DNA from: Candidatus Kaiserbacteria bacterium
Lineage (GTDB): Bacteria > Patescibacteriota > Minisyncoccia > Phycocordibacterales > UBA918
NCBI GenBank assembly: GCA_016699245.1
Contig: CP064968.1
Location: forward strand, 219,386 to 283,385
Direction of reading: 5' to 3'
Length of the DNA: 64,000 nt
In this document: positions 1 to 64,000 of the stretch, piece by piece
Layout of the letters: every line of letters begins with the position of its first letter
How positions within the stretch are numbered: the first letter of the stretch is position 1
The notes under the pieces: generated by a model
What the model saw: only the letters and a program-made list of their open reading frames with translations
What the model was told of the DNA's origin: nothing
Database searches by the model: none
Translations under genes and position numbers: made by a program

Positions 1-150
1 CTTACTGGGGAAGATATACGTTCTCGTTGTGCCAAAAACCCAGCATATTTACCGAAGGGAAGTACGGTGGAAAATGCCATATGCGAATCTCCTCACGCAT
101 CCCACATACTCGACAACTTTGTCTATCTCATCATGTACGGCGATAAATAA
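1..150 (+). CDS. 3' end of an unidentified CDS running in from upstream (frame 1, ends ...YLIMYGDK*)
   Basis: Open frame from base 1 to the TAA at 148-150; no recognisable motif. Confidence 0.25.
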   Translation, partial: LTGEDIRSRCAKNPAYLPKGSTVENAICESPHASHILDNFVYLIMYGDK

Positions 151-837
151 TCACCACACTATTGGTGTTTTCTTGTTTTGTTTTAGATAGGTGTTTGTCA
201 TACTAAAGTGCTTTGAGCCGAAGAAACCTGAGCGCGCAGAAAAAGGGGAGGGGTGTGGTGCGGTGAGTATGAGATGTTTGGTGGTGTCAATAAACACACT
301 TTTCTTTTGCGCATTATTACCCCAAAGCAAAAACACGACATGTTCTTTTTCATTAGAAATTTTTTGAATGACCGCATTGGTAAAAGTTTCCCAACCAATG
401 TCCTTGTGTGAGTTTGGTGCGCCATCACGTACGGTGAGAGTAGTATTGAAAAGAAATACCCCCTGTTCCGCCCAGTGTGTAAGATTACCATGCGTGCGAA
501 GCGGAATCCCCAAATCATTTTGGAGTTCTTTAAATATATTTTTAAGTGAAGGTGGTATGCGAACTTCGTCTGGCACTGAAAAACAAAGTCCATGTGCTTG
601 GCCTTCACCATGGTAGGGGTCTTGACCGAGAATGACTACTTTGATTGCATCAAAGGGGCAAACTGAAAAAGCATTAAAAACAAATGGTAGAGGAGGGTAC
701 ACAGGCTTATGCGTACGGTACTCTTTGCGCACCGTGCGCATGAGATCAGCAAAATACGGCTTCTGGAACTCCTCCTTAAGGACTTCTTTCCACGATGATT
801 CAAAATCCGTATGCATTCTGCATAGTATAGCGCACAT
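151..837 (-). CDS. ung: Uracil-DNA glycosylase (family 1)
   Basis: Motifs VVILGQDPYHG...QAHGLCFS, HPSPFSA, typical UNG length. Confidence 0.9.
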   Translation of the reverse strand: MCAILCRMHTDFESSWKEVLKEEFQKPYFADLMRTVRKEYRTHKPVYPPLPFVFNAFSVCPFDAIKVVILGQDPYHGEGQAHGLCFSVPDEVRIPPSLKNIFKELQNDLGIPLRTHGNLTHWAEQGVFLFNTTLTVRDGAPNSHKDIGWETFTNAVIQKISNEKEHVVFLLWGNNAQKKSVFIDTTKHLILTAPHPSPFSARSGFFGSKHFSMTNTYLKQNKKTPIVW

Positions 838-886
838 TAATTATATTGAGATAAACTGCACAAAATGAATATGGTATGCTATTTCT

Positions 887-1480
887 ATGATAGTTATAGA
901 CATCGAGGCGTCGGGGACCGAGTGGGCAAAACATTCTATTGTTTCAATTGGTGCATTAGATTTTGATCATCCAGAAAATCGGTTTTATGAGGAATGTTGT
1001 ATTTGGCATGGTGCACACATAATGGAAGGTGCTCTTGAGGTAAATGGATTCACGGAAGCAGAAATTACTGACCCCACTAAAAAAAGTGAAGCGGAAATTG
1101 CGCGTATGTTTCTCGAATGGTCGGAGCACATGAGTGACAGAACACTCGCAGGTCAAAATGTGTCGTTTGATAGAGATTTCCTTCGGGCAGCGTGTGATCG
1201 GGCAGACTTACCGTGGAATATAGCGCACCGCACCATTGATACGCACTCTCTTTGCTATATGCACATGGTGACGCACGGTATTACGCCGCCTATCGACCCT
1301 CAGCATCGCCGTACTGCACTCAATCTCGACGCTGTCATGAACTATTGCGGCATTCCAGACGAGCCAGAACCTCATAATGCACTCACTGGCGCCCTTTCGC
1401 ATGCTGAGGTTATTTCACGTCTATTAAATGGCAAAAAACTTCTCCCCGAGTTTGAACAGTATGCAATTCCATGGCTCTAG
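887..1480 (+). CDS. DEDDh 3'-5' exonuclease (DnaQ/epsilon-like)
   Basis: N-terminal IVIDIEASG (Exo I), C-terminal HNALTGALSHAE (Exo III with His). Confidence 0.7.
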   Translation: MIVIDIEASGTEWAKHSIVSIGALDFDHPENRFYEECCIWHGAHIMEGALEVNGFTEAEITDPTKKSEAEIARMFLEWSEHMSDRTLAGQNVSFDRDFLRAACDRADLPWNIAHRTIDTHSLCYMHMVTHGITPPIDPQHRRTALNLDAVMNYCGIPDEPEPHNALTGALSHAEVISRLLNGKKLLPEFEQYAIPWL

Positions 1481-1500
1481 GTACATGATATAATCTCCAC

Positions 1501-2247
1501 ATGGCATTAAGAAAAAAAAGCACAGTTGCTTCGAAAAAGTTTGATATTAAAACCGACAAACGCGACATGCATTGTCGTATACTGACCGACCTTTTTGAGG
1601 CGGATGGTGCAGTGCAGTCATGGCGCATTTTTCGCATTATGTCCGAGTTTGTTAATGGATTTGATATTCTCCGCAAGTACAGCACGGCAGCCACTTTCTT
1701 TGGAAGCGCACGTCTTTCACCACAAGAACCAGCATATAAAGCTGCGGAACTTCTTGCTGCAAAGCTCGCAAAAAAGGGGTTCGCTATCATTACTGGTGGT
1801 GGCCCTGGTATTATGGAAGCCGCAAATGTCGGTGCTTTTAAAGTGGGAGGAAAGTCGGTTGGCCTCAATATTCAATTGCCTATGGAACAGAAGCTCAATC
1901 CCTATGTTACTGAGTCAGAGAGTTTCCACTTTTTCTTTTCGCGGAAAGTGATGCTTTCATTTGCTTCTGAAGTGTATGTCTACTTTCCCGGAGGATTTGG
2001 TACACTCGATGAGCTTTTAGAGATAATCACCCTCATTCAAACAGAGAAAATTACAAAAATTCCTGTTGTGCTCTATGGCAGAGACTTTTGGGAACCTCTC
2101 ATATCATATTTTGAGAAAGTGCTTCTCAAAGAGTACAAGACCATAAGTAAAGATGACCTTTCTCTTATTCATGTTGTTGATACAGTTGATGAAGCATATG
2201 AGTACATCATTGCTCATGTCGATCCCAAAGCACCTCGTCAGGTATAA
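1501..2247 (+). CDS. LOG-family protein (TIGR00730; cytokinin riboside 5'-monophosphate phosphoribohydrolase-like)
   Basis: GGGPGIMEA and PGGFGTLDEL motifs. Confidence 0.8.
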   Translation: MALRKKSTVASKKFDIKTDKRDMHCRILTDLFEADGAVQSWRIFRIMSEFVNGFDILRKYSTAATFFGSARLSPQEPAYKAAELLAAKLAKKGFAIITGGGPGIMEAANVGAFKVGGKSVGLNIQLPMEQKLNPYVTESESFHFFFSRKVMLSFASEVYVYFPGGFGTLDELLEIITLIQTEKITKIPVVLYGRDFWEPLISYFEKVLLKEYKTISKDDLSLIHVVDTVDEAYEYIIAHVDPKAPRQV

Positions 2248-2258
2248 TTTGTTTTTGT

Positions 2259-3518
2259 ATGCAGTCCACATTTCACAACAGTACATTTCCCAAAGACTTA
2301 GTTAAAGAAGTGAGTAAAAAAGCCCATGCATACAGACTAAAAATAGAAAAAGTGCAGGAAAGTGGTATTTTTGAACGTTCTGAGTCCTCACTCTGTATCG
2401 CGGGCGATGGAGCGTACCAGAAAGACATCAAGAAACGTCTCGCTCCATTCACAGGCACAAAACACGTTATTTTGGTTGCTATTGGCGGCTCAATGCAGGG
2501 TGTGCAAGCTGTATATGATGCATGTGTCAGTAAAGAAATTCCTCGATTGAGTATTGTTGACAGTATCGAAGAGAAGTACATAGAAGATATGCGCCGCATC
2601 ATTAGTGTTACCAAAGATGCACGTGACATTGTGCTTGTCGTAGTGAGTAAGTCAGGAACAACGACAGAGACTATGCTCAATGCACTTCACATCATTGGAC
2701 TTTGGGAAAAAAAGTTTGGTGAGGCATTTTTAAAACAAATTATTTTCATTGGCAATGAAGGCACACCGTTTCTCGAAGCAGGAGCAAAAAAAAATATACT
2801 GAGCTTTACGCTTCCACATTCTATTGGGGGAAGGTTTTCCGTTTTTTCTGCTGTAGGCGTTGTACCGCTCACTCTTCTGGGAATAAATATACCGCAGTTA
2901 CTGAAAGGTGCACTTGATGCGGTCAAAAGTGAGGCACTCACTCACGTTGAAGAAAGTGCAGTTACGCTTGCACTCCATGCATATTCTGGAGTGCACACAG
3001 TCAACTTTTTTTCTTTTAACCGACGACTTCGTTCTTGTGGTTTATGGTACCGTCAGCTACTCGCCGAAAGTACTGGTAAAAGCACTACAAAAGCAGGGAC
3101 CCCCTTCATGCATCAGTTGCTTCCTATTGTATCAACAAGTGCAGATTTACACTCTAGTGCAGAACTGTATTTAGGAGGCTATACGGGTATCTATACACAC
3201 TTTGTGTACTACACTGAACGCACGAGCGCACGAATGCCTCAGGTTCATTGGTTACTCGAACACCTTCCGTTTCTTAAAAACAGAAAATCGTCAGTCATAA
3301 AAGATATTATTACCGAAGGTGTGCTTCATGCATATAATGACCAAATGCTTCCGTATCGCTACACAAAGTTAGAAAAATGCACCGAGTACGAAGTGGGTTT
3401 TCTCCTTGCGTCACTCATGGCAGAAGTAATGTATATTGGATATCTCTTCAACATCGACACCTTCGACCAACCCAGTGTGGAATTTTATAAAAAGTATGTA
3501 AGAGCAGAATTGAGTTAG
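2259..3518 (+). CDS. pgi: Glucose-6-phosphate isomerase (short form)
   Basis: IGGSMQG, SKSGTTTET, GGRFSVFSAVG motifs. Confidence 0.85.
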   Translation: MQSTFHNSTFPKDLVKEVSKKAHAYRLKIEKVQESGIFERSESSLCIAGDGAYQKDIKKRLAPFTGTKHVILVAIGGSMQGVQAVYDACVSKEIPRLSIVDSIEEKYIEDMRRIISVTKDARDIVLVVVSKSGTTTETMLNALHIIGLWEKKFGEAFLKQIIFIGNEGTPFLEAGAKKNILSFTLPHSIGGRFSVFSAVGVVPLTLLGINIPQLLKGALDAVKSEALTHVEESAVTLALHAYSGVHTVNFFSFNRRLRSCGLWYRQLLAESTGKSTTKAGTPFMHQLLPIVSTSADLHSSAELYLGGYTGIYTHFVYYTERTSARMPQVHWLLEHLPFLKNRKSSVIKDIITEGVLHAYNDQMLPYRYTKLEKCTEYEVGFLLASLMAEVMYIGYLFNIDTFDQPSVEFYKKYVRAELS

Positions 3519-3519
3519 T

Positions 3520-4371
3520 ATGTATATTCTTTTTGACATCGGCGGCACCAAAACCCGAGTAGCATCAACAAACGACCTAGAGACAATTCTTCGCGTAGAA
3601 AAATTTAATACTCCACTCTCGTATGCCGAAGGTCTTGCGGCTATTGTGGCAGCCATAGAAACAGTGCGTGGAGGTGAGAGTGTGACCGCGATGGCGGGAG
3701 GTATTCGAGGACCTCTCAATCACGAAAAGACTGGAATTGTGAGCGAAAAAGTTTTGATGGACTGGGTTGGGCGCTCGATTACTGGCGACCTCAACCAAAA
3801 ATATCATGCACCCGTGTTTCTCGAAAACGATACCGCCATAGTTGGTCTTGGAGAGGTGCATTACGGTGCAGGGAAGGGAGCAGACATAGTGGCGTACCAC
3901 ACGGTGAGTACTGGGGTAGGGGGTGCACGATATGTGCATGGGCACATTGATGCAGTAAGTGTCGGATTTGAGCCTGGCCAACAGATTTTGGATATTGATA
4001 GAACTATACTTGGCAGTCATGTGTCTCCAACTCTGGAAAATATGGTGTCAGGCACTGCGCTCGAAAAACGAAAGGGAATGAAGCCATATGAAATATCTCA
4101 GGAAGATCATGTATGGGACGAGCTCGCGGGAATATTGGCATTTGGACTTAAAAACACCATTGTGTACTGGTCTCCAGACGTTATTGTACTCGGTGGTTCT
4201 ATGGTAATTGGTGACCCCCGTATTCTCCTCCCCGACATCATTCGTCATACTGAAGAGGCCCTGGGCGGGCTTCTTCTATGCCCTAAGATAGTCGATGCAA
4301 CCTTGAAAGATGAGGGTGGACTCTATGGTGCGATGGCACTCATCAAAGAAAAACAAGGCAACATAAAATAA
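3520..4371 (+). CDS. ROK-family sugar kinase (glucokinase-like)
   Basis: FDIGGTKTR N-terminus, LENDTAIVGLGE, ROK signature spacing. Confidence 0.7.
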   Translation: MYILFDIGGTKTRVASTNDLETILRVEKFNTPLSYAEGLAAIVAAIETVRGGESVTAMAGGIRGPLNHEKTGIVSEKVLMDWVGRSITGDLNQKYHAPVFLENDTAIVGLGEVHYGAGKGADIVAYHTVSTGVGGARYVHGHIDAVSVGFEPGQQILDIDRTILGSHVSPTLENMVSGTALEKRKGMKPYEISQEDHVWDELAGILAFGLKNTIVYWSPDVIVLGGSMVIGDPRILLPDIIRHTEEALGGLLLCPKIVDATLKDEGGLYGAMALIKEKQGNIK

Positions 4372-4402
4372 AGTTTGTCAATGTTCTTCACCTAGAAAAC
4401 GG

Positions 4403-4430
4403 CTATAAATATAGACTGTCAAATAGTTGA
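4403..4430. terminator. Perfect 12-bp-arm inverted repeat (ATAGACTGTCAA-ATA-TTGACAGTCTAT) after the ROK gene; terminator or operator
   Basis: Read directly; followed by an AT-rich tract. Confidence 0.4.
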
Positions 4431-4608
4431 CAGTCTATATTTATAGTTATGTAATTTGATTTTTTCATTCAAAATGGTATACTTTTTATGGACGGCTTGT
4501 GGCTGTCTTTTTGTTTGGTTCGCCTCGGCGGGACATACAAAATGTATTCGTTAAGACTAATGGCTTATATTATCTAGTTTACTTACAGCAATAATTGCTG
4601 TATCGAAC

Positions 4609-5004
4609 ATGGGAGTAGTATCGGTAGCCGATACTGCATATGGGCACATTGCAACAAAAGAAGATCAAGTCACTGAAGTCCGGCTGGTTGGTGCGAACAC
4701 AGAAACGGCAGTTCGTTCCTACTTCAGTGATATACCCGTCATGATACAAATAGCGCGGTGTGAATCACAATTCAGACAAACGCTCGCTGACGGTACTGTT
4801 CTTAGAGGAAAGGTGGATCCCGCTGACACTGGGGTAATGCAAATCAATATGCGTTATCACGGAGAAGAAGCGAGGGAACTTGGCCTGAATCTCGAGGACA
4901 TGTACGACAATATGGCGTATGCTCGTGATCTCTATGAACGGCAAGGTACGCGACCATGGACTGCATCTGCAGCCTGTTGGTCACATACTATTGCAATGCG
5001 TTAA
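4609..5004 (+). CDS. Small SLT-domain lytic transglycosylase-like protein (no signal peptide)
   Basis: IARCESQF...GVMQIN resembles the SLT catalytic ES...GLMQ motif. Isolated between two hairpins. Confidence 0.5.
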   Translation: MGVVSVADTAYGHIATKEDQVTEVRLVGANTETAVRSYFSDIPVMIQIARCESQFRQTLADGTVLRGKVDPADTGVMQINMRYHGEEARELGLNLEDMYDNMAYARDLYERQGTRPWTASAACWSHTIAMR

Positions 5005-5007
5005 CAG

Positions 5008-5036
5008 AAAATCTCCCCATTTGGGGAGATTTTCTT
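5008..5036. terminator. Intrinsic terminator hairpin (AAAATCTCCCCA-TT-TGGGGAGATTTT), bidirectional-looking
   Basis: GC-rich stem flanked by A-run and T-run. Confidence 0.6.
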
Positions 5037-5043
5037 ATGACCA

Positions 5044-5068
5044 ATGTTCGACGTACGACGTCGAACAT
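5044..5068. promoter_or_regulatory. Perfect 25-bp palindrome ATGTTCGACGT-ACG-ACGTCGAACAT upstream of the EVE-domain gene; candidate operator
   Basis: Read directly. A TATAAT -10-like box at 5109-5114 lies between it and the ATG at 5125. Confidence 0.45.
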
Positions 5069-5124
5069 GTGATGTTGTTCTAGGTCGTTTACCTACTTTG
5101 CCTTGGGGCGTATAATAAAAGGGT

Positions 5125-5601
5125 ATGCAGTACTGGCTCATGAAAAGTGAACCCTCGTGTTACTCTATTGACGATCTTAAACGCGATAGAATAGGTAGGT
5201 GGGATGATGTGCGCAACTACCAAGCGCGCAATTTTATGCGGAATATGGAGAAGGGTGATATGGTGCTTTTTTATCACTCGAGCACAAAGCCCGTGGGTGT
5301 GGTAGGGCTTGCGCGGGTGCACAGAGAAGCGTATCCCGACCCCACGCAGTTTGATGCACAATCATACAAATACGATGCAAAATCTTTGGAAGAAAATCCG
5401 CGCTGGTCTGCAGTCGATCTTTCATTTATTGAAAAGTTTTCTGAGGCTATGACACTTGCTGAACTCAAAAATGACCCATATTTCAAAAATATGCTCGTCG
5501 TGAGAACGGGTATGCGACTATCCGTACAACCAGTGGAAAAGAAACACTTTATGCGTATTTGTAACATGTACTCAACTGCTTTTGTGCCTATTGCCACATA
5601 A
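5125..5601 (+). CDS. EVE (PUA-like) domain protein
   Basis: N-terminus MQYWLMKSEP... typical of EVE/thymocyte-nuclear-protein-like domains; ~155 aa. Confidence 0.7.
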   Translation: MQYWLMKSEPSCYSIDDLKRDRIGRWDDVRNYQARNFMRNMEKGDMVLFYHSSTKPVGVVGLARVHREAYPDPTQFDAQSYKYDAKSLEENPRWSAVDLSFIEKFSEAMTLAELKNDPYFKNMLVVRTGMRLSVQPVEKKHFMRICNMYSTAFVPIAT

Positions 5602-5602
5602 T

Positions 5603-6370
5603 ATGAAAATTGGTTTCTTTGATTCGGGGATGGGTGGACTCACTATTCTACGTGCGGTGCGTGCATACATGCCGGAGTACGATTATATTTTTTTTGGTGA
5701 TACCGCCAATGTACCCTATGGGAGTAAATCTGAAGAGGAGATACATACGCTTACGTATGCAGGCATCAAACGTCTTTTTGATGCGGGGGCAGTGATTGTC
5801 ATTGTGGCATGCAATACCGCTTCAGCGCGCTCAGTGCGTATCCATCAAGATGAAATGCTTGCACGTGAGTATCCTGATAGAAAACTTCTTGGGGTGATTA
5901 TTCCTACAGTAGAGACACTTCTCGCGACACCGGCTAAGAATGTATTACTCATTGGCACCGAGCGTACTATTCGCTCCGAGAAGTATCTTATTGAACTCAA
6001 AAAAGGTGATGCAGACTTTACACTCTATACGCATGCCACACCGTCACTCGTGCCACTCATAGAATCGGGCGATTTGGAGGGTGCATGCACTGAAGTACGA
6101 CACGTTCTTTGTGAACCGAAATATGCAAACATCGATACTGTAGTACTCGGTTGTACGCACTACACACTTCTCAAAGAGTGTATTCGTTGTAATCGCACCT
6201 GCACTATCATTTCTCAAGATGAGATTATTCCTGAAAAATTTAAAGAGTACCTGACTCGGCATCCAGAGATTGAATCAAGACTCACGAGAGAGGGAAGTGT
6301 AGAGATAGACTTGAGTGTCGAAAATGAGCACTATGACACCATCAAGAAAACTCTCCTTAGAGCACACTAA
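5603..6370 (+). CDS. murI: Glutamate racemase
   Basis: MKIGFFDSGMGGLT, ACNTAS, GCTHY motifs; start chosen at MKIG to abut the EVE gene. Confidence 0.85.
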   Translation: MKIGFFDSGMGGLTILRAVRAYMPEYDYIFFGDTANVPYGSKSEEEIHTLTYAGIKRLFDAGAVIVIVACNTASARSVRIHQDEMLAREYPDRKLLGVIIPTVETLLATPAKNVLLIGTERTIRSEKYLIELKKGDADFTLYTHATPSLVPLIESGDLEGACTEVRHVLCEPKYANIDTVVLGCTHYTLLKECIRCNRTCTIISQDEIIPEKFKEYLTRHPEIESRLTREGSVEIDLSVENEHYDTIKKTLLRAH

Positions 6371-6738
6371 TATTTTCGGAAATCATTCCGGAGATTTCTT
6401 ATAGTTGTGGGGTAGGGCATAGAACAGAATCTCAAAGATATAACTTTTAATTGCTGGATACCAAAGCACATAGGGAATACCTTGTTCTAGGATATGGTAA
6501 GCGTCGCACAATATATCTTTTACGACGTATAGTATATATACGTGGTGTTGTATATACACATACGCCCATAATGCGTTTTGAGGCGTTTTGTGCATTGTGC
6601 ATGGTATTTCCTGTTGTACTCAATGGTGTTGCTCTCTACCTCGTTCTATACAGCACTCACTCTTCCCTTGTGACTGAGAAAATAAAACGAAACATGATGT
6701 TGCTATCATGTGTCGCAATTATTTCCACAAAAAGTATT

Positions 6739-7218
6739 TTAAAAGGTGTTGGTCGAATACTGATTCCCGTCCCATACCATGGTTCCATCAGTGCTCCCAT
6801 TAAGTCGTATGTCATGCATGCCACTGGTGACACTCTCAAGAACCTCGATTTCTTTTACAGCGTATGCAAATGGTATAGGTGTAAGGAGACCATCTTCAGA
6901 GCGTATAAAGAGTGTTGTGATACAACCGCCACCACCACAGGTAGCGTCGGACTCTATGCGTGCAATAACATCCAGGTCGCGGTCACTGTTGAGATGTACC
7001 GGTGTAAGGACAAACTGTGCATCTTCGGGCAGCACAAAATCATTAATCGCAATATGTTCGTTGTAATGCGCACGCACCACATCATGTATGGTAGCGGTGC
7101 TCATTCCACTCAATAGTACGGATGCTCCCTCTGAATAGGTTTCGATGCCAGATGTCACCATTTGTCCGAGTACGTAGATGACTCCTATGAGAATAAAGGT
7201 GAGCAGTAATCTCTTCAT
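6739..7218 (-). CDS. Hypothetical secreted protein (signal peptide MKRLLLTFILIG...)
   Basis: ORF with N-terminal hydrophobic segment; GGGGC motif; no recognisable family. Confidence 0.4.
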   Translation of the reverse strand: MKRLLLTFILIGVIYVLGQMVTSGIETYSEGASVLLSGMSTATIHDVVRAHYNEHIAINDFVLPEDAQFVLTPVHLNSDRDLDVIARIESDATCGGGGCITTLFIRSEDGLLTPIPFAYAVKEIEVLESVTSGMHDIRLNGSTDGTMVWDGNQYSTNTF

Positions 7219-7290
7219 ATATAGTAATGTAATCACAATAACCAGCACAGCACAAACGTCATACACGCAAAACTTGACAAAGTACGTAAT

Positions 7291-8610
7291 CTATTGCGGA
7301 AGGTATACCATTGGATCTATGTACGCATCGGATGCTGCCACTGGCGTTGTTGCAGCACCACAGCTCGTGACTGCTTTTATTTCATTAAATTTGCGTACAG
7401 AAACTCCGGCCTTTGCATATACGGTGAAGTGTAAGTGGGGTCCAGTGGAGTAGCCGGTGTTGCCCGAGTAGCCAATAATCTCCCCTGTCGCAACTTGTTG
7501 CCCAGGAACAACGCTTATAACGCTCTGGTGTGCGTAGAGTGTTGATAGCCCGTTGGCATGATCGACGAGTGTCCACTTGCCCCATGAGTAACAGCCCGGG
7601 ACTGCATCAGTGTTGCCAGTTGCGCGCACCGTACCCGAAAGTGGTGCCATAATTTTTGATCCTGTTGGTACACCAAAGTCAACGCCTGGATGGTATGCGC
7701 GTCCACCGTAGACTGACGCGTTTTGCTTTGCAAATTCAGTACCACCAAAAAGTTGAGTGATTACTACGTTCGACACTGGCCAATTGAATACCTGTGTCCC
7801 ACGCGCAGGAATGGTGTTGGGGTCAAGAATAAATTGAAGTTTTGATTCAAAGTCACGCATCTCTTTCAGTACAGCGTCATACTCAGTCTTCTTAGCTTTA
7901 AGAAGTTTTTGATATTCAACTTCTTTGTTTTTAGTAGCAGACAGTAGCCTCGATTTTTGAGTTGAGTTGTCAACAAGCACTTCATTTTGATCACTATATT
8001 GCTCTTTAAGGCCAAGAAGCTGCTCGCGCTTGTGTGTTTGTGTTGCAAATTGTCCGCTCAGTAATTCTTTTTCAGCACTCAGGTCAGTAAGTTTTTCGCG
8101 CATGACAAGTCGCATTTGTTCGAGCTCATCGATGCGTCCCCAAAACTCTGAAACATTGTCATATTCTAGAAGTACTTCTATAAAAGATCGGTCGTCCGTC
8201 TCACTGAGCATTTGAATTGTTTCGCTTACGGCTCTTTGATTGAGTGTGATACTTGCCTCGGTGACATCTATCTCGAGAGCAAGTTTGTCAATTTCCAAAT
8301 CAGTAGCGCCGATTTTGTTTTGGGTGTACTTAATATCAGACTGTACTTTTTTTCGTTCAAGCTCGAGAGACGAAATTGCTTTTTGAAGAGTATTTTTTGT
8401 ACCGCCCACTTTTTTAAGCTCGGTTTGATACCCGGCAATTTCCTGCTCGATTTCTTTTAGACGAGAGTTACGCTCGTTGATTTCAGTTTGGAGCACCTCC
8501 GCCTCAGTAGCCGCATGTGTAATAGGAAGACTCACAGAAAAGAGTACACTTACCATGAGTAGGTGTACACAGACAGAATTAAAAAAAGCAATGAATGAGG
8601 GTTTTCGCAT
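7291..8610 (-). CDS. M23 family metallopeptidase with N-terminal coiled-coil (EnvC-like murein hydrolase activator/peptidase)
   Basis: Long heptad-rich N-terminal half; C-terminal HPGVDF...HLHF M23 zinc-site motifs intact. Confidence 0.8.
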   Translation of the reverse strand: MRKPSFIAFFNSVCVHLLMVSVLFSVSLPITHAATEAEVLQTEINERNSRLKEIEQEIAGYQTELKKVGGTKNTLQKAISSLELERKKVQSDIKYTQNKIGATDLEIDKLALEIDVTEASITLNQRAVSETIQMLSETDDRSFIEVLLEYDNVSEFWGRIDELEQMRLVMREKLTDLSAEKELLSGQFATQTHKREQLLGLKEQYSDQNEVLVDNSTQKSRLLSATKNKEVEYQKLLKAKKTEYDAVLKEMRDFESKLQFILDPNTIPARGTQVFNWPVSNVVITQLFGGTEFAKQNASVYGGRAYHPGVDFGVPTGSKIMAPLSGTVRATGNTDAVPGCYSWGKWTLVDHANGLSTLYAHQSVISVVPGQQVATGEIIGYSGNTGYSTGPHLHFTVYAKAGVSVRKFNEIKAVTSCGAATTPVAASDAYIDPMVYLPQ

Positions 8611-8634
8611 AGATTCTACTGCACCAAAGGAAGT

Positions 8635-9999
8635 CTATGATGCTCTAAGAATTGTATCACACGCGGTAATGACTCTTTTGTATGACTCTGCAGAACCGAT
8701 AATATGTATCACACAGAATGGGTCAGGAGATCGCTCACGACCAGTAAGAGCAACACGAAGTGGCCATAGTACTTCTCCCTTCCCTGTGTCTACTGCATAA
8801 TCCCAAATAAAAGATCGTGCCTCATCAGATGAAAGTTCTTCAGGCATTTGAGCAATAAGTTCTGCAAGTTTTTGAAGACGAGAGAGTGATTCTCGTGGGC
8901 TTGCATCGTTTTTCCACGCTATAAGTTTCGGATTGTGTTCGGGGGGTTTAAAAGCAAAATCGTACTCCCCTGCTTCGAAGTCACTAAAAACCTCATCACG
9001 GGTACTACTGCGTTCTTTGATAAGTGGTATTACTTTGCGAAGCCGATCCGGACTAAACTGCGGCAATGCAAAAAGAGCATCAGGAAGAATAGTCTCAATA
9101 TATGCACCGAACTCTTCAACTGAATAGTTCGTAAGATACTCTTTGTTAAACCATTTGAGTTTATCAATATTGAAGACCGCACCGCTCTTTTGGATACCAG
9201 AAATATCGAAAGCCTGAGTAAGTTCTTCGAGTGTGTACTTCTCTAGATCAGTGCCAGGATTCCAACCGAGAAGTGCCAGGTAATTAATGATGGACTCTTT
9301 GATAAAGCCTTGGCGTTCGTATTCGCTGAGCATTACTGCACCGTGACGCTTCGAAAGTTTCGACCTATCGGGAGCAAGGATAAGCGGAAGGTGAGCGTAG
9401 ATAGGACGCTCAGCCCCTATGGCTTCTTGAATAAGAATCTGACGTGGTGTATTCGAGATATGATCTTCACCACGAATTACATGAGTAACACCCATCTCGT
9501 GATCGTCGACGACAACGGTAAAATGATACAGGGCATCATCGATAGAGCGTGCAATTACAAAGTCACCAAGTTCAGTAGTATCAAAAGTAATTTCACCACG
9601 AACTTCATCTTCAAAAGTAATAGTGGTGTTAGGATTTTTAAGGCGCACTACATCAACGTATTCACCAGGGCGCATCTTACTTTCCTCGTGACTTACGTAT
9701 GCGCGGCCTTTTGAAATGGCTAGCTCAAGGTATCCACGATAAATGGCGGTACGTTCTGATTGACGGTACAGGGCGTCCCAGGACATCCCGAGCCATTCGA
9801 GTCCCTCAAGAATTTCCTCCTCATATTCTTTCTTACTGCGCTCTTTGTCGGTATCTTCGATGCGCATAATAAAGGTACCATTATACTTTTTCGCATACAG
9901 GTAGTTAAAAAGAGCCGTACGTGCAGTGCCGATATGCAAATGCCCTGTGGGGCTTGGCGCCATGCGCGTAACCACAGCCGTATTCTGAAATTTTGACAT
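8635..9999 (-). CDS. gltX: Glutamyl-tRNA synthetase
   Basis: RMAPSPTGHLHIGTARTALFNYL (HIGH), KLSKR (KMSKS). Confidence 0.9.
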   Translation of the reverse strand: MSKFQNTAVVTRMAPSPTGHLHIGTARTALFNYLYAKKYNGTFIMRIEDTDKERSKKEYEEEILEGLEWLGMSWDALYRQSERTAIYRGYLELAISKGRAYVSHEESKMRPGEYVDVVRLKNPNTTITFEDEVRGEITFDTTELGDFVIARSIDDALYHFTVVVDDHEMGVTHVIRGEDHISNTPRQILIQEAIGAERPIYAHLPLILAPDRSKLSKRHGAVMLSEYERQGFIKESIINYLALLGWNPGTDLEKYTLEELTQAFDISGIQKSGAVFNIDKLKWFNKEYLTNYSVEEFGAYIETILPDALFALPQFSPDRLRKVIPLIKERSSTRDEVFSDFEAGEYDFAFKPPEHNPKLIAWKNDASPRESLSRLQKLAELIAQMPEELSSDEARSFIWDYAVDTGKGEVLWPLRVALTGRERSPDPFCVIHIIGSAESYKRVITACDTILRAS

Positions 10000-10007
10000 A
10001 ATTGAGT

Positions 10008-11147
10008 TTAGTGTTCTATTGAAACTTTAGTGATGAGGTTGGTGATGTGGAGCGCTGCGTCCTTTTTAGCAAACGCGCGTGCTGCTCCTGCCATCGTGTC
10101 GTAAATTTCACCATTTTGCATAATACGTTCTATTTCTGCGCGAAGCAAGTTGTCCGAAAGGTTTTTTTCTTCCATGACGAGAGCTGCCCCAAAACGAGCG
10201 TATGCATACGCATTAGAGCGTTGGTCGTGACTGATATCTTCAGGAATAGGAATAATGATAGAGGGCTTACCATGGAGTGCAATTTCATATATGGAAGTAC
10301 TACCCGCACGTGAAATGACAAGAGAAGCAAGATGATATGCGTCATTTAACATGACCGAGTTTAAAAATGCGATGGGGTGATAGTGCTTGCGAGACTCTTG
10401 ATCAGGGATAAGAGCGTCTGCTGTCGCCGTGCACATATTGAAATGAAGCTCGCCTGTCTGGTGGATAACAGTGCAGTCGGGGAGAAGTTCGTCAAGTGAG
10501 TCGAGTACCATAGCATTAATGCGCTCTGCTCCTTGCGAACCTCCGATAATGAGGATGACGGGACGTTCTGCATCAATACCAAGAGTTGAAAATGCATTTT
10601 GTGTGGGAGGAGTGAGAAAAACTTGACGAATAGGAATACCAAGTAGGTGTTGTTCTGCTTTTGTTGGAGGAAGTGGTACATTGTCGTATGAAGTTATCAC
10701 ATGGCGTGCAAAACGGAGTCCAAGACGATTCGCCTTCCCCACTACTGCATCTGATTCATGGACAATAAGAGGAATACGAAGTATGGCAGCGGCGATAACT
10801 ATGGGCACACTGGTGTAACCTCCCTTACTTACCACAACATCGGGGTACAGGATGAAAAGCTTAATAAGCGCAGTGAATGAGCCGAAAAAAGTCTTGAAAA
10901 CATCAAAATAATTGAGAATTGATGCATAGCGTCGTCGCTTCCCTGCATTCACCTTGATGAACTCAATACCTTCATTGCGTAGTGTTTCGGAATCGTATTC
11001 GTTTGGACCAGCATAGTAGAGTTCAGGTCGGCTTCCGGCTAAATTAAATTGTTCTGCAATAGCAATAAGTGGGTAAAAATGACCACCAGTACCACCGCCG
11101 ACAAATAATACTTTGCGATGGGAATCAATGTTGGTGCCTTTGAACAT
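10008..11147 (-). CDS. murG: Undecaprenyldiphospho-muramoylpentapeptide beta-N-acetylglucosaminyltransferase
   Basis: VGGGTGGHFYP hallmark, GT28 length. Confidence 0.9.
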   Translation of the reverse strand: MFKGTNIDSHRKVLFVGGGTGGHFYPLIAIAEQFNLAGSRPELYYAGPNEYDSETLRNEGIEFIKVNAGKRRRYASILNYFDVFKTFFGSFTALIKLFILYPDVVVSKGGYTSVPIVIAAAILRIPLIVHESDAVVGKANRLGLRFARHVITSYDNVPLPPTKAEQHLLGIPIRQVFLTPPTQNAFSTLGIDAERPVILIIGGSQGAERINAMVLDSLDELLPDCTVIHQTGELHFNMCTATADALIPDQESRKHYHPIAFLNSVMLNDAYHLASLVISRAGSTSIYEIALHGKPSIIIPIPEDISHDQRSNAYAYARFGAALVMEEKNLSDNLLRAEIERIMQNGEIYDTMAGAARAFAKKDAALHITNLITKVSIEH

Positions 11148-11173
11148 AGTAATATACTGAAGATTATATCATG

Positions 11174-12277
11174 CTACCCTTGCGATGGACGGCGATATTT
11201 AGACACACTGAGTACAATCCCTACAGCACCAAGAGTCACGAGCAGTGCCGTACCACCGTGGCTAATAAACGGTAAAGGTAGTCCCGAAAGTGGTGCGAGG
11301 GCCACCATAGCAGCAATATTGAGAAAAACCTGTGCGAGAATGATAGTAATAATACCAACGACAAGAAGCATCCCAAAAAGATCTGATGCGTGAGTGGCAA
11401 TCCGATATCCACGTAGTGCAAAGCCTGAAAAAAGTATCACAAGTATCATTGAGCCAATGAAGCCAAACTCTTCAGCGTAGACCGCAAAGATAGAGTCACC
11501 AATAGGCTCAGGAAGATACTCAAATTTCTGAATACTCTGTCCAAACCCACGTCCCATAAGTCCGCCTGAGCCCACCGCAATAAGGGACTGCTTGATTTGA
11601 TATCCAGAACCCTGTGGGTCGAGCGAAGGATTTAAAAATATTTCGATACGATCCTTGATGTACGGACGTGTGAGAACGAGGACTGCAATGAGAAGTACTC
11701 CTCCCATAATCATGAAAAAAACATCTCGGTATCGACCTCCAGCAGTGATAAACATTGCAAGTGCTGCCGCTATCATCATGAGGAAGGTATCGGTATCGGG
11801 CTGCATGAGGAGTGGAATACCCGCTATTGCAATGAGGCCAAGAAATGGCATGGTGCCCCTGGTAAAACTCTTCATCTGCGACTTCATTCCGGAGAGCCAG
11901 GTGGCGATATATATCACGAAACCAATCTTCAAAAGCTCTCCAGGCTGCATGCTGAATCCGCCTATCTCGAGCCAGCGAGTAGCACCGCCGTGTGATGAGC
12001 CAAGACCAGGTACAAAAACAAGCGCTGTAAGAAAAAGAGTTACAAGAAAAATATAAAATGCATATTGACGCCACCAGCGGTAATGAACGATACTCGCAAG
12101 AAAAAGTGCAGCACTTCCTCCAATAATACCAAACACAATTTGCCCGAGTGCGACAGAAGAAAAACTTGCACCATCGCGGGCAAGAAGACCAAGTGACGCA
12201 GAAGAGAAAATAGAGAATCCAATCACCACGAGTACGTAGGTAAGCACGAGGAGTGTTCTGTCGAGTGTATGGTGCAT
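11174..12277 (-). CDS. ftsW: SEDS family peptidoglycan polymerase/lipid II flippase (FtsW/RodA)
   Basis: 10-TM profile, conserved loop motifs; start trimmed to abut the mraY stop. Confidence 0.8.
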   Translation of the reverse strand: MHHTLDRTLLVLTYVLVVIGFSIFSSASLGLLARDGASFSSVALGQIVFGIIGGSAALFLASIVHYRWWRQYAFYIFLVTLFLTALVFVPGLGSSHGGATRWLEIGGFSMQPGELLKIGFVIYIATWLSGMKSQMKSFTRGTMPFLGLIAIAGIPLLMQPDTDTFLMMIAAALAMFITAGGRYRDVFFMIMGGVLLIAVLVLTRPYIKDRIEIFLNPSLDPQGSGYQIKQSLIAVGSGGLMGRGFGQSIQKFEYLPEPIGDSIFAVYAEEFGFIGSMILVILFSGFALRGYRIATHASDLFGMLLVVGIITIILAQVFLNIAAMVALAPLSGLPLPFISHGGTALLVTLGAVGIVLSVSKYRRPSQG

Positions 12278-12278
12278 G

Positions 12279-13352
12279 TCAAAATGCAATAGCAAGCAAA
12301 GTGCCAATAATCGCGAACACAAAACCAAGTATCCAATAGCGCATCGTCACCTTCTCTGCAGGCCAGCCCGTTGCCTCAAAGTGGTGATGGAGAGGTGCAA
12401 TAAGAAAGAGTTTTTTCTTACGAATTTTTTTTGAAAGTAATTGAAGTACATCCGAGAGCACGGTGAGTACAAGGAGAATCCCGATGATGGGAAGTATAGA
12501 TACACCTTCCCCACCTCCAATGGAGTCAGTCATAAATGCAACAATGGTGAGTGACATCGTGAGTGCCATGATGCCTGTTTCAGTCATGTAAAAACGTGCA
12601 GGAGGCACATTAAACCAAAGAAATGCGAGAATTCCTCCCACAATGGTCGCACAATACGCGGCTATGTCTATTTGGTTTTGATAGACCGCAATACCTGCAT
12701 ATGCGGTAAAAATAAACATGAACGTCCCGCCCGAAAGTCCATCAATACCATCGATGACGCTTGATGCATAAATAGCAATAGCAACAATTACAAAGAAAGG
12801 AATGAAGAACATACCGAGGTCGAGAGGTCCGTAGCCAATGAGTTGTATCGAGTGTACATCAAGTCTTTCATAGAACCACCAGCCGGCAAAAAGTGCCGTA
12901 AGGCTCACAACCATGAGTCTTTGTGAAAGGGGTAAACCGCCAGCAAAGTGTGTACCCGTGCCACGTACAACAAGAAAGTCGTCAAGAAACCCAACTGCTG
13001 CACCTACAAGGAGTGCAGAAAGCGGTAACCATGTTTGAGATCGACTGAGGAAATCGAGTGAGCCAAAAATTGAATCCGGGCAAATAAACTGCAAAATCCA
13101 AATAGAGAAAATAGTAAGGAGAACACTCGCCCAAATGACAATGCCGCCCATGCGTGGAGTGTTGGTATCACGCTTTTGGTGGAGCGCATCAAAAAGTGGT
13201 GTTTCTCCGCCACCATAGCCAGCACCTTTTCCTGGTTTTTTCTTCCACATTTCAAATTTGTACAAAAAGTGCGTGATGAGTGGCGTAATGAGAATACCAA
13301 AAATGAAAGCAATTGCTGTAGGTGCGAGGACTTTGATGATTGTAGTTTCCAT
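12279..13352 (-). CDS. mraY: Phospho-N-acetylmuramoyl-pentapeptide transferase
   Basis: VIDGIDGLSGG motif, polytopic. Confidence 0.9.
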   Translation of the reverse strand: METTIIKVLAPTAIAFIFGILITPLITHFLYKFEMWKKKPGKGAGYGGGETPLFDALHQKRDTNTPRMGGIVIWASVLLTIFSIWILQFICPDSIFGSLDFLSRSQTWLPLSALLVGAAVGFLDDFLVVRGTGTHFAGGLPLSQRLMVVSLTALFAGWWFYERLDVHSIQLIGYGPLDLGMFFIPFFVIVAIAIYASSVIDGIDGLSGGTFMFIFTAYAGIAVYQNQIDIAAYCATIVGGILAFLWFNVPPARFYMTETGIMALTMSLTIVAFMTDSIGGGEGVSILPIIGILLVLTVLSDVLQLLSKKIRKKKLFLIAPLHHHFEATGWPAEKVTMRYWILGFVFAIIGTLLAIAF

Positions 13353-13360
13353 ATAAGAAT

Positions 13361-14419
13361 TTATTCTGCTTGATTAGAAACATGAACCCGAGCTCGTTCA
13401 ATGAGATCAAGAGTATCTTTGAATCTTCCCTCCTGTGAAGAGCCAAGTACAACAACAACTACAGGGTGATTCAGTCCCACATTCACTGCAACGACCAAAT
13501 TACCGCCTGAAAGGCTGGTGTAACCAGTTTTGGAAGCGATGAGACCGTCAATGTCACCGGTGTAGGTGTTGGTATTCTTAGTGGTGTGACTTTCGCCATT
13601 TACGTTACGCACTGTGGTGAGATCAAGCGTCGTGAGCGCGACTGCATCAGTAATGTGAGTTACCACATATTCCATGAGCATTGCAATGTCACGAGCGCTT
13701 CCGTATGCACCCGCTTCTGTCGCACTCACATCAAGTCCAGAGGTGTTCTCAAAACGAGTTTTGGACATGCCGAGTTCTTTAGCCTTTACATTCATTGCAT
13801 GAACGAAGATTGCATTTGGGTCTTCATGTGCATCTATTGTTTGTCCCGCACGTGCACCAAGTGCTGCCGCACCATCATTTGAAGAAGAAATGAGAGTGAG
13901 ATCAACGAGATTTTCAACAGTAAAGCTCTCACCTTCTTTTAGACCACTGTCTCCCTCTACTCGGATTGCATTTTTCGTGATTGAGACACGGTCTGAGGGG
14001 TCAAGAAGTTCGTACGTAACGAGTGCAGTCATGAGCTTGGTGATCGATGCAAGTGGGCGGACATCATCGCCATTTTTGTTGAAAAGAATGCGTTGTGCCG
14101 ATACGTCCCACACAAAGGCACTGCGCGCTTCAAGTGAAGTATCAGCAAATGCATTAACCTTTCGAGCCATTGCCTTTTCTTGCACAGAGGGTATGGTGCT
14201 TACCTTGACATCAATCGTCTTCTCTTTAGTAAGTGCGCTTGACGCTCCTAAGTAGGTGACACCAAACACAAACACAAGTAAACCAAGCGCTACTCCAAGT
14301 TGAGGTACAACAGGAATCGGTGATACTTCCTTTTCATCATTTTGCACTTCTAAGTCATGCAAAAAAACTTCAGGGTCTTCGAGTATCGACGTGGTGTGAT
14401 TTTTCTCGAAATTAGACAT
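13361..14419 (-). CDS. Serine-type D-Ala-D-Ala carboxypeptidase (PBP5/6-like, S11)
   Basis: SITK (SxxK), SGLD (SxN-like), KTGYT (KTG) motifs; N-terminal TM. Confidence 0.75.
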   Translation of the reverse strand: MSNFEKNHTTSILEDPEVFLHDLEVQNDEKEVSPIPVVPQLGVALGLLVFVFGVTYLGASSALTKEKTIDVKVSTIPSVQEKAMARKVNAFADTSLEARSAFVWDVSAQRILFNKNGDDVRPLASITKLMTALVTYELLDPSDRVSITKNAIRVEGDSGLKEGESFTVENLVDLTLISSSNDGAAALGARAGQTIDAHEDPNAIFVHAMNVKAKELGMSKTRFENTSGLDVSATEAGAYGSARDIAMLMEYVVTHITDAVALTTLDLTTVRNVNGESHTTKNTNTYTGDIDGLIASKTGYTSLSGGNLVVAVNVGLNHPVVVVVLGSSQEGRFKDTLDLIERARVHVSNQAE

Positions 14420-14421
14420 GA

Positions 14422-14985
14422 TTACTCTGTAATTGGATTAGAAGTTTGCTCTTCTGCAATAGATTGTTCTTCAAAGACATCAATAGCGTTCATCACTTCA
14501 GCAAAATCTTGCATTTCTTCCCGAGCGGTGATACCGAGATGTTGTAAGAGAGACGGTGTTACTGCATAGATAAAAGAACGAGAGTCAGTAGGATGTGCAC
14601 GTCGCTCCACAAGACCACGAATGAGTAAGTTACGTAGGATGAATGCCGAGTTCACCCCACGTACACGATCAATCTCCACACGTGAAAGAGGACCACGATA
14701 TAGCACAATAGCAAGCGTCTCTGCACCAGCTTTGCCGATGTCAGTGCTTAGTTCGTCCTTGCGGAGTTGTTCGATGAGCTCACTCGCTTCCGGTGCAGTG
14801 ATGAGTTGCACACTGGTGTCAGTAGTAAGAAGACGTATGCCGCGATTCTGAAGTACGTTGGCGAGTGTAGCGAGCCCTCCCGTCACTTCCTCAATGGATA
14901 CGCTCAAAAAAACAGCAAGTGCCTTCAAAGACATAGGCTCAGTTTTGTAAAACAAAATCGCCTCAATGCGTGCATTAAGTTCCAT
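14422..14985 (-). CDS. scpB: Segregation and condensation protein B
   Basis: IEAILFY... winged-helix ScpB N-terminus, size. Confidence 0.8.
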   Translation of the reverse strand: MELNARIEAILFYKTEPMSLKALAVFLSVSIEEVTGGLATLANVLQNRGIRLLTTDTSVQLITAPEASELIEQLRKDELSTDIGKAGAETLAIVLYRGPLSRVEIDRVRGVNSAFILRNLLIRGLVERRAHPTDSRSFIYAVTPSLLQHLGITAREEMQDFAEVMNAIDVFEEQSIAEEQTSNPITE

Positions 14986-15061
14986 TGCGAGTAGTATACC
15001 AATTTTTACACAGATTTTTAGCTCTTACGAAGTACATCTGGGCATAAAAATGGGTTGCAAT

Positions 15062-15814
15062 CTACTGATATCGTGGTGTAGTGCTTCGTTCTTGTTCTAT
15101 TTCTATTTCGAGAAAGTGTGCACTCTGCCGTACCATCACTTTTCCCTGCTTCACCATTTCAAGAACAGCAAGAAAACCAACAATAATAGTAGAGCGCTCT
15201 TTTGTATTTCCCGTAAAATCTCTAAACTTGCACGTGAATTGGCGCTCGATACGATGAGTGAGTTTGTCTATCATTGATTCAAGAGAGACTACCGTGCGTA
15301 CCTGTACTTTTGGCTTTTCGACTTTCTTTGGAAGATTACGAAGAACGTCACCCATGGCGGTATGAAGGGTGGTCACTGATGCGTACTTGTCGGGAAGAAA
15401 TAGTGGATTTTTATCGGGGACAAATGGACGCTCATACAGGACTCTTTTCCCAAAGGTAGATTCGATTAATTTTCCTGCAGTTCTAAATATTTGATAGTAC
15501 CGTAGACGCTTTTCAAGTGACTCGATTGTTTCCTCTTCTGTTTCCGTGAGTTCAAGCACAGGAAGAAGAGATTTTGATTTGAGAAGGAGGAGCGTTGCAG
15601 CAAGTACAATGAAGTCTGCCATTTCTCGAAGTGGATTTTTTTCAAACTGCGCTACGTATGCCATGTAGTCGTCAGTGACAGCAGCAAGTGAAATATCGTT
15701 CACGAGAAACTTTCGTTTTTCAATGAGATCAATAAGTAAATCCAAAGGCCCCGAATACGCATCGGTCTGGATACTGAAACGACTTGTCGTTTGTGGTGTT
15801 TGTTCTACGTTCAT
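15062..15814 (-). CDS. scpA: Segregation and condensation protein A (kleisin)
   Basis: YSGPLDLLIDLIEKRK motif. Confidence 0.8.
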   Translation of the reverse strand: MNVEQTPQTTSRFSIQTDAYSGPLDLLIDLIEKRKFLVNDISLAAVTDDYMAYVAQFEKNPLREMADFIVLAATLLLLKSKSLLPVLELTETEEETIESLEKRLRYYQIFRTAGKLIESTFGKRVLYERPFVPDKNPLFLPDKYASVTTLHTAMGDVLRNLPKKVEKPKVQVRTVVSLESMIDKLTHRIERQFTCKFRDFTGNTKERSTIIVGFLAVLEMVKQGKVMVRQSAHFLEIEIEQERSTTPRYQ

Positions 15815-15893
15815 TATGATATTTTAGCACTAAAAACAATCAAAATATAAAGTCAGACAATCAATTGTATGTATAAGGGTGTCTTCCAGAATG

Positions 15894-16799
15894 TTAATGA
15901 ACAACGTTACATGACATATCCTTTTTAGCCCCGTCTATGGTTATGGGGACACGTTCACCCTTAAATATTCCATCTGCTGTAAAAGTAACTCCCCAAGTAA
16001 AACGCGAGTGCTCAGCAGGACAAATTCCAAAAGATGGATCAATTCCTGAAACTCTAAATTGGCTCGCACCACCTTTTGGAAAGATCACCTCATCAACTAA
16101 AGGTTTTGCATTCTTATAAAAAACAAACGAATCACCGTCCCAAATATCAACTTGGTATTCTTTTCCGAGTGCACTAATATCCCAAATAGGAATTCTCACA
16201 CTATTAAACTTCGGGCTTCCATCAAAGGCTCGCCAGATGTAGCCAACAGTAATATTTGATCCGAGTTGCCTCTCGCTTATAACTAATTCATTAATAGAAT
16301 TCTGAACTGTTTCATCAAAAATTATAGTGGATGTAGATATTGCCTCTGTTTCATTTTGTTCTTTCGAAATTGTAGATTCCTTTTTTTGAACAACGGGTTT
16401 ATCCATCGGTAACTCTGTTACAACTTTTTTCGATATAGAATTTTGAACTGTTTCATCAGTAACTATTGTTGATGTAGATACTGCCTCTGTTCTATTTTGT
16501 TCTTTTGTAATTGTAGATTCTCTCGTTTGAACAATGGGTTCATCCATTGGTAACTTTTCTACAACTTTTTCTGATGTTGTCTCATTAGAGTCATCTTGTC
16601 CTGAAAAATTTTGCTGTGTATTCGGTGTTACCGTGATTTCTGTTTGTGTATCCTTAGTGAAGATAAAATATATTAAAATCACTCCAAAAATTATTGCAGT
16701 AAGAAGGATTATCTGAACTAGATTTTTCATTTGATCCAATTTTACCACGAGCACGGCAATCAGAGTGCGCATCTTTCCCCATCGTATTGCATAGGTCAT
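15894..16799 (-). CDS. Hypothetical membrane-anchored/secreted protein with ~48-aa internal tandem repeat
   Basis: N-terminal TM; two ~144-bp DNA repeats (about 16287-16575) encode a repeated T/S/E-rich module. Confidence 0.45.
   Translation of the reverse strand: MTYAIRWGKMRTLIAVLVVKLDQMKNLVQIILLTAIIFGVILIYFIFTKDTQTEITVTPNTQQNFSGQDDSNETTSEKVVEKLPMDEPIVQTRESTITKEQNRTEAVSTSTIVTDETVQNSISKKVVTELPMDKPVVQKKESTISKEQNETEAISTSTIIFDETVQNSINELVISERQLGSNITVGYIWRAFDGSPKFNSVRIPIWDISALGKEYQVDIWDGDSFVFYKNAKPLVDEVIFPKGGASQFRVSGIDPSFGICPAEHSRFTWGVTFTADGIFKGERVPITIDGAKKDMSCNVVH
16287..16575. repeat. Intragenic tandem repeat, 2 x ~144 bp, ~80% identical
   Basis: Read directly in DNA and in the repeated peptide VVEKLPMDEPIVQ.../VVTELPMDKPVVQ... 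Confidence 0.55.
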
Positions 16800-16874
16800 C
16801 CCTATGAGAACACATACTTATGAAATGTTTTATACACAGGGTTACCCTGTGTTGACACAGATATGTAAGTTTGT

Positions 16875-18257
16875 CTAGAATTTTTCAGCGATTTTTACAA
16901 GCAATCTCATTGGCTCCCCCGTGGCGCCTTTGGCGAGTTTGTCGCTGGCTACGGACGTCATACGTGGTGCCATATCTATGTGAACCCATTTCATTTTCTT
17001 GGTGAAGTGCGAAAGGAATGCACCTGCAGTAATGGTGCCTCCGTAGCGTGTATCGCCAGAATGAATATTGGAAATATCACCGTGTACTCCCTTTGTGTAC
17101 TGTGTGTATTCGTCCCAGAGTGGTAGTGGGAAGGTGTAGTCGCCACTCTCTTCGCCGAGGTCACGAAAGGCGTCTTCAAGCTTTCTGCTCTTTGTCATAA
17201 TCACATGTGCATGTTGTCCTACTGCCACGAGTGATGCTCCAGTGAGTGTCGCAATATCGACCACCAACTTCGGCTCATACTTTCGTGCGTAGTGGAGTGC
17301 GTCCGCAAGAATGAGTCGCCCCTCTGCATCGGTATGGAGAACATCAACGGTCTTTCCCGACATCATAGTGAGTACATCACCAGGACGAATGGCATCATCG
17401 CCGACGTTGTTTTCAACTGCAGGAATAAGCCCAATACAATTTTTCTTTAGCCCCAGTTTTGCAATCGCCGCAAGAGCAGCAATAACTGCTGCGCCACCCG
17501 ACATATCCATATGCATTTCGTACATGGCCATACCTGGCTTAATTTGGAGTCCTCCAGTATCGAAGGTAACTCCCTTCCCGACTAATACAATTGGTTTCTC
17601 AGTCTTCTTTCCGCCAAAGTATTCAATAATAATAAATCGCGGCTTATGCTTCGATCCTTTCCCTACCCCAATAACGCCACCCATACCGAGTTTTGTAATT
17701 TGCTTTTCGTCGAGAACAGTTACCTTTGCTTTGGTACCCATGAGAATTTCTTTTGCCTTCGATGCAAGTATTGTGGGGGTCATATCGCTTCCGGGGGTGT
17801 TTGCTATGTCTCGGCACATATTGGTATAGGTGGCGAGGGTGATACCGTGCGCGACGAAGTCGCGCACGGTCTTCACGTCGTCTACAAGCAAAGCCACTTC
17901 TTTGAGAGCGTATTTTGGCTGTTTGCTCTTGTATGTGGTGTATTCGTAATTAGCAAGGATAAGATTTTCTGCAATGGTACTCCAGAACCACGCTTCATCA
18001 TACTGAGCGCATTTTGGAAAAGTGGTGTACGAAAACGTCAATGCAATTTTTTCTATCTTATGACGTTTTGCCGTTTGTATTACATTACGCACAAGTGTGC
18101 GGAGGGTACGGGGTGTTACTTTTGCTAACTTCCCAATATTGATTTCGAGTATTTCACTTTTTCCCTCACGAATGATTCGCTCGATGCCCTTTTCTGTAAA
18201 TACCACCTGAGTGTGACCTCTCGTTGACTTTCCCGTTTTTTCAACGTTAATCTGCAT
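16875..18257 (-). CDS. pepA: Leucyl aminopeptidase (M17)
   Basis: NTDAEGRLILADAL motif, length. Confidence 0.85.
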   Translation of the reverse strand: MQINVEKTGKSTRGHTQVVFTEKGIERIIREGKSEILEINIGKLAKVTPRTLRTLVRNVIQTAKRHKIEKIALTFSYTTFPKCAQYDEAWFWSTIAENLILANYEYTTYKSKQPKYALKEVALLVDDVKTVRDFVAHGITLATYTNMCRDIANTPGSDMTPTILASKAKEILMGTKAKVTVLDEKQITKLGMGGVIGVGKGSKHKPRFIIIEYFGGKKTEKPIVLVGKGVTFDTGGLQIKPGMAMYEMHMDMSGGAAVIAALAAIAKLGLKKNCIGLIPAVENNVGDDAIRPGDVLTMMSGKTVDVLHTDAEGRLILADALHYARKYEPKLVVDIATLTGASLVAVGQHAHVIMTKSRKLEDAFRDLGEESGDYTFPLPLWDEYTQYTKGVHGDISNIHSGDTRYGGTITAGAFLSHFTKKMKWVHIDMAPRMTSVASDKLAKGATGEPMRLLVKIAEKF

Positions 18258-19593
18258 TGTCTTGTGGCTTAGAGAGGAGTGTGTCGATGCGGTTGATATC
18301 GCGCGGGAAAAGTGTTGCTTCTTTTACGTTTGAGAGCCCACAAAACTTTGCAGTGAGACGCTCGAGCCCAAGTCCAATACCTCCATGTGGTGGAATGCCA
18401 TACTTAAAGGCCTGAAGATAAAATTCAAATTTTTCCGGATCAAGCCCTTTTTCCTTGATGCGTTCAATGAGGGTGTTGTAGTCATGCACACGCTGTCCAC
18501 CTGAGCACATTTCAAGCCCACGGAAGAGCATGTCGAAACTACGGGTGAACTCTGGATTCTCTGGCTCTACATGTGTATAGAATGGGCGTTTCTTTGTGGG
18601 AAAATGGGTAACAAACACAAAGTCTGAACCGAGGTGCTCGTGTGCATAGTCACAAAGGAAACGTTCGTCTTCAGGTTCGAGGTCTGGTTCTTTAGTTTTA
18701 TCCACACCCGTTTCTTTTTTGATAAGTTCTTGTGCTTCACGAAGGGTCATTACAGGAAAGGCTTCAGGTGCAAGTGGTACAGGCATACCGAGAAGTGCAA
18801 GTTCCGCAGAACACTTTGTTGCAACTGCTTCCGTGATTGCGCGTGATAATCCGGTCACCATTTTTATCACATCAGTATGGTCCTTGATGAATCCCATTTC
18901 GAAGTCGAGCATTGAGATTTCACTCAGATGACGTGTCGTTGCGCTTTTTTCTGCACGGAACATGGTACCTGAAGTAAAGACACGCTCAAAGACACCCACC
19001 ATCATTTGCTTATAAAGTTGAGGGCTGGTTGCAAGGTACGCGCGTTGATTGTTGAAGTAATCTACTTGGAATACTTCTGCGCCACCTTCTGCATCTCCAC
19101 CCACAAGTTTTGGTGCTTGAAATTCTACGAAGCCTTGGCTTATGAGGTATGCACGGTAGGCGTTGATGATGGTGTGTTGCACGGTAAATACCGCACGTTC
19201 GCGTGGGCGGCGAAGCGTGATGGGGCGATTATCGAGAAGGGTGTCGAGGTTGAGTTCTGAATCGAGGTCAAACGGAAGTGCTTGTGCAACACCGAGGACT
19301 GTGACTCCCGAAATTTCGAGTTCAATGTCACCGTTTTGCACTTTTGCATTTACCATCTTTTCTTGGCGCGCATGTACAAGGCCAGTTAATTCAAGTGTGT
19401 AGCCCGGCTTTACCTCCTGTACCGACGCGAGCAACTCTGGTTTACCAAAGATGATTCCCTGAATAATACCCGTGCGGTCACGAAAATCAAAAAATGCTAC
19501 CTTTCCTTGGTTACGAATAACACTCACCGAGGCTTGGATAGTTACATTTTGCTCAAGGTAATCCTTAAGGTCTTTAATTAAAATTCTTTCCAT
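18247..19593 (-). CDS. aspS: Aspartyl-tRNA synthetase, archaeal/eukaryotic short type (possibly non-discriminating)
   Basis: Class IIb core FRAE...RH, SPQLYKQ (AspRS-type QSPQ motif), GLGLERL..FPRD C-terminus; ~448 aa without the bacterial GAD insertion. Confidence 0.75.
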   Translation of the reverse strand: MERILIKDLKDYLEQNVTIQASVSVIRNQGKVAFFDFRDRTGIIQGIIFGKPELLASVQEVKPGYTLELTGLVHARQEKMVNAKVQNGDIELEISGVTVLGVAQALPFDLDSELNLDTLLDNRPITLRRPRERAVFTVQHTIINAYRAYLISQGFVEFQAPKLVGGDAEGGAEVFQVDYFNNQRAYLATSPQLYKQMMVGVFERVFTSGTMFRAEKSATTRHLSEISMLDFEMGFIKDHTDVIKMVTGLSRAITEAVATKCSAELALLGMPVPLAPEAFPVMTLREAQELIKKETGVDKTKEPDLEPEDERFLCDYAHEHLGSDFVFVTHFPTKKRPFYTHVEPENPEFTRSFDMLFRGLEMCSGGQRVHDYNTLIERIKEKGLDPEKFEFYLQAFKYGIPPHGGIGLGLERLTAKFCGLSNVKEATLFPRDINRIDTLLSKPQDNAD

Positions 19594-19599
19594 ATCGTT

Positions 19600-19860
19600 T
19601 ATGTGTCAGCAGAGGAAATTAAAATACCGCCCCCACAGATATATTAAGGAATAATGTATCGATAGGGGCGGTTTCTAAATGTTGGGTTTCGTAAACCCAA
19701 CATGAGAGATTCCGCGGTGCCACCCTACTTCCCTTTCTCTTGCAAACCATTCGGTTTTGCAAGAGAAAAAGCTCATTTATGCGCTATACGGGCGCACCCG
19801 GTACCTCGGCAAGTGTCAATTGCGTCAGTGGTAATGTCATTACTATATAAGCCAAGAACG
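19600..19860 (-). promoter_or_regulatory. T-box riboswitch leader preceding aspS
   Basis: Minus-strand sequence contains AAGTAGGGTGGCACCGCGG (T-box consensus AGGGUGGNACCGCG). It is preceded by a 10-bp Stem III-like hairpin (CTCTTGCAAA...TTTGCAAGAG) and followed by a terminator hairpin ACCGCCCC...GGGGCGGTATTTT just before the aspS ATG. Confidence 0.65.
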
Positions 19861-19862
19861 TA

Positions 19863-20807
19863 TTAGTCAACGATACCTACCTTGGAACGGACTATACGCA
19901 TCTTTGACTCAGCATGGTCACGAGCACGCTTTGCTCCGTCCAGTAGCACTTGGCGCACCACTTCATCAGTAATAGCTTCTCGTTTTTCACGCATAGGTGC
20001 AACCAGTGTTTCAATGTCTTCAATAAGTGCTTCTTTGAGGTTTTTATACTTCCCTGCATGCTCGGTGTACAGTGCCTCAAGTTCTTCAGCTGTTCTAAAA
20101 AGTGAGTGAATGGCGTACACATGCTGTGGGCGTTCACCCGATGAATCAGTCACAATGCTCATGACTGCCTTTGCAATTTCGTCCCTTGTCCCAAAGAGTG
20201 GAATGGTGTTTTTGTAACTCTTACTCATCTTTTGACCATCAGTGCCAGGCACAACGCCGACACTTTCCAATATCATCTCCGCTGGTGCAATGAAGGTCTC
20301 TCCATATGCATTATTAAACTTCGTCACTGCTTCGCGTGCATACTCAATGTGCTGACGCTGGTCCTCCCCTACCGGCACGATATCAGCATCGTAGAGAAGA
20401 ATATCTGCCGCCATGAGCATAGGGTAGTTGAAGAGCCCCGCACTCGCCTCCATGCCTTTTGCAACTTTGTCTTTATAAGCATGCGCCTGCATGAGAAAAG
20501 GTACCGTTACGAGACATTCAAACATCCATGCAAGTTCGGTGTGTTCAGGTATATCGGATTGCTTAAAAATAACAACATCATCAGGACTCACTCCTGCCGC
20601 AAGGTAGTCACGTACGATATCAAGCGTGTTTTGACGCAGCAGTTGTGCGTCACGTACACTTGTGAGCGCATGAAGGTCGGCAATCATGAGATAACTCTCG
20701 TACTCACCACACACATCCTTAAAAGGCTTAAGTGCACCAAAATAATTACCAATATGGAGTGTCCCTGAAGGCTGTAGCCCCGTGAAGAGTCGTTTTTTGT
20801 TGCTCAT
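19863..20807 (-). CDS. trpS: Tryptophanyl-tRNA synthetase
   Basis: QPSGTLHIGNY (HIGH), KMSKS present. Confidence 0.9.
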   Translation of the reverse strand: MSNKKRLFTGLQPSGTLHIGNYFGALKPFKDVCGEYESYLMIADLHALTSVRDAQLLRQNTLDIVRDYLAAGVSPDDVVIFKQSDIPEHTELAWMFECLVTVPFLMQAHAYKDKVAKGMEASAGLFNYPMLMAADILLYDADIVPVGEDQRQHIEYAREAVTKFNNAYGETFIAPAEMILESVGVVPGTDGQKMSKSYKNTIPLFGTRDEIAKAVMSIVTDSSGERPQHVYAIHSLFRTAEELEALYTEHAGKYKNLKEALIEDIETLVAPMREKREAITDEVVRQVLLDGAKRARDHAESKMRIVRSKVGIVD

Positions 20808-20891
20808 ATCTCAAAATAGTACCAAATTATGAGTAACTATGAAAGGTAATAATAGAAAAAAGAGGCAAACGCATGAGCGCCTGCCTCCCTT

Positions 20892-21656
20892 CTACTCAGT
20901 GCTTATTTTCATTCCGATGAGTACTCTCATCCGCCCATCATCCGGTAGATGTACCACCGGTACCGTCACAAAGAATTTGATTTTCGATGACACCTTCCAT
21001 GTCACAAGTGGTCCAGTTCCAAAATCTTTTTCAGCGTAGACACCAAACTGAAAATCACCAAACTTTTTTTCAATTGATGCCTTATAAATATAAGGCTCAC
21101 TTCTATCCTTCAAATAGCGTTCGAAGAGGATTGAAGCTTCGTACTCATCTGACCCATAATACATCCAGGGTGCAATGACTGTTTTTCGACTTCCATCGCT
21201 CCATGCACTACCAAAACCAAGTCCAAACTGCCAGTTGCCAAATTTCTTGGCAAGACCAGCGTATACTTCCTGGAATTCACGGTCGTAGTATCCAACTGCA
21301 AAAACCGAGAGATCTTCCCCCAAAGGGATGGGAGTTTCGATGTACAATGAACTAGATGTAGAGCTGTCACGCTTTGCCTTACCAATTCGATGTACAACGC
21401 TTAACTCAGCGTACACAGCACTTTTTTCCATCGTGTCTGGCATTACTTGACCATGGTCGCTTGCATACGCAACCCGTGTTGTATTCCAGTTTTCTGGAAG
21501 TAATTCTTCTTCAGCTTCAGAAATTTCTGTTGATGTAAGTGTTGGGGGGAGCGAAAGGTTGGTGTTCCAAGGTGATTCATATGCATGTGCACTACTTCCG
21601 AAAGCAGTGGCAAACGCAAGAAAAGCAAGCATGCAAAGTGCAAAAATCCTTTTCAT
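20892..21656 (-). CDS. Hypothetical secreted protein (signal peptide; KFGxxQFG repeats; beta-rich)
   Basis: N-terminal signal peptide ...AHA; no family recognised. Confidence 0.45.
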   Translation of the reverse strand: MKRIFALCMLAFLAFATAFGSSAHAYESPWNTNLSLPPTLTSTEISEAEEELLPENWNTTRVAYASDHGQVMPDTMEKSAVYAELSVVHRIGKAKRDSSTSSSLYIETPIPLGEDLSVFAVGYYDREFQEVYAGLAKKFGNWQFGLGFGSAWSDGSRKTVIAPWMYYGSDEYEASILFERYLKDRSEPYIYKASIEKKFGDFQFGVYAEKDFGTGPLVTWKVSSKIKFFVTVPVVHLPDDGRMRVLIGMKISTE

Positions 21657-21760
21657 TTTGTAGCCTTTCTCCTGATACTACAGGGAATAATCTAAAAATT
21701 GAGGAAAACTAAACTTTCTGCATTATACTACATTTTACCTTTAATTCAAGTCCCCTATTA

Positions 21761-23428
21761 TTATTTCCCTGCAATAAGCGGAAACTCAATGTGGAAGGTG
21801 CTCCCTTTCCCGTCACCTTCGCTTTCTGCCCACACCTTACCCTTCATCTCAGTAACCATTTTCTTTGCTACATAGAGGCCAAGGCCAGTGCCAGTTACAT
21901 TAACGCTATTTGCATTTTTTGCCCGTATAAATTTATCAAACACTTCTGCTTGTGTTTCTTTGTTCATACCGATGCCCGTATCTTGAACAGTAATTGTAAT
22001 TTTTTTCTTTTTGAGATCATCATGTACAAGTATCTTGATGGTACCTGAAGGTGTGTACTTCATGGAGTTGTCGAGAATATTTTGAATGACTTGACGAGTT
22101 TTCCCGACATCAGCATAAATCATCCCTGAACTACTACAGTCTGTGCGGAATATAAGTATAAGACCTTTTTTGAGTGCGACAGAACGCATCTCGTCCACAA
22201 TTTTCTCTGCAGTATCTTTGAAACTGAAATCACTCATCTCATACTTCATATTCCCCGCTTCGATGCGTGAGACATTGAGGTAGTCCTCCACTGAGCGCAC
22301 CATAAACATGCTTGAATCAGCAATATTCTGCACCGCTTCCTCTGCCTTTGCAGGAAGTTTGCCATAAGAACCCTCAGCAAGCATCGATGCATAGCCACGA
22401 ATAGAAGTGAGTGGGCTTCTGAGTTGATGCGATGCAATAGAGACAAACTCCGACTTCATCTTGTCAAGGATTTTGAGTCGGTCATTTGCCTTCCCGAGTT
22501 GCTCGGTAAGGACTTCAAGTTGCTCCCGCTGCTTCGCCTCTCTCTGTATGCTTTGAATAAGGAAGTATCCCGCAATAGTGATAAAAATGAGGGTGATGAT
22601 TGCAACAATCTGTGTGAATACTGATTCCGAAACAAAAATGAGTGACCCTATAAGGAACCAAAGTACAAATACAAGTGCTTTGGCTCCGAGAAGCCTAATT
22701 TCAAATGCTTGGAATTTGACAATCATGTATGTAAGAATGCACATGAAAAAACTCATTCCGAAAAGACCGTAAAACTCAAGCACAAAGAAATTATCTGTTA
22801 AAAGACTTGGAATATATCCAGTCAAAAAGAAAGAGAAAAGAAAAAATTCAATACCAATTCCAAAAATCAATATCTCACGCTTTAGCAAACCTGACGCTGC
22901 TTTGTATCTCAACACCAAAACAATCAGTGCCCAAATGGAAATAAAAAATCCATATATATAATAATAATTGGTGTAGAGTAAGCCTTCATCAGCTACACCA
23001 CATAATGGAATATTAAAAACTGTTAAGTGGGCATTAGTCGGTGCAAATAGGACTATCGGTATAAATAACAGTCCTAAAATCAAATTTACTGAAGTTGATG
23101 GACTACTTTTATCAATAAAAGCGTAGATAAAATAAAGAGACAAGACACAGATGAGCGCATATAGAATTCCAAAAAATGACCAGAAAAAAATAATTATGTC
23201 ACTAGCGTTGTTTGTCCATGTTATTAAATTTATAAACGTCCAGGTTGAAAAGCAGATTGAAAGCAACAAAAGTACACGAGAAGCATAAAGGTTACTATTC
23301 TTTAAATAGACAAATACTCCTAAAAAAAGTGAAATAGCAATGGCAGTTGAGTGAGAATAGTATAATAGACTAGGCACTCCTTCTGTTAAAATCAAAAAAG
23401 TTGGTTGAAGATAATCAGGACAAATCAT
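21761..23428 (-). CDS. Sensor histidine kinase with large polytopic N-terminal domain (orphan; no response regulator adjacent)
   Basis: HisKA H-box SIASHQLRSPL, HATPase G-boxes DTGIGM / GTGLGL; ~8-10 TM helices N-terminally. Confidence 0.8.
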   Translation of the reverse strand: MICPDYLQPTFLILTEGVPSLLYYSHSTAIAISLFLGVFVYLKNSNLYASRVLLLLSICFSTWTFINLITWTNNASDIIIFFWSFFGILYALICVLSLYFIYAFIDKSSPSTSVNLILGLLFIPIVLFAPTNAHLTVFNIPLCGVADEGLLYTNYYYIYGFFISIWALIVLVLRYKAASGLLKREILIFGIGIEFFLFSFFLTGYIPSLLTDNFFVLEFYGLFGMSFFMCILTYMIVKFQAFEIRLLGAKALVFVLWFLIGSLIFVSESVFTQIVAIITLIFITIAGYFLIQSIQREAKQREQLEVLTEQLGKANDRLKILDKMKSEFVSIASHQLRSPLTSIRGYASMLAEGSYGKLPAKAEEAVQNIADSSMFMVRSVEDYLNVSRIEAGNMKYEMSDFSFKDTAEKIVDEMRSVALKKGLILIFRTDCSSSGMIYADVGKTRQVIQNILDNSMKYTPSGTIKILVHDDLKKKKITITVQDTGIGMNKETQAEVFDKFIRAKNANSVNVTGTGLGLYVAKKMVTEMKGKVWAESEGDGKGSTFHIEFPLIAGK

Positions 23429-23472
23429 TTATTTTAAAATTAAGGTTCAATCATATTCTAACATAATAGTCT

Positions 23473-24027
23473 TCATATATTCCATTCAATATACTCATAT
23501 GGTTCTCCTGAAGCATGCACCCAAGAGCTTATAGGTCGAACAAGAGTGATTTTTTCTTTGAAAAGAGACTTGATTGTCTCGTGTAATCGATTGTTTGTAC
23601 GTGCGTGAATTGAAAACTGAGTAACTCCTCTTTTTTTTGCTTCATCACAAACAGCGACAATAAGTGTATTGCCACCGCCTTTACCCTGTTCGTCTGGAAC
23701 TATTTGGATTGTCTCAATATAATAACGGTCACCGATACTTCTAGTGAGAAGAGGATCGTCGTCAATGAGTTCTTCAAATGCTAAATGGTGTGGACGTGCA
23801 AGTATATAACCTATTACGTCATTTTCATTTTGTAAAAAAAGATTTATGCTTTGAGGATCACTGAGAGCATCTGCAAAATATTCTTCACCATCAACGTATT
23901 GCCACTCTGCGGGAAAGCATAATTTTTCAAGTCTCAAAATGTTTGCAAGTGAAGTTTCGTTATCCGGCACGGCTTCTATAGAGAGTGGTGGCTCAGTAAT
24001 ATTTTTATTAAAAATTTCTTCATTCAT
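23473..24027 (-). CDS. GNAT family N-acetyltransferase
   Basis: QIVPDEQGKGGGNTL acetyl-CoA-binding motif A. Confidence 0.55.
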   Translation of the reverse strand: MNEEIFNKNITEPPLSIEAVPDNETSLANILRLEKLCFPAEWQYVDGEEYFADALSDPQSINLFLQNENDVIGYILARPHHLAFEELIDDDPLLTRSIGDRYYIETIQIVPDEQGKGGGNTLIVAVCDEAKKRGVTQFSIHARTNNRLHETIKSLFKEKITLVRPISSWVHASGEPYEYIEWNI

Positions 24028-24073
24028 ATTTAAATAATATCATACGATACTATAAAAAAAGGGTAGCATGTTG

Positions 24074-24607
24074 CTACCCTCCAGAAATTACGTCATAGCC
24101 AGTTCTCCACAAAAACATCCAGATTACTGTTTGAATTGCTGTTAAGACTAGGAGTGCCACCCACCTTTTCCAACCAGGTAATTCTTTTTGAAAGAAAATG
24201 ACAATTTGTTCTGGCCCAGACCAAAATATTGCTTGAATACTTACTATTAAAATTGCAAAATATCCGGCAGTTTTTGATTCAGTATGAATCTTGTCGACAG
24301 CACGACGAAGATCAACTCCAAGGCTAAGATCAACACCTGTTTTTTCGTATGTCATCACAAACACAATACATATGGTCATATTGAGAAGTAGCATCGCCAT
24401 AAAAGCAAGCACAATATCTACTTCATATGCCTTAAGAAAAAGATTTGCAGCAGCAGTTATTCCTGCAAGCCAGTAGTCAAGAATAACGTACATAAACCTT
24501 TTAAACCCCACAAAGACGATTTTTCTACACACTTTCTTGTAGTCGTCTCCATTCTCTATACCAAAGAACGCCCTAATAGAATTCAGGGCAATTGAGAATG
24601 CACGCAT
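24074..24607 (-). CDS. Hypothetical integral membrane protein
   Basis: 4-5 hydrophobic helices; no motif. Confidence 0.4.
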   Translation of the reverse strand: MRAFSIALNSIRAFFGIENGDDYKKVCRKIVFVGFKRFMYVILDYWLAGITAAANLFLKAYEVDIVLAFMAMLLLNMTICIVFVMTYEKTGVDLSLGVDLRRAVDKIHTESKTAGYFAILIVSIQAIFWSGPEQIVIFFQKELPGWKRWVALLVLTAIQTVIWMFLWRTGYDVISGG

Positions 24608-25014
24608 TTCCTACCCCCTTCATTCAGAATTTTAACTATACATATTTAAACATATATAACATCATAAGTCAATTATTCATCCCTAAATTTGCGCATCGGC
24701 AAATTGCTGTAGCGGGTAAGTAGTTTGTTTGTAAAAGTAAGAAAATTCTAGTTTTCTATATATCCATTTAGTATTCACTTATAAACCCATACATGAATTT
24801 TCAAGCCCTGTTAAAAATCATGCCAACGACTATACCGAGAATAAGTATGAGTCCAGGAATGACAAAAAGACCCACTACCATCTCCTTTTTACCCGAACCA
24901 TACACTCGACAAGTTTCTCGATTGCTGGCATTAGTTTTGACATATAAAATTCACTATAACAGGAAAACAAGGGAATAAATCTGGATTTGTCAGATTACAG
25001 AAATGTGTTTGGAA

Positions 25015-25539
25015 TTAAATTTCTATGTTGACTTGATTATCAGCTGGTATTTCATCAGTAGTACTTTCTTCAATTATTATAGTTTTCTCTGAGGGTATTT
25101 CAGCATCAAACATTACATTTTCCTCAGACTCCTCAATTATAAGTTCATTAGCAAAATTTTCAGGTAAAGTACACGCTTGGTCTATGTTGTGCTCCTCGAG
25201 AGTTGCAGGCGTACAGAGTACTTCATTACATTCGGCCTCGCCGCCTTCTGGGCAGGTGAATTGATCACATGCTTCTTCTCCTGCATCACACGCAGGAATA
25301 TTTTTCGCATTGCGGTAGGCTATTTTGTAATACCAAATATCTTCATCGGGATTGCCGGTACACTCCTCCACATCCGAGTCACACTCCCATACGAAACAAC
25401 TTTCATACGTTGGGTCACAGTCAACTTCGTTTTGTATGATGTAGTCGTGGAGCACCATGAAGCGATAGTATGATGCAGAAACAGAGAGCATTATTAACGC
25501 ACAAAATATTCCATAGAAAACTTTTGTTTTTATTCTCAT
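25015..25539 (-). CDS. Hypothetical Cys-rich secreted protein with acidic C-terminal tail
   Basis: Signal peptide, ~12 Cys in CxxxC / CD..EC patterns, E/D/I-rich C-terminus. Confidence 0.4.
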   Translation of the reverse strand: MRIKTKVFYGIFCALIMLSVSASYYRFMVLHDYIIQNEVDCDPTYESCFVWECDSDVEECTGNPDEDIWYYKIAYRNAKNIPACDAGEEACDQFTCPEGGEAECNEVLCTPATLEEHNIDQACTLPENFANELIIEESEENVMFDAEIPSEKTIIIEESTTDEIPADNQVNIEI

Positions 25540-25660
25540 TATGAAAATTATATCACTTGTTACGAACTATTCGTTGTCTCTATTCACAATATTTAGTCAA
25601 GTGTAATAAATAGTGTTTTCATGAAGAAGCATTCAAACAATCTTTTAATAGAGTTAATTA

Positions 25661-26959
25661 TCAAAGCCAGCCCCATTGTTTGAGAAGTTTGTGATTTTTC
25701 TCAAGGAATGAGAGCCCAATATCTTTACGGTAAAACTTCTGTGGGAGTACTACTTTTTCAATGAGTGTGTATGCACTATGGCGTGCCTCCTCTACGGTAC
25801 TTCCCGTTCCACTTACATGCATTACAAATCCATTTTCACTTGAAATGCGCATTGTTCCTTCGGTATCCATATACACATCTTCCAAGTGGATGCGCGATTG
25901 TTCCTCAGGTGTGAGGGGTGCACTATACGTGATTGGTGTGTCTATACATGAACCATTTTCAAGCGGTGTGCTGTATGGGAAGGGTGGTACTGCAACAAGT
26001 ACGGTAACTCCATATCCTTCAGAATACTCAAAATCGCATTGTTTCCCACGCGCCACATCATACAGAAAATCAGTAAAAGATGATGTAACAAGTACACGCT
26101 GAAGTTGCAGTGCAGGAAAACCAAAACGAGCAGTCCATTCAAGCGGAAAGACACCATGCTCGTTAATGATGCAGTTGATGTCTACGTCACCATGAAACTT
26201 GGCCAGTGCAAGAAATGGCTTGAGACGAGCGAGTGTGTCATTGAAAAGTTTATTGGATTCATCACGGTCAAACCACATGAGCGTACCCATCTCCCACGTT
26301 GTTGGGCCAGTGTCACCATCTTCAAGGCGTTTGTGCTCAATATTGTATTCAATCGGCCCCACCCAGTCGGTGCCATTGAAATACCGCGCAATACCAATTT
26401 CAACACCATGTACGCGTTCTTGTAGAATGATAGTGTTGCCGTTCACATCAGCCTCATTTAAAAGTGCGTCGATTACGTCCTGGCCATCATGTGCATTTCC
26501 GATATGTGTCGCGGTCATTTCGACATGGCCATTATGTTTTAGTACCCACTCTTTGGGATGATCTTCAATAAAACGAATAGCATTATTTTTGTTATTGAAA
26601 TGATGTGTTGGAAGAATTGTGAGTCCTGCGTCCCGAAGTACCTGTTGACCGTACTCACGGTCTTCTTCGCATCGTTCGGCCTCCTTACTCCCCCCAATGA
26701 CGGTATAGCCGTTCAGGCGAAGCTCATCCTGCTCATTACCAAAACCTGTGGTATCAAACACAATAAGTCCGTCCTTCCCTACCCACGCAAGTTCATCCTG
26801 CCAATTATCGATGAGTGTGAATCTTCCCTCGGCACTTTTTTTGTATTCCGGGTCATCGAGATATACTTTTAGCGTATGCCCTTCACGCATAAAAAAATCG
26901 CACATATCTACGATTGAAAAATCTCCAGATACTGCGAGTATGTTCATCTCTTTACTCAA
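25661..26959 (-). CDS. ATP-grasp ligase, PurD (phosphoribosylamine-glycine ligase)-like fold
   Basis: N-terminal pre-ATP-grasp domain followed by ATP-grasp-like blocks similar in order to PurD (YTVIGGSKEAERCEEDREYGQQVLRDAGLTILP...); overlaps the speH stop by 8 bp. Identity with PurD proper is not established. Confidence 0.5.
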   Translation of the reverse strand: MSKEMNILAVSGDFSIVDMCDFFMREGHTLKVYLDDPEYKKSAEGRFTLIDNWQDELAWVGKDGLIVFDTTGFGNEQDELRLNGYTVIGGSKEAERCEEDREYGQQVLRDAGLTILPTHHFNNKNNAIRFIEDHPKEWVLKHNGHVEMTATHIGNAHDGQDVIDALLNEADVNGNTIILQERVHGVEIGIARYFNGTDWVGPIEYNIEHKRLEDGDTGPTTWEMGTLMWFDRDESNKLFNDTLARLKPFLALAKFHGDVDINCIINEHGVFPLEWTARFGFPALQLQRVLVTSSFTDFLYDVARGKQCDFEYSEGYGVTVLVAVPPFPYSTPLENGSCIDTPITYSAPLTPEEQSRIHLEDVYMDTEGTMRISSENGFVMHVSGTGSTVEEARHSAYTLIEKVVLPQKFYRKDIGLSFLEKNHKLLKQWGWL

Positions 26960-27248
26960 CTTCCTTCACCCCATATTTTTTCATGTCTTCTACAAAAATC
27001 GCATGTTTTGCAGAATTGCATGACGAAAGTTCACAGTAGGTGGTTTTTTGCTCTGGAAACGTGTGGATAGCAAAATGGCTTTCGGCAATGAGCCATAAAG
27101 CTGTGTAGCCATAGGGATAAAAATGGTGCTCACTGAATCCAATCATCATAAACTCAGCCTTTTCTAATGCTGACTTACCGAATTCAAACACCTTTTTAGG
27201 GTCTGTCTCGTCAATGTAAAAACGAAAATTCCAAATTGTGGCTTTCAT
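26952..27248 (-). CDS. speH: S-adenosylmethionine decarboxylase proenzyme, small pyruvoyl-dependent class
   Basis: LIAESHFAIHTFPE self-processing ES site motif; ~100 aa. Confidence 0.7.
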   Translation of the reverse strand: MKATIWNFRFYIDETDPKKVFEFGKSALEKAEFMMIGFSEHHFYPYGYTALWLIAESHFAIHTFPEQKTTYCELSSCNSAKHAIFVEDMKKYGVKEVE

Positions 27249-27336
27249 GTTTTTAGATTATAACACAATAGTTGTTAAAATCAAATCACTTGTGGACAAT
27301 CTTTCCTCATACATATAGCTTATTGTGTATGCGATG

Positions 27337-28179
27337 TTATGGTATCACCTGTGAAAGCATGTGTACTCGCTGAGACTCCGAATACCAATTGGCTTGAATC
27401 AAGTTTGCATTTTTATGACCCGACGTAAGTGGTGCATTTTTCCCTGCTATCACAAGCGAGAAAGGGCCGCCATAGTACGTTGCAGCTCCACAGAATGTGA
27501 CATTGAGTACATTATCATTTCCAAATACTCGTATTGTATCCCGGGATACTGCTTGTAGTTCATTTGCTTGAAGGAGTCTTGATCCTCCAAGTCGCATGAG
27601 AATACCGTTTGTCGTAAGAAGTGAGTATATCTTGTCGGTGAATGCTCCCTGGAACAACGGTACTGCGTTACCAGTATTATCTGTAGTATCCATGAGGATT
27701 ATATCGAATGTGTTTTGTTCGGATAATGTATCAATGTGAGATGCATCTTCGTGAAGAATGGTAAGTCGCGAATCATTGAGTGCAGCATGAGATGCTGATG
27801 GAAAATGTAGTTTTGAAATTTCTGTAACGTGTGGGTCGATATCAACTATCGTGACTTTTTCAACAGTATGATGCTTGAGTACTTCGCGTGCGACTCCACA
27901 GTCTCCCCCGCCTATTATGAGCACATTTTGAGGGTTTTCATGAGAAAAAAGTGCGGTATGAGCCATACTCTCGTGATAAAAATATTCATCAAATTCCGCA
28001 AATTGCACGACATTGTCGAGCACAAGCACTTTTCCGAATCGAGGCGTATTAAGGACCATTAGTTTTTGAAAGCCAGTATTGTACTCAGGAACGAGCACGT
28101 CGCTAACTTCAAAACCAAAAGTATGGTCGGAATATAATTCTTCAAAAAACCATTGTTTCCCTCTGAATTCAGTAAGCAT
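27337..28179 (-). CDS. speE: Spermidine synthase (polyamine aminopropyltransferase)
   Basis: VLIIGGGDCGVAREVLKH, VDIDPHV motifs. Confidence 0.85.
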   Translation of the reverse strand: MLTEFRGKQWFFEELYSDHTFGFEVSDVLVPEYNTGFQKLMVLNTPRFGKVLVLDNVVQFAEFDEYFYHESMAHTALFSHENPQNVLIIGGGDCGVAREVLKHHTVEKVTIVDIDPHVTEISKLHFPSASHAALNDSRLTILHEDASHIDTLSEQNTFDIILMDTTDNTGNAVPLFQGAFTDKIYSLLTTNGILMRLGGSRLLQANELQAVSRDTIRVFGNDNVLNVTFCGAATYYGGPFSLVIAGKNAPLTSGHKNANLIQANWYSESQRVHMLSQVIP

Positions 28180-28228
28180 AAAATAAGTGTACGTTGTTTA
28201 TTTTAAATTACAATGATCGAATCAAACG

Positions 28229-28333
28229 TTACACAAAAAACAGAGCAACAAGCGGGAGGATGAGCCACCAGAAGAAGTTTTCTGTGGGGGCAAAGAGAGA
28301 CTGAATAGGAGTGCCTGGGGTAATGATTTCGGT
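28229..28333. repeat. Direct repeat copy 1 (105 bp, ~97% identical to 28881-28985): a displaced duplicate of the 3' end of the membrane-protein gene
   Basis: Read directly: ACACAAAAAACAGAGCAACAAG[C/T]GGGAGGATGAGCCACCAGAAGAAGTTTTCTGTGGGGGC[A/G]AAGAGAGACTGAATAGGAGTGCCTGGGGTAATGATTTCGGT. Confidence 0.8.
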
Positions 28334-28410
28334 CATGGCATTCACAAGCCTATATTACATTTTGACATACAGCCCTTCTCTGGTATTATATACATACATT
28401 TGGCATTAGC

Positions 28411-28430
28411 CACGTCCCCCGCCCGCAAGG
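28411..28430. terminator. GC hairpin CCCCGCCC-GCAA-GGGCGGGG immediately past the toxin-like gene stop
   Basis: Read directly; followed by ATTTAT on the plus strand. Confidence 0.45.
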
Positions 28431-28443
28431 GCGGGGATTTATG

Positions 28444-28842
28444 TTATATACCCAGTACTTTCCCTAGCTGGTCTTGAACTTTTTTAAAATCGATTGAATC
28501 AAGAGTCCCGATCCTTTTATCAAGTCTTCTATAATCGATATATCGAACTTGCGCAACATTTGCAGTGTTTTTTAACCCATCACTATGAGTTACATCAACA
28601 TACCATGATCCAGAATTTGATTTTGTAGAAAGTGGTACTCCTATAAATGATGTCTGTGAAAGTTTTTTTATAACCAAAACAGGACGTCTAAAAAATAGAT
28701 TTTTACCACACTCTTCAGAACCAACATTTACTCCAAACGTACACCACCATATTTCTCTGTCCTTAAAGAGCGGAGGTTTGTGCGAGTAGGTGTCAACATT
28801 CTTCTTGATAGTATTCCATTCATTAAATTGCTTTTTGTACAT
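28444..28842 (-). CDS. MazF/PemK-like (CcdB/MazF fold) toxin-like protein, orphan (no antitoxin ORF seen)
   Basis: EIWWCTFGVNVGSEECGKNLFFRRPVLVIKK...IGVPLSTKS matches the PemK/MazF pattern (W.v.F.p..GsE...RP.lVis...vvP.Ts). Confidence 0.5.
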   Translation of the reverse strand: MYKKQFNEWNTIKKNVDTYSHKPPLFKDREIWWCTFGVNVGSEECGKNLFFRRPVLVIKKLSQTSFIGVPLSTKSNSGSWYVDVTHSDGLKNTANVAQVRYIDYRRLDKRIGTLDSIDFKKVQDQLGKVLGI

Positions 28843-28880
28843 ATGAAAATATTATTTGCTTGAGTGAATATTTTTAATCA

Positions 28881-29360
28881 TTACACAAAAAACAGAGCAA
28901 CAAGTGGGAGGATGAGCCACCAGAAGAAGTTTTCTGTGGGGGCGAAGAGAGACTGAATAGGAGTGCCTGGGGTAATGATTTCGGTTACGGGGAGCGCGTG
29001 AAAACTAAATATCATGACAAGTATGGTACCCATGGCCGCGAGGAGTAGTTTTTTACCAAAGCGATGAAAGGCAGGCTCATAATCGTCGCCCGGAATATGG
29101 CGACGAAAAAGAAGTGTACCTACGACTACAAATGCAAGAAAGATGAGAATTTTTGCTATAGCGGCGCCGTCCCCCTCCCCCTGTGCTACTTGCTCATAGT
29201 ATGGAAATTTTATGGAGATAAGAAGTGCGAGGTAGAGAGCAAGAATTACATTAATGAGTGCATAACGCCCTCTTGCCATGGCATAAAAAAGAAGTACACC
29301 AAAAACCGAAATCATAAATACAGATTCCTTGAGTAGTGTGATGATGTCTTCAGGATTCAC
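28881..29360 (-). CDS. Hypothetical integral membrane protein
   Basis: 4 TM helices; its last ~35 codons form direct repeat copy 2 (28881-28985). Confidence 0.45.
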   Translation of the reverse strand: MNPEDIITLLKESVFMISVFGVLLFYAMARGRYALINVILALYLALLISIKFPYYEQVAQGEGDGAAIAKILIFLAFVVVGTLLFRRHIPGDDYEPAFHRFGKKLLLAAMGTILVMIFSFHALPVTEIITPGTPIQSLFAPTENFFWWLILPLVALFFV

Positions 29361-29446
29361 TTGTTATATTATACTCACTAATGAGTACTTTTGGGCTTGG
29401 GGTGTTTAGAACGTGTGGTATTTTTTCAAATGTATGTGTAAACAAA

Positions 29447-29483
29447 ACACCGCAAACCTTTTGGGTCTGCGGTGTTTTGTTAA
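29447..29483 (-). terminator. Intrinsic terminator downstream of dnaJ
   Basis: Hairpin AAAACACCGCAAACC/GGGTCTGCGGTGTTTT with a T-rich tail on the minus strand. Confidence 0.5.
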
Positions 29484-29489
29484 TGTGTT

Positions 29490-30563
29490 TTATATATTCT
29501 CCTTCCTCAATTCCTCGACAAGTCTTCGTGCATTTCTTGAAAGTTTCTCGGGGATGTCGATAGAAATCTTTGCATGGAAGTCGCCACGGGATGAGCCCAC
29601 GGGAACTCCCTTTCCTTTTATCCTCAGAATCTCACCGTGCTTCACCCCTTCAGGGATTTTAATTTGAATGATGCCATCGAGTGTCTCAACACCGTACGTC
29701 GCACCAAGGAGTGCATCGGTGAGTTTAACCTTAAGGGTCGTCTCAAGGGTGCTATCGCTCCTGTGGATGCTCTGGTGACGTTGTACATGCACCTTTATGT
29801 ATAAGTCACCAGAGGTACCGCCTTTTACTCCCTCTCCTCTGCCTGTCATACGAATCATCTCACCCGGTTCGATACCAGGAGGAACATTGATGTCGATAAT
29901 GTCCTCAGAACGTCGCACCCCGCCTCCTGCGCAATCGGCACATTTCTCCTTTGACATCTTTCCCGTCCCATTACAATCACTACATTCACGCACGGTTGCA
30001 AATTGTCCTAAGATACTTTGGCGCGTCTCGCGGATACGACCGTTACCATTACACGTAGCACAGGTAACCATCTCGCTCTTTGGCTTTGCACCCGTACCAT
30101 TACAGGTGTTGCAGGCATTATTCTTGGTGAGTTTGAGTGTTCGCTTGGTACCAAAAATTGATTCTTTGAAAGAGAGTTCGATGTCCACAGAGATGTCATT
30201 TCCACGTGCACGACGCTGTCCACCACCTCCACCGCCACCAAACATGTCGCCAAAGTTTTGGAAGATATCATTGATATCAAATTCTACTCCTGCACCACCA
30301 AAGCCACTTTGGAAACCACCCCACTGACCACCCTGTTGTGCTCCCGCACCGCCTCCTGTATACGAGCGACCAAAGGTGTCATACTCAGCACGCTTCTTCT
30401 CATCACTGAGTGTTGCGTATGCTTCGCTTATTTCCTTAAACTTTGCTTCGTCGCCCGTCTTCTTGTCGGGATGATACTTTGCAGCTAGTTTACGAAATGC
30501 CTTTTTCACCTCGTCTTTTGAGGCGCTTTTTTCGATACCGAGGATTTCGTAATAGTTTTTCAT
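29490..30563 (-). CDS. dnaJ: Chaperone DnaJ
   Basis: J domain YYEILGI...HPD, G/F region, four CxxCxGxG repeats. Confidence 0.9.
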   Translation of the reverse strand: MKNYYEILGIEKSASKDEVKKAFRKLAAKYHPDKKTGDEAKFKEISEAYATLSDEKKRAEYDTFGRSYTGGGAGAQQGGQWGGFQSGFGGAGVEFDINDIFQNFGDMFGGGGGGGQRRARGNDISVDIELSFKESIFGTKRTLKLTKNNACNTCNGTGAKPKSEMVTCATCNGNGRIRETRQSILGQFATVRECSDCNGTGKMSKEKCADCAGGGVRRSEDIIDINVPPGIEPGEMIRMTGRGEGVKGGTSGDLYIKVHVQRHQSIHRSDSTLETTLKVKLTDALLGATYGVETLDGIIQIKIPEGVKHGEILRIKGKGVPVGSSRGDFHAKISIDIPEKLSRNARRLVEELRKENI

Positions 30564-30569
30564 ACGATG

Positions 30570-32459
30570 TTAGTTAGTTGGCTTTTCTCCAGATTCAGCA
30601 TCGCGAATATTGCCTTCGTCGGGTTTTTGTTCTGGTTGCGCAGCACTTTCCTGTGGTGGTTGTTTTTGCATTGCTTCACCAATCTTCTGCATTTCTGAGG
30701 AAAGTTCTTGCGTTTTTGTTTTGATTGCCTCGTTGTCGTCTTTATCCTTGACCTCACGGAGCGCCTTCACTTTCTCTTCGACGCCTGCTTTGAGTTCTGG
30801 AGTAATAGCATCTTTGTGGTCGATAAGCGATTTTTCTGCAGTGTATATCATTTGATCAGCCAAGTTGCGTGATTCAATGAGTTGCTTCTTTTTCTCGTCC
30901 TCACCAGCGTGTGCTTCTGCCTCTTGTTTCATACGCTCGATGTCAGAAGGGGTGAGACCAGAGTTTGCCTCAATACGAATTTTCTGTTCTTTGCCGGTTG
31001 ACTTGTCTTTTGCAATTACATTAAGTACACCATTGGCGTCAACATCAAAGATAACCTCTACCTGCGGCATGCCACGAGGCGCAGGTGGGATACCATCGAG
31101 GATAAAGCGACCGAGTGATTTGTTGTCCCCTGCCATTGGGCGTTCTCCTTGTGTAATGTGAATCTCTACTGATGTTTGATTGTCAGCAGCAGTAGAAAAA
31201 ATTTGTTCTCGCTTGGTGGGAATGTGCGTGTTTTTCTCTACCAATTTTGTGGACACACCACCCATAGTTTCGATACCGAGTGAAAGTGGAATCACATCCA
31301 CGAGCGTGATGTCGTGCACATCGCCTTGCAGGATACCTGCTTGGATAGCCGCACCGAGCGCTACTACCTCGTCTGGATTTACCGTTTTGTTTGGCTCCTT
31401 TCCAAAGAGTTCTTTTACACGCTCGACGATACGGGGCATACGTGTCTGCCCTCCCACAAGAATGATTTCATCAATCTCTTCTTTTTTAAGTCCGGATGCT
31501 TCGAGTGCGCGCTTTGTAATCTCGATTGAGCGATCGATGTATTCGTGTGCAATTTCTTCGAGTTTTGCACGAGTGAGCTTCAAGAGAAGGTGTTTAGGAC
31601 CATTGGCGTCTGAGGTGATGAAGGGGATATTTATTTCCGCTTCGCCTGTTGAAGAAAGTTCATGTTTTGCTTTTTCTGCTGCTTCATCAAGACGCTGGAG
31701 TGCGAGCGCATCTTTGCCAAGGTCGATGCCTTCAAGACTCTTAAACTCAGCAATAAAATGACGAACAATTTTTTGATCGATGTCGCGGCCGCCCATGTGC
31801 GCATCACCATCAGTCGACTGTACCTCAATCACGTCATCACCTACTTCAAGTACGGTAACGTCAAAGGTACCGCCTCCAAAGTCAAATACCACAATTTTCT
31901 CCTCTTTCTTTTTATTAAAACCGTATGCGAGGGCTGCTGCAGTTGGCTCGTTAATGATGCGTTTTACGTCGAGACCAGCAATCTTTCCTGCATCCTGCGT
32001 TGCCTTTCTTTGTGCGTCGTTAAAGTAGGCAGGCACCGTTATAACTGCCTCAGTAATTTTTTCACCAAGTTTCGCCTCTGCATCTGCTTTCATTTTTGAA
32101 AGGATCATTGCAGAAACTTCTTCAGGGCGGTAGTCTTTCTCTCCCATGTGCACCACGACACCTTTGTCACTTCCCTCTCTTACTTCATATGGGACAATTC
32201 CTTTGTCGCTCTGAACTACCTTCTCGTCAAAGTTGTGACCCATAAAGCGCTTAATACCGTAGATGGTATTTTTTGGGTTGGTGACCGCCTGTCGTTTTGC
32301 AATTTGTCCCACAAGACGCTCTCCAGTTTTGGAAATAGCAACAATGGATGGTGTGGTGCGATTACCCTCCGCGTTTTCGATTATCGTCGGCTCGCTGCCT
32401 TCAATAATCGCCATTGCTGAGTTGGTTGTGCCAAGGTCAATACCAAGAATTTTTGCCAT
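30570..32459 (-). CDS. dnaK: Chaperone DnaK (Hsp70)
   Basis: [17 protein letters not shown] and other Hsp70 signatures. Confidence 0.95.
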
Positions 32460-32500
32460 AATGATTTTTTTTAAAACTATCTAATAGTGAATGCGAGTAA

Positions 32501-33082
32501 TTATTCAGTGCCGACAACGACACGTGCGGGTCTGATGATGTGGTCGCCGCGCTTGTATCCCTTCTGCAGTACTGCGATGACGGTATCTATCTGTGTCTCA
32601 TCGGTGACCGGTGTATTCAAGACCGCTTCATGCTCTTCGGGATTAAAGGATGAGCCAACGGGGTCTTGTGATGCCACCTGGTATTGTCTGAGGAGTGATG
32701 CGAGTGTGGCCTGGATGGCCTCTACACCTGACCGCCATTTGGCGTCGACAGAAGCCCATTCCTTATCGTTCATCGCTATGTCGAAACTGTCCGCAAGGAT
32801 AAGTAACTCCACGAGTATCTTGTCGGTTGCGCGTTCTTTGTCGCGCACCACCTGTTCCTCGAGACGACGTCTGCTGTTGAGGAAATCGGCGCGTGTTCTT
32901 TGCAATTCTTCTAGATGCTTCTGCTTCTCTGCTTCACATACGGCAAGTTTTCTGCGCAGGTTATTTAACTTATCACTGAGTTGCTCTTCCTCATCTTCTA
33001 AATCCATTTCGGAATCTTGAGGTATAGTGTCATCCTCCGTAACAATCTCTTCCTCCTCGTCTTTATCATGTGTATGTACCAT
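32501..33082 (-). CDS. grpE: Nucleotide exchange factor GrpE
   Basis: Acidic N-terminus, coiled-coil, C-terminal ...RPARVVVG. Confidence 0.85.
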   Translation of the reverse strand: MVHTHDKDEEEEIVTEDDTIPQDSEMDLEDEEEQLSDKLNNLRRKLAVCEAEKQKHLEELQRTRADFLNSRRRLEEQVVRDKERATDKILVELLILADSFDIAMNDKEWASVDAKWRSGVEAIQATLASLLRQYQVASQDPVGSSFNPEEHEAVLNTPVTDETQIDTVIAVLQKGYKRGDHIIRPARVVVGTE

Positions 33083-33196
33083 AGTGCGTGCATTATAACT
33101 GCGATTTATGGTACTGTCAAAAAAGTATTTTCTCGAAAATTAAATAGGATCGCCACATAAATATATCAAGGCGTCGCATTGATACTTGATACATTT

Positions 33197-33235
33197 CAAA
33201 AATGAAAAGGACCTGCTGAATGAATCAACAGGTCC
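33197..33235 (-). terminator. Intrinsic terminator after hypothetical gene 33256-33651
   Basis: Hairpin GGACCTG...CAGGTCC followed (minus strand) by TTTTCATTTTTG. Confidence 0.5.
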
Positions 33236-33255
33236 GTGGGCAGTTTGGGTTGTGT

Positions 33256-33651
33256 TTAGGCGGGTTGGCCTTCTTGGATGAATGTTTGCATCCTCTTATT
33301 CAATAGATCATAGATGATCGCGAGCATTCCAAGATGGTCCTCTGTGACATCACCTTGCTTGTTTAACGCTTTGACCGATTCCAGAAAATCAAAAATCTCT
33401 GGCGCGGAATGACTCCACTTTGATGCCATTTCGCGAACTTCGGCGTCGTAAGGAGAACTTGTCACTGATGCATTATGACTTTCGTCGAGTTCACACACCA
33501 AGTCCTCGATGACATAAATGAACTTTGCAACAGTGAGCGTACCGCTTTTCATCTCCTCGATACGATGGTGTAACGACAAAGATGGTGAACCAGCAGCTTC
33601 TGCAAATGAAGCAAAGAAATCTACATCAACAGGGGTTAAAGAGTTGGCCAT
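33256..33651 (-). CDS. Hypothetical protein
   Basis: ORF with start at MANSL; no motif recognised. Confidence 0.35.
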   Translation of the reverse strand: MANSLTPVDVDFFASFAEAAGSPSLSLHHRIEEMKSGTLTVAKFIYVIEDLVCELDESHNASVTSSPYDAEVREMASKWSHSAPEIFDFLESVKALNKQGDVTEDHLGMLAIIYDLLNKRMQTFIQEGQPA

Positions 33652-33760
33652 GAGTACCTCCAAAATATGGTTGAAGTGAAAGTGTTTGAATTGAATCAGG
33701 AACTGAAGCAAATTTTATTTAATCACGATAATGGCGGAGCGTCAAGGTGCCCAAAAAATA

Positions 33761-34037
33761 ATGAGCGTGAGCGACTATATTTTTTGAGGCCTTCACTTTT
33801 TTATCTCCCCAGAGAAAAAAGTTAAGAAGCGACTGAACTTTGCAGAATCCAGAATATCTCCCATACCAATGACTCATACTCAGATGAGCGTGAGCGACTA
33901 TATTTTTTGAGGCCTTCACTTTTTTATCTCCCCAGAGAAAAAAGTTAAGAAGCGACTGAACTTTGCAGAATCCAGAATATCTCCCATACCAATGACTCAT
34001 ACTCAGATGAGCGTGAGCGACTATATTTTTTGAGGCC
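33761..34037. repeat. Perfect tandem duplication of a 123-bp unit (2.25 copies), intergenic
   Basis: Unit ATGAGCGTGAGCGACTATATTTTTTGAGGCCTTCAC...CAATGACTCATACTCAG repeated at 33761, 33884 and partially at 34007 with 100% identity. Confidence 0.85.
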
Positions 34038-34068
34038 ATGGGGCAGAAAAATATCGCTCCGGTCGTCG

Positions 34069-34099
34069 AAAAGAACAAATGCCCCGAAGGGGGCATTTG
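34069..34099 (-). terminator. Intrinsic terminator after rpsI
   Basis: Hairpin AAATGCCCC-GAAG-GGGGCATTT with T-run on the minus strand. Confidence 0.55.
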
Positions 34100-34101
34100 T
34101 T

Positions 34102-34509
34102 TTATCTTTTCGACCACTGTGGGCTTTTGCGGGCTTTTTTTAGACCGAACTTCTTTCGTTCTACGGCGCGAGGGTCGCGCTTGAGGAAGCCAGCTTTCTT
34201 GAGTGGGATGCGGCGCTCTGCCTTCTCTTTCAAGAGTGCACGTGCGATTCCTAGTCTAATGGCATCTGATTGTGAACTGAGTCCACCTCCTTGCACGTGT
34301 GCACTGATTTCGTAGTTCTCGATTCCTGCATCTGCAGTTTCAAGTACGGAGAGCAAATTTTTCTGGAGTGTTGCCGCGGTGAAGTACTCAGCAAGTGCCT
34401 TTTCATTCACGATTACTCGAGTCTCATTTGCTTTAGTGACACGAACACGTGCGGTTGCAGTTTTGCGTCGTCCAATTCCTTCAATATATTGTTTCGTTGC
34501 CATAGTCAT
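34102..34509 (-). CDS. rpsI: 30S ribosomal protein S9
   Basis: C-terminal ...KKARKSPQWSKR. Confidence 0.9.
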   Translation of the reverse strand: MTMATKQYIEGIGRRKTATARVRVTKANETRVIVNEKALAEYFTAATLQKNLLSVLETADAGIENYEISAHVQGGGLSSQSDAIRLGIARALLKEKAERRIPLKKAGFLKRDPRAVERKKFGLKKARKSPQWSKR

Positions 34510-34859
34510 TATTCAGTTACTTCGAGATTATGGAGACGTGGTGTCTGTAGTTTGTTCTTAGGGAGCATACCCTTTACCACACGCGTTACCACTTCTGCGT
34601 AGCCAAGTCGCTTGCCAAGGTGATCGAGTGTCTCCACACGACGACCTCCTGGGTATCCAGAGTAACTCTGAAACTCCTCCTTTCCACGCTTCTCAGAAAT
34701 ATCGAGTTTAGAAGCGTTGGTTACCTTTACGGTGACAGGCTCGACGAGGTTCTTGGCGACATGTGTCGTATTCTTTCCAAGCAAAATTGACGCAACTTCT
34801 GTTGCTACGCGACCGAGTCGCTTTCCTGTTGCATCAATGATAAATTCTTTCTTTTCCAT
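34509..34859 (-). CDS. rplM: 50S ribosomal protein L13
   Basis: IIDATGKRLGRVATEVASIL; start trimmed to MEKKEF to clear rplQ. Confidence 0.85.
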   Translation of the reverse strand: MEKKEFIIDATGKRLGRVATEVASILLGKNTTHVAKNLVEPVTVKVTNASKLDISEKRGKEEFQSYSGYPGGRRVETLDHLGKRLGYAEVVTRVVKGMLPKNKLQTPRLHNLEVTE

Positions 34860-34863
34860 ATCG

Positions 34864-35217
34864 TTATACAAGTTCAATGTACGCTTCTGTGCGCCCTGCC
34901 TTTGTTTCACCTAATTTAATAATGCGTGTATATCCCCCGTTACGCTCTGTGTATCTTTTTGCCACATCACTAAACAGCTTTGAGACCACATTGGTGTGTG
35001 GTTCTCCCAAAATACTCATCACGAGACGGCGAGATGCGACAGTGTCGTTTTTACCCTTTGTGATAAGTTTCTCGACATACGGGCGAAGTTCTTTCGCTTT
35101 TGCCTCAGTGGTGTGTATCTTTCCGTGTTCAATGAGGGAAAGTGCGAGACCACGAAGAAGCGCGGTGCGCTGACTGCGTGATCGTCCGAATGTTCTGTTT
35201 TGGCTGTGGTGTCGCAT
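34864..35217 (-). CDS. rplQ: 50S ribosomal protein L17
   Basis: MRHHSQNRTFGRSRSQRTALLRGL. Confidence 0.9.
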   Translation of the reverse strand: MRHHSQNRTFGRSRSQRTALLRGLALSLIEHGKIHTTEAKAKELRPYVEKLITKGKNDTVASRRLVMSILGEPHTNVVSKLFSDVAKRYTERNGGYTRIIKLGETKAGRTEAYIELV

Positions 35218-35218
35218 G

Positions 35219-36187
35219 TTATTCTTTAAAACCTAAATTCATCTTGGCGAGGATAGCCTCAAGTTCTTCTACCCCTTTTGGACCAATGCCATCGAGCGCT
35301 AGAATATCATCTTTTTTCTTTCGCACAAGCCCACCAAGCGTTCTGATATTTGCATTCTCAAGTGCACCGAGTGTGCGTGTTGAAAAATCAAGTGTTTCGA
35401 TGCGTGTCTTGAGCACATCAGCATCTACTTCTCCTACCTCATCCTCTACTTCTTCTGCGTCGGTACGCACTGCTTCAGTTGGACGTTGTATACTATCTTG
35501 GAAGCCAATGATAGCCTTGAGCTGGTGCACCATAATCTCGATTGAGTTTTCGAGGGCCTGACGTGGAGTCAATGTCCCATCGGTCTCAATAAAGACACGG
35601 AGACGGTTGTAATCAGTACGATCACCAACGCGCATATTCTCCACCTCGTAGTTCACACGACGAATCGGGGTGAATACAGCGTCAAGTGCAATAGTACCAA
35701 TGTCCACCTTCTCTTTTTGGTGTACCTCTCGTGGTACGTATCCAAGTCCGTGTTCAACAGTCACTTCAAGATCGAGCGTTGTTCCCTTCTCAGTAATCTC
35801 AGCAATCTTTTGTTCAGGGTTAAGAATAGTTATCTGACTTGGAGTGCTGATTTGTGCCGCAGTTACCACCTGCGCGCCGCTTGCCTTCAATGAAATGGTG
35901 AGTGGTGTATCGCTGTGCATAAGAAGACGTACACGTTTGAGATTCAAAAGAATCGTCACGACATCCTCTTTTATGCCTGCAATCGTAGAAAACTCATGTT
36001 GTACACCTTCAATTTTGACTTGGGTAATAGCTGCACCAGGGAGTGATGAAAGAATGATGCGACGAAGTGAGTTTCCAAGGGTATGGCCGTACCCAGGGTA
36101 CAGACCATCAATCTCAAAAACACCAGAGAATTCTTCCTCTTTGATTACTCGTGGCTTTGATGGCAATGCGACGTTGGTTTCAAGCAT
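35219..36187 (-). CDS. rpoA: DNA-directed RNA polymerase subunit alpha
   Basis: NTD dimerisation motifs and CTD (...LGPKGVEELE...). Confidence 0.9.
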   Translation of the reverse strand: MLETNVALPSKPRVIKEEEFSGVFEIDGLYPGYGHTLGNSLRRIILSSLPGAAITQVKIEGVQHEFSTIAGIKEDVVTILLNLKRVRLLMHSDTPLTISLKASGAQVVTAAQISTPSQITILNPEQKIAEITEKGTTLDLEVTVEHGLGYVPREVHQKEKVDIGTIALDAVFTPIRRVNYEVENMRVGDRTDYNRLRVFIETDGTLTPRQALENSIEIMVHQLKAIIGFQDSIQRPTEAVRTDAEEVEDEVGEVDADVLKTRIETLDFSTRTLGALENANIRTLGGLVRKKKDDILALDGIGPKGVEELEAILAKMNLGFKE

Positions 36188-36212
36188 AGTACGTTAGTTA
36201 TGGTATTAATTA

Positions 36213-36821
36213 TTAACGACTGTAATACTCAAGGACTTGCTGAGGATCAAACTGTGTTTCAGATGGTTCATAGGTCGGTTCTGCTTTTTTCTCTCCGGAC
36301 AGCTCCTTCGCATTAAGAGTAAGCCAGTGTGGTGCGGTCTGTGTTGCGAGCGCTTCACCAAGGACAACAAACAGTGGAGATTGTTTGCTTTGCTCACGGA
36401 CAGAAATAACGCTTCCAATACTCACCTTATGAGAGGGAATATTGAGGCGTCGGCCATTGACGAGAATATGACCGTGAGAAACAATTTGACGTGCAAGACG
36501 TCTGGTTTTTGCAAAACCAAGACGATAGACTACATTATCAAGACGAGATTCAAGGCGAGCAATGAGCGCACCAATAGGCTGATTGCTTTGTTCTACCGCA
36601 TCATGTACATATCCAGAGAGTTGCTTTTCAGAAATACCGTAACTGAAACGCATTTTTTGCTTTTCAATGAGTTGCTTCTTGTAGTCAGACATCATGCCTG
36701 GGCGACGAGTCTTGTTGCGCGCTGAACGAGCCTCTGAAAGTGCAAACTTTTGAGTCTGTGTCTTTTCGAAGATTGGTGCTCCGAGACGCTTTGCAATTTT
36801 GTATTTAGGTCCAATTATCAT
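36213..36821 (-). CDS. rpsD: 30S ribosomal protein S4
   Basis: MIIGPKYKIAKRLG..., S4 domain. Confidence 0.9.
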   Translation of the reverse strand: MIIGPKYKIAKRLGAPIFEKTQTQKFALSEARSARNKTRRPGMMSDYKKQLIEKQKMRFSYGISEKQLSGYVHDAVEQSNQPIGALIARLESRLDNVVYRLGFAKTRRLARQIVSHGHILVNGRRLNIPSHKVSIGSVISVREQSKQSPLFVVLGEALATQTAPHWLTLNAKELSGEKKAEPTYEPSETQFDPQQVLEYYSR

Positions 36822-36831
36822 ATTCGTTCAA

Positions 36832-37260
36832 TTAGATTCGTCGGGGCTTAGGTGGACGCGGACCGTTGTGCGGTACCGGTGTCTGATCAACGATGCTGGT
36901 AATAGTGATGCCTTTACTTGAGAAACCACGGAGTGCTGACTCACGACCTGCGCCAATCCCGCGGATAATAACATTGGCATCCTTCATGCCCATCTGTGTT
37001 GCTTTCTCGCCAAGAATTTCACCAACCTTTGCAGCTGCGAATGGTGTGCTTTTTCGTGAACCCTTGAAGCCAAGTGCGCCACTTGATGCAGCAATAAGTG
37101 CATTTCCTTTGTTGTCACACAGTGTGAGGAGTGTATTGTTGAACGTTGCAAGAATATTCAGTGTGCCGATAGCCACTTTCTTTTTTGGAATACGAGCAAG
37201 CGCGCGTGATGACGCACTCGAATCGTTTCCTCCTTTTTTGATAATTCTTTTCTTACCCAT
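36832..37260 (-). CDS. rpsK: 30S ribosomal protein S11
   Basis: Conserved S11 core (...NTLLTLCD..GNALIAASSGA...). Confidence 0.9.
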   Translation of the reverse strand: MGKKRIIKKGGNDSSASSRALARIPKKKVAIGTLNILATFNNTLLTLCDNKGNALIAASSGALGFKGSRKSTPFAAAKVGEILGEKATQMGMKDANVIIRGIGAGRESALRGFSSKGITITSIVDQTPVPHNGPRPPKPRRI

Positions 37261-37293
37261 AGGTCAATCGTTAGTATAAATAATCAAATGAAA

Positions 37294-37671
37294 TTAAGTC
37301 TTTTCGAGCTTACGGCGACCAGATCCCATAGTCTTTTTAACACCTTTTAGTGTACGCGCGTTCGTCTTTGTACGCTGTCCACGTGCGGGCAAACGCTTTG
37401 CGTGGCGACTACCGCGGTATGACTGGATGTCCTTGAGACGCTTAATGTTACCGCTCACTTCACGCTTCAGTTCACCTTCAATGGTGAAAGACTCAACCTT
37501 TTCACGGATTGCGTTCTCCTCATCAGTGGTAAGGTCGCCTGTTGTCTTATAGAGATCAATGTGTAATTCCTTGAGTATAGAAATAGCTCGAGAATGACCA
37601 ATGCCATGAACGGCTGTAAGGCCAAACTCAAGATGCTTTGTATCTGGAATTGTAATACCTGAAATTCTCAT
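37294..37671 (-). CDS. rpsM: 30S ribosomal protein S13
   Basis: MRISGITIPDTKHLEFGLTAVHGIG. Confidence 0.9.
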   Translation of the reverse strand: MRISGITIPDTKHLEFGLTAVHGIGHSRAISILKELHIDLYKTTGDLTTDEENAIREKVESFTIEGELKREVSGNIKRLKDIQSYRGSRHAKRLPARGQRTKTNARTLKGVKKTMGSGRRKLEKT

Positions 37672-37673
37672 AT

Positions 37674-37790
37674 TTATCCTTGTCGTTGCTTATTACGAGG
37701 TTTCTTTTTGTTAATAACATACACATGACCGCGACGGCGGACAATCTTGTCGTCTGGACTAATTTTTTTGACTGATGATCGAACTTTCAT
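37674..37790 (-). CDS. rpmJ: 50S ribosomal protein L36 (38 aa; not in ORF track, below size cut-off)
   Basis: Minus-strand translation [38 protein letters not shown]. Confidence 0.8.
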
Positions 37791-37792
37791 AA

Positions 37793-38017
37793 TTAAAGGC
37801 GTTTAGAGATTCGTGCTTTTCCACCGTATGGTTCAGGAACTACTGCTACCCTGTCTCCAACGAGAACACGAATTTTAAATTTTCGCATTTTCCCTGCTAG
37901 GTACGCAATTATCGGTGTCTCAGCTCCATCCAGTAAAACTCGAAAAAGCGCATTAGGGAGCGCCTCCTCTACAGTTCCATAGACGAGTTGTTCTTTGTCT
38001 GATTTTTCTTGCATCAA
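37793..38017 (-). CDS. infA: Translation initiation factor IF-1
   Basis: S1-like fold sequence ...[17 protein letters not shown]....[16 protein letters not shown]. Confidence 0.85.
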
Positions 38018-38089
38018 ACGACCGTGATTTTAACAAACTATACTAAAAGAGTCAACTACCTGTATCCACTTCTGTTTTACACTGTATTT

Positions 38090-39445
38090 CTATTCTCCGA
38101 TTATGGTCGTTATAGTGATATCTTTTGGAGATTTTGGAAATGAATTAGCCCAGAAAGGACGTATTTCTGATTGAGCTTTTGAGATAGAACTACTGTACTT
38201 ACTGAGTACTAAGTCAGCCTCAGACTTTTTCTTGCCGACGAGTTCTCCTTTGAGTACATCTTCGTCGAATTTCCAGACTATCTGTGTATTACCTTTTAAA
38301 GTTATATCGAGTGATTGATTGTTCTTGATATCAGTTGTTCCCGTAGTTGCATCAGTGTAGGAGAAGGTAAGTGTTTGTGGGTCAGAAAGTAAAACGGATT
38401 CGTTGTTATAGTCAGTGACAGACTTCTTTGCTAAATATGCGGCTAATTCTGGCTCCTTGAGAATGGGAACTTGTAAACGAGCCTGCTCCTTGATGGTGGC
38501 GAGTGAATCACCGTACTCTGTGGAAGGAAGCGTTTCGTAGACAAAAGTCACCGCGTCTTTGTAGACTACGAACCCAGCTGGCTTCTCTTCCTCAAGACGT
38601 TTGAGAAGTTTATCGCGGAGCTCTACATGAAGTGCCTGTTGTGCAGTATTGAGTTCTTGTTCGTCTAATATGTACTTTTCTCCCTCAAACCCACCGGTAA
38701 AGGCTACCGTTGACTCACCATAGACATTATCAAACTGGTCACTTCCTTTTAATCCTGGAACAGTGAACTTTGTAGGTTTAATGTTGAACTTCTCACCGGT
38801 GCTGTCAGCAAATACATCGGCAACAACACTACCTGGGACAACAACACCCTTTGCGTCTTTAATTGATGCAGGAACTTCAATGGATTCTTTGATGCGATAC
38901 ACAAAACCGTCGGGGCTTTCAAACCGTGTATTTTTGATGAGTCTTTGAAGGCTTGTGCTCTTGTTGTATACAAAAATCTTGCCTTCCGATCGGAGTGATA
39001 CTTGCTCTTTGCCACTTGCCTTTACCTGACGCTCTCCTGATTCCTCGAGGGAAAGTAACTCATACCCAAGCTCGCCTGTTTGCGGTGCAGTGTATATAAG
39101 GAAGCTCGATTGGACTGCCACGTCTCTAATTTTTGGGTGCACGGTAACATCGGCACCGCCAAGAAAAATGTTGACCACAAAAACAAGCGCAATAATGAAA
39201 ACGGACACAGCAGAGGTCACAATGACTCGGTGACGTTTTTCAGACTTGCCATCAATTATGTCGATAGTAGAGAGGTCTGAGTCGTCAAACTGAGTCTCGA
39301 TTGGTTCTGGTCGTTGGATGCGTGGTGCTATGTCTGTGCGAGGGCGACGCTCTGGTGCTTGTATTTGAACCTCACGCACTAAAGACGCTTTAGGTGCTTT
39401 TCCACCTGCAGGTTTGATATCTTGAAGATTCCATTTTTGAGCCAT
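38090..39445 (-). CDS. Hypothetical protein with one N-terminal TM helix and a large extracytoplasmic domain
   Basis: Hydrophobic segment ~residues 85-105; no family recognised; 18 bp downstream of the actin-like ATPase gene. Confidence 0.4.
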   Translation of the reverse strand: MAQKWNLQDIKPAGGKAPKASLVREVQIQAPERRPRTDIAPRIQRPEPIETQFDDSDLSTIDIIDGKSEKRHRVIVTSAVSVFIIALVFVVNIFLGGADVTVHPKIRDVAVQSSFLIYTAPQTGELGYELLSLEESGERQVKASGKEQVSLRSEGKIFVYNKSTSLQRLIKNTRFESPDGFVYRIKESIEVPASIKDAKGVVVPGSVVADVFADSTGEKFNIKPTKFTVPGLKGSDQFDNVYGESTVAFTGGFEGEKYILDEQELNTAQQALHVELRDKLLKRLEEEKPAGFVVYKDAVTFVYETLPSTEYGDSLATIKEQARLQVPILKEPELAAYLAKKSVTDYNNESVLLSDPQTLTFSYTDATTGTTDIKNNQSLDITLKGNTQIVWKFDEDVLKGELVGKKKSEADLVLSKYSSSISKAQSEIRPFWANSFPKSPKDITITTIIGE

Positions 39446-39463
39446 TGTAATAAGTATATACCT

Positions 39464-40657
39464 TTATTCGTAATGTAGTTCACTGCAACCGTGTAGTTTG
39501 TGGAAAAACCGTGCTCCGAGGGCCAAATACACATCATCTCCTGCCCCATGTGAGATTTCATCGATGATATTTTGGCTAATTGATAGAATACGCGGTTCGT
39601 TTTTGATAGTGTCTTTGAAGACATTCTCAATAATTGGTGCAAAAAATCGCTCGAAAGGTTTGTGAGCAGTAATGACAATATCAGCAGGAATAGAACGATG
39701 CTCGAGAAGTTGGCTGAGTGTTTCAGAAATTTGTTTTTTGTATGATTCTATATGAGGAGTAAATTCAGCTGCATTGAGGTGTGCTTCATTCCCCACAAGA
39801 CTCATGTGAGATTGAATATCAGCAGAGGGTTTTCCAGTGCTTTTCATTATTTCTCTAATAAAAGTATTGCTTCCCACAGGGACGGAGGAATTTTCGATGA
39901 GGAGACCATTCTCCACAATAGCAAATTCAGTTTCTTCTCCCGTAATGTCAACGATACATAATGTATTGAGTCTTGGAAAAATATCACGGAGAACACAATA
40001 CATAATGAGCATGTATGTGTGTGTTCGAAGTTCTGTCTCAGTGAATAATTTTTCTTGTACTTCATTCACCGCATCAAGAATTTCCTGGGGAACCAGTCCT
40101 GTGATATGTGAAAGACCTAAAATAGTACCTTTTAAATTTAACGGGTGAACCACCGGATAATCATTGACGGTTATATCGACAGTAGCGCGTTCGACTATAC
40201 TAAATCCATTACTGGTGACATGTTCTACCCCACGAATATGATTAAGAATTTCTGATTCAGCACTCTGAATGAGGTCATTAATGATTGAATTCGTAATTCT
40301 AAATGGTACATTGTCCTCGAAATGCACAGTGCGAGCTACCGTATAAGACCATGGCGAGGAGCACGTAACATACATTTTCGTTATGACAGCATTCGAATCA
40401 AACTCGTTGAGTACCTGCTTCCCTTCCTGAGAAAGAATGAGCGACGCAGAGAAAAGTGCCTCTCGAACGCGACGGATATTTTCTGACTTTTCAGAGCCGT
40501 GCTCAGTAATGCGCATGGTGTTACGGTGGGTATAGATAAGTTGCGGAAGTTTCGCGCCCTTTGGTGATGCAACAATAGCAATTCCCACGGTTCCAGAACT
40601 GATATCAACGAGCACACCATACACAGTATCGCTGCTGTTGTGGCGAAGATTAAACAT
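39464..40657 (-). CDS. ASKHA-superfamily actin-like ATPase (FtsA/PilM/Ppx-GppA-like)
   Basis: Phosphate-1-like VLVDISSGTVGIAIV and phosphate-2-like VDITGEETEF motifs. Confidence 0.5.
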   Translation of the reverse strand: MFNLRHNSSDTVYGVLVDISSGTVGIAIVASPKGAKLPQLIYTHRNTMRITEHGSEKSENIRRVREALFSASLILSQEGKQVLNEFDSNAVITKMYVTCSSPWSYTVARTVHFEDNVPFRITNSIINDLIQSAESEILNHIRGVEHVTSNGFSIVERATVDITVNDYPVVHPLNLKGTILGLSHITGLVPQEILDAVNEVQEKLFTETELRTHTYMLIMYCVLRDIFPRLNTLCIVDITGEETEFAIVENGLLIENSSVPVGSNTFIREIMKSTGKPSADIQSHMSLVGNEAHLNAAEFTPHIESYKKQISETLSQLLEHRSIPADIVITAHKPFERFFAPIIENVFKDTIKNEPRILSISQNIIDEISHGAGDDVYLALGARFFHKLHGCSELHYE

Positions 40658-40824
40658 GTACCAATAGTATACCGTGAGACGCGTTGCAAAAGTGTGAGTA
40701 ATCTACAGTTTTAAATAATTGAAATCAGATACTCAGTCATGTAGTTTGAATCTTGTTTTCTTTATGGAGTAGTTTCATACAAAAAGGCCGGGTTTCCAAA
40801 AAAATGGAACCCCGGCCTGCACCT

Positions 40825-41169
40825 TTAACGCTCGTGACGTCGATGGCGCCAGTCATGTCTGTCATCCCGGTAGTGTCGGTCATCCCTGTAGTGTCTAGGA
40901 CGAACTTCAAACCTGTAAATGTAAACTTCACGTCTTTGTATTTGCGGTGGAGCATAAAAATACTCTTCACGTTGATACCGACGAGGAGGCATATACTGCC
41001 ATCGTTGCGGTGGAATCACCTCGGTGCCAGGTGCGTAATATGGTTCTGGCGGTATGGGCCGCATTGTTATCGGCCTCTCAACGACATAGTCACCTTCATT
41101 AGCGAGTGCAAAACTTGCACTGAAGACAAACGTAAAAGCAAAAACAAAAAGTGAAAGAACTTTACTCAT
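40825..41169 (-). CDS. Small secreted Pro/Tyr/Arg-rich protein with RHYRDDRHYRDDRHDW repeats
   Basis: Signal peptide ...ALA; low-complexity repeats. Confidence 0.4.
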   Translation of the reverse strand: MSKVLSLFVFAFTFVFSASFALANEGDYVVERPITMRPIPPEPYYAPGTEVIPPQRWQYMPPRRYQREEYFYAPPQIQRREVYIYRFEVRPRHYRDDRHYRDDRHDWRHRRHER

Positions 41170-41286
41170 GATTTCCCCTTTCTAGGAAAAAAGTAACATA
41201 AATATTATACCACATATCCATGTACTAGCAAGTGTCACCAGACGTCACAAAAACACCATAAATCATGGCTTTAATACGTCACTTTA

Positions 41287-43245
41287 TTATTCGAGCACTG
41301 CTTTTATGCGCCTTACACCACGAGAGGAAGACTCTTCTTTTTGAATTTTAAAGGTGCCGGTGATTGCGCCTGTCGTTTCTACGTGTGGGCCACCACAGAG
41401 TTCGCGAGAGTACACGACACCGGTATCGCCTACGATTGAATAGACCTTTACTTGATCGGGATACTTCTCCCAGAAACTTCCTTCGATACTTGGGTCGTTT
41501 TCTGCTTCAGTTTTTGAGAGTGTGTCAACACGTACTTTTGCGTTGTGTGTAATTGCTTCATTCACAAATGCCTCGACACGCGTGAGTACATCTGGAGAAA
41601 CCTTTTCATTATAGGTGAAGTCAAAACGAAGACGTTCACCAGTAATATTAGAGCCCGCCTGATGCACACCCGTCCCGAGTTCATTTCGAAGTCCCGCAAG
41701 AAGAAGATGGGTGGCGGTATGGTACATGACTACAGTATCTGAATGGTCGGCAAGTCCTCCTTTAAACTTTTGCTCTGCACCCGCACGCGAGAGTTCACGA
41801 TGTTCCTCCATGAGTTTTTTGAATTCACCCATCGCAACAGTCATACCCCGCTCTTTTGCAATTTCTATAGTGAGTTCAATCGGGAAGCCGTAGGTAGTAA
41901 AGAGATTAAAAGCATTTTCGCCCGTAATAAACTTTTGAGGGATAATTTTCTTGCTTCTATCCACAACCACCTTTCCTTCTTCACGTTTTATGGGGAGAGT
42001 GACTTTGAGTGCAATTTTATTGAATTCTTTCAACCCATTTTCCAGTGTTTTTCTAAACTGCACTTCTTCTCCATGGATGGTGTCGATAATATCGGCTTCA
42101 TGTTCAGCTATCTTTGTGTAATGCTCCTTGTACGTATCAATAACACTTTTTGCAAGAAGTTTTAATTCACCGTTTGGGACACCTACAATATCTGCATAGC
42201 GTACCGCTCTTCGCAAAAGACGACGTGTAAAGTAACCCTGCTCTGAGTTGGCAGGATAAATTGCCTCGCTTATCATAAAAACTGCTCCGCGAATATGATC
42301 GGTAATGACGCGGAACGCCATCTGATGCTCTGTATACTTTTTACCCGAGAGTTCCTCAATTTTAGTAACTACATTTTGAAGGAGGTCGATGGTGAACACA
42401 TCTCCATTACCATTAGCTGCCGCAGCCATGCGCTCGAGTCCACCACCAAAATCAACATTCTGCTTTGGAAGTTTTTGGAACGTACCGTCTTCGGCTTTGA
42501 TGTATTCGATAAAGACAGAATTACCAATTTCAAGAAAACGTCCGCAATCACAATTGGGATGGCAGTGTGGGCCAAATTTTTCATCGTGGGGTGTCCCAAA
42601 GTCATAAAACATCTCAGTATCAGGACCGCCTATTTCACCAATAGGCATTTTCTCTGGCTTTCCTGCTCTGCTCCACCAATTTTTTGATGCATCGTAATAG
42701 AAAATGCGTTCGCCGTCCTTCATGCCACGTTCCCCACCCTCCCTTTCGGAACCCATGAATGCAACGCCATTGGTGATATTACGCACAGCGAAAAGTCCTT
42801 GCCAGAGTTCAGCAGCCACGGTGTCGCGGGGCACGTTGTTTGTTTCATCGCCTGCAAATACCGACACATAGATATTTTCCGGATTGAGTTTGATTTCCTC
42901 TACAAGAAATCCGTAGATCCAGGGAATTTGCTCGTTTTTGAAGTAGTCACCTAAAGACCAGTTGCCCAACATCTCGAAGAATGTGGTGTGGCGATTGTCA
43001 CCAACTTCCTCGATGTCCTCTGCGCGAAAACACTTTTGTGAATCGGCGAGGCGTGTGCCCATAGGGTGTTCTTCTCCCATAAGAAAAGGCACGAGTGGTT
43101 GCATGCCACTACCGGTAAAAAGCGTGGTTGGGTCATTCTCAGGAATGAGCGCTGAGGATGGGATAATCGCATGCCCCCGCTTTTCCATATACGCAAGATA
43201 TTTTGCTCTAATTTCATTTCCAGACATAGTGAGGACACTATACAA
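41287..43245 (-). CDS. alaS: Alanyl-tRNA synthetase, short form (catalytic + tRNA-recognition + editing domains, no C-terminal C-Ala domain)
   Basis: N-terminal FTGSGMQPLVPF, editing-site MYHTATHLL...C...GGPHV; only 652 aa. Confidence 0.85.
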   Translation of the reverse strand: MYSVLTMSGNEIRAKYLAYMEKRGHAIIPSSALIPENDPTTLFTGSGMQPLVPFLMGEEHPMGTRLADSQKCFRAEDIEEVGDNRHTTFFEMLGNWSLGDYFKNEQIPWIYGFLVEEIKLNPENIYVSVFAGDETNNVPRDTVAAELWQGLFAVRNITNGVAFMGSEREGGERGMKDGERIFYYDASKNWWSRAGKPEKMPIGEIGGPDTEMFYDFGTPHDEKFGPHCHPNCDCGRFLEIGNSVFIEYIKAEDGTFQKLPKQNVDFGGGLERMAAAANGNGDVFTIDLLQNVVTKIEELSGKKYTEHQMAFRVITDHIRGAVFMISEAIYPANSEQGYFTRRLLRRAVRYADIVGVPNGELKLLAKSVIDTYKEHYTKIAEHEADIIDTIHGEEVQFRKTLENGLKEFNKIALKVTLPIKREEGKVVVDRSKKIIPQKFITGENAFNLFTTYGFPIELTIEIAKERGMTVAMGEFKKLMEEHRELSRAGAEQKFKGGLADHSDTVVMYHTATHLLLAGLRNELGTGVHQAGSNITGERLRFDFTYNEKVSPDVLTRVEAFVNEAITHNAKVRVDTLSKTEAENDPSIEGSFWEKYPDQVKVYSIVGDTGVVYSRELCGGPHVETTGAITGTFKIQKEESSSRGVRRIKAVLE

Positions 43246-43303
43246 GATTTGTACAGTTTTTTCTATATCAGCGTGTTTTCAAAGGTTTTTGATTTTCCGA
43301 TGA

Positions 43304-45331
43304 CTATGCACGGTCTTGGCTAATGTACTTTAGAAATGCTTTATTGTTTGGTGCTCTACCAAGAAATTTTTTGATTAAGGTCATTTCATCGATAGAGCCT
43401 CCTTTTTCCAAAATCCATGTGCGGTAGTCATTCCCTGTTTTTGTGTTAAGGATTCCTTCACTTTCAAATCTTGTAAACATATCCTGTGCATACACTTTTG
43501 CCCACGCATACGAATAGTACCCAGCCTCATATCCTCCGACGATATGACCGAATCCTGCTGGAAAAAGTTGAGTTTTAGGTAGAGTATGACCAACTATATC
43601 TTTTACCATTTGACGATAAATTTCTTGTGGAGCACCCGGTGCTCTTTCAAAATGCAATTTCATGTCAAAAAGAGACAAAAGCATTTGTCGCAAGTACATC
43701 GTTGAAATTCTAAATTTTTGTGCACGTAACATGTTTGTAATTAACATCTCTGGTAATCGTGCATTTGTTTTATAATGTCCAGAGATTTTTCTGAGAATAT
43801 CTTTGTTCCACCCCCAGTTCTCGAGCATTTGTGAGGGCATTTCCACGAAATCCCACGCCACATGAAAACCAGCTTGCGACTCGTATCGTGTCTTCGTAAG
43901 TACATCATGCATAATGTGTCCAAATTCGTGAAAAAATGTTTCAACCTCATCATGCGAAAGTAGAGATGGGTTTTCTTTGGATGGTTTTGAAAAATTACAG
44001 ACAAGTGCAGCAAGAGGAGCAATGTAGTGCCCCTCTTTGACTCTGCCGTCAATAAGGTCAAATGCTGCAGCATGTCCGTACTTTCCATCGCGGGGGAAAA
44101 GATCCATAGAAAAATATGCAAGTATCTTTTTGTTCTCAGTAATAGCATAAAGTTCAACATCAGGGTGCCAGAGAGGATAGTCTAAAACTCTTTCAAATTT
44201 TACACTGAAAAGTTTCTGGTATGTTCCAAAAACTCCTTCCCGCACCTTTTCAAAAGGAAAATACTCACGAATTTTCTCTGAATCAACAGAATACTTTTGC
44301 TTTTGTAGTTGATTCACATAATACGAATCGTAGTATTCAATTGAGACACGAGGGTTTTTTGTAAATTCTCGCTTGAACGAAAGTAGTTCGTTCTTGTCAT
44401 TTTGTGCACCTTTTTCAACTTTTTTCACAATACTATTGAGAAACTTCATGACGTTTTCAGGTGTTTTTGCCATACGCTCCTCTATTGCATAGTGTGCAAA
44501 TGTTTTATAGTCCAGCAATTTCGCATTTGCTTGACGTAAAGCTATGATTCGCTTAAGGAGCTTGATGTTTGCTGGTCCCCCCTTTCGTGCATTTTTATCA
44601 ACAATTTCCTTGCGTTTTAAATCATTTGGAGAATTCTCCAAAAATGGTCCAATTTCTGGATACTCAAGTGACACAAGATATCTCCCCCTGCTGTCTTTTT
44701 TGAGACTAGAAAGAAATCTATTCGAAAGGCCGATAGCCTCATCGGCAGTGAGTGTAATATAGTCTTTGTAATCATTGATGTTTTTTCTAAAGGTAATTGA
44801 AAGTCGAGAAAGTTCCTTGAGATTTTTCTTAAGTACTTCTTGTTTTCTCTTCGGTAGACCAAAGCCCATACGACGATACCCACGCATAGTATCGTCAAAA
44901 AGAATTTTGTCTTCGCCGTGAAGTTTTTCTTTTTTTTCAGCGTACTCACACAGTGCTCTATAGATACCCTCGTCGTACACGACATCAACAATCAAGTGCG
45001 AAAATTCTTCAGTAACCTTGTGAGCCATTTCTCGAACTGATTTTTTAGGTGATACTTCAGACAAAAAGCCTACGTAATGAATTTTCTGGCCATATTCACG
45101 ACCACATTGTTCCAACGCACATACAGTATTTTCAAATGTACGTTCAGAAGATGGAATTTTCTTTATAACATCGTAATCATTCTTTAGTTCAGAAATTGCT
45201 TTATTAGGAAAATTTCTAAAATGTTTTGGTTGCCAATCAACCCACGCAAAATCACTTTTGCTCAGTGTTTTTACGGGTAAATCTTTTGGGTCTAATTGTG
45301 CCTTAGTATTCAGTACGCTTTTTTTCGACAT
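43304..45331 (-). CDS. M3 family oligoendopeptidase (thimet/Dcp-like)
   Basis: FFHEFGHIMH zinc HExxH motif in M3 context; start chosen at MSKKSVL. Confidence 0.8.
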   Translation of the reverse strand: MSKKSVLNTKAQLDPKDLPVKTLSKSDFAWVDWQPKHFRNFPNKAISELKNDYDVIKKIPSSERTFENTVCALEQCGREYGQKIHYVGFLSEVSPKKSVREMAHKVTEEFSHLIVDVVYDEGIYRALCEYAEKKEKLHGEDKILFDDTMRGYRRMGFGLPKRKQEVLKKNLKELSRLSITFRKNINDYKDYITLTADEAIGLSNRFLSSLKKDSRGRYLVSLEYPEIGPFLENSPNDLKRKEIVDKNARKGGPANIKLLKRIIALRQANAKLLDYKTFAHYAIEERMAKTPENVMKFLNSIVKKVEKGAQNDKNELLSFKREFTKNPRVSIEYYDSYYVNQLQKQKYSVDSEKIREYFPFEKVREGVFGTYQKLFSVKFERVLDYPLWHPDVELYAITENKKILAYFSMDLFPRDGKYGHAAAFDLIDGRVKEGHYIAPLAALVCNFSKPSKENPSLLSHDEVETFFHEFGHIMHDVLTKTRYESQAGFHVAWDFVEMPSQMLENWGWNKDILRKISGHYKTNARLPEMLITNMLRAQKFRISTMYLRQMLLSLFDMKLHFERAPGAPQEIYRQMVKDIVGHTLPKTQLFPAGFGHIVGGYEAGYYSYAWAKVYAQDMFTRFESEGILNTKTGNDYRTWILEKGGSIDEMTLIKKFLGRAPNNKAFLKYISQDRA

Positions 45332-45899
45332 CGTGTAAGAAGTTTTTGTATTCAGTAAATACGCTGTTAAACTCTGAGAGAATTTGATTTTTGAGACGTC
45401 TGTTGAGCACATTGCTAATTTCTTGGTATACCATGAGCCTATCTTCAATATGTGTACCAAAGTGAGACAAAAATGATGAGTGATCATCGAAATACTCCTC
45501 AACTATAGAACGCATATTGTGGATTTTATCAGCTGCAACCACAATGAGTGCTCGTTCCGATGCGTCTTTAATTTGTTTTAAGTACTCTTTTTTTTGGAAA
45601 AAGATATTTTTTCGATCGTAATCGGAAACAGGGGGTTCAGTGAGTGCTACAACAATATCTCGTACTGCACCACCAAAGTCGTCCTCGAGTTCCTTTTCTG
45701 TGTAGTCAGTATCCTCGAGCGTATCATGGAGAAGTGCAGCCACAATAGTATCCTCATCAGTAGTATAGTCTGCCACAATAGTTGCCACAGCAAAAAGATG
45801 CGTGACATAGGGATACGGCACACTTCCCTTCCGTACCTGGTCTTTGTGAAGCACTGAAGCAGCCTTAATTGCTTGTTCTATTGCGTACGAGTAGGCCAC
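45303..45899 (-). CDS. HD-domain small alarmone ((p)ppGpp) hydrolase-like protein (RelA/SpoT N-terminal HD homologue)
   Basis: VTHLFAVATIV...LLHDTLEDT motifs (H...HD...ED). Confidence 0.6.
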   Translation of the reverse strand: MAYSYAIEQAIKAASVLHKDQVRKGSVPYPYVTHLFAVATIVADYTTDEDTIVAALLHDTLEDTDYTEKELEDDFGGAVRDIVVALTEPPVSDYDRKNIFFQKKEYLKQIKDASERALIVVAADKIHNMRSIVEEYFDDHSSFLSHFGTHIEDRLMVYQEISNVLNRRLKNQILSEFNSVFTEYKNFLHDVEKKRTEY

Positions 45900-45904
45900 A
45901 ATGA

Positions 45905-46201
45905 TTATTTTTTATTCTTTTCGTCTTGTGCTTTTGCCTTTTCATCATCTGCACGCTTTGAGGCATCAGCAAATTTTTGTGCAAGGACTGAATGCTGTGT
46001 TGCAAGTTTTGCATTCTCTGTATGCATCTCTGTCGCCTCACGTTGAATTTTCAAGAGTTCGGCTTCTGCTGTGTTTACTTCTTGTTGTTTTGATTTAAGA
46101 CGAGCTTCAATTTGTTGTAATTTGCTTGCGATTGTTCGTTGAGAAACTTCAAGTTTTTGCTTGTCTTCGTTTATTCGTTTAAGTTCTGTTGCTGCATCCA
46201 T
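45905..46201 (-). CDS. Small coiled-coil protein
   Basis: Heptad-rich K/E/Q sequence; start uncertain. Confidence 0.3.
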   Translation of the reverse strand: MDAATELKRINEDKQKLEVSQRTIASKLQQIEARLKSKQQEVNTAEAELLKIQREATEMHTENAKLATQHSVLAQKFADASKRADDEKAKAQDEKNKK

Positions 46202-46299
46202 GAAATGTATACTTAATAACTCTTTTGATAATTTCTTCTTTGTTATTATACTCAACCAGTACACTATTTGCACAGTTTGTTTTACCCATGTGCGTGAAC

Positions 46300-47085
46300 T
46301 TATTTCTGGGCATTTTTATGAATTTCTTGAAGCTTTCGACCACATGACTCACGGTAGGGGCAAAATTCGCACGCATCTCCAGACTTTGGAAACACCTCAG
46401 AATCTAAACACCCCTTAATCTCTATAAGTGTGGGCGGAAGCCAGTCATTTTCTCCTTTGCATGGTACTACGGTAGTTTCAAAATGAAGTGTATCATGGAA
46501 GCCATCTTTGTTGCTTTGACCATTTGCATACACAAAGTATCCAGTCTCGTCCACTTCAAAACCATTCTTTGTGAAAAGCCATTGATAGACACCTATCTGA
46601 CGTTTGTACTGTGCTTCCCACGAAGAATCAGCAAGTGTCAGAATGGTTCCCTCCTTTGCAGTTGCTTTATAATCGACAACAATAAGTTTACCGTCTCGCC
46701 TAAGCCAAATGTCATCTACTGCACCTGAAATCGTCAGTTTAGTTTCTGGATCAACATATGCAATACCTTCGAAGTTGTCTCGCCATATATCCATATGCTT
46801 ATGGGCAAAGGGTACTGCATCGATGTGGTATTTTTCCATAAGTGGATGAGCCGTCTGTGAAGCACGGTATACATCAAACTCTTTCTTGAAAAGAGCATCT
46901 ACCGCTACATTAAGAGTAAATGCTGGCCCACGCGGACGTGCAGTACCGAGTTTATTGTCAATATAGAAGCATCGTGGACATTCTACAAATAAATCAATTT
47001 TTGAGCGTGAAAGTCGCCACTTTGATCCTCCGTAATTCCAATCTGCATTTCTGTTTGGATTATACTTTTTTACAAATGTTCCCAT
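46300..47085 (-). CDS. Cas4-like PD-(D/E)xK nuclease with 4-Cys Fe-S cluster (stand-alone; no CRISPR nearby)
   Basis: N-terminal ECPRCFY Cys, D...VVDYK nuclease motifs, QIGVYQW (Q..Y motif), C-terminal CEFCPYRESC. Confidence 0.65.
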   Translation of the reverse strand: MGTFVKKYNPNRNADWNYGGSKWRLSRSKIDLFVECPRCFYIDNKLGTARPRGPAFTLNVAVDALFKKEFDVYRASQTAHPLMEKYHIDAVPFAHKHMDIWRDNFEGIAYVDPETKLTISGAVDDIWLRRDGKLIVVDYKATAKEGTILTLADSSWEAQYKRQIGVYQWLFTKNGFEVDETGYFVYANGQSNKDGFHDTLHFETTVVPCKGENDWLPPTLIEIKGCLDSEVFPKSGDACEFCPYRESCGRKLQEIHKNAQK

Positions 47086-47164
47086 AGCTTTCAGTATATC
47101 ATCATGTATCGTAGTACAAAAAATCCTGCATGTGCAGGATTTTTTGTACTACACGTTAATGGTG

Positions 47165-47713
47165 TTAGTTTGCCTTGAATGTAACTTCTCCGCCAACGAT
47201 GACCTTGTCCTCAGTAAGTGAGAATCCAGCGTCACCGGCGTTTGTGAAAAATACCACTTGGTATGAACTGTCCTTAATAGTTCCTCGCATGAGCTCCACC
47301 GATGTAGGTGTAAGTCCCTCTGCTTCGCTGTACCTCGCTGCGCCGAGGACTTTACCTGAGGTACCGTCAACATAATCGCGTACTACTATCCAGCCGTTCT
47401 TTGTCGGAAACTCAACTTTCGAAAGTGTAACTACTTTTCCAGCTGCTTGGTCTTTTACGTCGAGTGCACCTTTGCCAACTACTGTATCAGTTGATGTGAC
47501 ATCTTTCGTCACTTCTTTCGAATCAGCCTTCACCTCTTCTGACTTCTCTTCATCTGCTTTTTCAACTTGTTCAGTATCGGTAGTCTTTTCTTCGGGCACT
47601 TGCTTTGCTTCTGGTGTTGAAGAAAATACCCACACAAGCAGACCTCCAATGAGCAAACCAGTAATGAACGCTACAACGGTCTTCTGACTCTCCTGCTTTT
47701 CAACTTCTGACAT
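47165..47713 (-). CDS. Hypothetical membrane-anchored protein with acidic K/E-rich linker
   Basis: Single N-terminal TM; no motif. Confidence 0.4.
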   Translation of the reverse strand: MSEVEKQESQKTVVAFITGLLIGGLLVWVFSSTPEAKQVPEEKTTDTEQVEKADEEKSEEVKADSKEVTKDVTSTDTVVGKGALDVKDQAAGKVVTLSKVEFPTKNGWIVVRDYVDGTSGKVLGAARYSEAEGLTPTSVELMRGTIKDSSYQVVFFTNAGDAGFSLTEDKVIVGGEVTFKAN

Positions 47714-47828
47714 ATTCGTACGAATGACTATAACGCTTAATAATGATGGTGCTGATTATACCATGTAACAATAATGAGGATGTGAGCCACATTACTCGAC
47801 AAATTGATATACAACTTGTCAAAAAAAC

Positions 47829-48656
47829 TTATTTTGAGCCACAGAGTGATGATGCTTCGTGGAGCACAGCATCAAATTTTTGTTTTGGCAACCCGAGTTC
47901 GTGTAAAACAGAAGGGTTTTTACTAATATCAGAGCACAAGATGAATCCATGCTGAAGCAAGTACTGTTTCTGCCCGGTACTCAAATGTGTGAGCACTGTA
48001 ATTGGATATGTGCCAAGTCGCTCAATTTTTTTGTGGAGTGAATCATGCTTGGGATAATCCCAACTGAGTAATTTGATTCCACTACACTCAGCATACTTTA
48101 TAGCAGCATTTGTGAATTTTGTGTTGGTGATGAGGTACAGGGCAACAATACCATTAGTGTCGTGTTTTCCAATGCGTGCAGATTGTAAATCAAGATAGCG
48201 CGCATATGAGTACATTGCTACCTGCAAATCAGATTTGATACCTGGCTTTGCATGAAATTTTGCTTCTGCAATGAATGTTTCTGAGGGCGAATAAGCAGCA
48301 AGGTCAACTTCATGTACTGCACATTTTCCTCGTAGGACAAGACGACGCTTTGTCGTGTACCCTTCTGCTTCAAAAATTTTTCCAAGAAAATCTTCAAAGG
48401 GGAAACCCGTAGGGCCAAGGCTGAATACTGCACGGCGTAGTGAGTATTTTGCCGCAACAGGATCATCACTTTCACGGAGTAACTGAAATGCTTTTTGATA
48501 AATCAATTGCGTTTTCATGCCTTCCTTAAGTGATGTCTCTACTTCCATCAAAATACGCATGATTTCCTCCGGTCGCGCACCGGCTCTCTTAAGAGAAGAT
48601 ATAAGTTTATGTGACTTAAATTCTTCAGTTGTGCCATCGGCTTTTGTGATTATCAT
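47829..48656 (-). CDS. ATP-cone domain fused to a restriction-endonuclease-like PD-(D/E)xK (Mrr-cat-like) domain
   Basis: N-terminal MIITKADGTTEEF...AAKYSLRRA (ATP-cone); C-terminal VHEVDLAAY...FIAEAKFH (D...E.K); start overlaps the mnmA stop by 4 bp. Confidence 0.6.
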   Translation of the reverse strand: MIITKADGTTEEFKSHKLISSLKRAGARPEEIMRILMEVETSLKEGMKTQLIYQKAFQLLRESDDPVAAKYSLRRAVFSLGPTGFPFEDFLGKIFEAEGYTTKRRLVLRGKCAVHEVDLAAYSPSETFIAEAKFHAKPGIKSDLQVAMYSYARYLDLQSARIGKHDTNGIVALYLITNTKFTNAAIKYAECSGIKLLSWDYPKHDSLHKKIERLGTYPITVLTHLSTGQKQYLLQHGFILCSDISKNPSVLHELGLPKQKFDAVLHEASSLCGSK

Positions 48657-49714
48657 AAAATATCATTAATTATCCCACCTCCAAGACATGCTCTTCCTGC
48701 ATAGAGTACACAGGACTGCCCCACTGATGGCATGTCGACATGTGCATCTTGTACAGTAAGCATAGCATGGCTCTCAGAAGTCATTTCTACACTAACGTTG
48801 AAAGGTTTTTGACGATAACGGAATTGCGCCTCACATGTGGGGGGAAGAGATTCGGTAATGAGATTGATGTCAGACAGCACGACGCGAGCGTTCGCACATG
48901 TCCGCTGTTCTGTAGAAACAGTGATTGTATTTGCACGTGTATCTTTCTCAACAATGTAATACGGACGTGTTACATCCTGTGAGGGGAGGATAGAAAAGCC
49001 ATGGCGTTGCCCTCGTGTGTAGTAGAGTGCACCATCATGTGAGCCTATCACCTGCCCTTCCTCATTAAGTACATTTCCCGGCGCCACGTCGACGTAGTGT
49101 GACAAAAAGTCTTTAATATCGACTGGTCCAAGGAAACAGATACCCTGACTGTCGTGTTTTGCAGATGTGGGCAAAGTTGCTCTTTTCGCCTCAATTCGTA
49201 TTTCTGATTTTTCTGTATCACCTACAGGAAAAAGTGTGTGTGCAAGTTGTTCCTGTGAAAGCGTCCAAAGAAAGTAACTTTGATCTTTATCTGAGTCGAC
49301 TCCGCGAAGCAACGTATACCGCCCATTGTTCATCTGCACTTCTGCATAGTGCCCTGTGGCAATTTTTGTTGCACCGTGCTCGATTGCAAAGCAAAGAAAT
49401 GCTCCGAACTTCACATGCTGGTTACACATCACATCTGGGTTCGGTGTACGGCCGAGCGTGTATTCTCGAATCATATAATCAGCCACCTCATTCTTATATG
49501 CCTCCTCGCCGTCAAAGGTGATAAATGGTACTTCGAGGTGGGCAGCAACGCGCATTGCGTCGAGACGTTCTTTTTCCCAGTTACAGGTTATAAAATCAGG
49601 TTGCCAAGTTTTGATGAAGACCGCTGTGGCACGGTGTCCAGCGCGGAGCACACGTACGAGTGCGACGCTTGAATCTACTCCTCCCGACACCCCAACAAAA
49701 ACGTTTTCTTTCAT
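48653..49714 (-). CDS. mnmA: tRNA 2-thiouridine(34) synthase
   Basis: VGVSGGVDSSVA PP-loop, conserved catalytic Cys positions. Confidence 0.85.
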   Translation of the reverse strand: MKENVFVGVSGGVDSSVALVRVLRAGHRATAVFIKTWQPDFITCNWEKERLDAMRVAAHLEVPFITFDGEEAYKNEVADYMIREYTLGRTPNPDVMCNQHVKFGAFLCFAIEHGATKIATGHYAEVQMNNGRYTLLRGVDSDKDQSYFLWTLSQEQLAHTLFPVGDTEKSEIRIEAKRATLPTSAKHDSQGICFLGPVDIKDFLSHYVDVAPGNVLNEEGQVIGSHDGALYYTRGQRHGFSILPSQDVTRPYYIVEKDTRANTITVSTEQRTCANARVVLSDINLITESLPPTCEAQFRYRQKPFNVSVEMTSESHAMLTVQDAHVDMPSVGQSCVLYAGRACLGGGIINDIL

Positions 49715-49752
49715 AGTATGAGCATCAAAATAGCATAGTGAATCTCAAAATA

Positions 49753-50736
49753 CTATCGCAGATAGCGAGCCTTATTGATCTTGTGTTCTTCAAAGGTTTT
49801 AGCATAATGGAATGTGCCATCTGGTGCGGTGAGGTAATACAGATAGTCTGATTTTTCTGGGTATAGAACGGCTTCAATTGACTCAATTCCGGGATTTGCA
49901 ATCGGTGTTGGTGGGAGGCCGGTGTTGGTATAGGTGTTGTATGGGGATTCAATTGCTAAATCATCGAGCGTGAGTTCACTACTAGTCTTTCCTAAAATGT
50001 AGTTAAAAACTGCGTCTACTTGAAGTGGCATTTCTGCAGCAAGTCTATTTTGTAAAATACCGGAGACCATACGCTTTGAAACATTGTCCTTTGCCTCACG
50101 TTCGATAATAGAGGCAAGAATAATAACCTCATTTTCGGTGAATCCAGACGCAGTGATTGCTTCCGTGTATGCACTCAGCCGTGACGCACTTGTATTTGTA
50201 AGGAGTAGTCTGAGTTCGTCTAGCGTAGTGCTCGTAGAAATAAAATACGTGTCTGGGAAAAGGTACCCTTCGTACGGGAGAAACAGCGCAGTATCGAGGG
50301 TGCCTAAAGCATCAGCGAGATACGTGTCTATATCACTCGCTTTGAATCCCTCAGGAAGTGTGATGCTCACGAGTGGTGAGCGATGTTCCCCTGATGTGAT
50401 TGCCTCAGCCACTTCACGAGTAGAAAGGGGCATCTCAAATGAATACGTTCCTGCTTGTACATAGACTTCCTTATACTCATAGAGCAGTATCATATAGAGA
50501 TACAGAGAAGATCGCACGACATTTTGTGCTTTGAGTTTTTCTGTTATTGCACTCACCGTAAGTCCTTCATCAATGACGATGTCAGTCAGAAGAGGAAATG
50601 TGTGCGGCGGCGTATTGTAGAAACGATATCCAAAGGATAGTCCAGCGAATGCAAGTACAAGAAATGCGGTGGATAGAAAGATGTGTGTAGACAATCGACG
50701 ACGCTTGCGCTCTGTGTAGTATTCCTTAAAATCCAT
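49753..50736 (-). CDS. mltG: Endolytic murein transglycosylase MltG (YceG-like)
   Basis: N-terminal TM, ASIIEREA motif. Confidence 0.75.
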   Translation of the reverse strand: MDFKEYYTERKRRRLSTHIFLSTAFLVLAFAGLSFGYRFYNTPPHTFPLLTDIVIDEGLTVSAITEKLKAQNVVRSSLYLYMILLYEYKEVYVQAGTYSFEMPLSTREVAEAITSGEHRSPLVSITLPEGFKASDIDTYLADALGTLDTALFLPYEGYLFPDTYFISTSTTLDELRLLLTNTSASRLSAYTEAITASGFTENEVIILASIIEREAKDNVSKRMVSGILQNRLAAEMPLQVDAVFNYILGKTSSELTLDDLAIESPYNTYTNTGLPPTPIANPGIESIEAVLYPEKSDYLYYLTAPDGTFHYAKTFEEHKINKARYLR

Positions 50737-50739
50737 ACA

Positions 50740-52119
50740 TTAACCAATAGGCAAGTTTGAAGGTGGTTCTGCACGTTTTGAAGGAATACGAGCGAGTGTT
50801 GGTGTTGAAGCAACCTTTCCAGGAATATGAAACATAGTTGCAAGTTCTTCGGTGGTCATTACTTTCGTCTTGTCATTCTTATTATGATTTGTGTACGTAC
50901 GTCTTTTGTATTCATCAAGTTCCTGTTTCTTGAGTGCATCCTTCTTTCTTCCAGAAGGATCTTGCCACCAATTCCAGTCAAAGTCAGTACGCCACTTAAC
51001 ACCAATGGAATTGCGATTCAGGTCGTCGTATGAACGCCATGCGGTGATGAGCGTCCCGAGTCGTTCACCGGGGTTGAAGTTTTCATTTTTTGCAATATAC
51101 ATCCCGCGGATGGCGACATTGAATGCACTCTTACTGAGACTGCGCTCAATAGCTTTCAAGGTGTCTTTTTCTGTGTCAGTGAGAAGCATCATGACATTGC
51201 CTTTCTTCTCTTCATCCCCACGTTCTTTTACTGCTTTGTCGATGATGCTTTTCATTTCTGCACGCGCGGGACCTTTCCAATCCGGTGCAAGACCTAATGA
51301 ACCTTCTTTTAAAGTCATTTCTCTGTTTGCATCTATAAGTATCTGTACCCACATATGCTCGCCAGGGCCCATACTACCGAGTGCCTCAAGCATTGAAGTG
51401 ATAGGGTCAATTTTCTCTTCCTCTTTGGGCATATTTTGAAGACCATATTCCACGTATGTCTTTATAGGATATGCGTCAGCTTTTTTTGGACCGAAGTGAA
51501 CAGAAAAATATGAAAAACGTGATGGATCCCATGGAATTTCAGCAGTGTAATCAATATCGAGTTCGTGTACTTCGATGCCAGGATGCTGTGCATATAACTG
51601 AGTCTCAACAATATTTTTAAATTTCTTTTTAGGGGTACTGATGTAAAAACGTACGTCACCAGCACGAGATACGAGCTCTAGCCCATAGCGTGGCGGATGC
51701 TTGCCGTCCCAGTATGTTTGCACATGGTTGTCGGGAGCGGCAGATTGATACATTTGCATAAGCACAAGCTCCATTGCTTCAGGTGATTTAAAGATTTCTT
51801 GTGGTAATTTGATTTCAAGAGTTACCCGTCCCTGTGCAACATCAAATTTCTTCTGCACGAAGTACAGCCAATACTCAAACAAGAGTCCAAAGGTAATAAT
51901 TGGAAGCCAGATAGGAAATGAGACCACCATCATTTCGTACACGATATTTGAATTAATATCGAGTTTTTGAAACACAACTATTGCGACAAGAAGTCCTATG
52001 CCCACCAAAAGCCATGCAGCATTTGCACCAAATTTTTCTAGTGTGTTTACCGGACCTTCAATTAAGCCAATCATGTACATTATTGTACAGTAAATCCCCC
52101 ATGAAGACTGCGTCTTCAT
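50740..52119 (-). CDS. Hypothetical membrane protein (two N-terminal TM helices, large cytoplasmic domain)
   Basis: No family recognised; 3 bp from mltG start. Confidence 0.4.
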   Translation of the reverse strand: MKTQSSWGIYCTIMYMIGLIEGPVNTLEKFGANAAWLLVGIGLLVAIVVFQKLDINSNIVYEMMVVSFPIWLPIITFGLLFEYWLYFVQKKFDVAQGRVTLEIKLPQEIFKSPEAMELVLMQMYQSAAPDNHVQTYWDGKHPPRYGLELVSRAGDVRFYISTPKKKFKNIVETQLYAQHPGIEVHELDIDYTAEIPWDPSRFSYFSVHFGPKKADAYPIKTYVEYGLQNMPKEEEKIDPITSMLEALGSMGPGEHMWVQILIDANREMTLKEGSLGLAPDWKGPARAEMKSIIDKAVKERGDEEKKGNVMMLLTDTEKDTLKAIERSLSKSAFNVAIRGMYIAKNENFNPGERLGTLITAWRSYDDLNRNSIGVKWRTDFDWNWWQDPSGRKKDALKKQELDEYKRRTYTNHNKNDKTKVMTTEELATMFHIPGKVASTPTLARIPSKRAEPPSNLPIG

Positions 52120-52139
52120 GGGGGATTCTGTGTATGAGA

Positions 52140-53165
52140 TTATTCAGTGAGGATGTAGTTGCCGTCAGGGAGTTTCTTGAAGAGTGTCGTATCTTGAAGA
52201 TTAACGATAATGGTGTTGTCTTTTACGTAACGCTCTTTACGCACCTTATCAATGATCTCTTCACGAGTAAGTGGACCATGTGTGGTGAGAATGTCACGAA
52301 GCACATCTTTTACAACACCGGTAGAGTATCCCCACTCTGAGAGTGCGTAGAGTCCTCGCCCGACGAGCACAAAACGACGGTCCTTTATGAGTTCGTTGTG
52401 TGTTGTTGCAACGTGTGCGCTTTTATTGAAGAGTTCCTTGATAGCATCAGCAACTTCCTTAAAGTGCATCGGTGATCCATGGCGCTTTACCGCGAGGTAT
52501 GCATAGTCACGAATTCCCTTTGCACGTACATTGGGACTCGTTGCATGTCCCCATTCACCGAGTGGATTGCGGTCGATTTGCTTTGATATTGAGAGCCATC
52601 GCTTGAGAATTTTTTCATCACGATATTGCTCTTCAATTTCTCCAAGATGTTCCTTAAGGCGAGCAATGATTTCATCTTCAGCAATAAGTTCGTCCTCTTC
52701 AAGGGAATTGAAGATACTCACCAGTGCTCCTTCTACCGTGTCAGAAATCTTTTTTTCAACATACCAACGGTGCGAAAAGGCATTGTTTTCCTTGATTCTT
52801 TTGAAAGGGTCGCCAATCACGAGAAGAAAGTAAATATGATTACGAAGTGACTGATCTTTTGAAAGTTCAGTGAGAAGCTCTTGTTCATTAATGACTCCAC
52901 CAAGAGCATGGAGTGCAGTTTGTAACTCATCAAATACTTCCTGAAATTCTTTATATACAGGTGACTTCTGGATAGATTGAATACCATAGTTTTCAATCTG
53001 ACGCACACGTTCGCGGGTAATATTGTATGTCTGACCAATAGACTCAAGAGTGCATGTTTCAGCACTATTCACGAGACCATATCGTTTTTCAAGTACATCA
53101 CGAGCGCGCTCGGGGAGCACTGAAAGAAGCTTTTTTGTTACTTGCTTTGGTTTAAATGATATCAT
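52140..53165 (-). CDS. Hypothetical DNA-binding protein with N-terminal sigma-70 region-4-like HTH
   Basis: LESIGQTYNITRERVRQIE resembles sigma region 4.2; rest unassigned. Confidence 0.5.
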   Translation of the reverse strand: MISFKPKQVTKKLLSVLPERARDVLEKRYGLVNSAETCTLESIGQTYNITRERVRQIENYGIQSIQKSPVYKEFQEVFDELQTALHALGGVINEQELLTELSKDQSLRNHIYFLLVIGDPFKRIKENNAFSHRWYVEKKISDTVEGALVSIFNSLEEDELIAEDEIIARLKEHLGEIEEQYRDEKILKRWLSISKQIDRNPLGEWGHATSPNVRAKGIRDYAYLAVKRHGSPMHFKEVADAIKELFNKSAHVATTHNELIKDRRFVLVGRGLYALSEWGYSTGVVKDVLRDILTTHGPLTREEIIDKVRKERYVKDNTIIVNLQDTTLFKKLPDGNYILTE

Positions 53166-53234
53166 GGTATGGTCTAATTATTGGTTTTTTGCTCAAAAAT
53201 GTGTTCCTATTTTTATCACGATAAAGGGATTGAG

Positions 53235-55616
53235 TCAAGCCTCTCCTATCAGATTAATAATTTTGTTTTGGATATATACCACTCGAGTTATGTTTGCGGG
53301 CAATTTTGATGCGAGAGTTTCATCTGCTTTAAGCACGGCAAGTACCTCGGATTCCGCCGAATCTATGGGGATAATGATGGTTCCGCGCATCTTTCCATTG
53401 ATTTGAACACTCAAAGTAACACTACTTTCGATTAAATATGTAGGGTTTGAGGCAGGCCAGTTAGACATGTGGATAGAACCACTATTCCCCGCTTCATACC
53501 ACAATTCTTCAGTAATGTGTGGTGCAAATGGGGCAAGTAACCGAAGAAAGAGTAAATATGAATTCTTGGTCAAACCTAATTTTTCGGCATGATTGATGAA
53601 AATCATGAGTGCACTGATAGCAGTATTGAACTTATATACTGCTATATCAGCCGACACTTTTTCAATCGTCTTGTGAAGTAGGGATGTTGTCTCATGTGAT
53701 TCAGTCTCACGCACATGCTCAGCAAGGCCATACACACGCTCGAGGAATCGACGAAGCCCCGCAATGCCTCCCATGTCCCAGGGATAGTTGGCGAGTTCGC
53801 CATACGGACCCATGAAGGCAAGATACATCTTCACCGTGTCAGCACCAAGAATTTTAACTTGTTCATCGGGGTCGACCACGTTGCCTTTTGACTTACTCAT
53901 CTTGTTGCCGTCGGGACCGAGGACAAGTCCACGATTGATGCGCATCTTGTACGGCTCAGGTGAGGTCACAAGATCAAGGTCAAAGAGTGCCTTTTGCCAG
54001 AAGCGTGAATAGAGCACGTGCATCGTGGTGTGCTCAGAACCACCAAAGTACACATCGACTGGCATCCAGGTTTTTTGTGCTTCAAGAGATGCGGGGACTT
54101 CAGCATTCTGAGTATCGAGATAGCGCAAAAAGTACCACGAAGAGTCTACAAACGTATCCATAGTCTCGACTTCAGGAGTCCAACCTTCACCAAAGATACG
54201 TGTCACGCGTTCACGAAGTTCAACACTTTTCGCAAGTGGCGGTTCGCCCGTGGGGGTGAAGTCGACATCGGTGGGTAGGTGCCATGGTAGGTGTTCCTTA
54301 GGAATCGGGTGTGGTGTACCTTCTTTGTCATACACAATAGGAATTGGTACCCCCCAATAGCGCTGTCGACCAATAGACCAATCACGAAGGCGATAAGTAT
54401 TCGTAAGTTCCCCACCAACTTTCAGAGTAATAGCACCCTTAGCCTCTTCCGAGTCCATGCCCGTAAATTCTCCAGAGTTGATCAGTGTATCCGAAAGAGT
54501 AAATGGAAGTTCTTCATTACCTTTTATTACCTGCACAATAGGAAGTGTAAATTTCTTTGCAAAGGCAAAGTCTCTCTCGTCGTGTGCGGGTACTGCCATA
54601 ATGGCACCGGTGCCGTAGCCTTTGAGCACATAGTCAGCAATGAATACAGGGATACTTTTGCCCGTAGCGGGATTAGTGGTGGTGATGCCTGTGAGGCACA
54701 CGCCCGTCTTCTCCTTTTCTACTTTTGTACGAAGCATTTCATCCTTCTGCGATGCTTCTTTTATATACGCCTCTACTTCTGCCCAGTTTTGGATGACTTC
54801 TTTGTTCTTGAGGACAAGGTCGTGCTCGGGTGCTAAGACCACGTAGGTGGCACCGTAGAGCGTGTCAGGGCGCGTGGTAAAGATATCGAGTGTGTCTCCG
54901 GTAGAGAGAGTGAAAGGGATTTTGGCACCCTTTGAACGCCCAATCCACTGTCGTTGTGCTTCCTTAATGGGTTCGGGCCACGCAAGCGTATCAAGATCAT
55001 CGATGAGTCTATCAGCATAATCAGTAATTTTGAGCATCCACTGCGTCATGTCTTTTTTTATAATGGTGTTGCCGCAACGCTCACAGGTGTTGCTACTTGT
55101 GACTTGCTCGTTTGCAATCACGGTATTGCATGCAGGACACCAATTCACCACACCCTTACCGCGATACGCAATTCCCTTTTCAAAAAACTGTGTAAACATC
55201 CACTGCGTCATCTTGAAGTATTCTGGGTCAGTAGAACTTACAGAAACGTCCCATGAAAACGCATTACCCATGCTCTCGAGTTGCTTCTTCATGTATGCGA
55301 TATTGGATTCAGTCCATGCTTTTGGGTCAAGTTTGTTTTTAATAGCAGCATTTTCAGCAGGAAGTCCAAACGCATCAAAACCAATTGGGAAAAGCACTTG
55401 CTTTCCCTGCATGCGTCTCGCACGAACGTAGATGTCTACCACCGCAAAAGCAAACCAGTGCCCAACATGAAGATTGCCCGATGGATACGGCCATTCGACG
55501 AGTACATACTCTTTTTCTTTGTTTGTGTCGCGTGCACCGAGGTTGTATATCCCAGATTCTTTCCAGGATTTCTGCCACTTCTGTTCTATTTCCTCGTGAT
55601 TGAACTTTTTATGCAT
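53235..55616 (-). CDS. leuS: Leucyl-tRNA synthetase
   Basis: PYPSGNLHVGH (HIGH), KMSKSKGN (KMSKS), CP1 editing domain. Confidence 0.9.
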   Translation of the reverse strand: MHKKFNHEEIEQKWQKSWKESGIYNLGARDTNKEKEYVLVEWPYPSGNLHVGHWFAFAVVDIYVRARRMQGKQVLFPIGFDAFGLPAENAAIKNKLDPKAWTESNIAYMKKQLESMGNAFSWDVSVSSTDPEYFKMTQWMFTQFFEKGIAYRGKGVVNWCPACNTVIANEQVTSSNTCERCGNTIIKKDMTQWMLKITDYADRLIDDLDTLAWPEPIKEAQRQWIGRSKGAKIPFTLSTGDTLDIFTTRPDTLYGATYVVLAPEHDLVLKNKEVIQNWAEVEAYIKEASQKDEMLRTKVEKEKTGVCLTGITTTNPATGKSIPVFIADYVLKGYGTGAIMAVPAHDERDFAFAKKFTLPIVQVIKGNEELPFTLSDTLINSGEFTGMDSEEAKGAITLKVGGELTNTYRLRDWSIGRQRYWGVPIPIVYDKEGTPHPIPKEHLPWHLPTDVDFTPTGEPPLAKSVELRERVTRIFGEGWTPEVETMDTFVDSSWYFLRYLDTQNAEVPASLEAQKTWMPVDVYFGGSEHTTMHVLYSRFWQKALFDLDLVTSPEPYKMRINRGLVLGPDGNKMSKSKGNVVDPDEQVKILGADTVKMYLAFMGPYGELANYPWDMGGIAGLRRFLERVYGLAEHVRETESHETTSLLHKTIEKVSADIAVYKFNTAISALMIFINHAEKLGLTKNSYLLFLRLLAPFAPHITEELWYEAGNSGSIHMSNWPASNPTYLIESSVTLSVQINGKMRGTIIIPIDSAESEVLAVLKADETLASKLPANITRVVYIQNKIINLIGEA

Positions 55617-55678
55617 ACACAAAACAAGCAACTGTTAATTTGTTTCATTATGCCGTTAAAACGGAATATGTCCAGTTA

Positions 55679-56599
55679 TTACATCAGGGGTTTCGTATCG
55701 AGCGGTGCCACTTTGCGTTCAAAACACCATTCACCTGCTCCGTGAGTCCAATTCATGTTTCCTTTTATGTATGAGTCATCCACATACATAGGCTGTGCAA
55801 ATTGCTGTTGCTCTGCTTTAGTTGATTCGTTTGCAAAGGTGGCACAAAGTTCATATGTTGTGGGACCAGTGACGCGGTATTCGTATGCTGTTCTTCCTTC
55901 AGGGGCTACAGGGATCTCGATACCCTGGAAGGCTTCAGTAAGAGTTTGGGGGAGTGTGTTGTCAGTACTGTAAAACGATTCAATATTTGACTGTATCAGC
56001 GAAAGATCACTTGTCTGTGTCGAATCGAGACGATACTCACGCACTTGATTTGGAGTCTGCGTATTCATAAAACCAAGTACCAGTGCTCCAATTACAATCA
56101 CCGTTGCACCAGCACCATACCATACAGACTCACGCTCGTGAGCCTGCCAATATCCCTTTGCGTCAAAAAGGTAGTACACAAATGCGGTAGTAACCACCAC
56201 AAAGAAAGAAAGTGCTTTGAGGGCAAAGCGAATGGTGAGTTCACCATTAAGGAATCCATTGATAACACTTACAAGGTCACCCAAAATTGCTGCACCCCCC
56301 ACGAGAAGTGAAAGATAGATGAGCCACTTGGTAAGCATGAGGTATGTACCATGTTCATTTCGACGGATGATGTTCACCAGTCGTGTGAGTACCAGATACA
56401 CCGGGAAAAAGACGATGAGCATTGCAATACTAAAACGGAGTGTCGAAGCAGCGCTCTCTACCTCCCAATAACCCTGTGCAGCGTCTGGATAATGTGCAGT
56501 AATAACACTGAACATGAGCATGATAAGACCAACGATAGTTACGTATAAAGAGACGAGTGAGCCCAATTGAAGGGCAAAATTTTTAGCTGTGTTTTCCAT
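55679..56599 (-). CDS. Hypothetical polytopic membrane protein
   Basis: ~6 TM helices; no motif. Confidence 0.4.
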   Translation of the reverse strand: MENTAKNFALQLGSLVSLYVTIVGLIMLMFSVITAHYPDAAQGYWEVESAASTLRFSIAMLIVFFPVYLVLTRLVNIIRRNEHGTYLMLTKWLIYLSLLVGGAAILGDLVSVINGFLNGELTIRFALKALSFFVVVTTAFVYYLFDAKGYWQAHERESVWYGAGATVIVIGALVLGFMNTQTPNQVREYRLDSTQTSDLSLIQSNIESFYSTDNTLPQTLTEAFQGIEIPVAPEGRTAYEYRVTGPTTYELCATFANESTKAEQQQFAQPMYVDDSYIKGNMNWTHGAGEWCFERKVAPLDTKPLM

Positions 56600-56630
56600 A
56601 ATATATAAATTGTGTGCTTATTTTGGGAAA

Positions 56631-56900
56631 AGTAAAGAACCCAACTCCGGAGGAGTTGGACCAGGGGTTCTTTGCTAGCATAGGAATCGGCCACCGCCGA
56701 TGCTATTTTTATGTCGCTAAGCGCGACGGACTAGTAAAGAACCACACTCTGAAAGAGTATGACCAGGGTTCTTTGCTAGCATAGGAATCGGCCACCGCCG
56801 ATGCATTTTTTATGTCGCTAAGCGCGACAGACTAGTAAAGAACCCAACACTCAAAAGTGTAGGACCGGGGGTTCTTTGTTAGTAACTGAAGTCATTTTTA
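56631..56900. repeat. Array of three ~101-bp structured units (A 56631-56732, B 56733-56833, C 56834-~56900): variable hairpin + conserved terminator-like hairpin
   Basis: Each unit = AGTAAAGAACC + variable palindromic ~17 nt + ACCAGGGGTTCTTT, then (A, B) GCTAGCATAGGAATCGGCCACCGCCGATGCTATTTTT and GTCGCTAAGCGCGAC. The variable tips are each self-complementary. Confidence 0.75.
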
Positions 56901-56903
56901 CAC

Positions 56904-56940
56904 TTACCGTATACGTAACAGGTGTTACGTATACGGTAAG
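56904..56940. promoter_or_regulatory. Perfect 18-bp-arm inverted repeat CTTACCGTATACGTAACA-GG-TGTTACGTATACGGTAAG; candidate operator upstream of the plus-strand gene at 57037
   Basis: Read directly; a TATACT -10-like box follows ~70 bp downstream. Confidence 0.6.
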
Positions 56941-57036
56941 GTGGTCCGGGTGAGAATTTGAGGTTAATACTTGTAGAAGACTACACCCAGACAGAATCAA
57001 GGATATGTTATACTCTCAACCTAATCCCCCACATAT

Positions 57037-57306
57037 ATGAAATCAGAAGATATGCAGAAGGCGCCAAAATTGTTTTGTGAAAGCATTAAGGTTGGCTTCA
57101 CCCCAGAGTATTTTGTTATTGGACTTAGCTCTGGCTCACAATCGTCAATTTTTTCACTCACTCCCGGACATACAAAACGTTTGCAGCAGTACCTGACGCA
57201 CGAAATTTCACAATTTGAAAAAGCGCATGGTGAGATTAAATCTGAATGGAACCCTAATGTCGTCAGTCCTGTACAAAATGTGATTCCTCCGAATCAGATG
57301 AGTTAA
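57037..57306 (+). CDS. Small hypothetical protein (89 aa)
   Basis: ORF preceded by a promoter-like TATACT and followed by a strong terminator. Confidence 0.35.
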   Translation: MKSEDMQKAPKLFCESIKVGFTPEYFVIGLSSGSQSSIFSLTPGHTKRLQQYLTHEISQFEKAHGEIKSEWNPNVVSPVQNVIPPNQMS

Positions 57307-57310
57307 AAAA

Positions 57311-57336
57311 TCCCCGCAGCTGCGGGGATTTTTTTA
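57311..57336. terminator. Bidirectional intrinsic terminator (AAAAAATCCCCGCAGCTGCGGGGATTTTTTT)
   Basis: Perfect 8-bp GC stem with A-run and T-run flanks between convergent genes. Confidence 0.75.
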
Positions 57337-57732
57337 TTGCTGTGGTACTGCGCAATTCGTTTTTTCTGCAAGTGTTTCAAATGTCTGTTGTCCAGAAAGT
57401 CGCGAGCCGTCTGTAAAAACCCATGTCGGATATCCAGTGATCTTTGCATCAGTACACACGGGTAATTGTCCTTGACCATTTGGAGTTGAACACTCTATAT
57501 ACGGCAACTTCTTTGAGTTTTTAAAAAGTGCTTTTTGATCTTTGCAATGTGGACACCAGTATGTGCCATAAAACTTTGCTCCTGCATCAGTGATACACTG
57601 TGCAAAAGAATCATAGATTGATACTGCCTCGGCAGTTACAGGGGCTTCTTTTGGTTCAGTATTGTTGCGAACAAACACAAGTCCTACCAAGAGTGCAACC
57701 ACAAGGATTCCATATACATAAGTTATTTTCAT
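57334..57732 (-). CDS. Membrane-anchored thioredoxin-fold thiol:disulfide oxidoreductase (WCPHC active site)
   Basis: N-terminal TM; YWCPHCKDQ CxxC motif. Confidence 0.6.
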   Translation of the reverse strand: MKITYVYGILVVALLVGLVFVRNNTEPKEAPVTAEAVSIYDSFAQCITDAGAKFYGTYWCPHCKDQKALFKNSKKLPYIECSTPNGQGQLPVCTDAKITGYPTWVFTDGSRLSGQQTFETLAEKTNCAVPQQ

Positions 57733-57844
57733 GACAAATAGTATAGCAAGTCATAGAAAAAAAGAAAATTGTACACGGACAGTGTCCTGCGTCGTCCGTT
57801 CCTAAACAAAAATTAGCACGGGGTGCGAATTTTTGTAGTTTTAT

Positions 57845-59638
57845 CTAACGTCGAGATTTTACTCGTTCTGTTTCCCTCAAAACCTGTTTACGCAAACGAG
57901 TTGACTTCGGTGTCACTTCGAGATATTCATCATCAGACATAATTTCAAGGCCGAGTTCAATCGAGAGTTCTCTGTGGGGGACGAGAGTAAGTGCTTCGTC
58001 GGTACCCGAAGAGCGAACATTTGAAAGTTGCTTGCCCTTTGTTGGATTTACCATCATTTCTTCGCCTTTTGAGGTATTACCAATCACCATACCTTCGTAC
58101 ACTTCTACTGAAGGGCCAATATAAAGTTGTCCACGATCCTGCAAGTTCCAGAGTGAGAAGCCGAGTGCCTTTCCTGCAGCCATAGAAACCATCGAGCCAG
58201 CCTGACGCTTTTTAATTTCACCTGCATAGGGGCGGAAACCAATCACTCGTGAACAAAGAATTCCCTCTCCGCGTGTATCAATAATGAATTGTCCTTTGTA
58301 TCCAAGGAGTCCACGTGTTGGGCCTTCGAGAATAAGTCGTACTTGGTTTTCATGCATAATCATGTCCTGCATGATGAATGCACGACGACCGAGCTTTTCA
58401 ATCACTGCCCCCTGATACTCACTCGGGATATCAACCGTCACTTCTTCAAATGGCTCATACTTACCATCTTCACGTTCCTCGATAATAGCCTGTGGTTGTG
58501 ATACTTGAAGTTCGTATCCCTCGCGGCGCATGTTTTCGAGAAGAATCGAAATGTGCATTTCACCACGACCATACACCTTGCATGAGTCGCCACTTCCCTC
58601 AAAATCTACTTTGAGCCCAACATTTATTTCAAGTTCCTTTTCAAGTCGTCCACGAATCTGACGTGTGGTGACATACTTTCCTTCACGTCCAGCAAATGGT
58701 GAGTTGTTAACCACAAAATCAAGTGCAATGGTTGGTTGATCTACTGCAATAGCATCAAGTGGCTGTGCCGCTTCTATATCGCTCAATGTTTCTCCAATAT
58801 TGATATCAGGGAAACCAGCAAGTATCACGATATCTCCAGCATACGCGATATCCGATTCTACACGTTCAATGCCTTTGAATGTAAAAAGCTTTGTCACTTT
58901 TCCTCTTCGAGGCGCTTGGCCGTTGTGGAGAATAAAAACGTTTTGACTACTCTTGATTTCACCTTCGTAAATACGGGCAATAGCGAGACGTCCAAGGAAG
59001 TTGTCGTACCCGAGGTTGAAGACCTGTGCACGGAGTACCTCACCCTCAGAGTATCCTTTTGCTGGTTCAACTTTTTCTATAATAGTATCGAGAAGTGGTG
59101 AAAGGTCTGTAGATTCATCATCAAGCTTGCGCTTTGCAATTCCCTGTCGGCCAATAGCGTATACGGTAGTAAAGTTGGCTTGCTCGTCATTCGCACCGAG
59201 TTCAAGGAAGAGTTCGAGCACTTGTTCCTCTGCTTTGTGTGGGTCTGCAGCAGGCTTATCAATTTTATTGATAATGACTATAGGCTTGAGGCCGAGTTCG
59301 AGAGATTTCTTGAGCACGAAACGAGTCTGCGGCATAGGGCCTTCCTGCGCGTCTACCACGAGAAGTACTGAGTCAATAGAGCGAAGTACGCGCTCTACCT
59401 CAGAACCAAAGTCAGCGTGACCTGGGGTATCCACAATGTTAATTTTGGTACCCTTGTACTCAATAGATGCATTCTTTGCATATATGGTAATACCGCGCTC
59501 CTGCTCAAGTGAGTTGGAGTCCATGGTTACCGTGGTGTCGGTCACGGCACCAGTCTGGCGCATGATAGCGTCAGTGAGCGTAGTTTTGCCATGGTCTACG
59601 TGTGCGATAATCGCTATGTTTCGTGTTTCTTTGCTCAT
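57845..59638 (-). CDS. typA: Translational GTPase TypA/BipA
   Basis: NIAIIAHVDHGKTTL, DTPGHADF, domain order of BipA; start at MSKETRNIAII. Confidence 0.9.
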   Translation of the reverse strand: MSKETRNIAIIAHVDHGKTTLTDAIMRQTGAVTDTTVTMDSNSLEQERGITIYAKNASIEYKGTKINIVDTPGHADFGSEVERVLRSIDSVLLVVDAQEGPMPQTRFVLKKSLELGLKPIVIINKIDKPAADPHKAEEQVLELFLELGANDEQANFTTVYAIGRQGIAKRKLDDESTDLSPLLDTIIEKVEPAKGYSEGEVLRAQVFNLGYDNFLGRLAIARIYEGEIKSSQNVFILHNGQAPRRGKVTKLFTFKGIERVESDIAYAGDIVILAGFPDINIGETLSDIEAAQPLDAIAVDQPTIALDFVVNNSPFAGREGKYVTTRQIRGRLEKELEINVGLKVDFEGSGDSCKVYGRGEMHISILLENMRREGYELQVSQPQAIIEEREDGKYEPFEEVTVDIPSEYQGAVIEKLGRRAFIMQDMIMHENQVRLILEGPTRGLLGYKGQFIIDTRGEGILCSRVIGFRPYAGEIKKRQAGSMVSMAAGKALGFSLWNLQDRGQLYIGPSVEVYEGMVIGNTSKGEEMMVNPTKGKQLSNVRSSGTDEALTLVPHRELSIELGLEIMSDDEYLEVTPKSTRLRKQVLRETERVKSRR

Positions 59639-59743
59639 GAAAATAAAATGCGCCAGCAAAGGCGCGTTATTCCCTATAAAATACGTCATTTTCTGCATTT
59701 AGTCAAATTTTAAAGAAAATATCTGCATTTGCATGCAGATATT

Positions 59744-60001
59744 TTATGAAACCCCTCCTTTGTGCTGCCTTGCGCGCATCTTTAGAATCATTTCCCTTGG
59801 GATGTCTATGACGGTATAGAACCACAGAGCAAATGACCGTTCGATGACATTCTCAAGAACATATTTTTCTAAACCGCCCGCTACATATATTCTTGCCGCA
59901 AGGTACTTTTTCTCCTCAATAAGGTTTTGATACTCAAGCAGTTGTTCTTCGTTTAATACAAATTCAGCCATTAAGCCAACATCGTATACGTTATACATCA
60001 T
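59744..60001 (-). CDS. Small hypothetical protein (85 aa)
   Basis: ORF only. Confidence 0.3.
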   Translation of the reverse strand: MMYNVYDVGLMAEFVLNEEQLLEYQNLIEEKKYLAARIYVAGGLEKYVLENVIERSFALWFYTVIDIPREMILKMRARQHKGGVS

Positions 60002-60041
60002 GCACCTCCTTTCACATTGTTCCTGTGTATAAGTATACTCC

Positions 60042-60335
60042 TCATTTCTTTTTCTTTCTTGCTCCCTGTGATTTCTTTTTCTTTCTTGCTCCCTGTGATT
60101 TCACGAGTGTTTCTTTTTCTTCTTTTTTTAGTTTCTTGAGTTGATGTTCGCGCACCTGTGCCTCGCTCCGCGAGGCACAGGACTCCACATACACCACACT
60201 TATGGGAATTTTAGCCTTCGTATACTTCGCCCCTACCTTCCCCTCTTTGTGCTCTTTAAAGCGACGCTCCACATCAGTCGTCGCTCCCGTATAGAGTGAC
60301 CCATCGCTACAGCGAATCATGTATACCAACCACAT
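60042..60335 (-). CDS. GIY-YIG nuclease-family small protein with duplicated basic C-terminal tail
   Basis: LVYMIRCSDGSLYTGATTDVERRFKEH (GIY-YIG core); C-terminal SQGARKKKK x2 from a 27-bp tandem DNA repeat (60045-60098). Confidence 0.6.
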   Translation of the reverse strand: MWLVYMIRCSDGSLYTGATTDVERRFKEHKEGKVGAKYTKAKIPISVVYVESCASRSEAQVREHQLKKLKKEEKETLVKSQGARKKKKSQGARKKKK

Positions 60336-60425
60336 AGTTAATTTGAAATAAATCTTTAAAGTGTTACTATATTTCTACCTACCTAAAAAAGTGTTAGCCG
60401 CACTTTTGCTTTGGGCAAATGGCTA

Positions 60426-60506
60426 CCACGGGACACTGGATGATGGGTTCTAGTATTGGCGAGAGAACGAACCCGCAAGATTAACCAGTTAATCCCGTGG
60501 TTTTTT
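60426..60506 (+). ncRNA. Candidate small structured RNA / compound terminator
   Basis: 8-bp closing helix CCACGGGA...TCCCGTGG enclosing GGGTTC...GAACCC and TTAA-CCAG-TTAA hairpins, followed by TTTTTT; intergenic between GIY-YIG and ychF. Confidence 0.3.
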
Positions 60507-60507
60507 A

Positions 60508-61609
60508 TTACCCAATCATGAACTCAATTACATCACCATCCTTCACGATGTACTCCTTTCCTTCGGTACGGAGTTTGCCCTGCTCGCGTGCTTTCGCGAG
60601 AGAACCACAGGTGACGAGGTCTTCAAAGGCCACTACCTGTGCGCGTATGTATCGTGTTTTAAAATCAGTATGAATAGCCGCACCTGCCTCCAGGGCCCGT
60701 GGCACCATGACGTACGGTCCACGCATGCGTCTCCTTTTCTCCTGTGGTGAAATACGACATGAGCCCGAGACGGTGATAGCACGCGCGAATGAGTGAGTCG
60801 ATTCCAGAATCAAGGGTCGCATACTCGCGTCTAAATTCTGTCTTTTCATCTTCTTCCAAATCCTTCAATTCATGCTCTACACCCGCGTCAATGAGCACAT
60901 ACTCCGAGCCGGTGCTTTCCATAAAGTCCATGAGTTCTGTCCACCTATCATCATTGGTCTCATCAAAGTTGTATGCGCCATGCATTTTATTGAGCACATA
61001 GAGTATATGCTTCATGGTGAGGAGGTGGAGGTGTTGAATAGCCTGTGCTTCCCCATCAGCAAAATCAAATGAGCGTGCAAGTTGCCCTGCTTCAAGATGC
61101 CTAATGAGTCTTTCAAGCACATCCTTCTCCTTTTGCGCATCTTTGTCTCCACGTCGCGCATCCTTTTCCACATTTCCTAAACGCTTAGAGACCGTCTCGG
61201 TGTCCGCCATCACGAGTTCGAGATTAATCACTTCAATGTCGCTCATGGGGTCCACTGCGCCATTTACATGGATGATGTCCTGATCTTCAAAGATTCGTAC
61301 TACTTCCGCAATCATGTCGGTCTCGCGAATATTGGCAAGGAATTTGTTCCCAAGCCCTTCCCCTGAAGACGCACCTTTTACAAGACCCGCAATATCTACA
61401 AATTCAATAATCGCCGGAATAATTTTCTGTGAACTAGAAATTTTAGAGAGTGTCTCAAGCCGATGGTCGGGCACCGCCACCACACCCACTGATGGATCAA
61501 TAGTACAGAATGGATAGTTTTCTGCGGGGACGGCGTTTTTAGTAAGTGCATTAAAAAGTGTCGATTTTCCGACATTTGGTAACCCAACAATTCCGACTGA
61601 TAACGACAT
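60508..61609 (-). CDS. ychF: Ribosome-binding ATPase YchF (OLA1), apparent frameshift near 60700-60720 separating the G-domain and TGS-domain frames
   Basis: N-terminal [18 protein letters not shown]; C-terminal TGS region (AAIHTDF...GDVIEF) is in the overlapping -1 frame (ORFs 60665-61609 and 60508-60849). Confidence 0.7.
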
Positions 61610-61738
61610 AATATTTTATTTTTGAAGCAAATTAGAAGACAAAGATTCCCTACTGTATATAATAGTGCCTAGAGTACCAGATTTTCAAGTCTTTTCAAAG
61701 AAATGATGTCATCAACACTATGATCCTTACAAAAATTG

Positions 61739-61768
61739 CTTGACATGTAAAGTATCTATGACATAATA
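61739..61768 (+). promoter_or_regulatory. Sigma-70-like promoter (TTGACA-17 bp-ATAATA) for gene 61855-62304
   Basis: Read directly; AAGGAG RBS 8 nt before the ATG. Confidence 0.45.
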
Positions 61769-61854
61769 AATTTGCTGTTCTTCATATAGGTTACTGAGTT
61801 CATCTGGCATGGTGTCAGCGGAATTGAGTAGCAACATTCTAAGGAGTTATTTTC

Positions 61855-62304
61855 ATGAGCGCATTAAAATCGTGCTTAGCGGTAGCCATTGGCACTGCTA
61901 TTGGCTCAGTTGCTGGCTGCGGAGCCGTTGTCTTATTTTTGATTTTCTCCGGTAACTCGTCAGTGATGGTAGAGGAAAATTTTACTGTCATCTCCAACAA
62001 AGTTGCTGGTGCTCCAATCAGCATTAACTGTTCGATCATCTCGCCACTATTTGGCTTACCTCTCGAAAGAAAAGCTCAGTGGGTTGTGAAAGGTAGTGGG
62101 CACCATGGTTCAGTTGACTTCGGCGGTGGTGCTATTGTTTCCATACAGCATCATTGGAGTACTGTTGGAGGCCTGTTTCAATCCTTGTCCAGTGACTACA
62201 TCATTGTGAAAGGCTATTCCGGTTCATACAATCAAATAGTTGACGATGATGAGACAGGTCGCTTAGTAGTCAAGGCGTGTCTATCTAAAGTCAATGTGCT
62301 GTAG
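61855..62304 (+). CDS. Hypothetical secreted/lipoprotein-like protein (149 aa)
   Basis: N-terminal hydrophobic segment with ...AGCGA; G/S-rich; own promoter and terminator. Confidence 0.4.
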   Translation: MSALKSCLAVAIGTAIGSVAGCGAVVLFLIFSGNSSVMVEENFTVISNKVAGAPISINCSIISPLFGLPLERKAQWVVKGSGHHGSVDFGGGAIVSIQHHWSTVGGLFQSLSSDYIIVKGYSGSYNQIVDDDETGRLVVKACLSKVNVL

Positions 62305-62330
62305 TCACTGTCGCACTCCGCCCTGCCCTA

Positions 62331-62365
62331 CCCCACTGAAGAATCTTTCTTCAGTGGGGCTTTTA
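62331..62365 (+). terminator. Intrinsic terminator (CCCCACTGAAG...CTTCAGTGGGGCTTTT)
   Basis: 11-bp stem with T-run. Confidence 0.7.
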
Positions 62366-62413
62366 GATTTTCCGAAATTTGGCAACCCTACAATTCCGAC
62401 TCATAGTGACTCA
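62366..62413. repeat. Degenerate duplicate (~85% identical) of the ychF 5' end/RBS region (compare 61563-61609)
   Basis: GATTTTCCGAAATTTGGCAACCCTACAATTCCGACTCATAGTGACTCAT vs GATTTTCCGACATTTGGTAACCCAACAATTCCGACTGATAACGACAT. Confidence 0.65.
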
Positions 62414-62477
62414 TTTTTATGAGTGAATACGAATTAGAAAAATAGAAATACTCTTGTGGTAGACATAATTTGTTAAT

Positions 62478-63344
62478 TTATGAGCGCTTGTAGTCATCCT
62501 CGTACCGCTTGATATCATCCTCTCCAGTATATTTACCTGACTGCACTTCAATAATGACGAGGGGGTCGGTATGAGCATTTGAGAGGCGGTGGATGTGGTC
62601 TTTTGGGACAAAACAACTTTCATTCTCTCGAATGATTCGGTGTCCGATGTGTGATGGATCCTGCTTTTCACGAATTTCTACACTCGCTACTCCCGAAACA
62701 ACCACCCAATGTTCACTTCGGTGTTCATGACTCTGAAGACTTAGTCGTGCACCAGGGTTTACAATAATCTTTTTTACCTTGAACTGTGGCTTGTCCTCGA
62801 GTACGTAATACACTCCCCATGGTCGTGCGCCGACTTCAATGTACTCTTCCTCGCGATACTCAGCAGGCATTTCTGCAATCTTTTTGGTTATGTCTGCCTC
62901 ATCTGCTTTGTTGGCGATATTTTGAACATATGATGAACTATTGTGAGTCTTTGCGCCGAGACCATCGACAATTTGAACACCATATTTTTCAAGAATAGCG
63001 CGCTCTGGAATCTCGTATGCAAATCTATCACCACCTTTTGTAAATATAATTTCATCAACATCATCACGTTCACGAAGTTCTTTGAGTATTTTTTGCAATG
63101 TATCACAGACACTTGGTGTAGTGTCTATTGAAAGGATGGCGCGGTCAACCATTTTTAATGAATCAACTACTCTAAGACGAAATTGTTCATCTTGAAAACT
63201 TGGGACACCCCGCTTGAGTACTGCCTGATGATCGTTGTTTACAATCACCCACAGTTCATCAGCAAGTTGCTTGGAAAGTTCGAGACAGTCTATATGCCCC
63301 GGATGAAGGGGGTTAGCGTATACCGATGTGATAGCGATTTTCAT
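62478..63344 (-). CDS. Fusion of a cytidylyltransferase-like (HxGH) nucleotidyltransferase domain and a C-terminal cupin domain
   Basis: N-terminal ANPLHPGHIDCL resembles TagD/RfaE-domain-II HxGH; C-terminal GARLSLQSHEHRSEHWVVVSG cupin motif. Confidence 0.55.
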   Translation of the reverse strand: MKIAITSVYANPLHPGHIDCLELSKQLADELWVIVNNDHQAVLKRGVPSFQDEQFRLRVVDSLKMVDRAILSIDTTPSVCDTLQKILKELRERDDVDEIIFTKGGDRFAYEIPERAILEKYGVQIVDGLGAKTHNSSSYVQNIANKADEADITKKIAEMPAEYREEEYIEVGARPWGVYYVLEDKPQFKVKKIIVNPGARLSLQSHEHRSEHWVVVSGVASVEIREKQDPSHIGHRIIRENESCFVPKDHIHRLSNAHTDPLVIIEVQSGKYTGEDDIKRYEDDYKRS

Positions 63345-63558
63345 GAAGAAGACAATTATAGTTGCAACTGTGAAGAGATACGTTTTTTAACATGCATTTG
63401 ATTTTCGTACAAGTTTTGTTTGTAGTATACATTGCACACGGAATACATTTCTTGAAAACTCAGTACTATATTGATTGTGATAGACTGTTTGATTTTAGAA
63501 AAATTATATCTATACTGTATGTGGCGTTTTGCCACACACTACTTACGAGGAGACTATC

Positions 63559-64000
63559 GTGCGCAAGTCCAATGTTCTTCAGTACATTTTGATTTTGTTT
63601 GTTCTTAGTTTCAGCCACGCCACCTCTGCTGTCGAGGAGTCACTGGTATCTGAAGCAAATTCTGTTATCAAAGAAGCTGTTGAGGATTCTACCTCCGCAA
63701 CACATTTTGATGTTGAGACGATACCGGATGGATTCTCAATCTCAGTCGGCAAAGCTCAAAGTATTTGCTACTTCAGAAATGGTGTACCGCTCCACTGTGC
63801 GAAAATCTCTAGTGGGGCGCAGGGCCACAGAACCCCCACTGGGTACTTCAGTATAAAGAGCAAGGAGTTCATGCATTATTCGCGCAGATATAAGGACCAG
63901 AAAGGGAGGCCTGCTCCGATGCCGCGGAGTATGCATTTCCACGAACATTACTTCATCCACGAAGGAAAGTTGCCTGGACATCCAGCCTCGCATGGCTGCA
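63559..64000 (+). CDS. L,D-transpeptidase (YkuD domain), GTG start, 3'-truncated by window end
   Basis: GGAG RBS then GTG; signal peptide; ...HGTP...FHEHYFIHEGKLPGHPASHGC catalytic His/Cys motif. Confidence 0.6.
   Translation, partial: MRKSNVLQYILILFVLSFSHATSAVEESLVSEANSVIKEAVEDSTSATHFDVETIPDGFSISVGKAQSICYFRNGVPLHCAKISSGAQGHRTPTGYFSIKSKEFMHYSRRYKDQKGRPAPMPRSMHFHEHYFIHEGKLPGHPASHGC

Follow-up and report, generated by a model that had tools for sequence, protein, structure and literature searches.

The 269-nt spacer between trpS and aspS in a genome of the Patescibacteria (CPR; positions 19594-19862, minus strand, of the 64-kb stretch of DNA analysed here, hereafter the window) raises the question of whether a leader RNA can sense tRNA when it carries neither of the two modules deemed necessary for tRNA capture. 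T-box riboswitches are the textbook structured RNAs that read another RNA and are antibiotic targets, and structural and single-molecule studies have given rise to the rule that tRNA capture depends on a long Stem I platform in classes I and II or on Stem II in classes III and IV, transcriptional T-boxes particularly needing the platform for fast binding. A first-pass annotation had placed a T-box leader upstream of an archaeal-type AspRS, and our analysis supports that claim with three corrections, which concern the Rfam score, the roles of the hairpins, and the layout of Stem I and its specifier. We put at about 80% the probability that the spacer acts as a transcription-attenuating T-box riboswitch specific for tRNA-Asp. 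Its sequence elements, two mutually exclusive folds, conservation and covariation, and specifier identity were computed here, and from these we infer tRNA binding and tRNA-dependent read-through, notably in a leader without the distal platform of Stem I and without Stem II.

The T-box sequence lies at 19712-19730 of the minus strand (AAGTAGGGTGGCACCGCGG), and within it the 14-nt consensus AGGGTGGNACCGCG (AGGGUGGCACCGCG) is matched with 0 mismatches at 19713-19726, its single occurrence in the 64-kb window, for which the chance expectation with one mismatch allowed is 0.02 matches. The conserved sequence AGGGUGGNACCGCG, by which T-box leaders are recognized, is thus present at these minus-strand positions and is in fact exact where a near-exact match had been claimed. 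The fold of the spacer stands at z = -6.1 relative to shuffled sequences, with 0 of 200 shuffles equally good. The Rfam T-box model (RF00230), which had been named as the check, gave no match to the window leader at its gathering score: a permissive search of 501 nt returned 17 bits (E = 0.14) against a gathering score of 93, and 0 of 18 related leaders pass that score, so that Rfam is unusable as a test here. The annotation was to fall only if the Rfam model and the folding of Stem I both failed; a Stem I with a specifier loop does fold and is backed by covariation, and the annotation therefore stands.

About 25 related aspS leaders with a shared layout were gathered from CPR genomes and metagenomes, the metagenome scan contributing only about 6 close relatives. 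None of 500 shuffles matched the covariation score of a 13-sequence MAFFT alignment, and in a 22-sequence CM alignment 87.5% of cells are paired (slid controls, 42-47%) and 37 of 40 pairs show compensatory changes. A family model, R1, recovers members on which it was not trained at 29-79 bits, where Rfam finds 0 of 18; the T-box core variants AUGG or AGGA (L014, L025) need a looser regular expression or this model. At least 13 species-level sequences are without Stem II, over AspRS identities from 91% down to 58%. The whole leader is missing from close relatives L007, L010 and L048, and because relatives without it have trpS and aspS ~15-20 nt apart, the leader is, to judge from these gaps, a discrete inserted or deleted unit. 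The sensor of L006, from Stem I through the end of the antiterminator, takes up ~100 nt.

At the 5' end of the window leader, a promoter-like site (19842-19870, minus strand) combines TTGACT (19865-19870), a 17-nt spacer and TATAGT (19842-19847), with 10 of 12 matches. Only 8 nt separate the end of its -10 hexamer from Stem I, leaving no extra 5' sequence for a longer Stem I. Most of the 13 clade members have the pattern TTGAC(G/T)-16/17 nt-TA(C/T)NNT 5-8 nt before Stem I; the fit is poorer in L009, and automatic scoring chose the wrong site in L002. Stem I (19802-19833, minus strand) is ultrashort, a term that reportedly comes from Sherwood et al. 2015 on actinobacterial ileS, and has at its base the C-stem UACC:GGUA, then an internal loop resembling a K-turn, with an ACU bulge, tandem G.A/A.G and C.C, and above this four base pairs (GCAA:UUGC) capped by a terminal loop of 7 nt. 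A K-turn (GA motif) at its base is predicted by sequence pattern, the G and A being invariant in the alignments, and the Rfam alignment matches the UGA...GAG K-turn and deletes 74 distal model positions. The distal platform of Stem I (IDTM: AG bulge plus distal loop) is absent, the 7-nt loop closing Stem I 4 bp above the K-turn. The upper helix is 98% paired, with compensatory changes in 4 of 4 pairs, in the 13-sequence MAFFT alignment and 97.4% paired in 22 sequences.

The specifier loop, UUGACAC (19813-19819, minus strand), holds GAC at 19815-19817, followed by a conserved purine, A, at 19814. Whether the specifier was GAC or AAC had been posed as a question by the first-pass annotation, and it reads as GAC, hence tRNA-Asp, so that the triplet matches the amino acid of the gene and is followed by a purine (GAC-A), in an apical loop on a short Stem I, as in class III by the definition of PMC10482949. 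Among members with a GAY triplet the loop has the form N-U-G-A-Y-A-(N), U-G-A-Y-A being invariant, and the triplet, always with A after it, reads either GAC or GAU, a change confined to the wobble-compatible third position; the aspS relatives have GAC/GAU + A everywhere except in the AAC-A leaders L016, L018 and L125. The other GAC, on the K-turn strand (ACUGAC), was considered as the specifier and rejected, relatives having GAA, GAG or GAU in its place.

Downstream, the IIA/B element begins 1 nt past Stem I and therefore leaves no space for Stem II, which, with its S-turn, is absent from the window leader. The Stem II position of 11 of the 13 clade members is taken by an unstructured linker of 11-20 nt only, and S-turn-like AAGAAAG/UAAGUAGAA is confined to more distant relatives; relatives with a class III-like Stem II (L016, L018, L025, L040, L043, L125) also have terminators. 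A relocated Stem II in the antiterminator insert, considered in view of AAUCUCUC/UUAGAAA on either side of the hairpin, was rejected on finding the flanks unconserved in L001-L004 and no S-turn signature. The IIA/B-like pseudoknot with its F-box-like CCCGUAUAGC (19779-19800, minus strand) is a hairpin, CGG(G)-UGCG-(C)CCG, whose loop may pair with downstream GCGCA(U); written as CGG-GUGCGC-CCG-UAUA-GCGCAU, it allows 6 pseudoknot pairs, and in the Rfam alignment it falls on the IIA/B and F-box positions, within the overall score of 17 bits. The element is homologous to CGGG-N-CCCGUAAUAGC of the Stem II-bearing relatives, where, by eye, the loop/linker pairs are of different sequence (L025 UUUG:CAAA, L040 UUUG:UAAA, L016 AGC:GCU). 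Within the clade it occurs only in the window and L002, and because these copies are identical its covariation there is nil; the closest relative, L001 (contig CAZMYZ010000003.1), is without the pseudoknot too.

Directly 5' of Stem III stands a purine motif of the RAG type, AUGAG (19772-19776, minus strand), kept as A(C/U)GAG(R)G in most clade members, and Stem III with flanking conserved purines (AUGAG/ACGAGRG 5' of the stem) is accordingly present. The 10-bp Stem III-like hairpin described earlier before the T-box exists and is longer than claimed, ~16-18 bp (19732-19771, minus strand). By per-sequence folding every member has a hairpin at this site, of 4-19 bp and of unrelated sequence, and 16 of 16 pairs carry compensatory changes in the CM-aligned set; MAFFT alignment of this stem of variable length leaves just 58% paired, and Stem III was judged by the former two methods.

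The T-box sequence AGUAGGGUGGCACCGCGG (19712-19729, minus strand) provides the 5' strands of the antiterminator, AGGG of A1 (19723-19726) and GCGG of A2 (19712-19715), and between them the 7-nt bulge UGGCACC (19716-19722), whose UGGC would pair with 3'-ACCG73 of the tRNA; the bulge is invariant among GAY members, with the exception of L014 (UGGU). The 3' strands, CCGC of A2 and CCCU of A1 (19664-19671, minus strand), are common to the terminator 5' strand. Pairing reaches 100% in A1 and 98% in A2, and compensatory changes occur in both, the limits of A2 in L002 and L004 having been set by eye. Folded without constraint, the segment that runs from the T-box sequence to CCCU has as its MFE structure a canonical antiterminator bearing the UGGCACC bulge, in which A1/A2 close around a 40-nt apical insertion (19672-19711, minus strand). 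The insertion carries the hairpin AUGUUGGGUUU-ACG-AAACCCAACAU (19679-19703; inner part GUUGGGUUU-ACG-AAACCCAAC, 19681-19701), which, among the 7 members that have it, reaches 96% pairing and shows compensatory changes in 7 of 11 pairs. In the family as a whole the apical region is 3-59 nt long.

The predicted intrinsic terminator, ACCGCCCCUAUCGAUA...UAUCUGUGGGGGCGGU plus U-tract (19616-19672, minus strand), comprises a second hairpin, ACCGCCCC...GGGGCGGU (19626-19672, -26.7 kcal/mol), and the U-tract AUUUUAAUUU (19616-19625), which ends 22 nt upstream of the aspS ATG (19593). A simple terminator scan missed it, its loop and stem lying beyond the limits of the scan. Both of the candidate terminator hairpins put forward by the first-pass annotation thus exist, of which the first is the insertion in the antiterminator loop and only the second competes with the antiterminator. 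The antiterminator with its UGGN bulge and the downstream terminator are mutually exclusive, and in all members a terminator overlaps A2'/A1' and is followed by a U-rich tract. With each state enforced, the terminator fold has -91.4 and the antiterminator fold -77.5 kcal/mol, the terminator winning once the downstream sequence is included. The SD-sequestrator expression platform of class III is absent, the terminator hairpin and U-tract standing in its place.

The gene behind the leader, aspS (18247-19593, minus strand), encodes a 448-aa AspRS whose description as archaeal-type and often non-discriminating is borne out by a score above the NCBIfam equivalog cut-off for aspartate--tRNA(Asn) ligase (NF003483, 477.5 bits, cut-off 353). 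A leucyl aminopeptidase gene (16875-18257, minus strand) overlaps its 3' end by 11 nt and is for that reason probably co-transcribed under the same leader; the aspS-pepA overlap also occurs in L001-L005 and L081. The spacers before the other aaRS genes, 8 nt (gltX), 84 nt (trpS) and 47 nt (a 798-aa ORF), agree with the claim that these have no room for a leader. No asnS, gatA or gatB was found among ORFs of 380-460 aa in the 64-kb window, which is a part of the genome. On the tRNA side, the UGGC of the bulge predicts a G73 discriminator, and G73 is an established identity element of tRNA-Asp. A search found no tRNA genes in the 64-kb window and no tRNA-Asp in 60 loci. The single tRNA-Asn gene in the 60 loci (CPR) has G73 and a U1-A72 pair, the latter associated in tRNA-Asn with GatCAB use (PMC4206432).

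Taken as a tRNA-Asp attenuator, the leader would have its transcription start near 19835, at the base of Stem I, and the anticodon GUC of tRNA-Asp would pair with GAC in the 7-nt terminal loop of the K-turn-based Stem I. Because the specifier loop is laid out like an anticodon loop, with U before the triplet and A after it, recognition may resemble a loop-loop kissing contact. The 3'-G73-C-C-A end of an uncharged tRNA would pair with UGGC of the bulge and stabilise the antiterminator (A1 AGGG:CCCU, A2 GCGG:CCGC) with its 40-nt inserted apical hairpin, and RNA polymerase would read on into aspS and the aminopeptidase gene that overlaps it. When the tRNA is charged or missing, the A2'/A1' strand would instead pair downstream, forming the terminator with its U-tract, a state predicted to be ~14 kcal/mol more stable, and transcription would halt 22 nt upstream of the ATG.

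Against this mechanism stand the Rfam scores of the window leader and its 18 relatives, the absence of both modules deemed necessary for tRNA capture (the IDTM platform and Stem II), and the MFE structure of the window leader, which ties the T-box strand to the IIA region. According to PMC7583486, transcriptional T-boxes require the IDTM platform; PMC10482949 describes T-boxes with a short Stem I as dependent on Stem II, and in Mtb ileS binding was lost once Stem II had been shortened (PMC11297988). Stem II is essential in the short-Stem-I T-boxes studied (PMC7583486, PMC11297988, PMC10482949). The leader could accordingly be a decaying, class III-like relic that has lost Stem II and any useful tRNA binding and now serves as a constitutive leaky attenuator or is otherwise regulated, a history that the patchy accessory parts in the clade (IIA/B in the window and L002 only, Stem III of 4-19 bp, insert of 4-59 nt) and the loss of the entire leader in some close relatives would also fit. 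We consider this unlikely, as the Stem II-less species-level sequences, at least 13 of them, have all retained U-GAY-A, K-turn, bulge, A1, A2 and terminator, and each of their helices shows compensatory changes; a dead specifier hairpin would not hold its triplet to Asp codons, and the position of the promoter is conserved as well.

Readings that keep a working sensor differ in what it would sense and how it would act. The leader might respond to two tRNAs, tRNA-Asp (GUC) pairing perfectly with GAC and tRNA-Asn (GUU) through a G.U36 wobble, both offering G73 to UGGC; such a wobble would be tolerated where no Stem II S-turn, described as a monitor of geometry (PMC7778990), checks the pairing. 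The enzyme is of the Asp--tRNA(Asn) ligase type, the CPR tRNA-Asn has G73 and the GatCAB-associated U1-A72 pair (PMC4206432), AAC-A stands in the identical loop register before the same enzyme in other CPR lineages (L016, L018, L125), and a two-tRNA T-box is reported from C. acetobutylicum (PMC4052509). Dual sensing is nonetheless pure inference, the GAU variants (L003, L009, L081, L083) would need two wobbles with GUU, and Asn-sensing lineages have apparently moved to AAC rather than relying on wobble; we therefore regard it as improbable. Control might alternatively be translational, by a sequestrator and antisequestrator like those of actinobacterial ileS T-boxes, given that the previously described T-boxes with an apical-loop specifier are all translational (PMC7583486, PMC11297988, PMC10482949). 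This we judge very improbable: the competing helix in all members is a strong hairpin with an immediate U-rich tract, in the window leader hairpin and U-tract stop 22 nt short of the ATG and leave the start region uncovered, and inspection by eye shows no Shine-Dalgarno-like sequence ahead of the ATG in the window clade, although L077 and L098 have one.

Transcription attenuation in response to tRNA-Asp thus remains our preferred reading. To our knowledge, a platform or Stem II is always present in the published T-box classes I-IV, and the leader, as we read its sequence, therefore represents a new architectural variant: it would act on transcription, presents its specifier apically and has neither platform nor Stem II. 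We lean slightly towards regarding the CPR aspS leaders as a functional fifth T-box class, defined by transcriptional control, an anticodon-loop-like apical specifier, and neither elbow-docking platform nor Stem II. A literature search for T-boxes in CPR, Patescibacteria, Parcubacteria and Saccharibacteria found no report, which is no proof of novelty. A conserved, covarying family with a terminator and neither module offers a direct test of the platform-or-Stem II rule. If the proposed class holds, codon-anticodon and NCCA pairing would suffice for co-transcriptional tRNA sensing, perhaps aided by the K-turn, a K-turn-binding protein, or a U.A37/A.U33 extension of the kissing helix; the view of one auxiliary module as indispensable would be contradicted, and T-boxes would be extended to CPR. 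Such a family would define the minimal natural tRNA sensor, useful in engineering, and would show that CPR genomes, which are reduced and regarded as poor in regulation, keep a tRNA-based feedback control of an enzyme charging two tRNAs. Because Rfam and TBDB-type pipelines overlook the entire family, the distribution of T-boxes is probably underestimated, and CPR genomes could be surveyed with model R1 or one like it.

Among known systems, class III (actinobacterial ileS; Nocardia farcinica and Mycobacterium tuberculosis) resembles the window leader in its short Stem I without an IDTM platform (PMC10482949, PMC7583486), as well as in a small apical loop that presents the specifier with a purine after it, in Stem III and in a canonical T-box bulge; class III also has a IIA/B pseudoknot, which is putative in the window leader. 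Class III needs Stem II, with which Stem I forms the anticodon-binding groove, whereas the window leader has no Stem II; and class III is translational, Ile-specific and actinobacterial, whereas the window leader has an intrinsic terminator, would be Asp-specific, and belongs to CPR. Class II, as in Bacillus subtilis glyQS, is likewise transcriptional and without a Stem II domain, with a K-turn at the base of Stem I and the same discriminator domain, and most members of the window clade have only a single-stranded linker of 11-20 nt where Stem II would be. In contrast, glyQS is glycine-specific and has a long Stem I with an internal-loop specifier and an IDTM that stacks on the tRNA elbow, whereas the window Stem I stops 4 bp above the K-turn. 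The staphylococcal glyS T-box, with its 'stem Sa', also carries an insertion of ~40 nt peculiar to its lineage (42 nt in S. aureus) within the antiterminator/terminator domain, and standard detection tools overlooked it as well (PMC9177973); it differs in lineage, specificity and sequence, S. aureus glyS keeps a long Stem I, and the CPR insert is optional within its family (3-59 nt). The fourth comparison is with the T-box of the Clostridium acetobutylicum operon for tRNA-dependent transamidation. Work on it is reportedly that of Saad et al. 2012 and 2013. According to PMC4206432 and PMC4052509, this T-box controls the indirect Asn-tRNA pathway and its AspRS, and provides a precedent for Asn (AAC) and dual specifiers before such genes. 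As those papers describe it, the system is that of a Firmicute and reads two overlapping codons (Asn/Glu), whereas the window leader is predicted to read GAC only.

The proposed leader fills the 269-nt minus-strand spacer (19594-19862) that begins at the end of trpS (19863-20807) and runs to aspS (18247-19593, minus strand). The 448-aa aspS product was identified as aspartate--tRNA(Asn) ligase, the non-discriminating AspRS (ND-AspRS) of archaeal type, at 477.5 bits against an NCBIfam equivalog cut-off of 353, in agreement with the enzyme type named in the first-pass annotation. Gene packing in the window is tight, and the remark that the other aminoacyl-tRNA synthetase genes have no room for a leader also holds, with upstream spacers of 8 nt for gltX, 84 nt for trpS, and 47 nt for a 798-aa ORF. 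Counting ORFs of 110 aa or longer, several other long non-coding gaps do lie between them (e.g., ~24608-25014, 26960-27336, 37672-38089, 56600-57333, and 59699-60507), and ARAGORN found no tRNA gene in the window (1-64000). Downstream, a leucyl-aminopeptidase gene (16875-18257, minus strand) overlaps aspS by 11 nt, and this pairing is kept in six related loci (L001-L005 and L081). One switch probably governs both genes, and control of a peptidase by tRNA-Asp would make sense in an organism that scavenges amino acids.

The string quoted in the first-pass annotation does lie in the spacer. Minus-strand positions 19713-19726 match the 14-nt T-box consensus AGGGUGGNACCGCG exactly; this is the sole match in 64 kb, with 0.02 chance matches expected even allowing one mismatch. 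The spacer also folds well beyond shuffled sequence (z = -6.1). The suggested Rfam comparison turned out otherwise: no family reached its gathering score anywhere in the 64 kb, and the standard T-box model (RF00230) scored 17 bits against a gathering score of 93 (E = 0.14, permissive search of 501 nt). Its alignment accounts for the T-box sequence, Stem III, the basal K-turn of Stem I, and a IIA/B-like hairpin whose F-box-like segment reads CCGU-AU. The score is low because 74 distal Stem I model positions are squeezed into 5 nt, Stem II is missing from the alignment, and the antiterminator stays open. Likewise, none of 18 related leaders was detected by Rfam at gathering score.

Folded alone, the minus-strand segment that starts at the T-box sequence and ends at CCCU has as its unconstrained minimum free energy (MFE) structure (-24.4 kcal/mol) a textbook antiterminator, with helix A1 (AGGG:CCCU), a 7-nt bulge (UGGCACC), and helix A2 (GCGG:CCGC) enclosing a 40-nt apical loop with a hairpin inside. 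Two terminators had been suggested, of which the first is ruled out, as it is this apical insertion of the antiterminator. The second stands: the strand forming the 3' sides of A2 and A1, CCGCCCCU (19664-19671, minus), doubles as the 5' strand of a minus-strand hairpin, ACCGCCCC...GGGGCGGU (-26.7 kcal/mol), which thus competes with the antiterminator and, being followed by AUUUUAAUUU, is predicted to be the real terminator. Across the whole leader the terminator state reaches -91.4 kcal/mol versus -77.5 kcal/mol for the enforced antiterminator, an advantage of ~14 kcal/mol, and such a terminator-favoured state is the usual default-OFF layout. A comparable insertion of 42 nt, "stem Sa", occupies this antiterminator position in the staphylococcal glyS T-box, which was also missed by standard detection (PMC9177973). 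Separately, the full-leader and nascent-transcript MFE structures contain a bulged duplex of ~17 bp in which the T-box 5' strand is bound to the 3' strand of Stem I together with the IIA hairpin (19790-19806 with 19706-19725, minus). This is a possible anti-antiterminator, or could be a chance match of GC-rich quasi-palindromes; within the window's clade, the IIA element is present only in the window and L002.

Upstream of the T-box sequence, a Stem I with a specifier loop can indeed be folded (19802-19833, minus), comprising a C-stem (UACC:GGUA), a K-turn-like loop (ACU bulge, tandem G.A/A.G, and C.C mismatch), a 4-bp upper helix (GCAA:UUGC), and a 7-nt terminal loop (UUGACAC). The loop triplet is the Asp codon GAC followed by a purine, as T-box specifiers normally are, which settles the earlier question of GAC versus AAC and suggests that the leader senses tRNA-Asp; the bulge UGGC predicts a cognate tRNA with G73. 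A second GAC, in the K-turn strand, was rejected as specifier since it is not conserved. In all leaders with GAC or GAU in the specifier loop (GAY members), the apical loop reads N-U-G-A-Y-A-(N), the triplet is always GAC or GAU, and the flanking 5' U and 3' A are invariant. GAC to GAU is the sole change tolerated by a GUC anticodon, via the G34.U wobble, and the invariant flanks point to an anticodon-loop layout (U33-like and purine-37-like). An IIA/B-like element (CGG-GUGCGC-CCG-UAUA-GCGCAU), with six pseudoknot pairs possible, starts 1 nt after Stem I and therefore leaves no space for Stem II.

Relatives were found via the AspRS protein, with a few extra from a metagenome scan, and the protein matches were Patescibacteria (CPR) labelled Kaiserbacteria, Paceibacteria, Minisyncoccia, and similar, the best being 91% identical. 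A T-box lies upstream of aspS in about 25 loci, forming four groups; the downstream genes tested all encode ND-AspRS, and all T-box relatives have a terminator with a U-tract. The window's clade, without Stem II, has 13 members (the window, L001-L006, L008, L009, L081, L083, L094, and L097; AspRS identity 91% down to 58%), which L011 and the 5'-truncated L082 resemble. All share the same K-turn, 3-4 bp helix, and apical loop. IIA/B is retained by the window and L002 alone; the others have 11-20 unpaired nt leading to Stem III and, ahead of it, a conserved motif of the GAG (RAG) type. The L006 sensor spans ~100 nt from Stem I to the antiterminator end. A promoter-like site (TTGACT-17-TATAGT, minus strand) ends 8 nt before Stem I in the window, and one lies 5-8 nt upstream in most clade members. 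Distant lineages (L016, L018, L025, L040, L043, and L125) combine the same apical-loop Stem I with IIA/B and a Stem II that is S-turn-like (AAGAAAG/UAAGUAGAA), L014 and L098 have a longer Stem I, and in L053, L077, and L113 a GAC-A cap sits on other scaffolds. In leaderless close relatives (L007, L010, and L048) the trpS-aspS distance is ~15-20 nt.

The conservation extends to base pairing. In an 11-sequence alignment the Stem I upper helix was 97.6% paired with three of four pairs compensatory, a score reached in 0/500 shuffles, and in the 13-sequence MAFFT clade alignment the figures were 98% and 4/4, alongside A1 (100% paired), A2 (98%), and the insert hairpin (96%, 7/11 compensatory), versus 38-47% for slid controls. 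Stem III, misaligned by MAFFT, is a hairpin of 4-19 bp in every sequence folded individually. R1, a covariance model of the family, scored 181 bits on the window by construction, found no second copy there, and recovered untrained leaders at 79 (L040), 77 (L082), 64 (L011 and L113), 62 (L014), 58 (L018), 54 (L016), 46 (L025), 44 (L043), 30 (L077), and 29 bits (L125). The model-guided alignment of 22 sequences, though biased towards the model's structure, had 87.5% of cells paired and 37 of 40 pairs compensatory, and none of 500 shuffles reached any of five measures.

Several loci hold further features. In L025 the Asp T-box (1847-2046; loop UUGACA, Stem II and IIA/B, core AGGAUGGCACC) lies ~2 kb upstream of aspS (4001), and the two intervening hypothetical ORFs (2074-2787, 237 aa; 2832-3722, 296 aa) may form one tRNA-Asp-controlled unit with aspS. 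L004 carries a second T-box-like leader (62-292, minus; core AAAAAAGGGUGGUACCACG, UGGU bulge, terminator with U-tract; R1 35.7 bits, no Rfam match at gathering score), built differently from its minimal aspS T-box and regulating a gene that extends past the locus edge. Eleven loci (L017, L020, L032, L035, L036, L057, L066-L068, L072, and L073) have 350-700 nt of non-coding sequence upstream of aspS with no recognised T-box core or R1 match; L017 and L032 have conserved stretches in common, and a leader of another kind may lie in such regions.

In three leaders that precede a gene for the same enzyme, AAC-A occupies the same loop register, namely in L016 (1389-1640; loop ACAACA, bulge UGGU), L018 (3535-3790; ACAACA, UGGU), and L125 (2786-2935; AAAACA, UGGC), so that in some lineages tRNA-Asn appears to be the tRNA monitored. 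In L014, which is closely related to L016 and L018, GAC-A sits in an internal loop of a longer Stem I and the bulge is UGGU. These sequences suggest that the specifier has switched between the two tRNAs charged by the enzyme, and that a U.G73 wobble is tolerated. No gene for tRNA-Asp was found across the 60 loci searched. L025 also encodes a CPR tRNA-Asn(GUU) (602-675, minus) with G73, a U1-A72 pair, and no CCA encoded; that pair has been linked to Asn-tRNA formation by way of GatCAB (PMC4206432), consistent with an indirect route to Asn-tRNA in this group. In C. acetobutylicum, the transamidation pathway is a known target of T-box control (cited in PMC4206432 and PMC4052509).

The sequence elements and alternative folds are present and conserved, and from them we infer tRNA binding and a response to tRNA. 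The likeliest mechanism is that uncharged tRNA-Asp brings about antitermination as in other T-boxes, with the specifier contacted through kissing loops. That leaders with such paired and compensated helices are non-responsive relics seems unlikely, and dual Asp/Asn sensing through a G.U wobble at the specifier slightly more so, while translational control, in a leader ending in a predicted terminator, would be very improbable. Under antitermination, the complex could be stabilised without platform or Stem II by K-turn geometry, by a K-turn-binding protein, or by U.A37 and A.U33 lengthening the three-pair helix; alternatively, affinity may be lower, and sufficient in these organisms.

The T-box reading of the spacer is essentially right, and what makes the leader of interest is its architecture, not the fact that a T-box exists here. 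We found no report of T-boxes in CPR in the literature searched, which is not proof of novelty. Four T-box classes have been described, including class I, with a long Stem I bearing the IDTM platform that docks the tRNA elbow plus Stem II, class II (glyQS), with the IDTM and a single-stranded linker in place of Stem II, and class III (ileS), whose Stem I is short, has no IDTM, and presents the specifier in an apical loop of five or six nucleotides (PMC10482949). According to a 2020 review, transcriptional T-boxes generally need the IDTM (PMC7583486). Shortening Stem II abolished tRNA binding by Mtb ileS (PMC11297988), and the TBDB short-Stem-I model was run only on Actinobacteria and class I hits (PMC7778990). 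The window leader has a transcription terminator and neither auxiliary module. It has the core T-box features (T-box sequence, bulged antiterminator versus terminator, specifier plus purine, K-turn, and Stem III) and fails the defining features of each published class as well as the Rfam threshold, and we therefore class it among the T-box riboswitches as a new architectural variant, like class III in its Stem I and like class II in the absence of Stem II.

Follow-up and report, generated by a model that had tools for sequence, protein, structure and literature searches.

The question raised by this locus is which reaction is catalyzed by an ATP-grasp protein resembling phosphoribosylamine-glycine ligase (PurD) when it is encoded beside speE and speH, two genes of polyamine metabolism. 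The window, i.e., the whole 64-kb stretch of DNA that was analyzed, contains 48 ORFs that were scanned with Pfam; they encode aminoacyl-tRNA synthetases, cell-wall proteins, RpoA, DnaK/J and similar products. The original prediction that no other purine gene is present in the window holds for all 48.

The locus and its gene starts

The speE, speH and ATP-grasp ORFs were confirmed on the minus strand. Together with the neighbors and sites discussed below, the features are as follows.

27337..28179, minus strand: speE, polyamine aminopropyltransferase of the spermidine-synthase type, 280 aa (Pfam Spermine_synth; PDB: 1IY9)
27257..27284, minus strand: promoter-like site within the 88 nt between speE and speH (TTGATT-16-TATAAT, upstream TG, 10/12 matches)
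26952..27248, minus strand: speH-like, short putative pyruvoyl-type decarboxylase of the AdoMetDC family, 98 aa (Pfam AdoMet_dc; phrog_27309)
25661..26947, minus strand: PurD-derived ATP-grasp protein, putative ligase, 428 aa (longest ORF, from TTG 26959, 432 aa)
25015..25539, minus strand: acidic, Cys-rich protein, membrane-anchored at its N-terminus, 174 aa, conserved partner
24074..24607, minus strand: M177, small all-helical membrane protein, 177 aa, conserved partner and alternative to EamA
24058..24082, minus strand: terminator-like hairpin where the M177 gene ends (11-bp stem, then a T-run)
23473..24027, minus strand: GNAT N-acyltransferase, 184 aa (Pfam Acetyltransf_1, E value 1e-9)
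21761..23428, minus strand: 7TM sensor histidine kinase, 555 aa, the most frequent neighbor (Pfam)

Of what had first been observed at this locus, the three genes, the PurD fold and the linkage stood, while the length of the ATP-grasp protein, its overlap with speH and its N-terminal likeness to PurD did not. The length of 432 aa was the product of choosing the first TTG (26959), and with it went an 8-bp overlap of the two genes. Because the closest homologues are 428 aa long and M1 is invariant in an alignment of 25 sequences, the start was placed at the ATG at 26947-26945. The speH TAA lies at 26954-26952 and the ATG follows 4 nt later, so that the overlap is replaced by a spacer (AGAG); even without it the two genes are tightly linked.

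The promoter-like site in the speE-speH spacer raises the possibility that speH and the ligase have a transcript of their own, apart from speE, although both this site and the terminator-like hairpin are weak hints, since the scans returned sites no more numerous than in shuffled sequence. No terminator-like site was found by the same kind of scan between the ATP-grasp gene and the Cys-rich gene. An Rfam search for a riboswitch that might give a clue to the ligand had no match in the window, and in 11 related loci it matched tRNAs alone. Just upstream, a toxin cassette is inserted, so that this region accepts foreign genes.

A PurD fold without PurD identity

The ATP-grasp protein had been described as PurD-like in both its N-terminal and ATP-grasp blocks. 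The latter likeness was upheld by Pfam (GARS_A, E value 2e-10) and by the fold; the former was not, as no GARS_N domain is detected, the phmmer alignment with PurD runs from residue 74 on, and the GGREHA motif is absent. GARS_C is barely at its cutoff. The sequence shares 17-22% identity with PurD and scores 108.8 bits with TIGR00877, the purD equivalog, against a cutoff of 288, in an alignment limited to residues 78-417. The AF2 model (pLDDT 88.7) nevertheless displays the four-domain PurD fold, and in a Foldseek search of the PDB ranks 1-15 are all PurD (TM 0.71-0.77; E value 1e-22 to 9e-28), followed by biotin carboxylases, PurK, and PurT.

For the residue comparison, 189 family members were aligned to PurD structures, with the PurD contact residues taken from PMC2978367 and PMC8880213. 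K137, E183, K206, D254, E270, R274 and the YRxDIG motif at the C-terminus vary little or not at all. Among these, K137, K206, E270 and R274, which correspond to phosphoryl transfer and acyl-phosphate stabilization, are kept in 188-189/189, and R274 (188/189) is the equivalent of Arg292 in the glycine site of human PurD. Other positions are replaced. The GGREHA motif, whose Arg13 and Glu14 have been proposed to bind PRA and the acyl-phosphate (PMC2978367), reads S-x-D-L-S-G-G-D-L across the 189 members, and neither Arg nor Glu occupies the aligned positions. Asp217 of the DHK motif is Glu (Glu204), Asp295 of GDPE is F, W, S, C or Y, and Glu297 is A, S or I, with Glu in just one of the 189. Arg385 of GGRVL, a candidate PRA phosphate site, is F or Y in a motif that reads G-[F/Y]-[V/I/A]-L, and the B-loop GLAAGK becomes K-Q-N-G-H-x-x-K-x-F-N-Y-V-G. 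Throughout the family, every contact proposed for the PRA phosphate is replaced, as are two of the four PurD glycine contacts. Substitutions of this kind, from basic to aromatic or acidic, would suit an acceptor that is cationic better than one that is a sugar phosphate.

The protein could still be a divergent but bona fide PurD (GAR synthetase) with a role in the synthesis or salvage of purines. PurD is its best match in both sequence and fold, and some database names agree, relatives being labeled 'phosphoribosylamine-glycine ligase'. We consider this scarcely credible and reject it on score, motifs and context: the protein departs from PurD in the TIGR00877 score, in GARS_N and GGREHA, in the glycine residues, and in Arg385 and the B-loop, no pur gene occurs among the 48 ORFs of the window or in the loci of four Pfam-annotated relatives, and members of the family occur within phage virion proteins. 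The profile searches proposed at the outset to tell PurD from other ATP-grasp families therefore end with a PurD-fold ATP-grasp protein that is not PurD proper, given its score and its replaced PRA and glycine residues.

One further substitution concerns the catalytic metal. The Asn of the ExN motif, a Mg ligand, is Thr in 186/189 members, which is unusual among ATP-grasp enzymes and could alter catalysis. This change would suit a catalytically impaired ATP-binding protein that serves the neighboring histidine kinase as a regulator or sensor, as would the frequent proximity of the two genes, which sometimes overlap (L062, -19 nt; L070, 7 nt). Such a role is nonetheless very improbable, because the four residues K137, K206, E270 and R274 are retained, the known fusions are to enzymes (GNAT, SET) and none is to a signaling domain, and phage members have no kinase. 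Retention of the ATP-site residues and the confident PurD-like model indicate that the protein is probably still an enzyme.

The family comprises 755 clusters at 50% identity (E<=1e-30), mostly from CPR bacteria and some from phages. The phage members, detected by tblastn and a search of a representative library, lack any kinase partner, and one forms the middle part of a fusion protein, flanked by a portal and a Mu-F domain; no close viral relatives were found in IMG/VR by the patterns used. The family is well conserved and has its own active-site signature, with no curated model or known function.

SpeE and the SpeH-like protein

SpeE matches Spermine_synth (PF01564; E value 2e-38, 132 bits) as well as the tetramerization domain Spermine_synt_N, and its best match in the PDB is the spermidine synthase of B. 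subtilis (1IY9; E value 1e-38). The dcSAM-binding motif GGGDxG (GGGDCG), the acidic D-x-D motif (VDID) and the catalytic loop DxTD (DTTD) are all present in the alignment with 1IY9. The scores are just under the NCBIfam equivalog cutoffs (PRK00811, 229.7 versus 260 bits; speE, 205 versus 249.6).

The SpeH product matches Pfam AdoMet_dc (PF02675; E value 9e-14, 52 bits versus a cutoff of 25), while with NCBIfam TIGR03330 it reaches 42.7 bits against a cutoff of 75.65, over profile positions 21-84 of 112. According to PMC10407285, self-processing depends on Ser, His and Cys residues, and a Pro marks bona fide AdoMetDC. Here Ser57, His62 and Cys77 correspond to S63, H68 and C83 of the T. maritima enzyme, and HTFPE is kept. 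The C-terminus is, however, about 25 aa shorter than in the solved class 1b enzymes (PDB: 1TLU, 2III), so the alpha chain is not of full length. The best family is phage phrog_27309 (PHROG; full-length match, 112 bits), and more distant relatives are phage genes located between ParB-methyltransferase and terminase. The SpeH of the window is thus a short, phage-type AdoMetDC-like protein and a putative decarboxylase. SpeD homologues without SpeE have changed their substrate, as in the SpeDC ornithine and SpeDA arginine decarboxylases (PMC10407285, PMC9992855); in this genome the presence of SpeE beside SpeH would argue for AdoMet as substrate.

The ligase-linked AdoMetDC-family genes fall into three lineages, approximately 30% identical to one another. 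One of them, here called type A, carries a KDPGGW insertion and has FP(K/R) in place of the AdoMetDC WPE.

Linkage of the ligase to decarboxylases

Among 79-80 related loci, 17 carry a gene of the AdoMetDC family within 6 kb of the ATP-grasp gene, in many cases 2-30 nt ahead of it. The binomial probability of 17 such loci is 1e-11 at p = 0.025 per locus, although neighborhood counts are inflated by the relatedness of the CPR genomes. The decarboxylase is directly upstream of the ligase in the window and in L001, L025, L039, L048, L070, L074, L079, L095, L098 and L166, and is convergent or beyond EamA in L046, L059 and L077. The predicted coupling of speH to the ligase is preserved in the closest relatives (L001, 2-nt gap; L025; L166, 6-nt gap) and recurs with the two other AdoMetDC lineages, with a 4-bp overlap in L070. 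The short decarboxylase abuts the ligase in 4/4 loci that carry it. On the other hand, speE is found near the ATP-grasp gene in 3/80 loci, which makes it a rare and loosely attached neighbor and does not sustain the view of a speE-speH polyamine operon with a ligase as one unit. Approximately 75-80% of the family loci have neither decarboxylase nor speE within 6 kb, and in the reverse survey the ligase is present in 2/80 type-A decarboxylase loci.

Residues of the predicted pocket co-vary with these partners. A small residue at 277 together with Tyr374/Tyr377 accompanies EamA and the type-A decarboxylase, whereas an aromatic 277 with Phe374/His377 accompanies M177, GNAT and the short decarboxylase.

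Other recurrent neighbors

The genes downstream of the ligase (25539..21761), overlooked in the first description of the locus, include its constant partners, i.e., the 7TM kinase, the Cys-rich protein and the EamA/M177 membrane proteins. The kinase has the Pfam domains HisKA and HATPase_c and a weak HisKA_7TM, and homologues occur in 52 (by clustering) to 60 (by tblastn) of 80 loci. The Cys-rich protein, which has no match in Pfam or NCBIfam, has one N-terminal hydrophobic segment, 11 Cys and a pI of 4.05, with homologues within 6 kb of the ATP-grasp gene in 41-46/80 loci. An EamA, M177 or M178b membrane protein is encoded in 75/79 loci. These constant partners carry no polyamine-specific information.

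The variable neighbors other than the decarboxylases are all nitrogen-modifying enzymes. Besides SpeE, they include the GNAT (12/80 loci), which is fused to the ATP-grasp domain in L034 (634-aa ORF) and whose best PDB matches, NAA50, diamine acetyltransferase 2 and RimI, are too weak to assign a subtype; a SET protein (12/80 loci; weak fusion to the ligase in P0155); a guanidinoacetate-N-methyltransferase-like protein (PF27704); a PrmA/PRMT5-like protein; and, in loci anchored on the decarboxylase, a deoxyhypusine-synthase-like protein. The SET, PrmA/PRMT-like and RimI-like GNAT families are classically protein-modifying, and together with the portal-MuF member they fit a protein target equally well.

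A defense system was also considered and rejected, as PADLOC gave no match for the ligase, SpeH, GNAT, the Cys-rich protein or M177; its sole matches were a generic methyltransferase fold for SpeE and an ATPase domain for the kinase.

Two alternatives draw on this neighborhood. According to the first, what the ligase forms or captures, together with EamA/M177 and the kinase, is a small molecule other than a polyamine, e.g., a signal of the dipeptide-like or N-acyl amino-acid kind, an osmolyte, or a precursor of the envelope, and speE and speH are incidental, possibly phage-derived. The commonest neighbors are indeed the kinase, the Cys-rich protein and the membrane proteins, a decarboxylase occurs in just 17/80 loci, the SpeH of the window is of a phage type, and the toxin cassette marks a region that takes up foreign genes. 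We hold this to be somewhat unlikely, for three separate AdoMetDC lineages were recruited to the position just ahead of the ligase gene, where they either overlap it or leave a gap of 2-30 nt, the short form abuts it in all four of its loci, and the other variable neighbors likewise modify amines or guanidines.

The second alternative, a protein or peptide ligase of the RimK or tubulin-tyrosine-ligase (TTL) type that would join an amino acid or amine to a protein carboxylate beside protein methyl- and acetyltransferases, appears quite unlikely. In structure, the protein's closest relatives (PurD, biotin carboxylases, PurK, PurT) are without exception ligases of small molecules, and no RimK- or TTL-type domain was detected with Pfam or NCBIfam. 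It would account for SET, PrmA/PRMT5-like, RMT2/GAMT-like and RimI-like GNAT proteins, best known for modification of Lys, Arg or the N-terminus of proteins, and for the portal-MuF virion protein of the phage member, a position usual for effectors acting on macromolecules. An acidic co-encoded protein also exists in the Cys-rich protein, but this is membrane-anchored and probably extracellular, where there is no ATP.

Proposed pathway

We tentatively propose, as a possible and to us the best explanation, that the protein is a retooled carboxylate-amine ligase of PurD lineage acting on a polyamine-like amine. That it would acylate a polyamine is what we infer from the gene neighborhood, the active-site substitutions and the precedent of HsvC/HsvB; in the scheme that follows, we also infer the two substrates, the sequence of events, and what the membrane and kinase genes do. 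As in the ATP-grasp paradigm, the ligase would phosphorylate a carboxylate other than free glycine. The acyl group would then be passed to a cationic, non-phosphorylated amine, most likely of the polyamine type, supplied by the translationally linked SpeH-like decarboxylase as dcSAM or a decarboxylated basic amino acid; in this genome SpeE may also supply an aminopropylated amine, e.g., spermidine. This would yield an N-acyl or aminoacyl polyamine. The co-operonic GNAT, or in relatives the N-methyltransferases, would probably act on this product next, and the membrane partners, M177 here and an EamA transporter elsewhere, would then handle it. The adjacent 7TM histidine kinase would control the pathway. 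Of the original interpretation this proposal keeps the PurD fold without PurD identity, the purine-free context and the coupling to a decarboxylase, and drops the framing as a speE-speH operon.

A bolder and decidedly doubtful extension is that the ligase and the phage-type short decarboxylase form a dedicated two-enzyme unit making a new class of conjugate, an N-acyl or aminoacyl aminopropyl amine, possibly on dcSAM. CPR episymbionts, with the 7TM kinase and an exporter, and phages, with a virion portal-ATP-grasp-MuF protein, might use it to rewire or sequester the polyamines of the partner cell.

The genomes of CPR/Patescibacteria are tiny, and these bacteria are generally considered unable to synthesize purines de novo; for that reason 'PurD' annotations in CPR are misleading for metabolic reconstructions. 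The recurrent operon, with its sensor kinase, surface-anchored Cys-rich protein, transporters and changing N-modifying enzymes, points to a regulated modified-amine pathway, which would sit in organisms living attached to other cells. If its product is a polyamine conjugate, the pathway would be a new branch of bacterial polyamine metabolism, and the conjugate a candidate molecule for symbiont-host or phage-host interaction.

Comparison with known systems

The ligase shares with PurD/GAR synthetase (EC 6.3.4.13; TIGR00877; PDB: 1GSO, 2IP4, 2YW2, 2QK4) the four-domain fold, the ATP-site Lys and Glu, the Arg292 equivalent and YRxDIG, and would presumably use the same acyl-phosphate chemistry. 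It differs in that Asp295, Glu297 and Arg385 are aromatic or small, in its B-loop and ExT motif, in a shortened and unrecognizable N-domain without GGREHA, and in having no purine-pathway context.

ATP-dependent amide formation on a polyamine nitrogen is carried out by glutathionylspermidine (Gsp) and trypanothione synthetases and by γ-glutamylpolyamine synthetases (PuuA, GlnA3, PauA). These belong to other families, of the Gsp synthetase-type ATP-grasp or the glutamine-synthetase fold, and Pfam, NCBIfam and PDB searches with the ligase gave no match to them. In phages and β-proteobacteria, a homologue of gss is found clustered with homospermidine synthase (PMC9992855).

With class 1b AdoMetDC/SpeD, the SpeH of the window and the type-A proteins share the self-processing Ser/His/Cys triad. 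The former differs as a 98-aa short form, the latter by KDPGGW and FP(K/R).

In the biosynthesis of phevamine A by Pseudomonas syringae, two characterized ATP-grasp enzymes, HsvC and HsvB, form amides that join the carboxylates of amino acids to amidinospermidine, and hsv is a three-gene operon that includes an enzyme modifying a polyamine nitrogen (PMC6187163). That operon has an amidinotransferase in place of the decarboxylase or aminopropyltransferase and no kinase or membrane module; the resemblance drawn here to the present locus is one of operon logic, a polyamine-forming or -modifying enzyme paired with a ligase.

The speE, speH and ligase genes

The original prediction placed speE, speH and an ATP-grasp gene in succession on one strand, and the ORF calls confirm three consecutive genes on the minus strand (28179..25661). 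A protein of identical sequence assigns the window to a 1.05-Mb contig of a Candidatus Kaiserbacteria bacterium, which belongs to the CPR/Patescibacteria. With the genes downstream of the ligase, the order is:

28179..27337, minus strand: SpeE
27248..26952, minus strand: SpeH
26947..25661, minus strand: ATP-grasp ligase
25539..25015, downstream of the ligase: Cys-rich protein
24607..24074, downstream of the ligase: small helical membrane protein, M177
24027..23473, downstream of the ligase: GNAT
23428..21761, downstream of the ligase: histidine kinase

The 280-aa product of speE belongs to the standard polyamine aminopropyltransferases, matching Spermine_synth (Pfam; E value 2e-38) and the tetramerisation domain, and scoring 229.7 bits against the NCBIfam model PRK00811, slightly below the cutoff of 260. 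The closest solved structure is the spermidine synthase of B. subtilis (1IY9; E value 1e-38), with whose cofactor and catalytic motifs the sequences GGGDCG, VDID, and DTTD align.

The product of speH (98 aa) matches AdoMet_dc (Pfam; E value 9e-14). The T. maritima counterparts of its residues Ser57, His62, and Cys77 are S63, H68, and C83, which serve in self-processing and catalysis. It also keeps HTFPE with its Pro, the residue by which true AdoMetDC is told from the derivatives that decarboxylate arginine. The C-terminus is about 25 residues short and the score falls under the NCBIfam cutoff; the best model by far is phrog_27309, a phage family of 96 positions, matched over its full length (112 bits). 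Four more distant relatives (44–59% identity) are all from phage, encoded between a ParB-methyltransferase gene and the terminase/portal/Mu-F genes. AdoMetDC homologues of phage and CPR bacteria have in several cases turned out to be ornithine or arginine decarboxylases (PMC9992855, PMC10407285). Given the neighbouring speE gene, the substrate that would most economically suit the window SpeH is AdoMet.

Short AdoMetDC-like proteins of about 90–109 aa, the family to which the window SpeH belongs, have a fixed position in phage genomes (P0280, P0287, P0304, and P0326; loci L168–L171): a ParB_N/N6_N4 DNA-methyltransferase gene lies on one side and the two terminase genes, small and large, on the other. 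One of these proteins was found in 35–49 marine contigs. SAM depletion and polyamine synthesis are both conceivable roles.

The ligase matches GARS_A and, only at threshold, GARS_C (Pfam). The overlap of 8 bp with speH that had been predicted rested on a TTG at position 26959 and has to be withdrawn: every one of the nearest homologues has 428 aa, and an alignment of 25 sequences shows the same first Met throughout, so the start is placed at the ATG at 26947, 4 nt from the speH stop codon. The coupling remains tight. As had been predicted, no other purine-pathway gene was detected when the 48 ORFs of the window were scanned against Pfam; the surroundings hold genes for DnaK/DnaJ, aminoacyl-tRNA synthetases, the cell wall, RpoA and the like. 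Three large minus-strand ORFs had no Pfam match at E≤1e-5: 38090-39445 (451 aa), 39464-40657 (397 aa), and 50740-52119 (459 aa).

Upstream of speE, a direct repeat of 115 nt (28224-28338 and 28876-28990; 95% identity, 652 nt apart), which copies the 3' end of a membrane-protein gene (29360..28881), brackets a PemK/MazF-like toxin ORF (28444-28842); an ORF for an antitoxin was not recognised. The arrangement resembles the insertion of a toxin cassette immediately upstream of speE. The closest related locus (L001) holds the same repeat fragment in three copies, and in L166 PemK/MazE and ParE cassettes lie between the ligase and speE genes.

A PurD fold with altered substrate sites

Built from the family alignment, the AlphaFold model has high confidence (pLDDT 88.7), and the 15 solved structures that match it best are without exception PurD (TM 0.71–0.77; 17–22% identity), with biotin carboxylases trailing far behind. 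The predicted PurD resemblance thus holds for the fold; it does not hold for the N-terminus, since no GARS_N domain is matched in Pfam and phmmer aligns PurD solely from residue 74 on. The score against the purD equivalog model is 108.8 bits, where the cutoff is 288, so in this profile check, which the original prediction had called for, the protein does not qualify as PurD.

In PurD, glycine is held by Asp217, Arg292, Asp295, and Glu297 (human numbering), the PRA and acyl-phosphate site comprises Arg13/Glu14 of GGREHA, Arg292, and possibly Arg385, and the B-loop GLAAGK is common to all GAR synthetases (PMC2978367, PMC8880213). The contact positions were tabulated by alignment over 189 distinct members of the ligase family.

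Table. PurD contact motifs and their counterparts in the ligase family
GGREHA loop: S-x-D-L-S-G-G-D-L
DHK: EHK (188/189)
NxRFGDPE: T-x-R-F-G-[F/W/S/C/Y]-P-[A/S/I]
GGRVL: G-[F/Y]-[V/I/A]-L
B-loop GLAAGK: Q-N-G-H-x-x-K-x-F-N-Y-V-G

Residues K137, E183, K206, E270, and R274, involved in ATP binding and acyl-phosphate chemistry, are invariant or almost so, as is the C-terminal YRxDIG, and a role as a non-catalytic partner of the neighbouring kinase is considered very improbable. An oddity is the Mg-binding ExN motif, whose Asn is replaced by Thr in 186 of the 189 members. The phosphate-binding arginines and the carboxylates for the glycine ammonium group are lost, with aromatic, small or acidic residues in their place. 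Because of these replacements, the acceptor would appear to have switched to a non-phosphorylated and probably cationic one, and the carboxylate to one other than free glycine. The window protein is thus a conserved ATP-grasp enzyme of PurD lineage that has lost both PurD substrate sites. That it is a true PurD, as the fold alone might suggest, can practically be dismissed; very probably it is a ligase of new specificity.

Extent of the family

At E≤1e-30, a profile of the family retrieved 755 clusters in a search of 1.84 billion cluster representatives. Scores are at least 234 bits for each of the best 150, which are mostly full length with a minority of fragments or fusions, whereas solved PurD structures reach at most 109 bits against this profile. 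No model in PHROG, NCBIfam or PADLOC covers the family, neither a published description nor a curated model was found, and database names for its members are hypothetical, 'GARS C domain-containing', or, wrongly, PurD.

About ten of the best 150 representatives (P0134, P0137, P0143, P0152, P0171, P0191, P0194, P0196, P0250, and P0251) are 740–1120 aa long and match the profile in two or three separate stretches, with breaks near profile positions 225 and 276, adjoining the conserved EMGT and RFG motifs. In P0134 and P0143, the two run against Pfam, Hint, intein-splicing, and LAGLIDADG domains lie between the ATP-grasp halves; judged by these two, the ten appear to be split by inteins.

Family members also occur in phages. 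P0231 (L172 2818-6528), a single ORF of 1236 aa, combines a portal domain, an ATP-grasp and a Mu-F domain; the ORF is neighbour to the terminase on a phage contig of 65 kb, and the family signature is preserved. The freshwater myovirus MW202796.1 (L163 8001-9302) encodes a full-length, free-standing, unannotated member. This gene stands at the end of the structural module, and 4 kb upstream of it lies a GNAT.

Conserved gene neighbourhood

Eighty loci were taken from species-representative genomes, nearly all Patescibacteria and including the cultured Minisyncoccus archaeiphilus (complete genome NZ_AP038758.1), which has a type-A decarboxylase homologue; their ORFs were clustered, and families within 6 kb of the ligase were counted.

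Table. Gene families within 6 kb of the ligase in 80 loci
7TM histidine kinase: 52-60
Cys-rich, acidic, N-terminally anchored protein: 41-46
EamA/DMT transporter: 42
Small helical membrane protein M177: 28
M178b, a membrane protein related to M177: 20
Response regulator: 20
AdoMetDC-family gene: 17
GNAT: 12
SET-domain protein: 12
Guanidinoacetate-N-methyltransferase-like protein (PF27704): 6
speE: 3

Linkage to the kinase and membrane proteins is the rule. The genomic context of the family, which occurs in CPR bacteria and some phages, is both conserved and distinctive. In the window, the ligase is followed downstream by the full standard layout of Cys-rich protein, M177, GNAT and kinase, with aminoacyl-tRNA synthetases after the kinase, as in relatives. 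EamA and M177 are nearly mutually exclusive (Fisher p 2e-11) and therefore look like alternative membrane partners. Two sets of pocket residues follow the neighbours: a small residue 277 with Tyr374/Tyr377 tracks EamA and type-A decarboxylases, and an aromatic 277 with Phe374/His377 tracks M177, GNAT, and the short decarboxylase, the window included.

Directly after the kinase, where relatives encode a response regulator of 270–290 aa, the window has an ORF of 254 aa (20892-21656, minus strand) with no Pfam match. G+C is 37.1% across 22001-26000, against 42–47% in the remaining window; this stretch spans the kinase, GNAT, M177, and Cys-rich genes and the 3' end of the ligase gene.

In several CPR loci, the PF27704 gene lies directly after the ligase or beside a type-A decarboxylase (L081 11387-12094; also L002, L006, L098, L116, and L132), which hints at guanidino substrates, e.g., agmatine or guanidinoacetate.

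Association with pyruvoyl decarboxylases

The predicted polyamine-operon linkage stands only in part: the link to speE is rare (3/80), while that to the decarboxylase recurs. In the co-occurrence survey that had been proposed, an AdoMetDC-family gene lies within 6 kb in 17 of the 80 loci, against about 1–2 expected by chance (binomial ~1e-11, shared ancestry ignored). These decarboxylases belong to three lineages with about 30% identity between them.

Table. AdoMetDC-family lineages near the ligase
Type A: ~135 aa; KDPGGW insertion, FP(K/R) replacing WPE; 13 loci
Canonical class 1b form: canonical-looking; fused to SpeE in L011; also in L026
Short form: 92-98 aa; window, L001, L025, L166

The decarboxylase is directly upstream of the ligase, with gaps of -4 to 30 nt, in the window and in L001, L025, L039, L048, L070, L074, L079, L095, L098, and L166; EamA sits between the two in L047 and L167, and the decarboxylase is convergent with or downstream of the ligase in L046, L059, and L077. 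Even with shared ancestry left out of the statistic, three lineages in varied arrangements argue for repeated recruitment beside the ligase. The short form abuts the ligase in 4/4 loci, while SpeE is adjacent in two of these, 4.7 kb off in L166 and not seen in L025; the short decarboxylase is thus the closer partner of the ligase and the looser one of SpeE. In L011, a canonical class 1b AdoMetDC-SpeE fusion of 355 aa (4074-5141) and a second SpeE-like gene (5179-5955) are both immediately upstream of the ligase.

The reverse survey urges caution: among 80 metagenome loci centred on type-A decarboxylases, only 2 contain the ligase. The closer of these loci keep the kinase, Cys-rich and EamA module, with other nitrogen-modifying enzymes replacing the ligase. 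The replacements in L083, L089, L091, and L103 are LPG_synthase_C-like, Acetyltransf_3 GNAT, PrmA-like and SET methyltransferases, and a deoxyhypusine-synthase-like enzyme. Overall, a conserved sensor/membrane module seems to be combined with a variable cassette of amine-making and amine-decorating enzymes, of which the ligase is one frequent member; its fusion to GNAT (L034; 634 aa) and to a weak SET domain (P0155) ties it to this cassette.

Proposed pathway

Genes for pyruvoyl decarboxylases, and for other enzymes that modify amines, are genetically coupled to that of the ligase. The operon description had to be changed, but the predicted amine-acylating role survives as a hypothesis: the enzyme is not PurD and probably acylates an amine, in linkage with polyamine genes. 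SET, PrmA-like and RimI-like neighbours and the virion-protein fusion suggest instead a protein-modifying ligase, which we consider improbable. Somewhat less improbable, though still unlikely, is that the ligase is tied to the membrane/kinase module and acts on a metabolite other than a polyamine, and that speE and speH adjoin it only incidentally.

In the amine-acylating pathway, the ligase would activate a carboxylate as acyl phosphate and use it to acylate a polyamine-type amine that SpeH and SpeE provide. The conjugate might then be acetylated by the GNAT, or methylated instead in relatives, and moved by M177 or EamA, with the kinase in control. As a whole, from acylation by the PurD-lineage ligase through modification and membrane handling to kinase control, this scheme is put forward tentatively, at rather less than even chances.

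Characterised precedent for both the chemistry and the operon logic of the proposed pathway is provided by phevamine A of Pseudomonas syringae, in whose synthesis the two ATP-grasp enzymes HsvC and HsvB add valine and phenylalanine to amidinospermidine (PMC6187163).

Follow-up and report, generated by a model that had tools for sequence, protein, structure and literature searches.

A predicted MazF-fold protein with a probable small RNA antitoxin, bracketed by a duplicated gene end in a Kaiserbacteria chromosome

How is a MazF/PemK-like toxin restrained when no protein antitoxin gene lies beside it, and how did its gene come to stand between two copies of the end of a neighbouring gene? Both questions are raised by a locus within a 64-kb window (the whole stretch of DNA analysed here, in whose positions all coordinates are given) of a Candidatus Kaiserbacteria genome of 1.05 Mb. 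Read along the minus strand, the locus begins with a membrane-protein gene (28881-29360; 159 aa, QQR65175.1, IPH92_01160), whose last 34 codons and stop constitute repeat copy B (28881-28985). A spacer of 38 nt (28843-28880) separates the stop codon of this gene from the ATG of the toxin gene (28444-28842), which encodes a putative endoribonuclease toxin of 132 aa (QQR65174.1). Further downstream lie repeat copy A (28229-28333), a spacer of 49 nt (28180-28228) and the start codon of speE (27337-28179; spermidine synthase according to Pfam), which heads a speE-speD-ATP-grasp cluster. The GC content of the cassette is 0.32-0.35, compared to 0.40-0.50 in the flanks.

The 132-aa product is, as judged from profile matches and its predicted structure, a genuine MazF/PemK-fold protein, bearing out an identity that the earlier note on this DNA had proposed from signature motifs. 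It matched PF02452 (PemK_toxin) over residues 29-130 (E=1.1e-12; 48.5 bits, with a cut-off of 23.1), and a family profile searched against the PDB matched EndoA/MazF (E=5e-7). With the AlphaFold2 model of the protein (mean pLDDT 79.5) as query, the top 50 Foldseek matches in the PDB were all MazF, at a probability of 1.00 and a target-normalised TM score of 0.62-0.76 (typically about 0.7). R53, in the motif F-R-R-P-V-L-V, does not vary among 22 homologues and corresponds in the alignment to the Arg of R-P-V-L-V in B. subtilis EndoA, and a Ser/Thr at positions 72-73 (P-L-S-T) is kept in the alignment of toxin homologues. The positions of the catalytic Arg and Ser/Thr (R25 and T48 in B. subtilis MazF) thus appear to be retained. 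An N-terminal extension of 28 aa carries an F-x-E/D-W-N motif. At 50% identity, this N-terminally extended MazF subfamily forms about 1,900 clusters, with members from CPR bacteria, Campylobacterota and phage contigs; everywhere its members, including the window protein, are annotated as orphan type II toxins.

Type II MazEF and PemIK (Kid-Kis) share with the window toxin the fold, the Pfam family and the positions of the catalytic Arg and Ser/Thr. In contrast to these systems, the window and the homologous loci have no upstream MazE/PemI gene, the window toxin has its additional 28-aa N-terminal helix, and the candidate partner is a downstream RNA gene on the opposite strand. Upstream of the toxin there are only the 38 nt of the spacer, which contain neither a promoter match nor an ORF and have no conserved counterpart at other toxin loci. 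Downstream, small ORFs are limited to 28311-28409 (plus strand) and 28229-28345 (minus strand), both of which fall outside, or just partly inside, the block conserved across homologous loci. No protein antitoxin ORF adjoins the toxin here or in homologous loci, no MazE neighbour was found in 12 homologous contexts, and toxin homologues stand solo in many different surroundings. The earlier note was thus right that no neighbouring gene encodes a protein antitoxin. Its description of the toxin as an orphan is probably wrong, given a conserved convergent promoter and a structured RNA at the toxin 3' end; these features, together with a small RNA of C. jejuni plasmid pVir (see below), lend support to its guess that the antitoxin may be an RNA.

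DNA homology among the toxin loci starts at ATG-3 and continues for about 80 nt beyond the stop codon, ending at 28362 in the window. Within its 3' part, a block consisting of TATAACATAAAT, a hairpin and GACGTGGCTAATGCCAAATGTA is conserved more strongly than the toxin coding sequence and retains 22 invariant nucleotides. A promoter on the plus strand (28362-28389) is composed of a -35 element TTGACA (28362-28367), a 16-nt spacer and a TG-extended -10 element TATTAT (28384-28389). This is an 11/12 match and the sole promoter-like site in 28100-29500. A sigma-70 promoter (TTGACW, 16-18 nt, TAnnnT) was present on the strand opposite the toxin in 10/10 distinct toxin loci, spanning 39-100% protein identity, and additionally in a viral contig (L049); the -35/-10 arrangement keeps the same position across the loci although the spacers differ. 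In the window, this promoter would give rise to a small RNA of ~50 nt (about 28396-28445, plus strand, with inferred ends), the 3' tail of which overlaps the toxin stop codon. Its predicted order is 5' ACAUUUGG, hairpin 1 (GGC-AUUA-GCC), ACGUC and a GC-rich hairpin (28417-28436, plus strand; CCCCGCCC-GCAA-GGGCGGGG, then AUUUAUGUUA) serving as intrinsic terminator. Toxin gene and RNA gene together make up a toxin-RNA module of ~485 bp (28845 to 28362), which is followed by a junction of 28 nt (28334-28361), unique to this locus, and then by copy A.

The predicted RNA had a minimum free energy of -25.4 kcal/mol (z = -3.7). Compensatory changes were found in 7 of the 11 base pairs, across both helices, and the stem of the GC hairpin covaries across loci. 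Paired cells amounted to 90%, as against 35-48% in slid controls, and none of 500 shuffles reached the observed values. A covariance model of the RNA matched the window at 28394-28449 with 68.9 bits; its 19 matches in 300 kb all lie beside toxin homologues and are always antisense to them. The viral contig L049 carries three tandem RNA units, downstream of the toxin and convergent with it. A folded-strand test based on G-U versus A-C counts gave a small difference (4 vs 2). No Rfam family matched the window at the gathering threshold, a permissive scan of 28200-28900 returned chance hits only, and the 22-nt RNA motif had no exact match in viral contigs. Two other readings of the conserved 3' block, as a dif/Xer site or as an attC site, were rejected by eye for want of a XerC arm and of core sites, respectively.

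The GC hairpin with its trailing U-tract appears from these features to be the intrinsic terminator of the plus-strand RNA and not of the toxin mRNA. A U-tract follows the hairpin on the plus strand; none follows it on the toxin strand. The earlier note had described a hairpin at 28411-28430 as the toxin's own terminator. The hairpin itself is real; its location is 28417-28436, and by consensus it is a plus-strand terminator, which assigns it to the opposite-strand RNA. This assignment also bears on the possibility that the protein is a true orphan, which would lack toxicity or answer to an antitoxin from another locus, with the 3' block doing no more than terminating or stabilising the toxin mRNA. 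Such a reading would account for the lack of an adjoining protein antitoxin at every locus examined and for the absence of a PADLOC or NCBIfam system match (neither the toxin nor the membrane protein was recognised by either), and it takes the RNA function for the prediction that it is. We nevertheless regard it as improbable, because the hairpin has its U-tract on the opposite strand only, after a promoter kept in every locus, because 22 invariant nucleotides and a positioned promoter exceed the needs of a mere terminator, and because the opposite-strand RNA on pVir is abundant and has been detected by Northern blotting.

This RNA belongs to plasmid pVir of C. jejuni 81-176, where the PemK/MazF homologue pVir0047 shares 39% identity with the window toxin (tblastn, E=8e-14). 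A transcription start site on the strand opposite pVir0047, at 31119(-), has a step height of 16164, as compared to 28 for the start site of the toxin (PMC3656092 Tables S5, S12). The locus also has CJpv3, a convergent small RNA of 77 nt confirmed by Northern blotting, the end of which lies about 5 nt away from the pVir0047 stop (PMC3656092). As in the window, a toxin of the N-extended MazF subfamily (F-D-E-W-N ... G-K ... RPVLV) without protein antitoxin is combined with a strong opposite-strand promoter and a short structured RNA ending a few nucleotides from the toxin stop. The same layout of toxin and convergent RNA was seen for homologues from Nitratiruptor, H. suis, the CJIE4 prophage and viral contigs. 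The two systems differ in the length of the RNA (77 nt versus about 50 nt) and in their setting (a Campylobacterota plasmid versus a CPR chromosome), and their small RNAs are not similar by covariance model: model R1 gave no match at E<=1 in the Campylobacterota loci (L040-L043). Since the model is blind to Campylobacterota RNAs, the precedent is architectural rather than a demonstrated homology. A type I pair, CjpT/CjrA, was reportedly described by Shen et al. 2016 (Mol Microbiol 101:909), and pVir0047/CJpv3 is possibly this published pair. Passages in papers citing that work present CjrA as an antisense RNA antitoxin on pVir. Our search of the literature on CjpT, pVir0047 and CJpv3 found nothing further, and one review of RNA-regulated toxin-antitoxin (TA) systems makes no mention of this Campylobacter system.

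Together, the conserved promoter, the covarying structure and the position at the toxin stop codon suggest that the convergent small RNA is probably the missing antitoxin of the MazF-type toxin. The module would then consist of two genes only, a MazF-fold endoribonuclease and a convergent structured RNA of ~50 nt with its own promoter. As to the mode of action, the toxin strand has no U-tract past the shared hairpin, so that transcription of the toxin gene should continue into the RNA gene and yield transcripts fully complementary to the small RNA. For this reason our default is a type I-like mode, in which the small RNA would act as antisense to the 3' end of the toxin mRNA. The overlap between the small RNA and the mRNA hinges on the toxin 3' UTR, the RNA gene abutting the stop codon. 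Pairing elsewhere was not supported: between the 5' part of the RNA and the toxin start region, a perfect match of 9 nt occurs in one locus only (L001) and is not conserved, and a search of the entire toxin mRNA yielded no conserved site (z about 0 relative to shuffles). A type III-like mode, in which the RNA binds the toxin directly, would be nearly as likely as antisense control. The conserved primary sequence at the RNA 5' end and the tandem units of L049 would fit protein binding better than pure cis-antisense regulation.

Known systems resemble the module in part. In the type I systems par Fst/RNA II of E. faecalis and TxpA/RatA and BsrG/SR4 of B. subtilis, the antitoxins are convergent antisense RNAs that overlap the toxin transcript at the 3' end. 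The window locus likewise has convergent genes, a common hairpin/terminator and an RNA with its own strong promoter. However, the Fst, TxpA and BsrG toxins are small hydrophobic peptides, whereas the window toxin is a soluble RNase-fold protein of 132 aa, and its small RNA has no conserved complementarity to the toxin translation start. In the type III systems ToxIN, CptIN and TenpIN, an endoribonuclease toxin with a Kid/MazF-like fold is partnered by a small structured RNA, a combination that the window module would share; its viral-contig relative L049 has tandem RNA units as well. In contrast to type III systems, where a tandem-repeat RNA array precedes the toxin gene, with a terminator in between, and is processed by the toxin, the window has a single convergent RNA unit, located downstream and equipped with its own promoter, and the toxin belongs to PF02452 and not to the ToxN/AbiQ family. 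A MazF-fold toxin under RNA control, if confirmed, would blur the boundaries between types I, II and III. Should the partner indeed be an RNA, many "orphan MazF" genes among the roughly 1,900 relative clusters now labelled type II would be complete toxin-RNA modules, the antitoxins of which are missed by computational TA censuses. The ~485-bp locus offers a simple experimental system for RNA restraint of a MazF RNase.

How the module came to be bracketed by a gene end is the second question. On alignment, copies A and B form a gapless direct repeat with 103/105 identical positions (98.1%), in agreement with the ~97% reported in the earlier note, and at 95% identity the pair extends to 115 nt (28224-28338 and 28876-28990). 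Alignment and reading frames also confirm that the second copy is the authentic 3' end of the membrane-protein gene and the first a displaced one. A 22-nt probe from the repeat hit 2 sites in the 64-kb window, with 0 expected from shuffles, and the window has no other direct repeat that is non-tandem, reaches 40 nt and has its copies within 5 kb. The membrane-gene stop codon forms the exact end of the repeat. Between the copies there are 2 synonymous and 0 non-synonymous differences (T/C and G/A), for which a neutrality test gave P=0.06-0.25; with just 2 differing sites, an origin of the copies as alleles and a recent duplication in situ are inseparable at this locus.

More informative were the related genomes. 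The membrane protein has no Pfam or NCBIfam family; its gene closes a syntenic block of dnaK, dnaJ and the membrane-protein gene, the stop codon of which borders a variable slot. Orthologues adjoin dnaJ in about 23 loci, with differing genes downstream. Of the 20 anchor-gene loci that were examined first (the window and L010-L028), 4 have a TA module directly after the membrane-gene stop. In one of these (L012), HicBA stands between two 135-nt copies of this gene end. The unit there is of similar size (655 bp, compared to 652 bp in the window), and the upstream edges of the two repeats lie 30 nt apart. Elsewhere, the toxin-RNA module is bracketed by a 63-nt local repeat in an intergenic stretch (L001) or by an 86-nt local repeat representing an internal HisKA segment (L004). 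The copies differ by 9 synonymous and 3 non-synonymous codon changes in L012, where mismatches are mostly T/C transitions, and by 7 and 3, respectively, in L004. If all these differences were neutral, such a bias would have P<0.001. The copies in L012 and L004 thus look like two functional alleles. Furthermore, comparison of L001 with L002 revealed that homology breaks exactly at the bracket.

The earlier note had read the repeats as the footprint of a ~650-bp cassette insertion with a long target duplication, and had named as the empty site a membrane gene directly followed by speE. The arrangement does differ in close relatives (L044-L047), which carry neither toxin nor repeat. Their gene order is membrane gene, EamA, speE, and homology of the window to L044 and L046 resumes exactly at the speE ATG (Blast breakpoints). 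A strict empty site, with the membrane gene directly before speE, was not found among genome and metagenome contigs carrying the membrane protein or its 90% cluster. The downstream flanks of the window showed no likeness to the native post-stop region of relatives (eight comparisons, p 0.37-0.89), nor did the 49-nt spacer show significant similarity to it. A target duplication of the transposition type does not fit the brackets of 63-135 nt, made of local sequence that differs between sites, the allele-like copies in L012 and L004 or the lack of a transposase or integrase. Neither the unit nor its neighbours nor the 10 mid-size ORFs scanned yielded a recombinase, transposase or integrase.

We hold, with slightly better than even confidence, that the module sits in the variable slot with the RNA as its antitoxin and was joined to the locus by additive, homology-anchored recombination. 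The slot would start where the conserved membrane-protein gene has its stop codon, with the module as its occupant, and the 105-bp repeat would be a second allele of the gene end left as a relic of the event. Two downstream haplotypes, membrane gene followed by the module and membrane gene followed by speE, would thereby have been united, with either the module or the speE block as the incoming part. One joint would have formed through homology in the gene end, and the other either illegitimately or when a circularised fragment integrated by a single crossover, all without a dedicated recombinase. Brackets that differ in length and sequence from site to site speak for recombination driven by homology and against a site-specific reaction. 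The recurrence of long allele-like brackets around small TA modules at a conserved gene end suggests a way in which tiny, recombinase-poor CPR genomes may gain accessory genes, through additive recombination of this kind. A still broader proposition unites this route with a type III-like mechanism: the subfamily would constitute an unrecognised toxin-RNA class, in which a MazF RNase is bound by a two-hairpin RNA of ~50 nt from a single convergent unit, and TA cassettes would spread in CPR bacteria without recombinases, by additive integration at conserved gene ends with brackets of 60-135 nt. We put this forward tentatively, as a reading that is less likely than not.

An error of replication in situ could also produce brackets of local sequence. 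A fork engaged in template switching or microhomology-mediated break-induced replication would have copied the gene end, jumped to a module template, returned and re-copied 105 nt, resulting in a tandem duplication with an insertion at the junction and a displaced copy that decays as a pseudo-fragment. Variable bracket lengths and the near-identity of the window copies would be explained with no need for a recombinase. We consider this origin unlikely, however, because it does not predict the mostly synonymous differences in L012 and L004 (P<0.001 under neutrality) or the haplotypes of L001 and L002 that break exactly at the bracket, and leaves unexplained why this gene end took up TA cargo on two occasions, differing each time.

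A similar trace is left by elements that put a new 3' end on a gene. In E. coli, e14 and phage 21 replace the 3' end of icd and leave an icdC pseudogene. A non-autonomous site-specific mini-element (CIME-like, or akin to e14 and phage 21) would be a circle of ~650 bp whose attP imitates the final 105-135 nt of the membrane gene; upon insertion by a tyrosine or serine recombinase from another locus, it would supply a substitute gene end and displace the original. The series of intact gene end, cargo and displaced end of ~100-165 nt is common to e14/phage 21, the window and L012. Together with synonymous-only differences it is the signature of 3'-end-replacing elements, and the same gene end has been used twice by units of 652 and 655 bp. 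In contrast to e14 and phage 21, the cargo in the window is about 550 bp, with neither an integrase nor a constant crossover core. The 30-nt shift of the repeat edge between the window and L012 and the lack of an integrase in the unit, the neighbours and the 10 ORFs scanned also speak against such an element. Moreover, the modules in L001 and L004 are bracketed by unrelated local sequences, leaving no common att core. This origin is likewise unlikely.

A transposon- or integron-type cassette, duplicating its target at a staggered cut, would be compatible with a direct repeat flanking a small gene unit. We judge it very unlikely, as variable duplications of 63-135 nt go far beyond known transposase staggers and the copies look like two alleles. 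Terminal inverted repeats, attC-like core sites, a transposase and IntI were all absent; specifically, no RYYYAAC...GTTRRRY pair surrounds the hairpin, and no integrase is present among the neighbours and scanned ORFs.

Compared to the additive recombination proposed above, a diversity-generating retroelement (DGR), with copy B as variable repeat and copy A as template repeat, is almost certainly the wrong description. DGRs are common in CPR bacteria, and the layout has a superficial likeness to theirs, with ~100 nt from the 3' end of a surface- or membrane-protein gene repeated in a nearby non-coding copy. The mismatches refute this reading, since they are not adenine-specific (T/C and G/A in the window, mostly T/C in L012). 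In addition, no reverse transcriptase is encoded among the flanking genes, and the in-gene copy is conserved across membrane-gene orthologues rather than hypervariable. The two variable sites of the repeat are split among relatives. Note that copy A retains an intact reading frame with an ATG exactly at its upstream edge, which could encode a peptide of 35 aa (38 aa from a GTG).

The toxin and membrane proteins of this AT-rich bacterial DNA are identical to QQR65174.1 and QQR65175.1, respectively, from a Candidatus Kaiserbacteria MAG (1.05-Mb contig). The protein-coding genes of the locus lie on the minus strand. The 159-aa membrane-protein gene, here memb (29360-28881), ends in copy B of the direct repeat (28881-28985), which comprises its last 34 codons and stop. 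A 38-nt spacer leads from the memb stop to the ATG of the 132-aa toxin ORF (28842-28444), followed by a GC hairpin (28417-28436), the displaced copy A (28229-28333), a 49-nt spacer and then speE, speD and an ATP-grasp gene in that order. Alignment of the two copies without gaps gave 103 equal positions out of 105, confirming the 105-bp direct repeats described around the toxin; the hairpin reported downstream of the toxin is also present, at coordinates slightly different from those in the earlier note. The similarity reaches 115 nt if a few mismatches are allowed, and the stop codon of memb is the exact end of the repeat. A 22-nt repeat probe matched only the two copies in 64 kb (0 expected), and no further non-tandem repeat of comparable size was found in the window. 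The toxin cassette has a low GC content.

The toxin matches PF02452 (PemK_toxin) far over the curated cut-off, and a profile of 22 homologues matched B. subtilis EndoA/MazF in the PDB at E=5e-7. An AlphaFold2 model (pLDDT 79.5) found exclusively MazF structures as top fold matches, with the R-P-V-L-V Arg and the P-L-S-T Ser/Thr both retained. Sequence, fold and catalytic residues all assign the toxin to the PemK/MazF family, as proposed earlier. Residues 1-28 add an N-terminal helix in which an F...W...K motif is invariant. The subfamily comprises 1,861 clusters (50% identity) with full-length matches at E<=1e-10; no model covering it was found in NCBIfam or PADLOC. A MazE-like gene never preceded the homologues (39-83% identical) in many unrelated contexts, in agreement with the reported lack of a neighboring protein antitoxin. 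The toxin locus is not arranged as a type II module.

DNA similarity among toxin loci extends from 3 nt before the ATG to ~80 nt beyond the stop codon, with the 3' block more conserved than the coding sequence. This block consists of TATAACATAAAT, the GC hairpin with compensatory stem substitutions and an invariant GACGTGGCTAATGCCAAATGTA. There is no U-tract after the hairpin on the toxin strand. On the opposite strand, all 10 distinct loci carry TTGAC(A/T), 16-18 nt and a TG-extended TAnnnT; the spacers are unrelated among these loci although the boxes are kept. Approximately 7 nt past the -10 box, all 10 continue with A(C/U)AUUUGG and a short hairpin (GGC-loop-GCC; GGG-loop-CCC in distant members), and in the 3' part with the GC hairpin and, directly after it, AUUUAU. 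The promoter in the window (28362-28389, +; 11/12 match) is the only promoter-like site within 1.4 kb. Together with an intrinsic terminator at 28417-28436 (+), it predicts a small RNA at ~28396-28445 (+), and so the search for a conserved RNA in the intergenic stretch downstream of the toxin yielded a candidate.

The predicted RNA folds at -25.4 kcal/mol (z = -3.7), and both helices were backed by RNAalifold and explicit pair counting: 90% of cells were paired, compared to 35-48% with slid partners, with both-sided changes in 7 of 11 pairs, and none of 500 shuffles reached the observed values. A covariance model built from these RNAs gave 19 matches in 300 kb of fetched loci, each adjoining a toxin homologue and on the strand opposite to it. 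Toxin transcripts probably extend into the RNA gene and would then be complementary to the RNA. The earlier guess that an antitoxin might be RNA is substantially strengthened by the conserved promoter and covarying RNA, which on sequence grounds probably serves as the antitoxin.

A tblastn search of plasmids placed the same toxin subfamily in Campylobacter, Helicobacter and Nitratiruptor plasmids and in CJIE4 prophages. Opposite pVir0047 of C. jejuni 81-176, dRNA-seq placed a primary TSS at 31119 (step height 16164, compared to 28 for the toxin's own TSS at 30608), and the 77-nt sRNA CJpv3 (31119 to 31043) was detected by Northern blot (Dugar et al., PMC3656092). CJpv3 ends ~5 nt from the pVir0047 stop codon, and the sequence of the probe used for the blot is present in this pVir stretch. 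The pVir0047/CJpv3 pair thus resembles the window pair in layout. Two citing papers name an antisense RNA, CjrA, as the antitoxin in a type I system on pVir; CjpT, the toxin of that system, is possibly pVir0047. At the equivalent place in the Nitratiruptor, H. suis and prophage loci, two or three hairpins come after a -10 box. Since the covariance model detected none of the Campylobacterota RNAs, the likeness is architectural. In a viral contig (L049, IMGVR_UViG_3300001102_000060), three tandem sRNA-like units, reminiscent of type III antitoxin arrays, lie downstream of a toxin homologue of 45% identity (3340-3560, -). Each consists of UAUUUGGCC-loop-GGCC and a GC hairpin, and at least two of the three have their own -35/-10 boxes.

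Two modes of action can be envisaged. The RNA could pair antisense with the 3' end of the toxin mRNA, as suggested by the convergent geometry and similar to the par, RatA and SR4-type type I systems. Alternatively, it could bind the toxin directly in a type III-like manner; the type III toxin ToxN also has a MazF-like fold. Direct binding is favored by the 5' part of the RNA, which is invariant where the gene's synonymous sites have diverged, and by the tandem units in the viral contig. No conserved pairing of the RNA with the toxin start region or coding sequence was found. We place the antisense mode slightly ahead, solely because it needs no extra assumption. The module combines traits of type I systems with 3'-convergent RNAs and traits of type III systems, but has the full defining set of neither.

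How did the repeat arise? The order dnaK-dnaJ-memb is syntenic in ~23 related loci, while the genes beyond the memb stop vary. In L012, a relative with a memb protein of 82-84% identity, the final 135 nt of memb occur twice, 655 nt apart, compared to 652 nt in the window. This duplication brackets a HicB-HicA pair and likewise ends at the stop codon; the in-gene copy is followed by the native post-stop promoter region of three other relatives, L044, L046 and L047 (30/34 identical, p<0.0005). Two further relatives (L010 and L025) carry DinJ/YafQ-like pairs immediately past the memb stop without duplication. By eye, their translations are DinJ/RelB-like and YafQ/RelE-like (L010 2186-2729; L025 1406-1983). 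In L010, a 202-aa IS200/Y1-like ORF (848-1557, RAYT-type, HxH motif) also lies between dnaJ and memb on the opposite strand, flanked by two perfect 28-nt palindromic repeats, AAATCGTAGGGGTCAGACCCCTACGATT. The closest relatives with the speE cluster, L044 and L046 (82-88% nucleotide identity), lack toxin and repeat, indicating that the window arrangement is lineage-specific. Homology to the window ends 5 nt past the memb stop and resumes at the speE ATG. These relatives carry EamA between memb and speE, and a strictly empty site was not found.

Brackets recur elsewhere. In L001, two copies of a 63-nt sequence (spacing 660) enclose the toxin-RNA module; in L004, the enclosing repeat is 86 nt long and its first copy is inside a histidine-kinase gene. 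In L009, 100 nt bracket an NYN-domain gene adjoining the module. The identity of L001 to L002 is 98.7% until precisely where the second copy begins, and the next 1.5 kb have diverged. Codon differences between copies are mostly synonymous: 2 synonymous and 0 non-synonymous in the window, 9 and 3 in L012 (two of the 3 at the fading repeat edge), and 7 and 3 in L004. If the displaced copies were neutral pseudo-fragments, mainly non-synonymous differences would be expected (P<0.001 were all of them neutral). Judged by their codons, the copies thus resemble two alleles, first diverging under constraint on the protein and joined afterwards. Both L012 copies carry an E-to-D change that is absent from all other orthologues, suggesting that its alleles came from closely related genomes.

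The data fit homology-anchored joining at a TA-prone slot, in place of the insertion with a long target duplication proposed earlier. Two haplotypes with a common anchor gene and different downstream sequences (memb-module and memb-speE) would have recombined additively. One joint would lie within the common gene end; the other would be illegitimate or result from single-crossover (Campbell-type) integration of a circularized fragment. The right repeat edge would be the stop codon because synteny ends there, and a variable left edge and allele-like copies would follow. With only two differences between copies, the window repeat may stem from a recent in-situ event. Template switching during replication, which could also duplicate a gene end, is an unlikely source. 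A diversity-generating retroelement (DGR) is excluded by the mismatches, which are not adenine-specific. Insertion by a transposon or integron cassette is extremely improbable: there are no ends and no enzymes, the duplication is of the wrong size, and bracket sequences are unrelated from site to site. Replacement of the icd 3' end by e14 and phage 21 leaves a similar bracket, but the bracket here comes with neither integrase nor fixed core. No recombinase was found within or adjoining the cassette among the neighbor genes and the 10 mid-size ORFs scanned, and a site-specific mini-element mobilized in trans is quite improbable.

The displaced copy A retains an intact open frame (28229-28345, -). 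An ATG stands precisely at its upstream edge, where the gene has GTA (Val), so that a hydrophobic peptide of 35 aa, MTEIITPG...LFFV, could be encoded (38 aa if started at a GTG); the displaced L012 copy has GTG at the equivalent codon. In L004, a called 79-aa gene downstream of the toxin module (6641-6856) is a displaced HATPase_c fragment of the upstream histidine kinase (FDKFVRAKNANRINVTGTGLGLFVAQKMV) with a frame-shifted, degenerate tail. The metagenomic contig L009 (1500-3900) contains three successive HicB/HicA-like pairs, between which a 63-nt terminator-plus-promoter segment recurs (spacings 535 and 519), then the toxin-sRNA module and the bracketed NYN-domain gene (spacing 645), with a second PemK gene (35% identical) 2 kb further, forming an array of small TA-like cassettes.

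Elsewhere in the window, a perfect tandem duplication (33761-34037; 123-nt unit, 2.3 copies, 100% identity) falls within a 132-aa ORF that looks spurious (33719-34117, -), shortly downstream of the grpE/dnaK region. A 101-nt unit (x2.5, 86-92% identity; 56631-56882) with the GC-rich palindromes GGCCACCGCCGATGC and GTCGCTAAGCGCGAC adjoins a DUF5671 gene (55679-56599). The 141-nt unit at 16294-16570 (x2, 80-84% identity) looks like an internal protein repeat of a 301-aa ORF (15894-16799, -) with no Pfam match. A 275-aa protein (47829-48656, -) carries an ATP-cone domain together with weak matches to the Mrr_cat restriction-endonuclease and AF1548-like C-terminal domains. After speE follow a short speD (98 aa) and a 432-aa ATP-grasp protein with GARS_A/GARS_C similarity (25661-27248, -); conservation of the trio in L044 points to an operon that modifies polyamines rather than one for purine synthesis.
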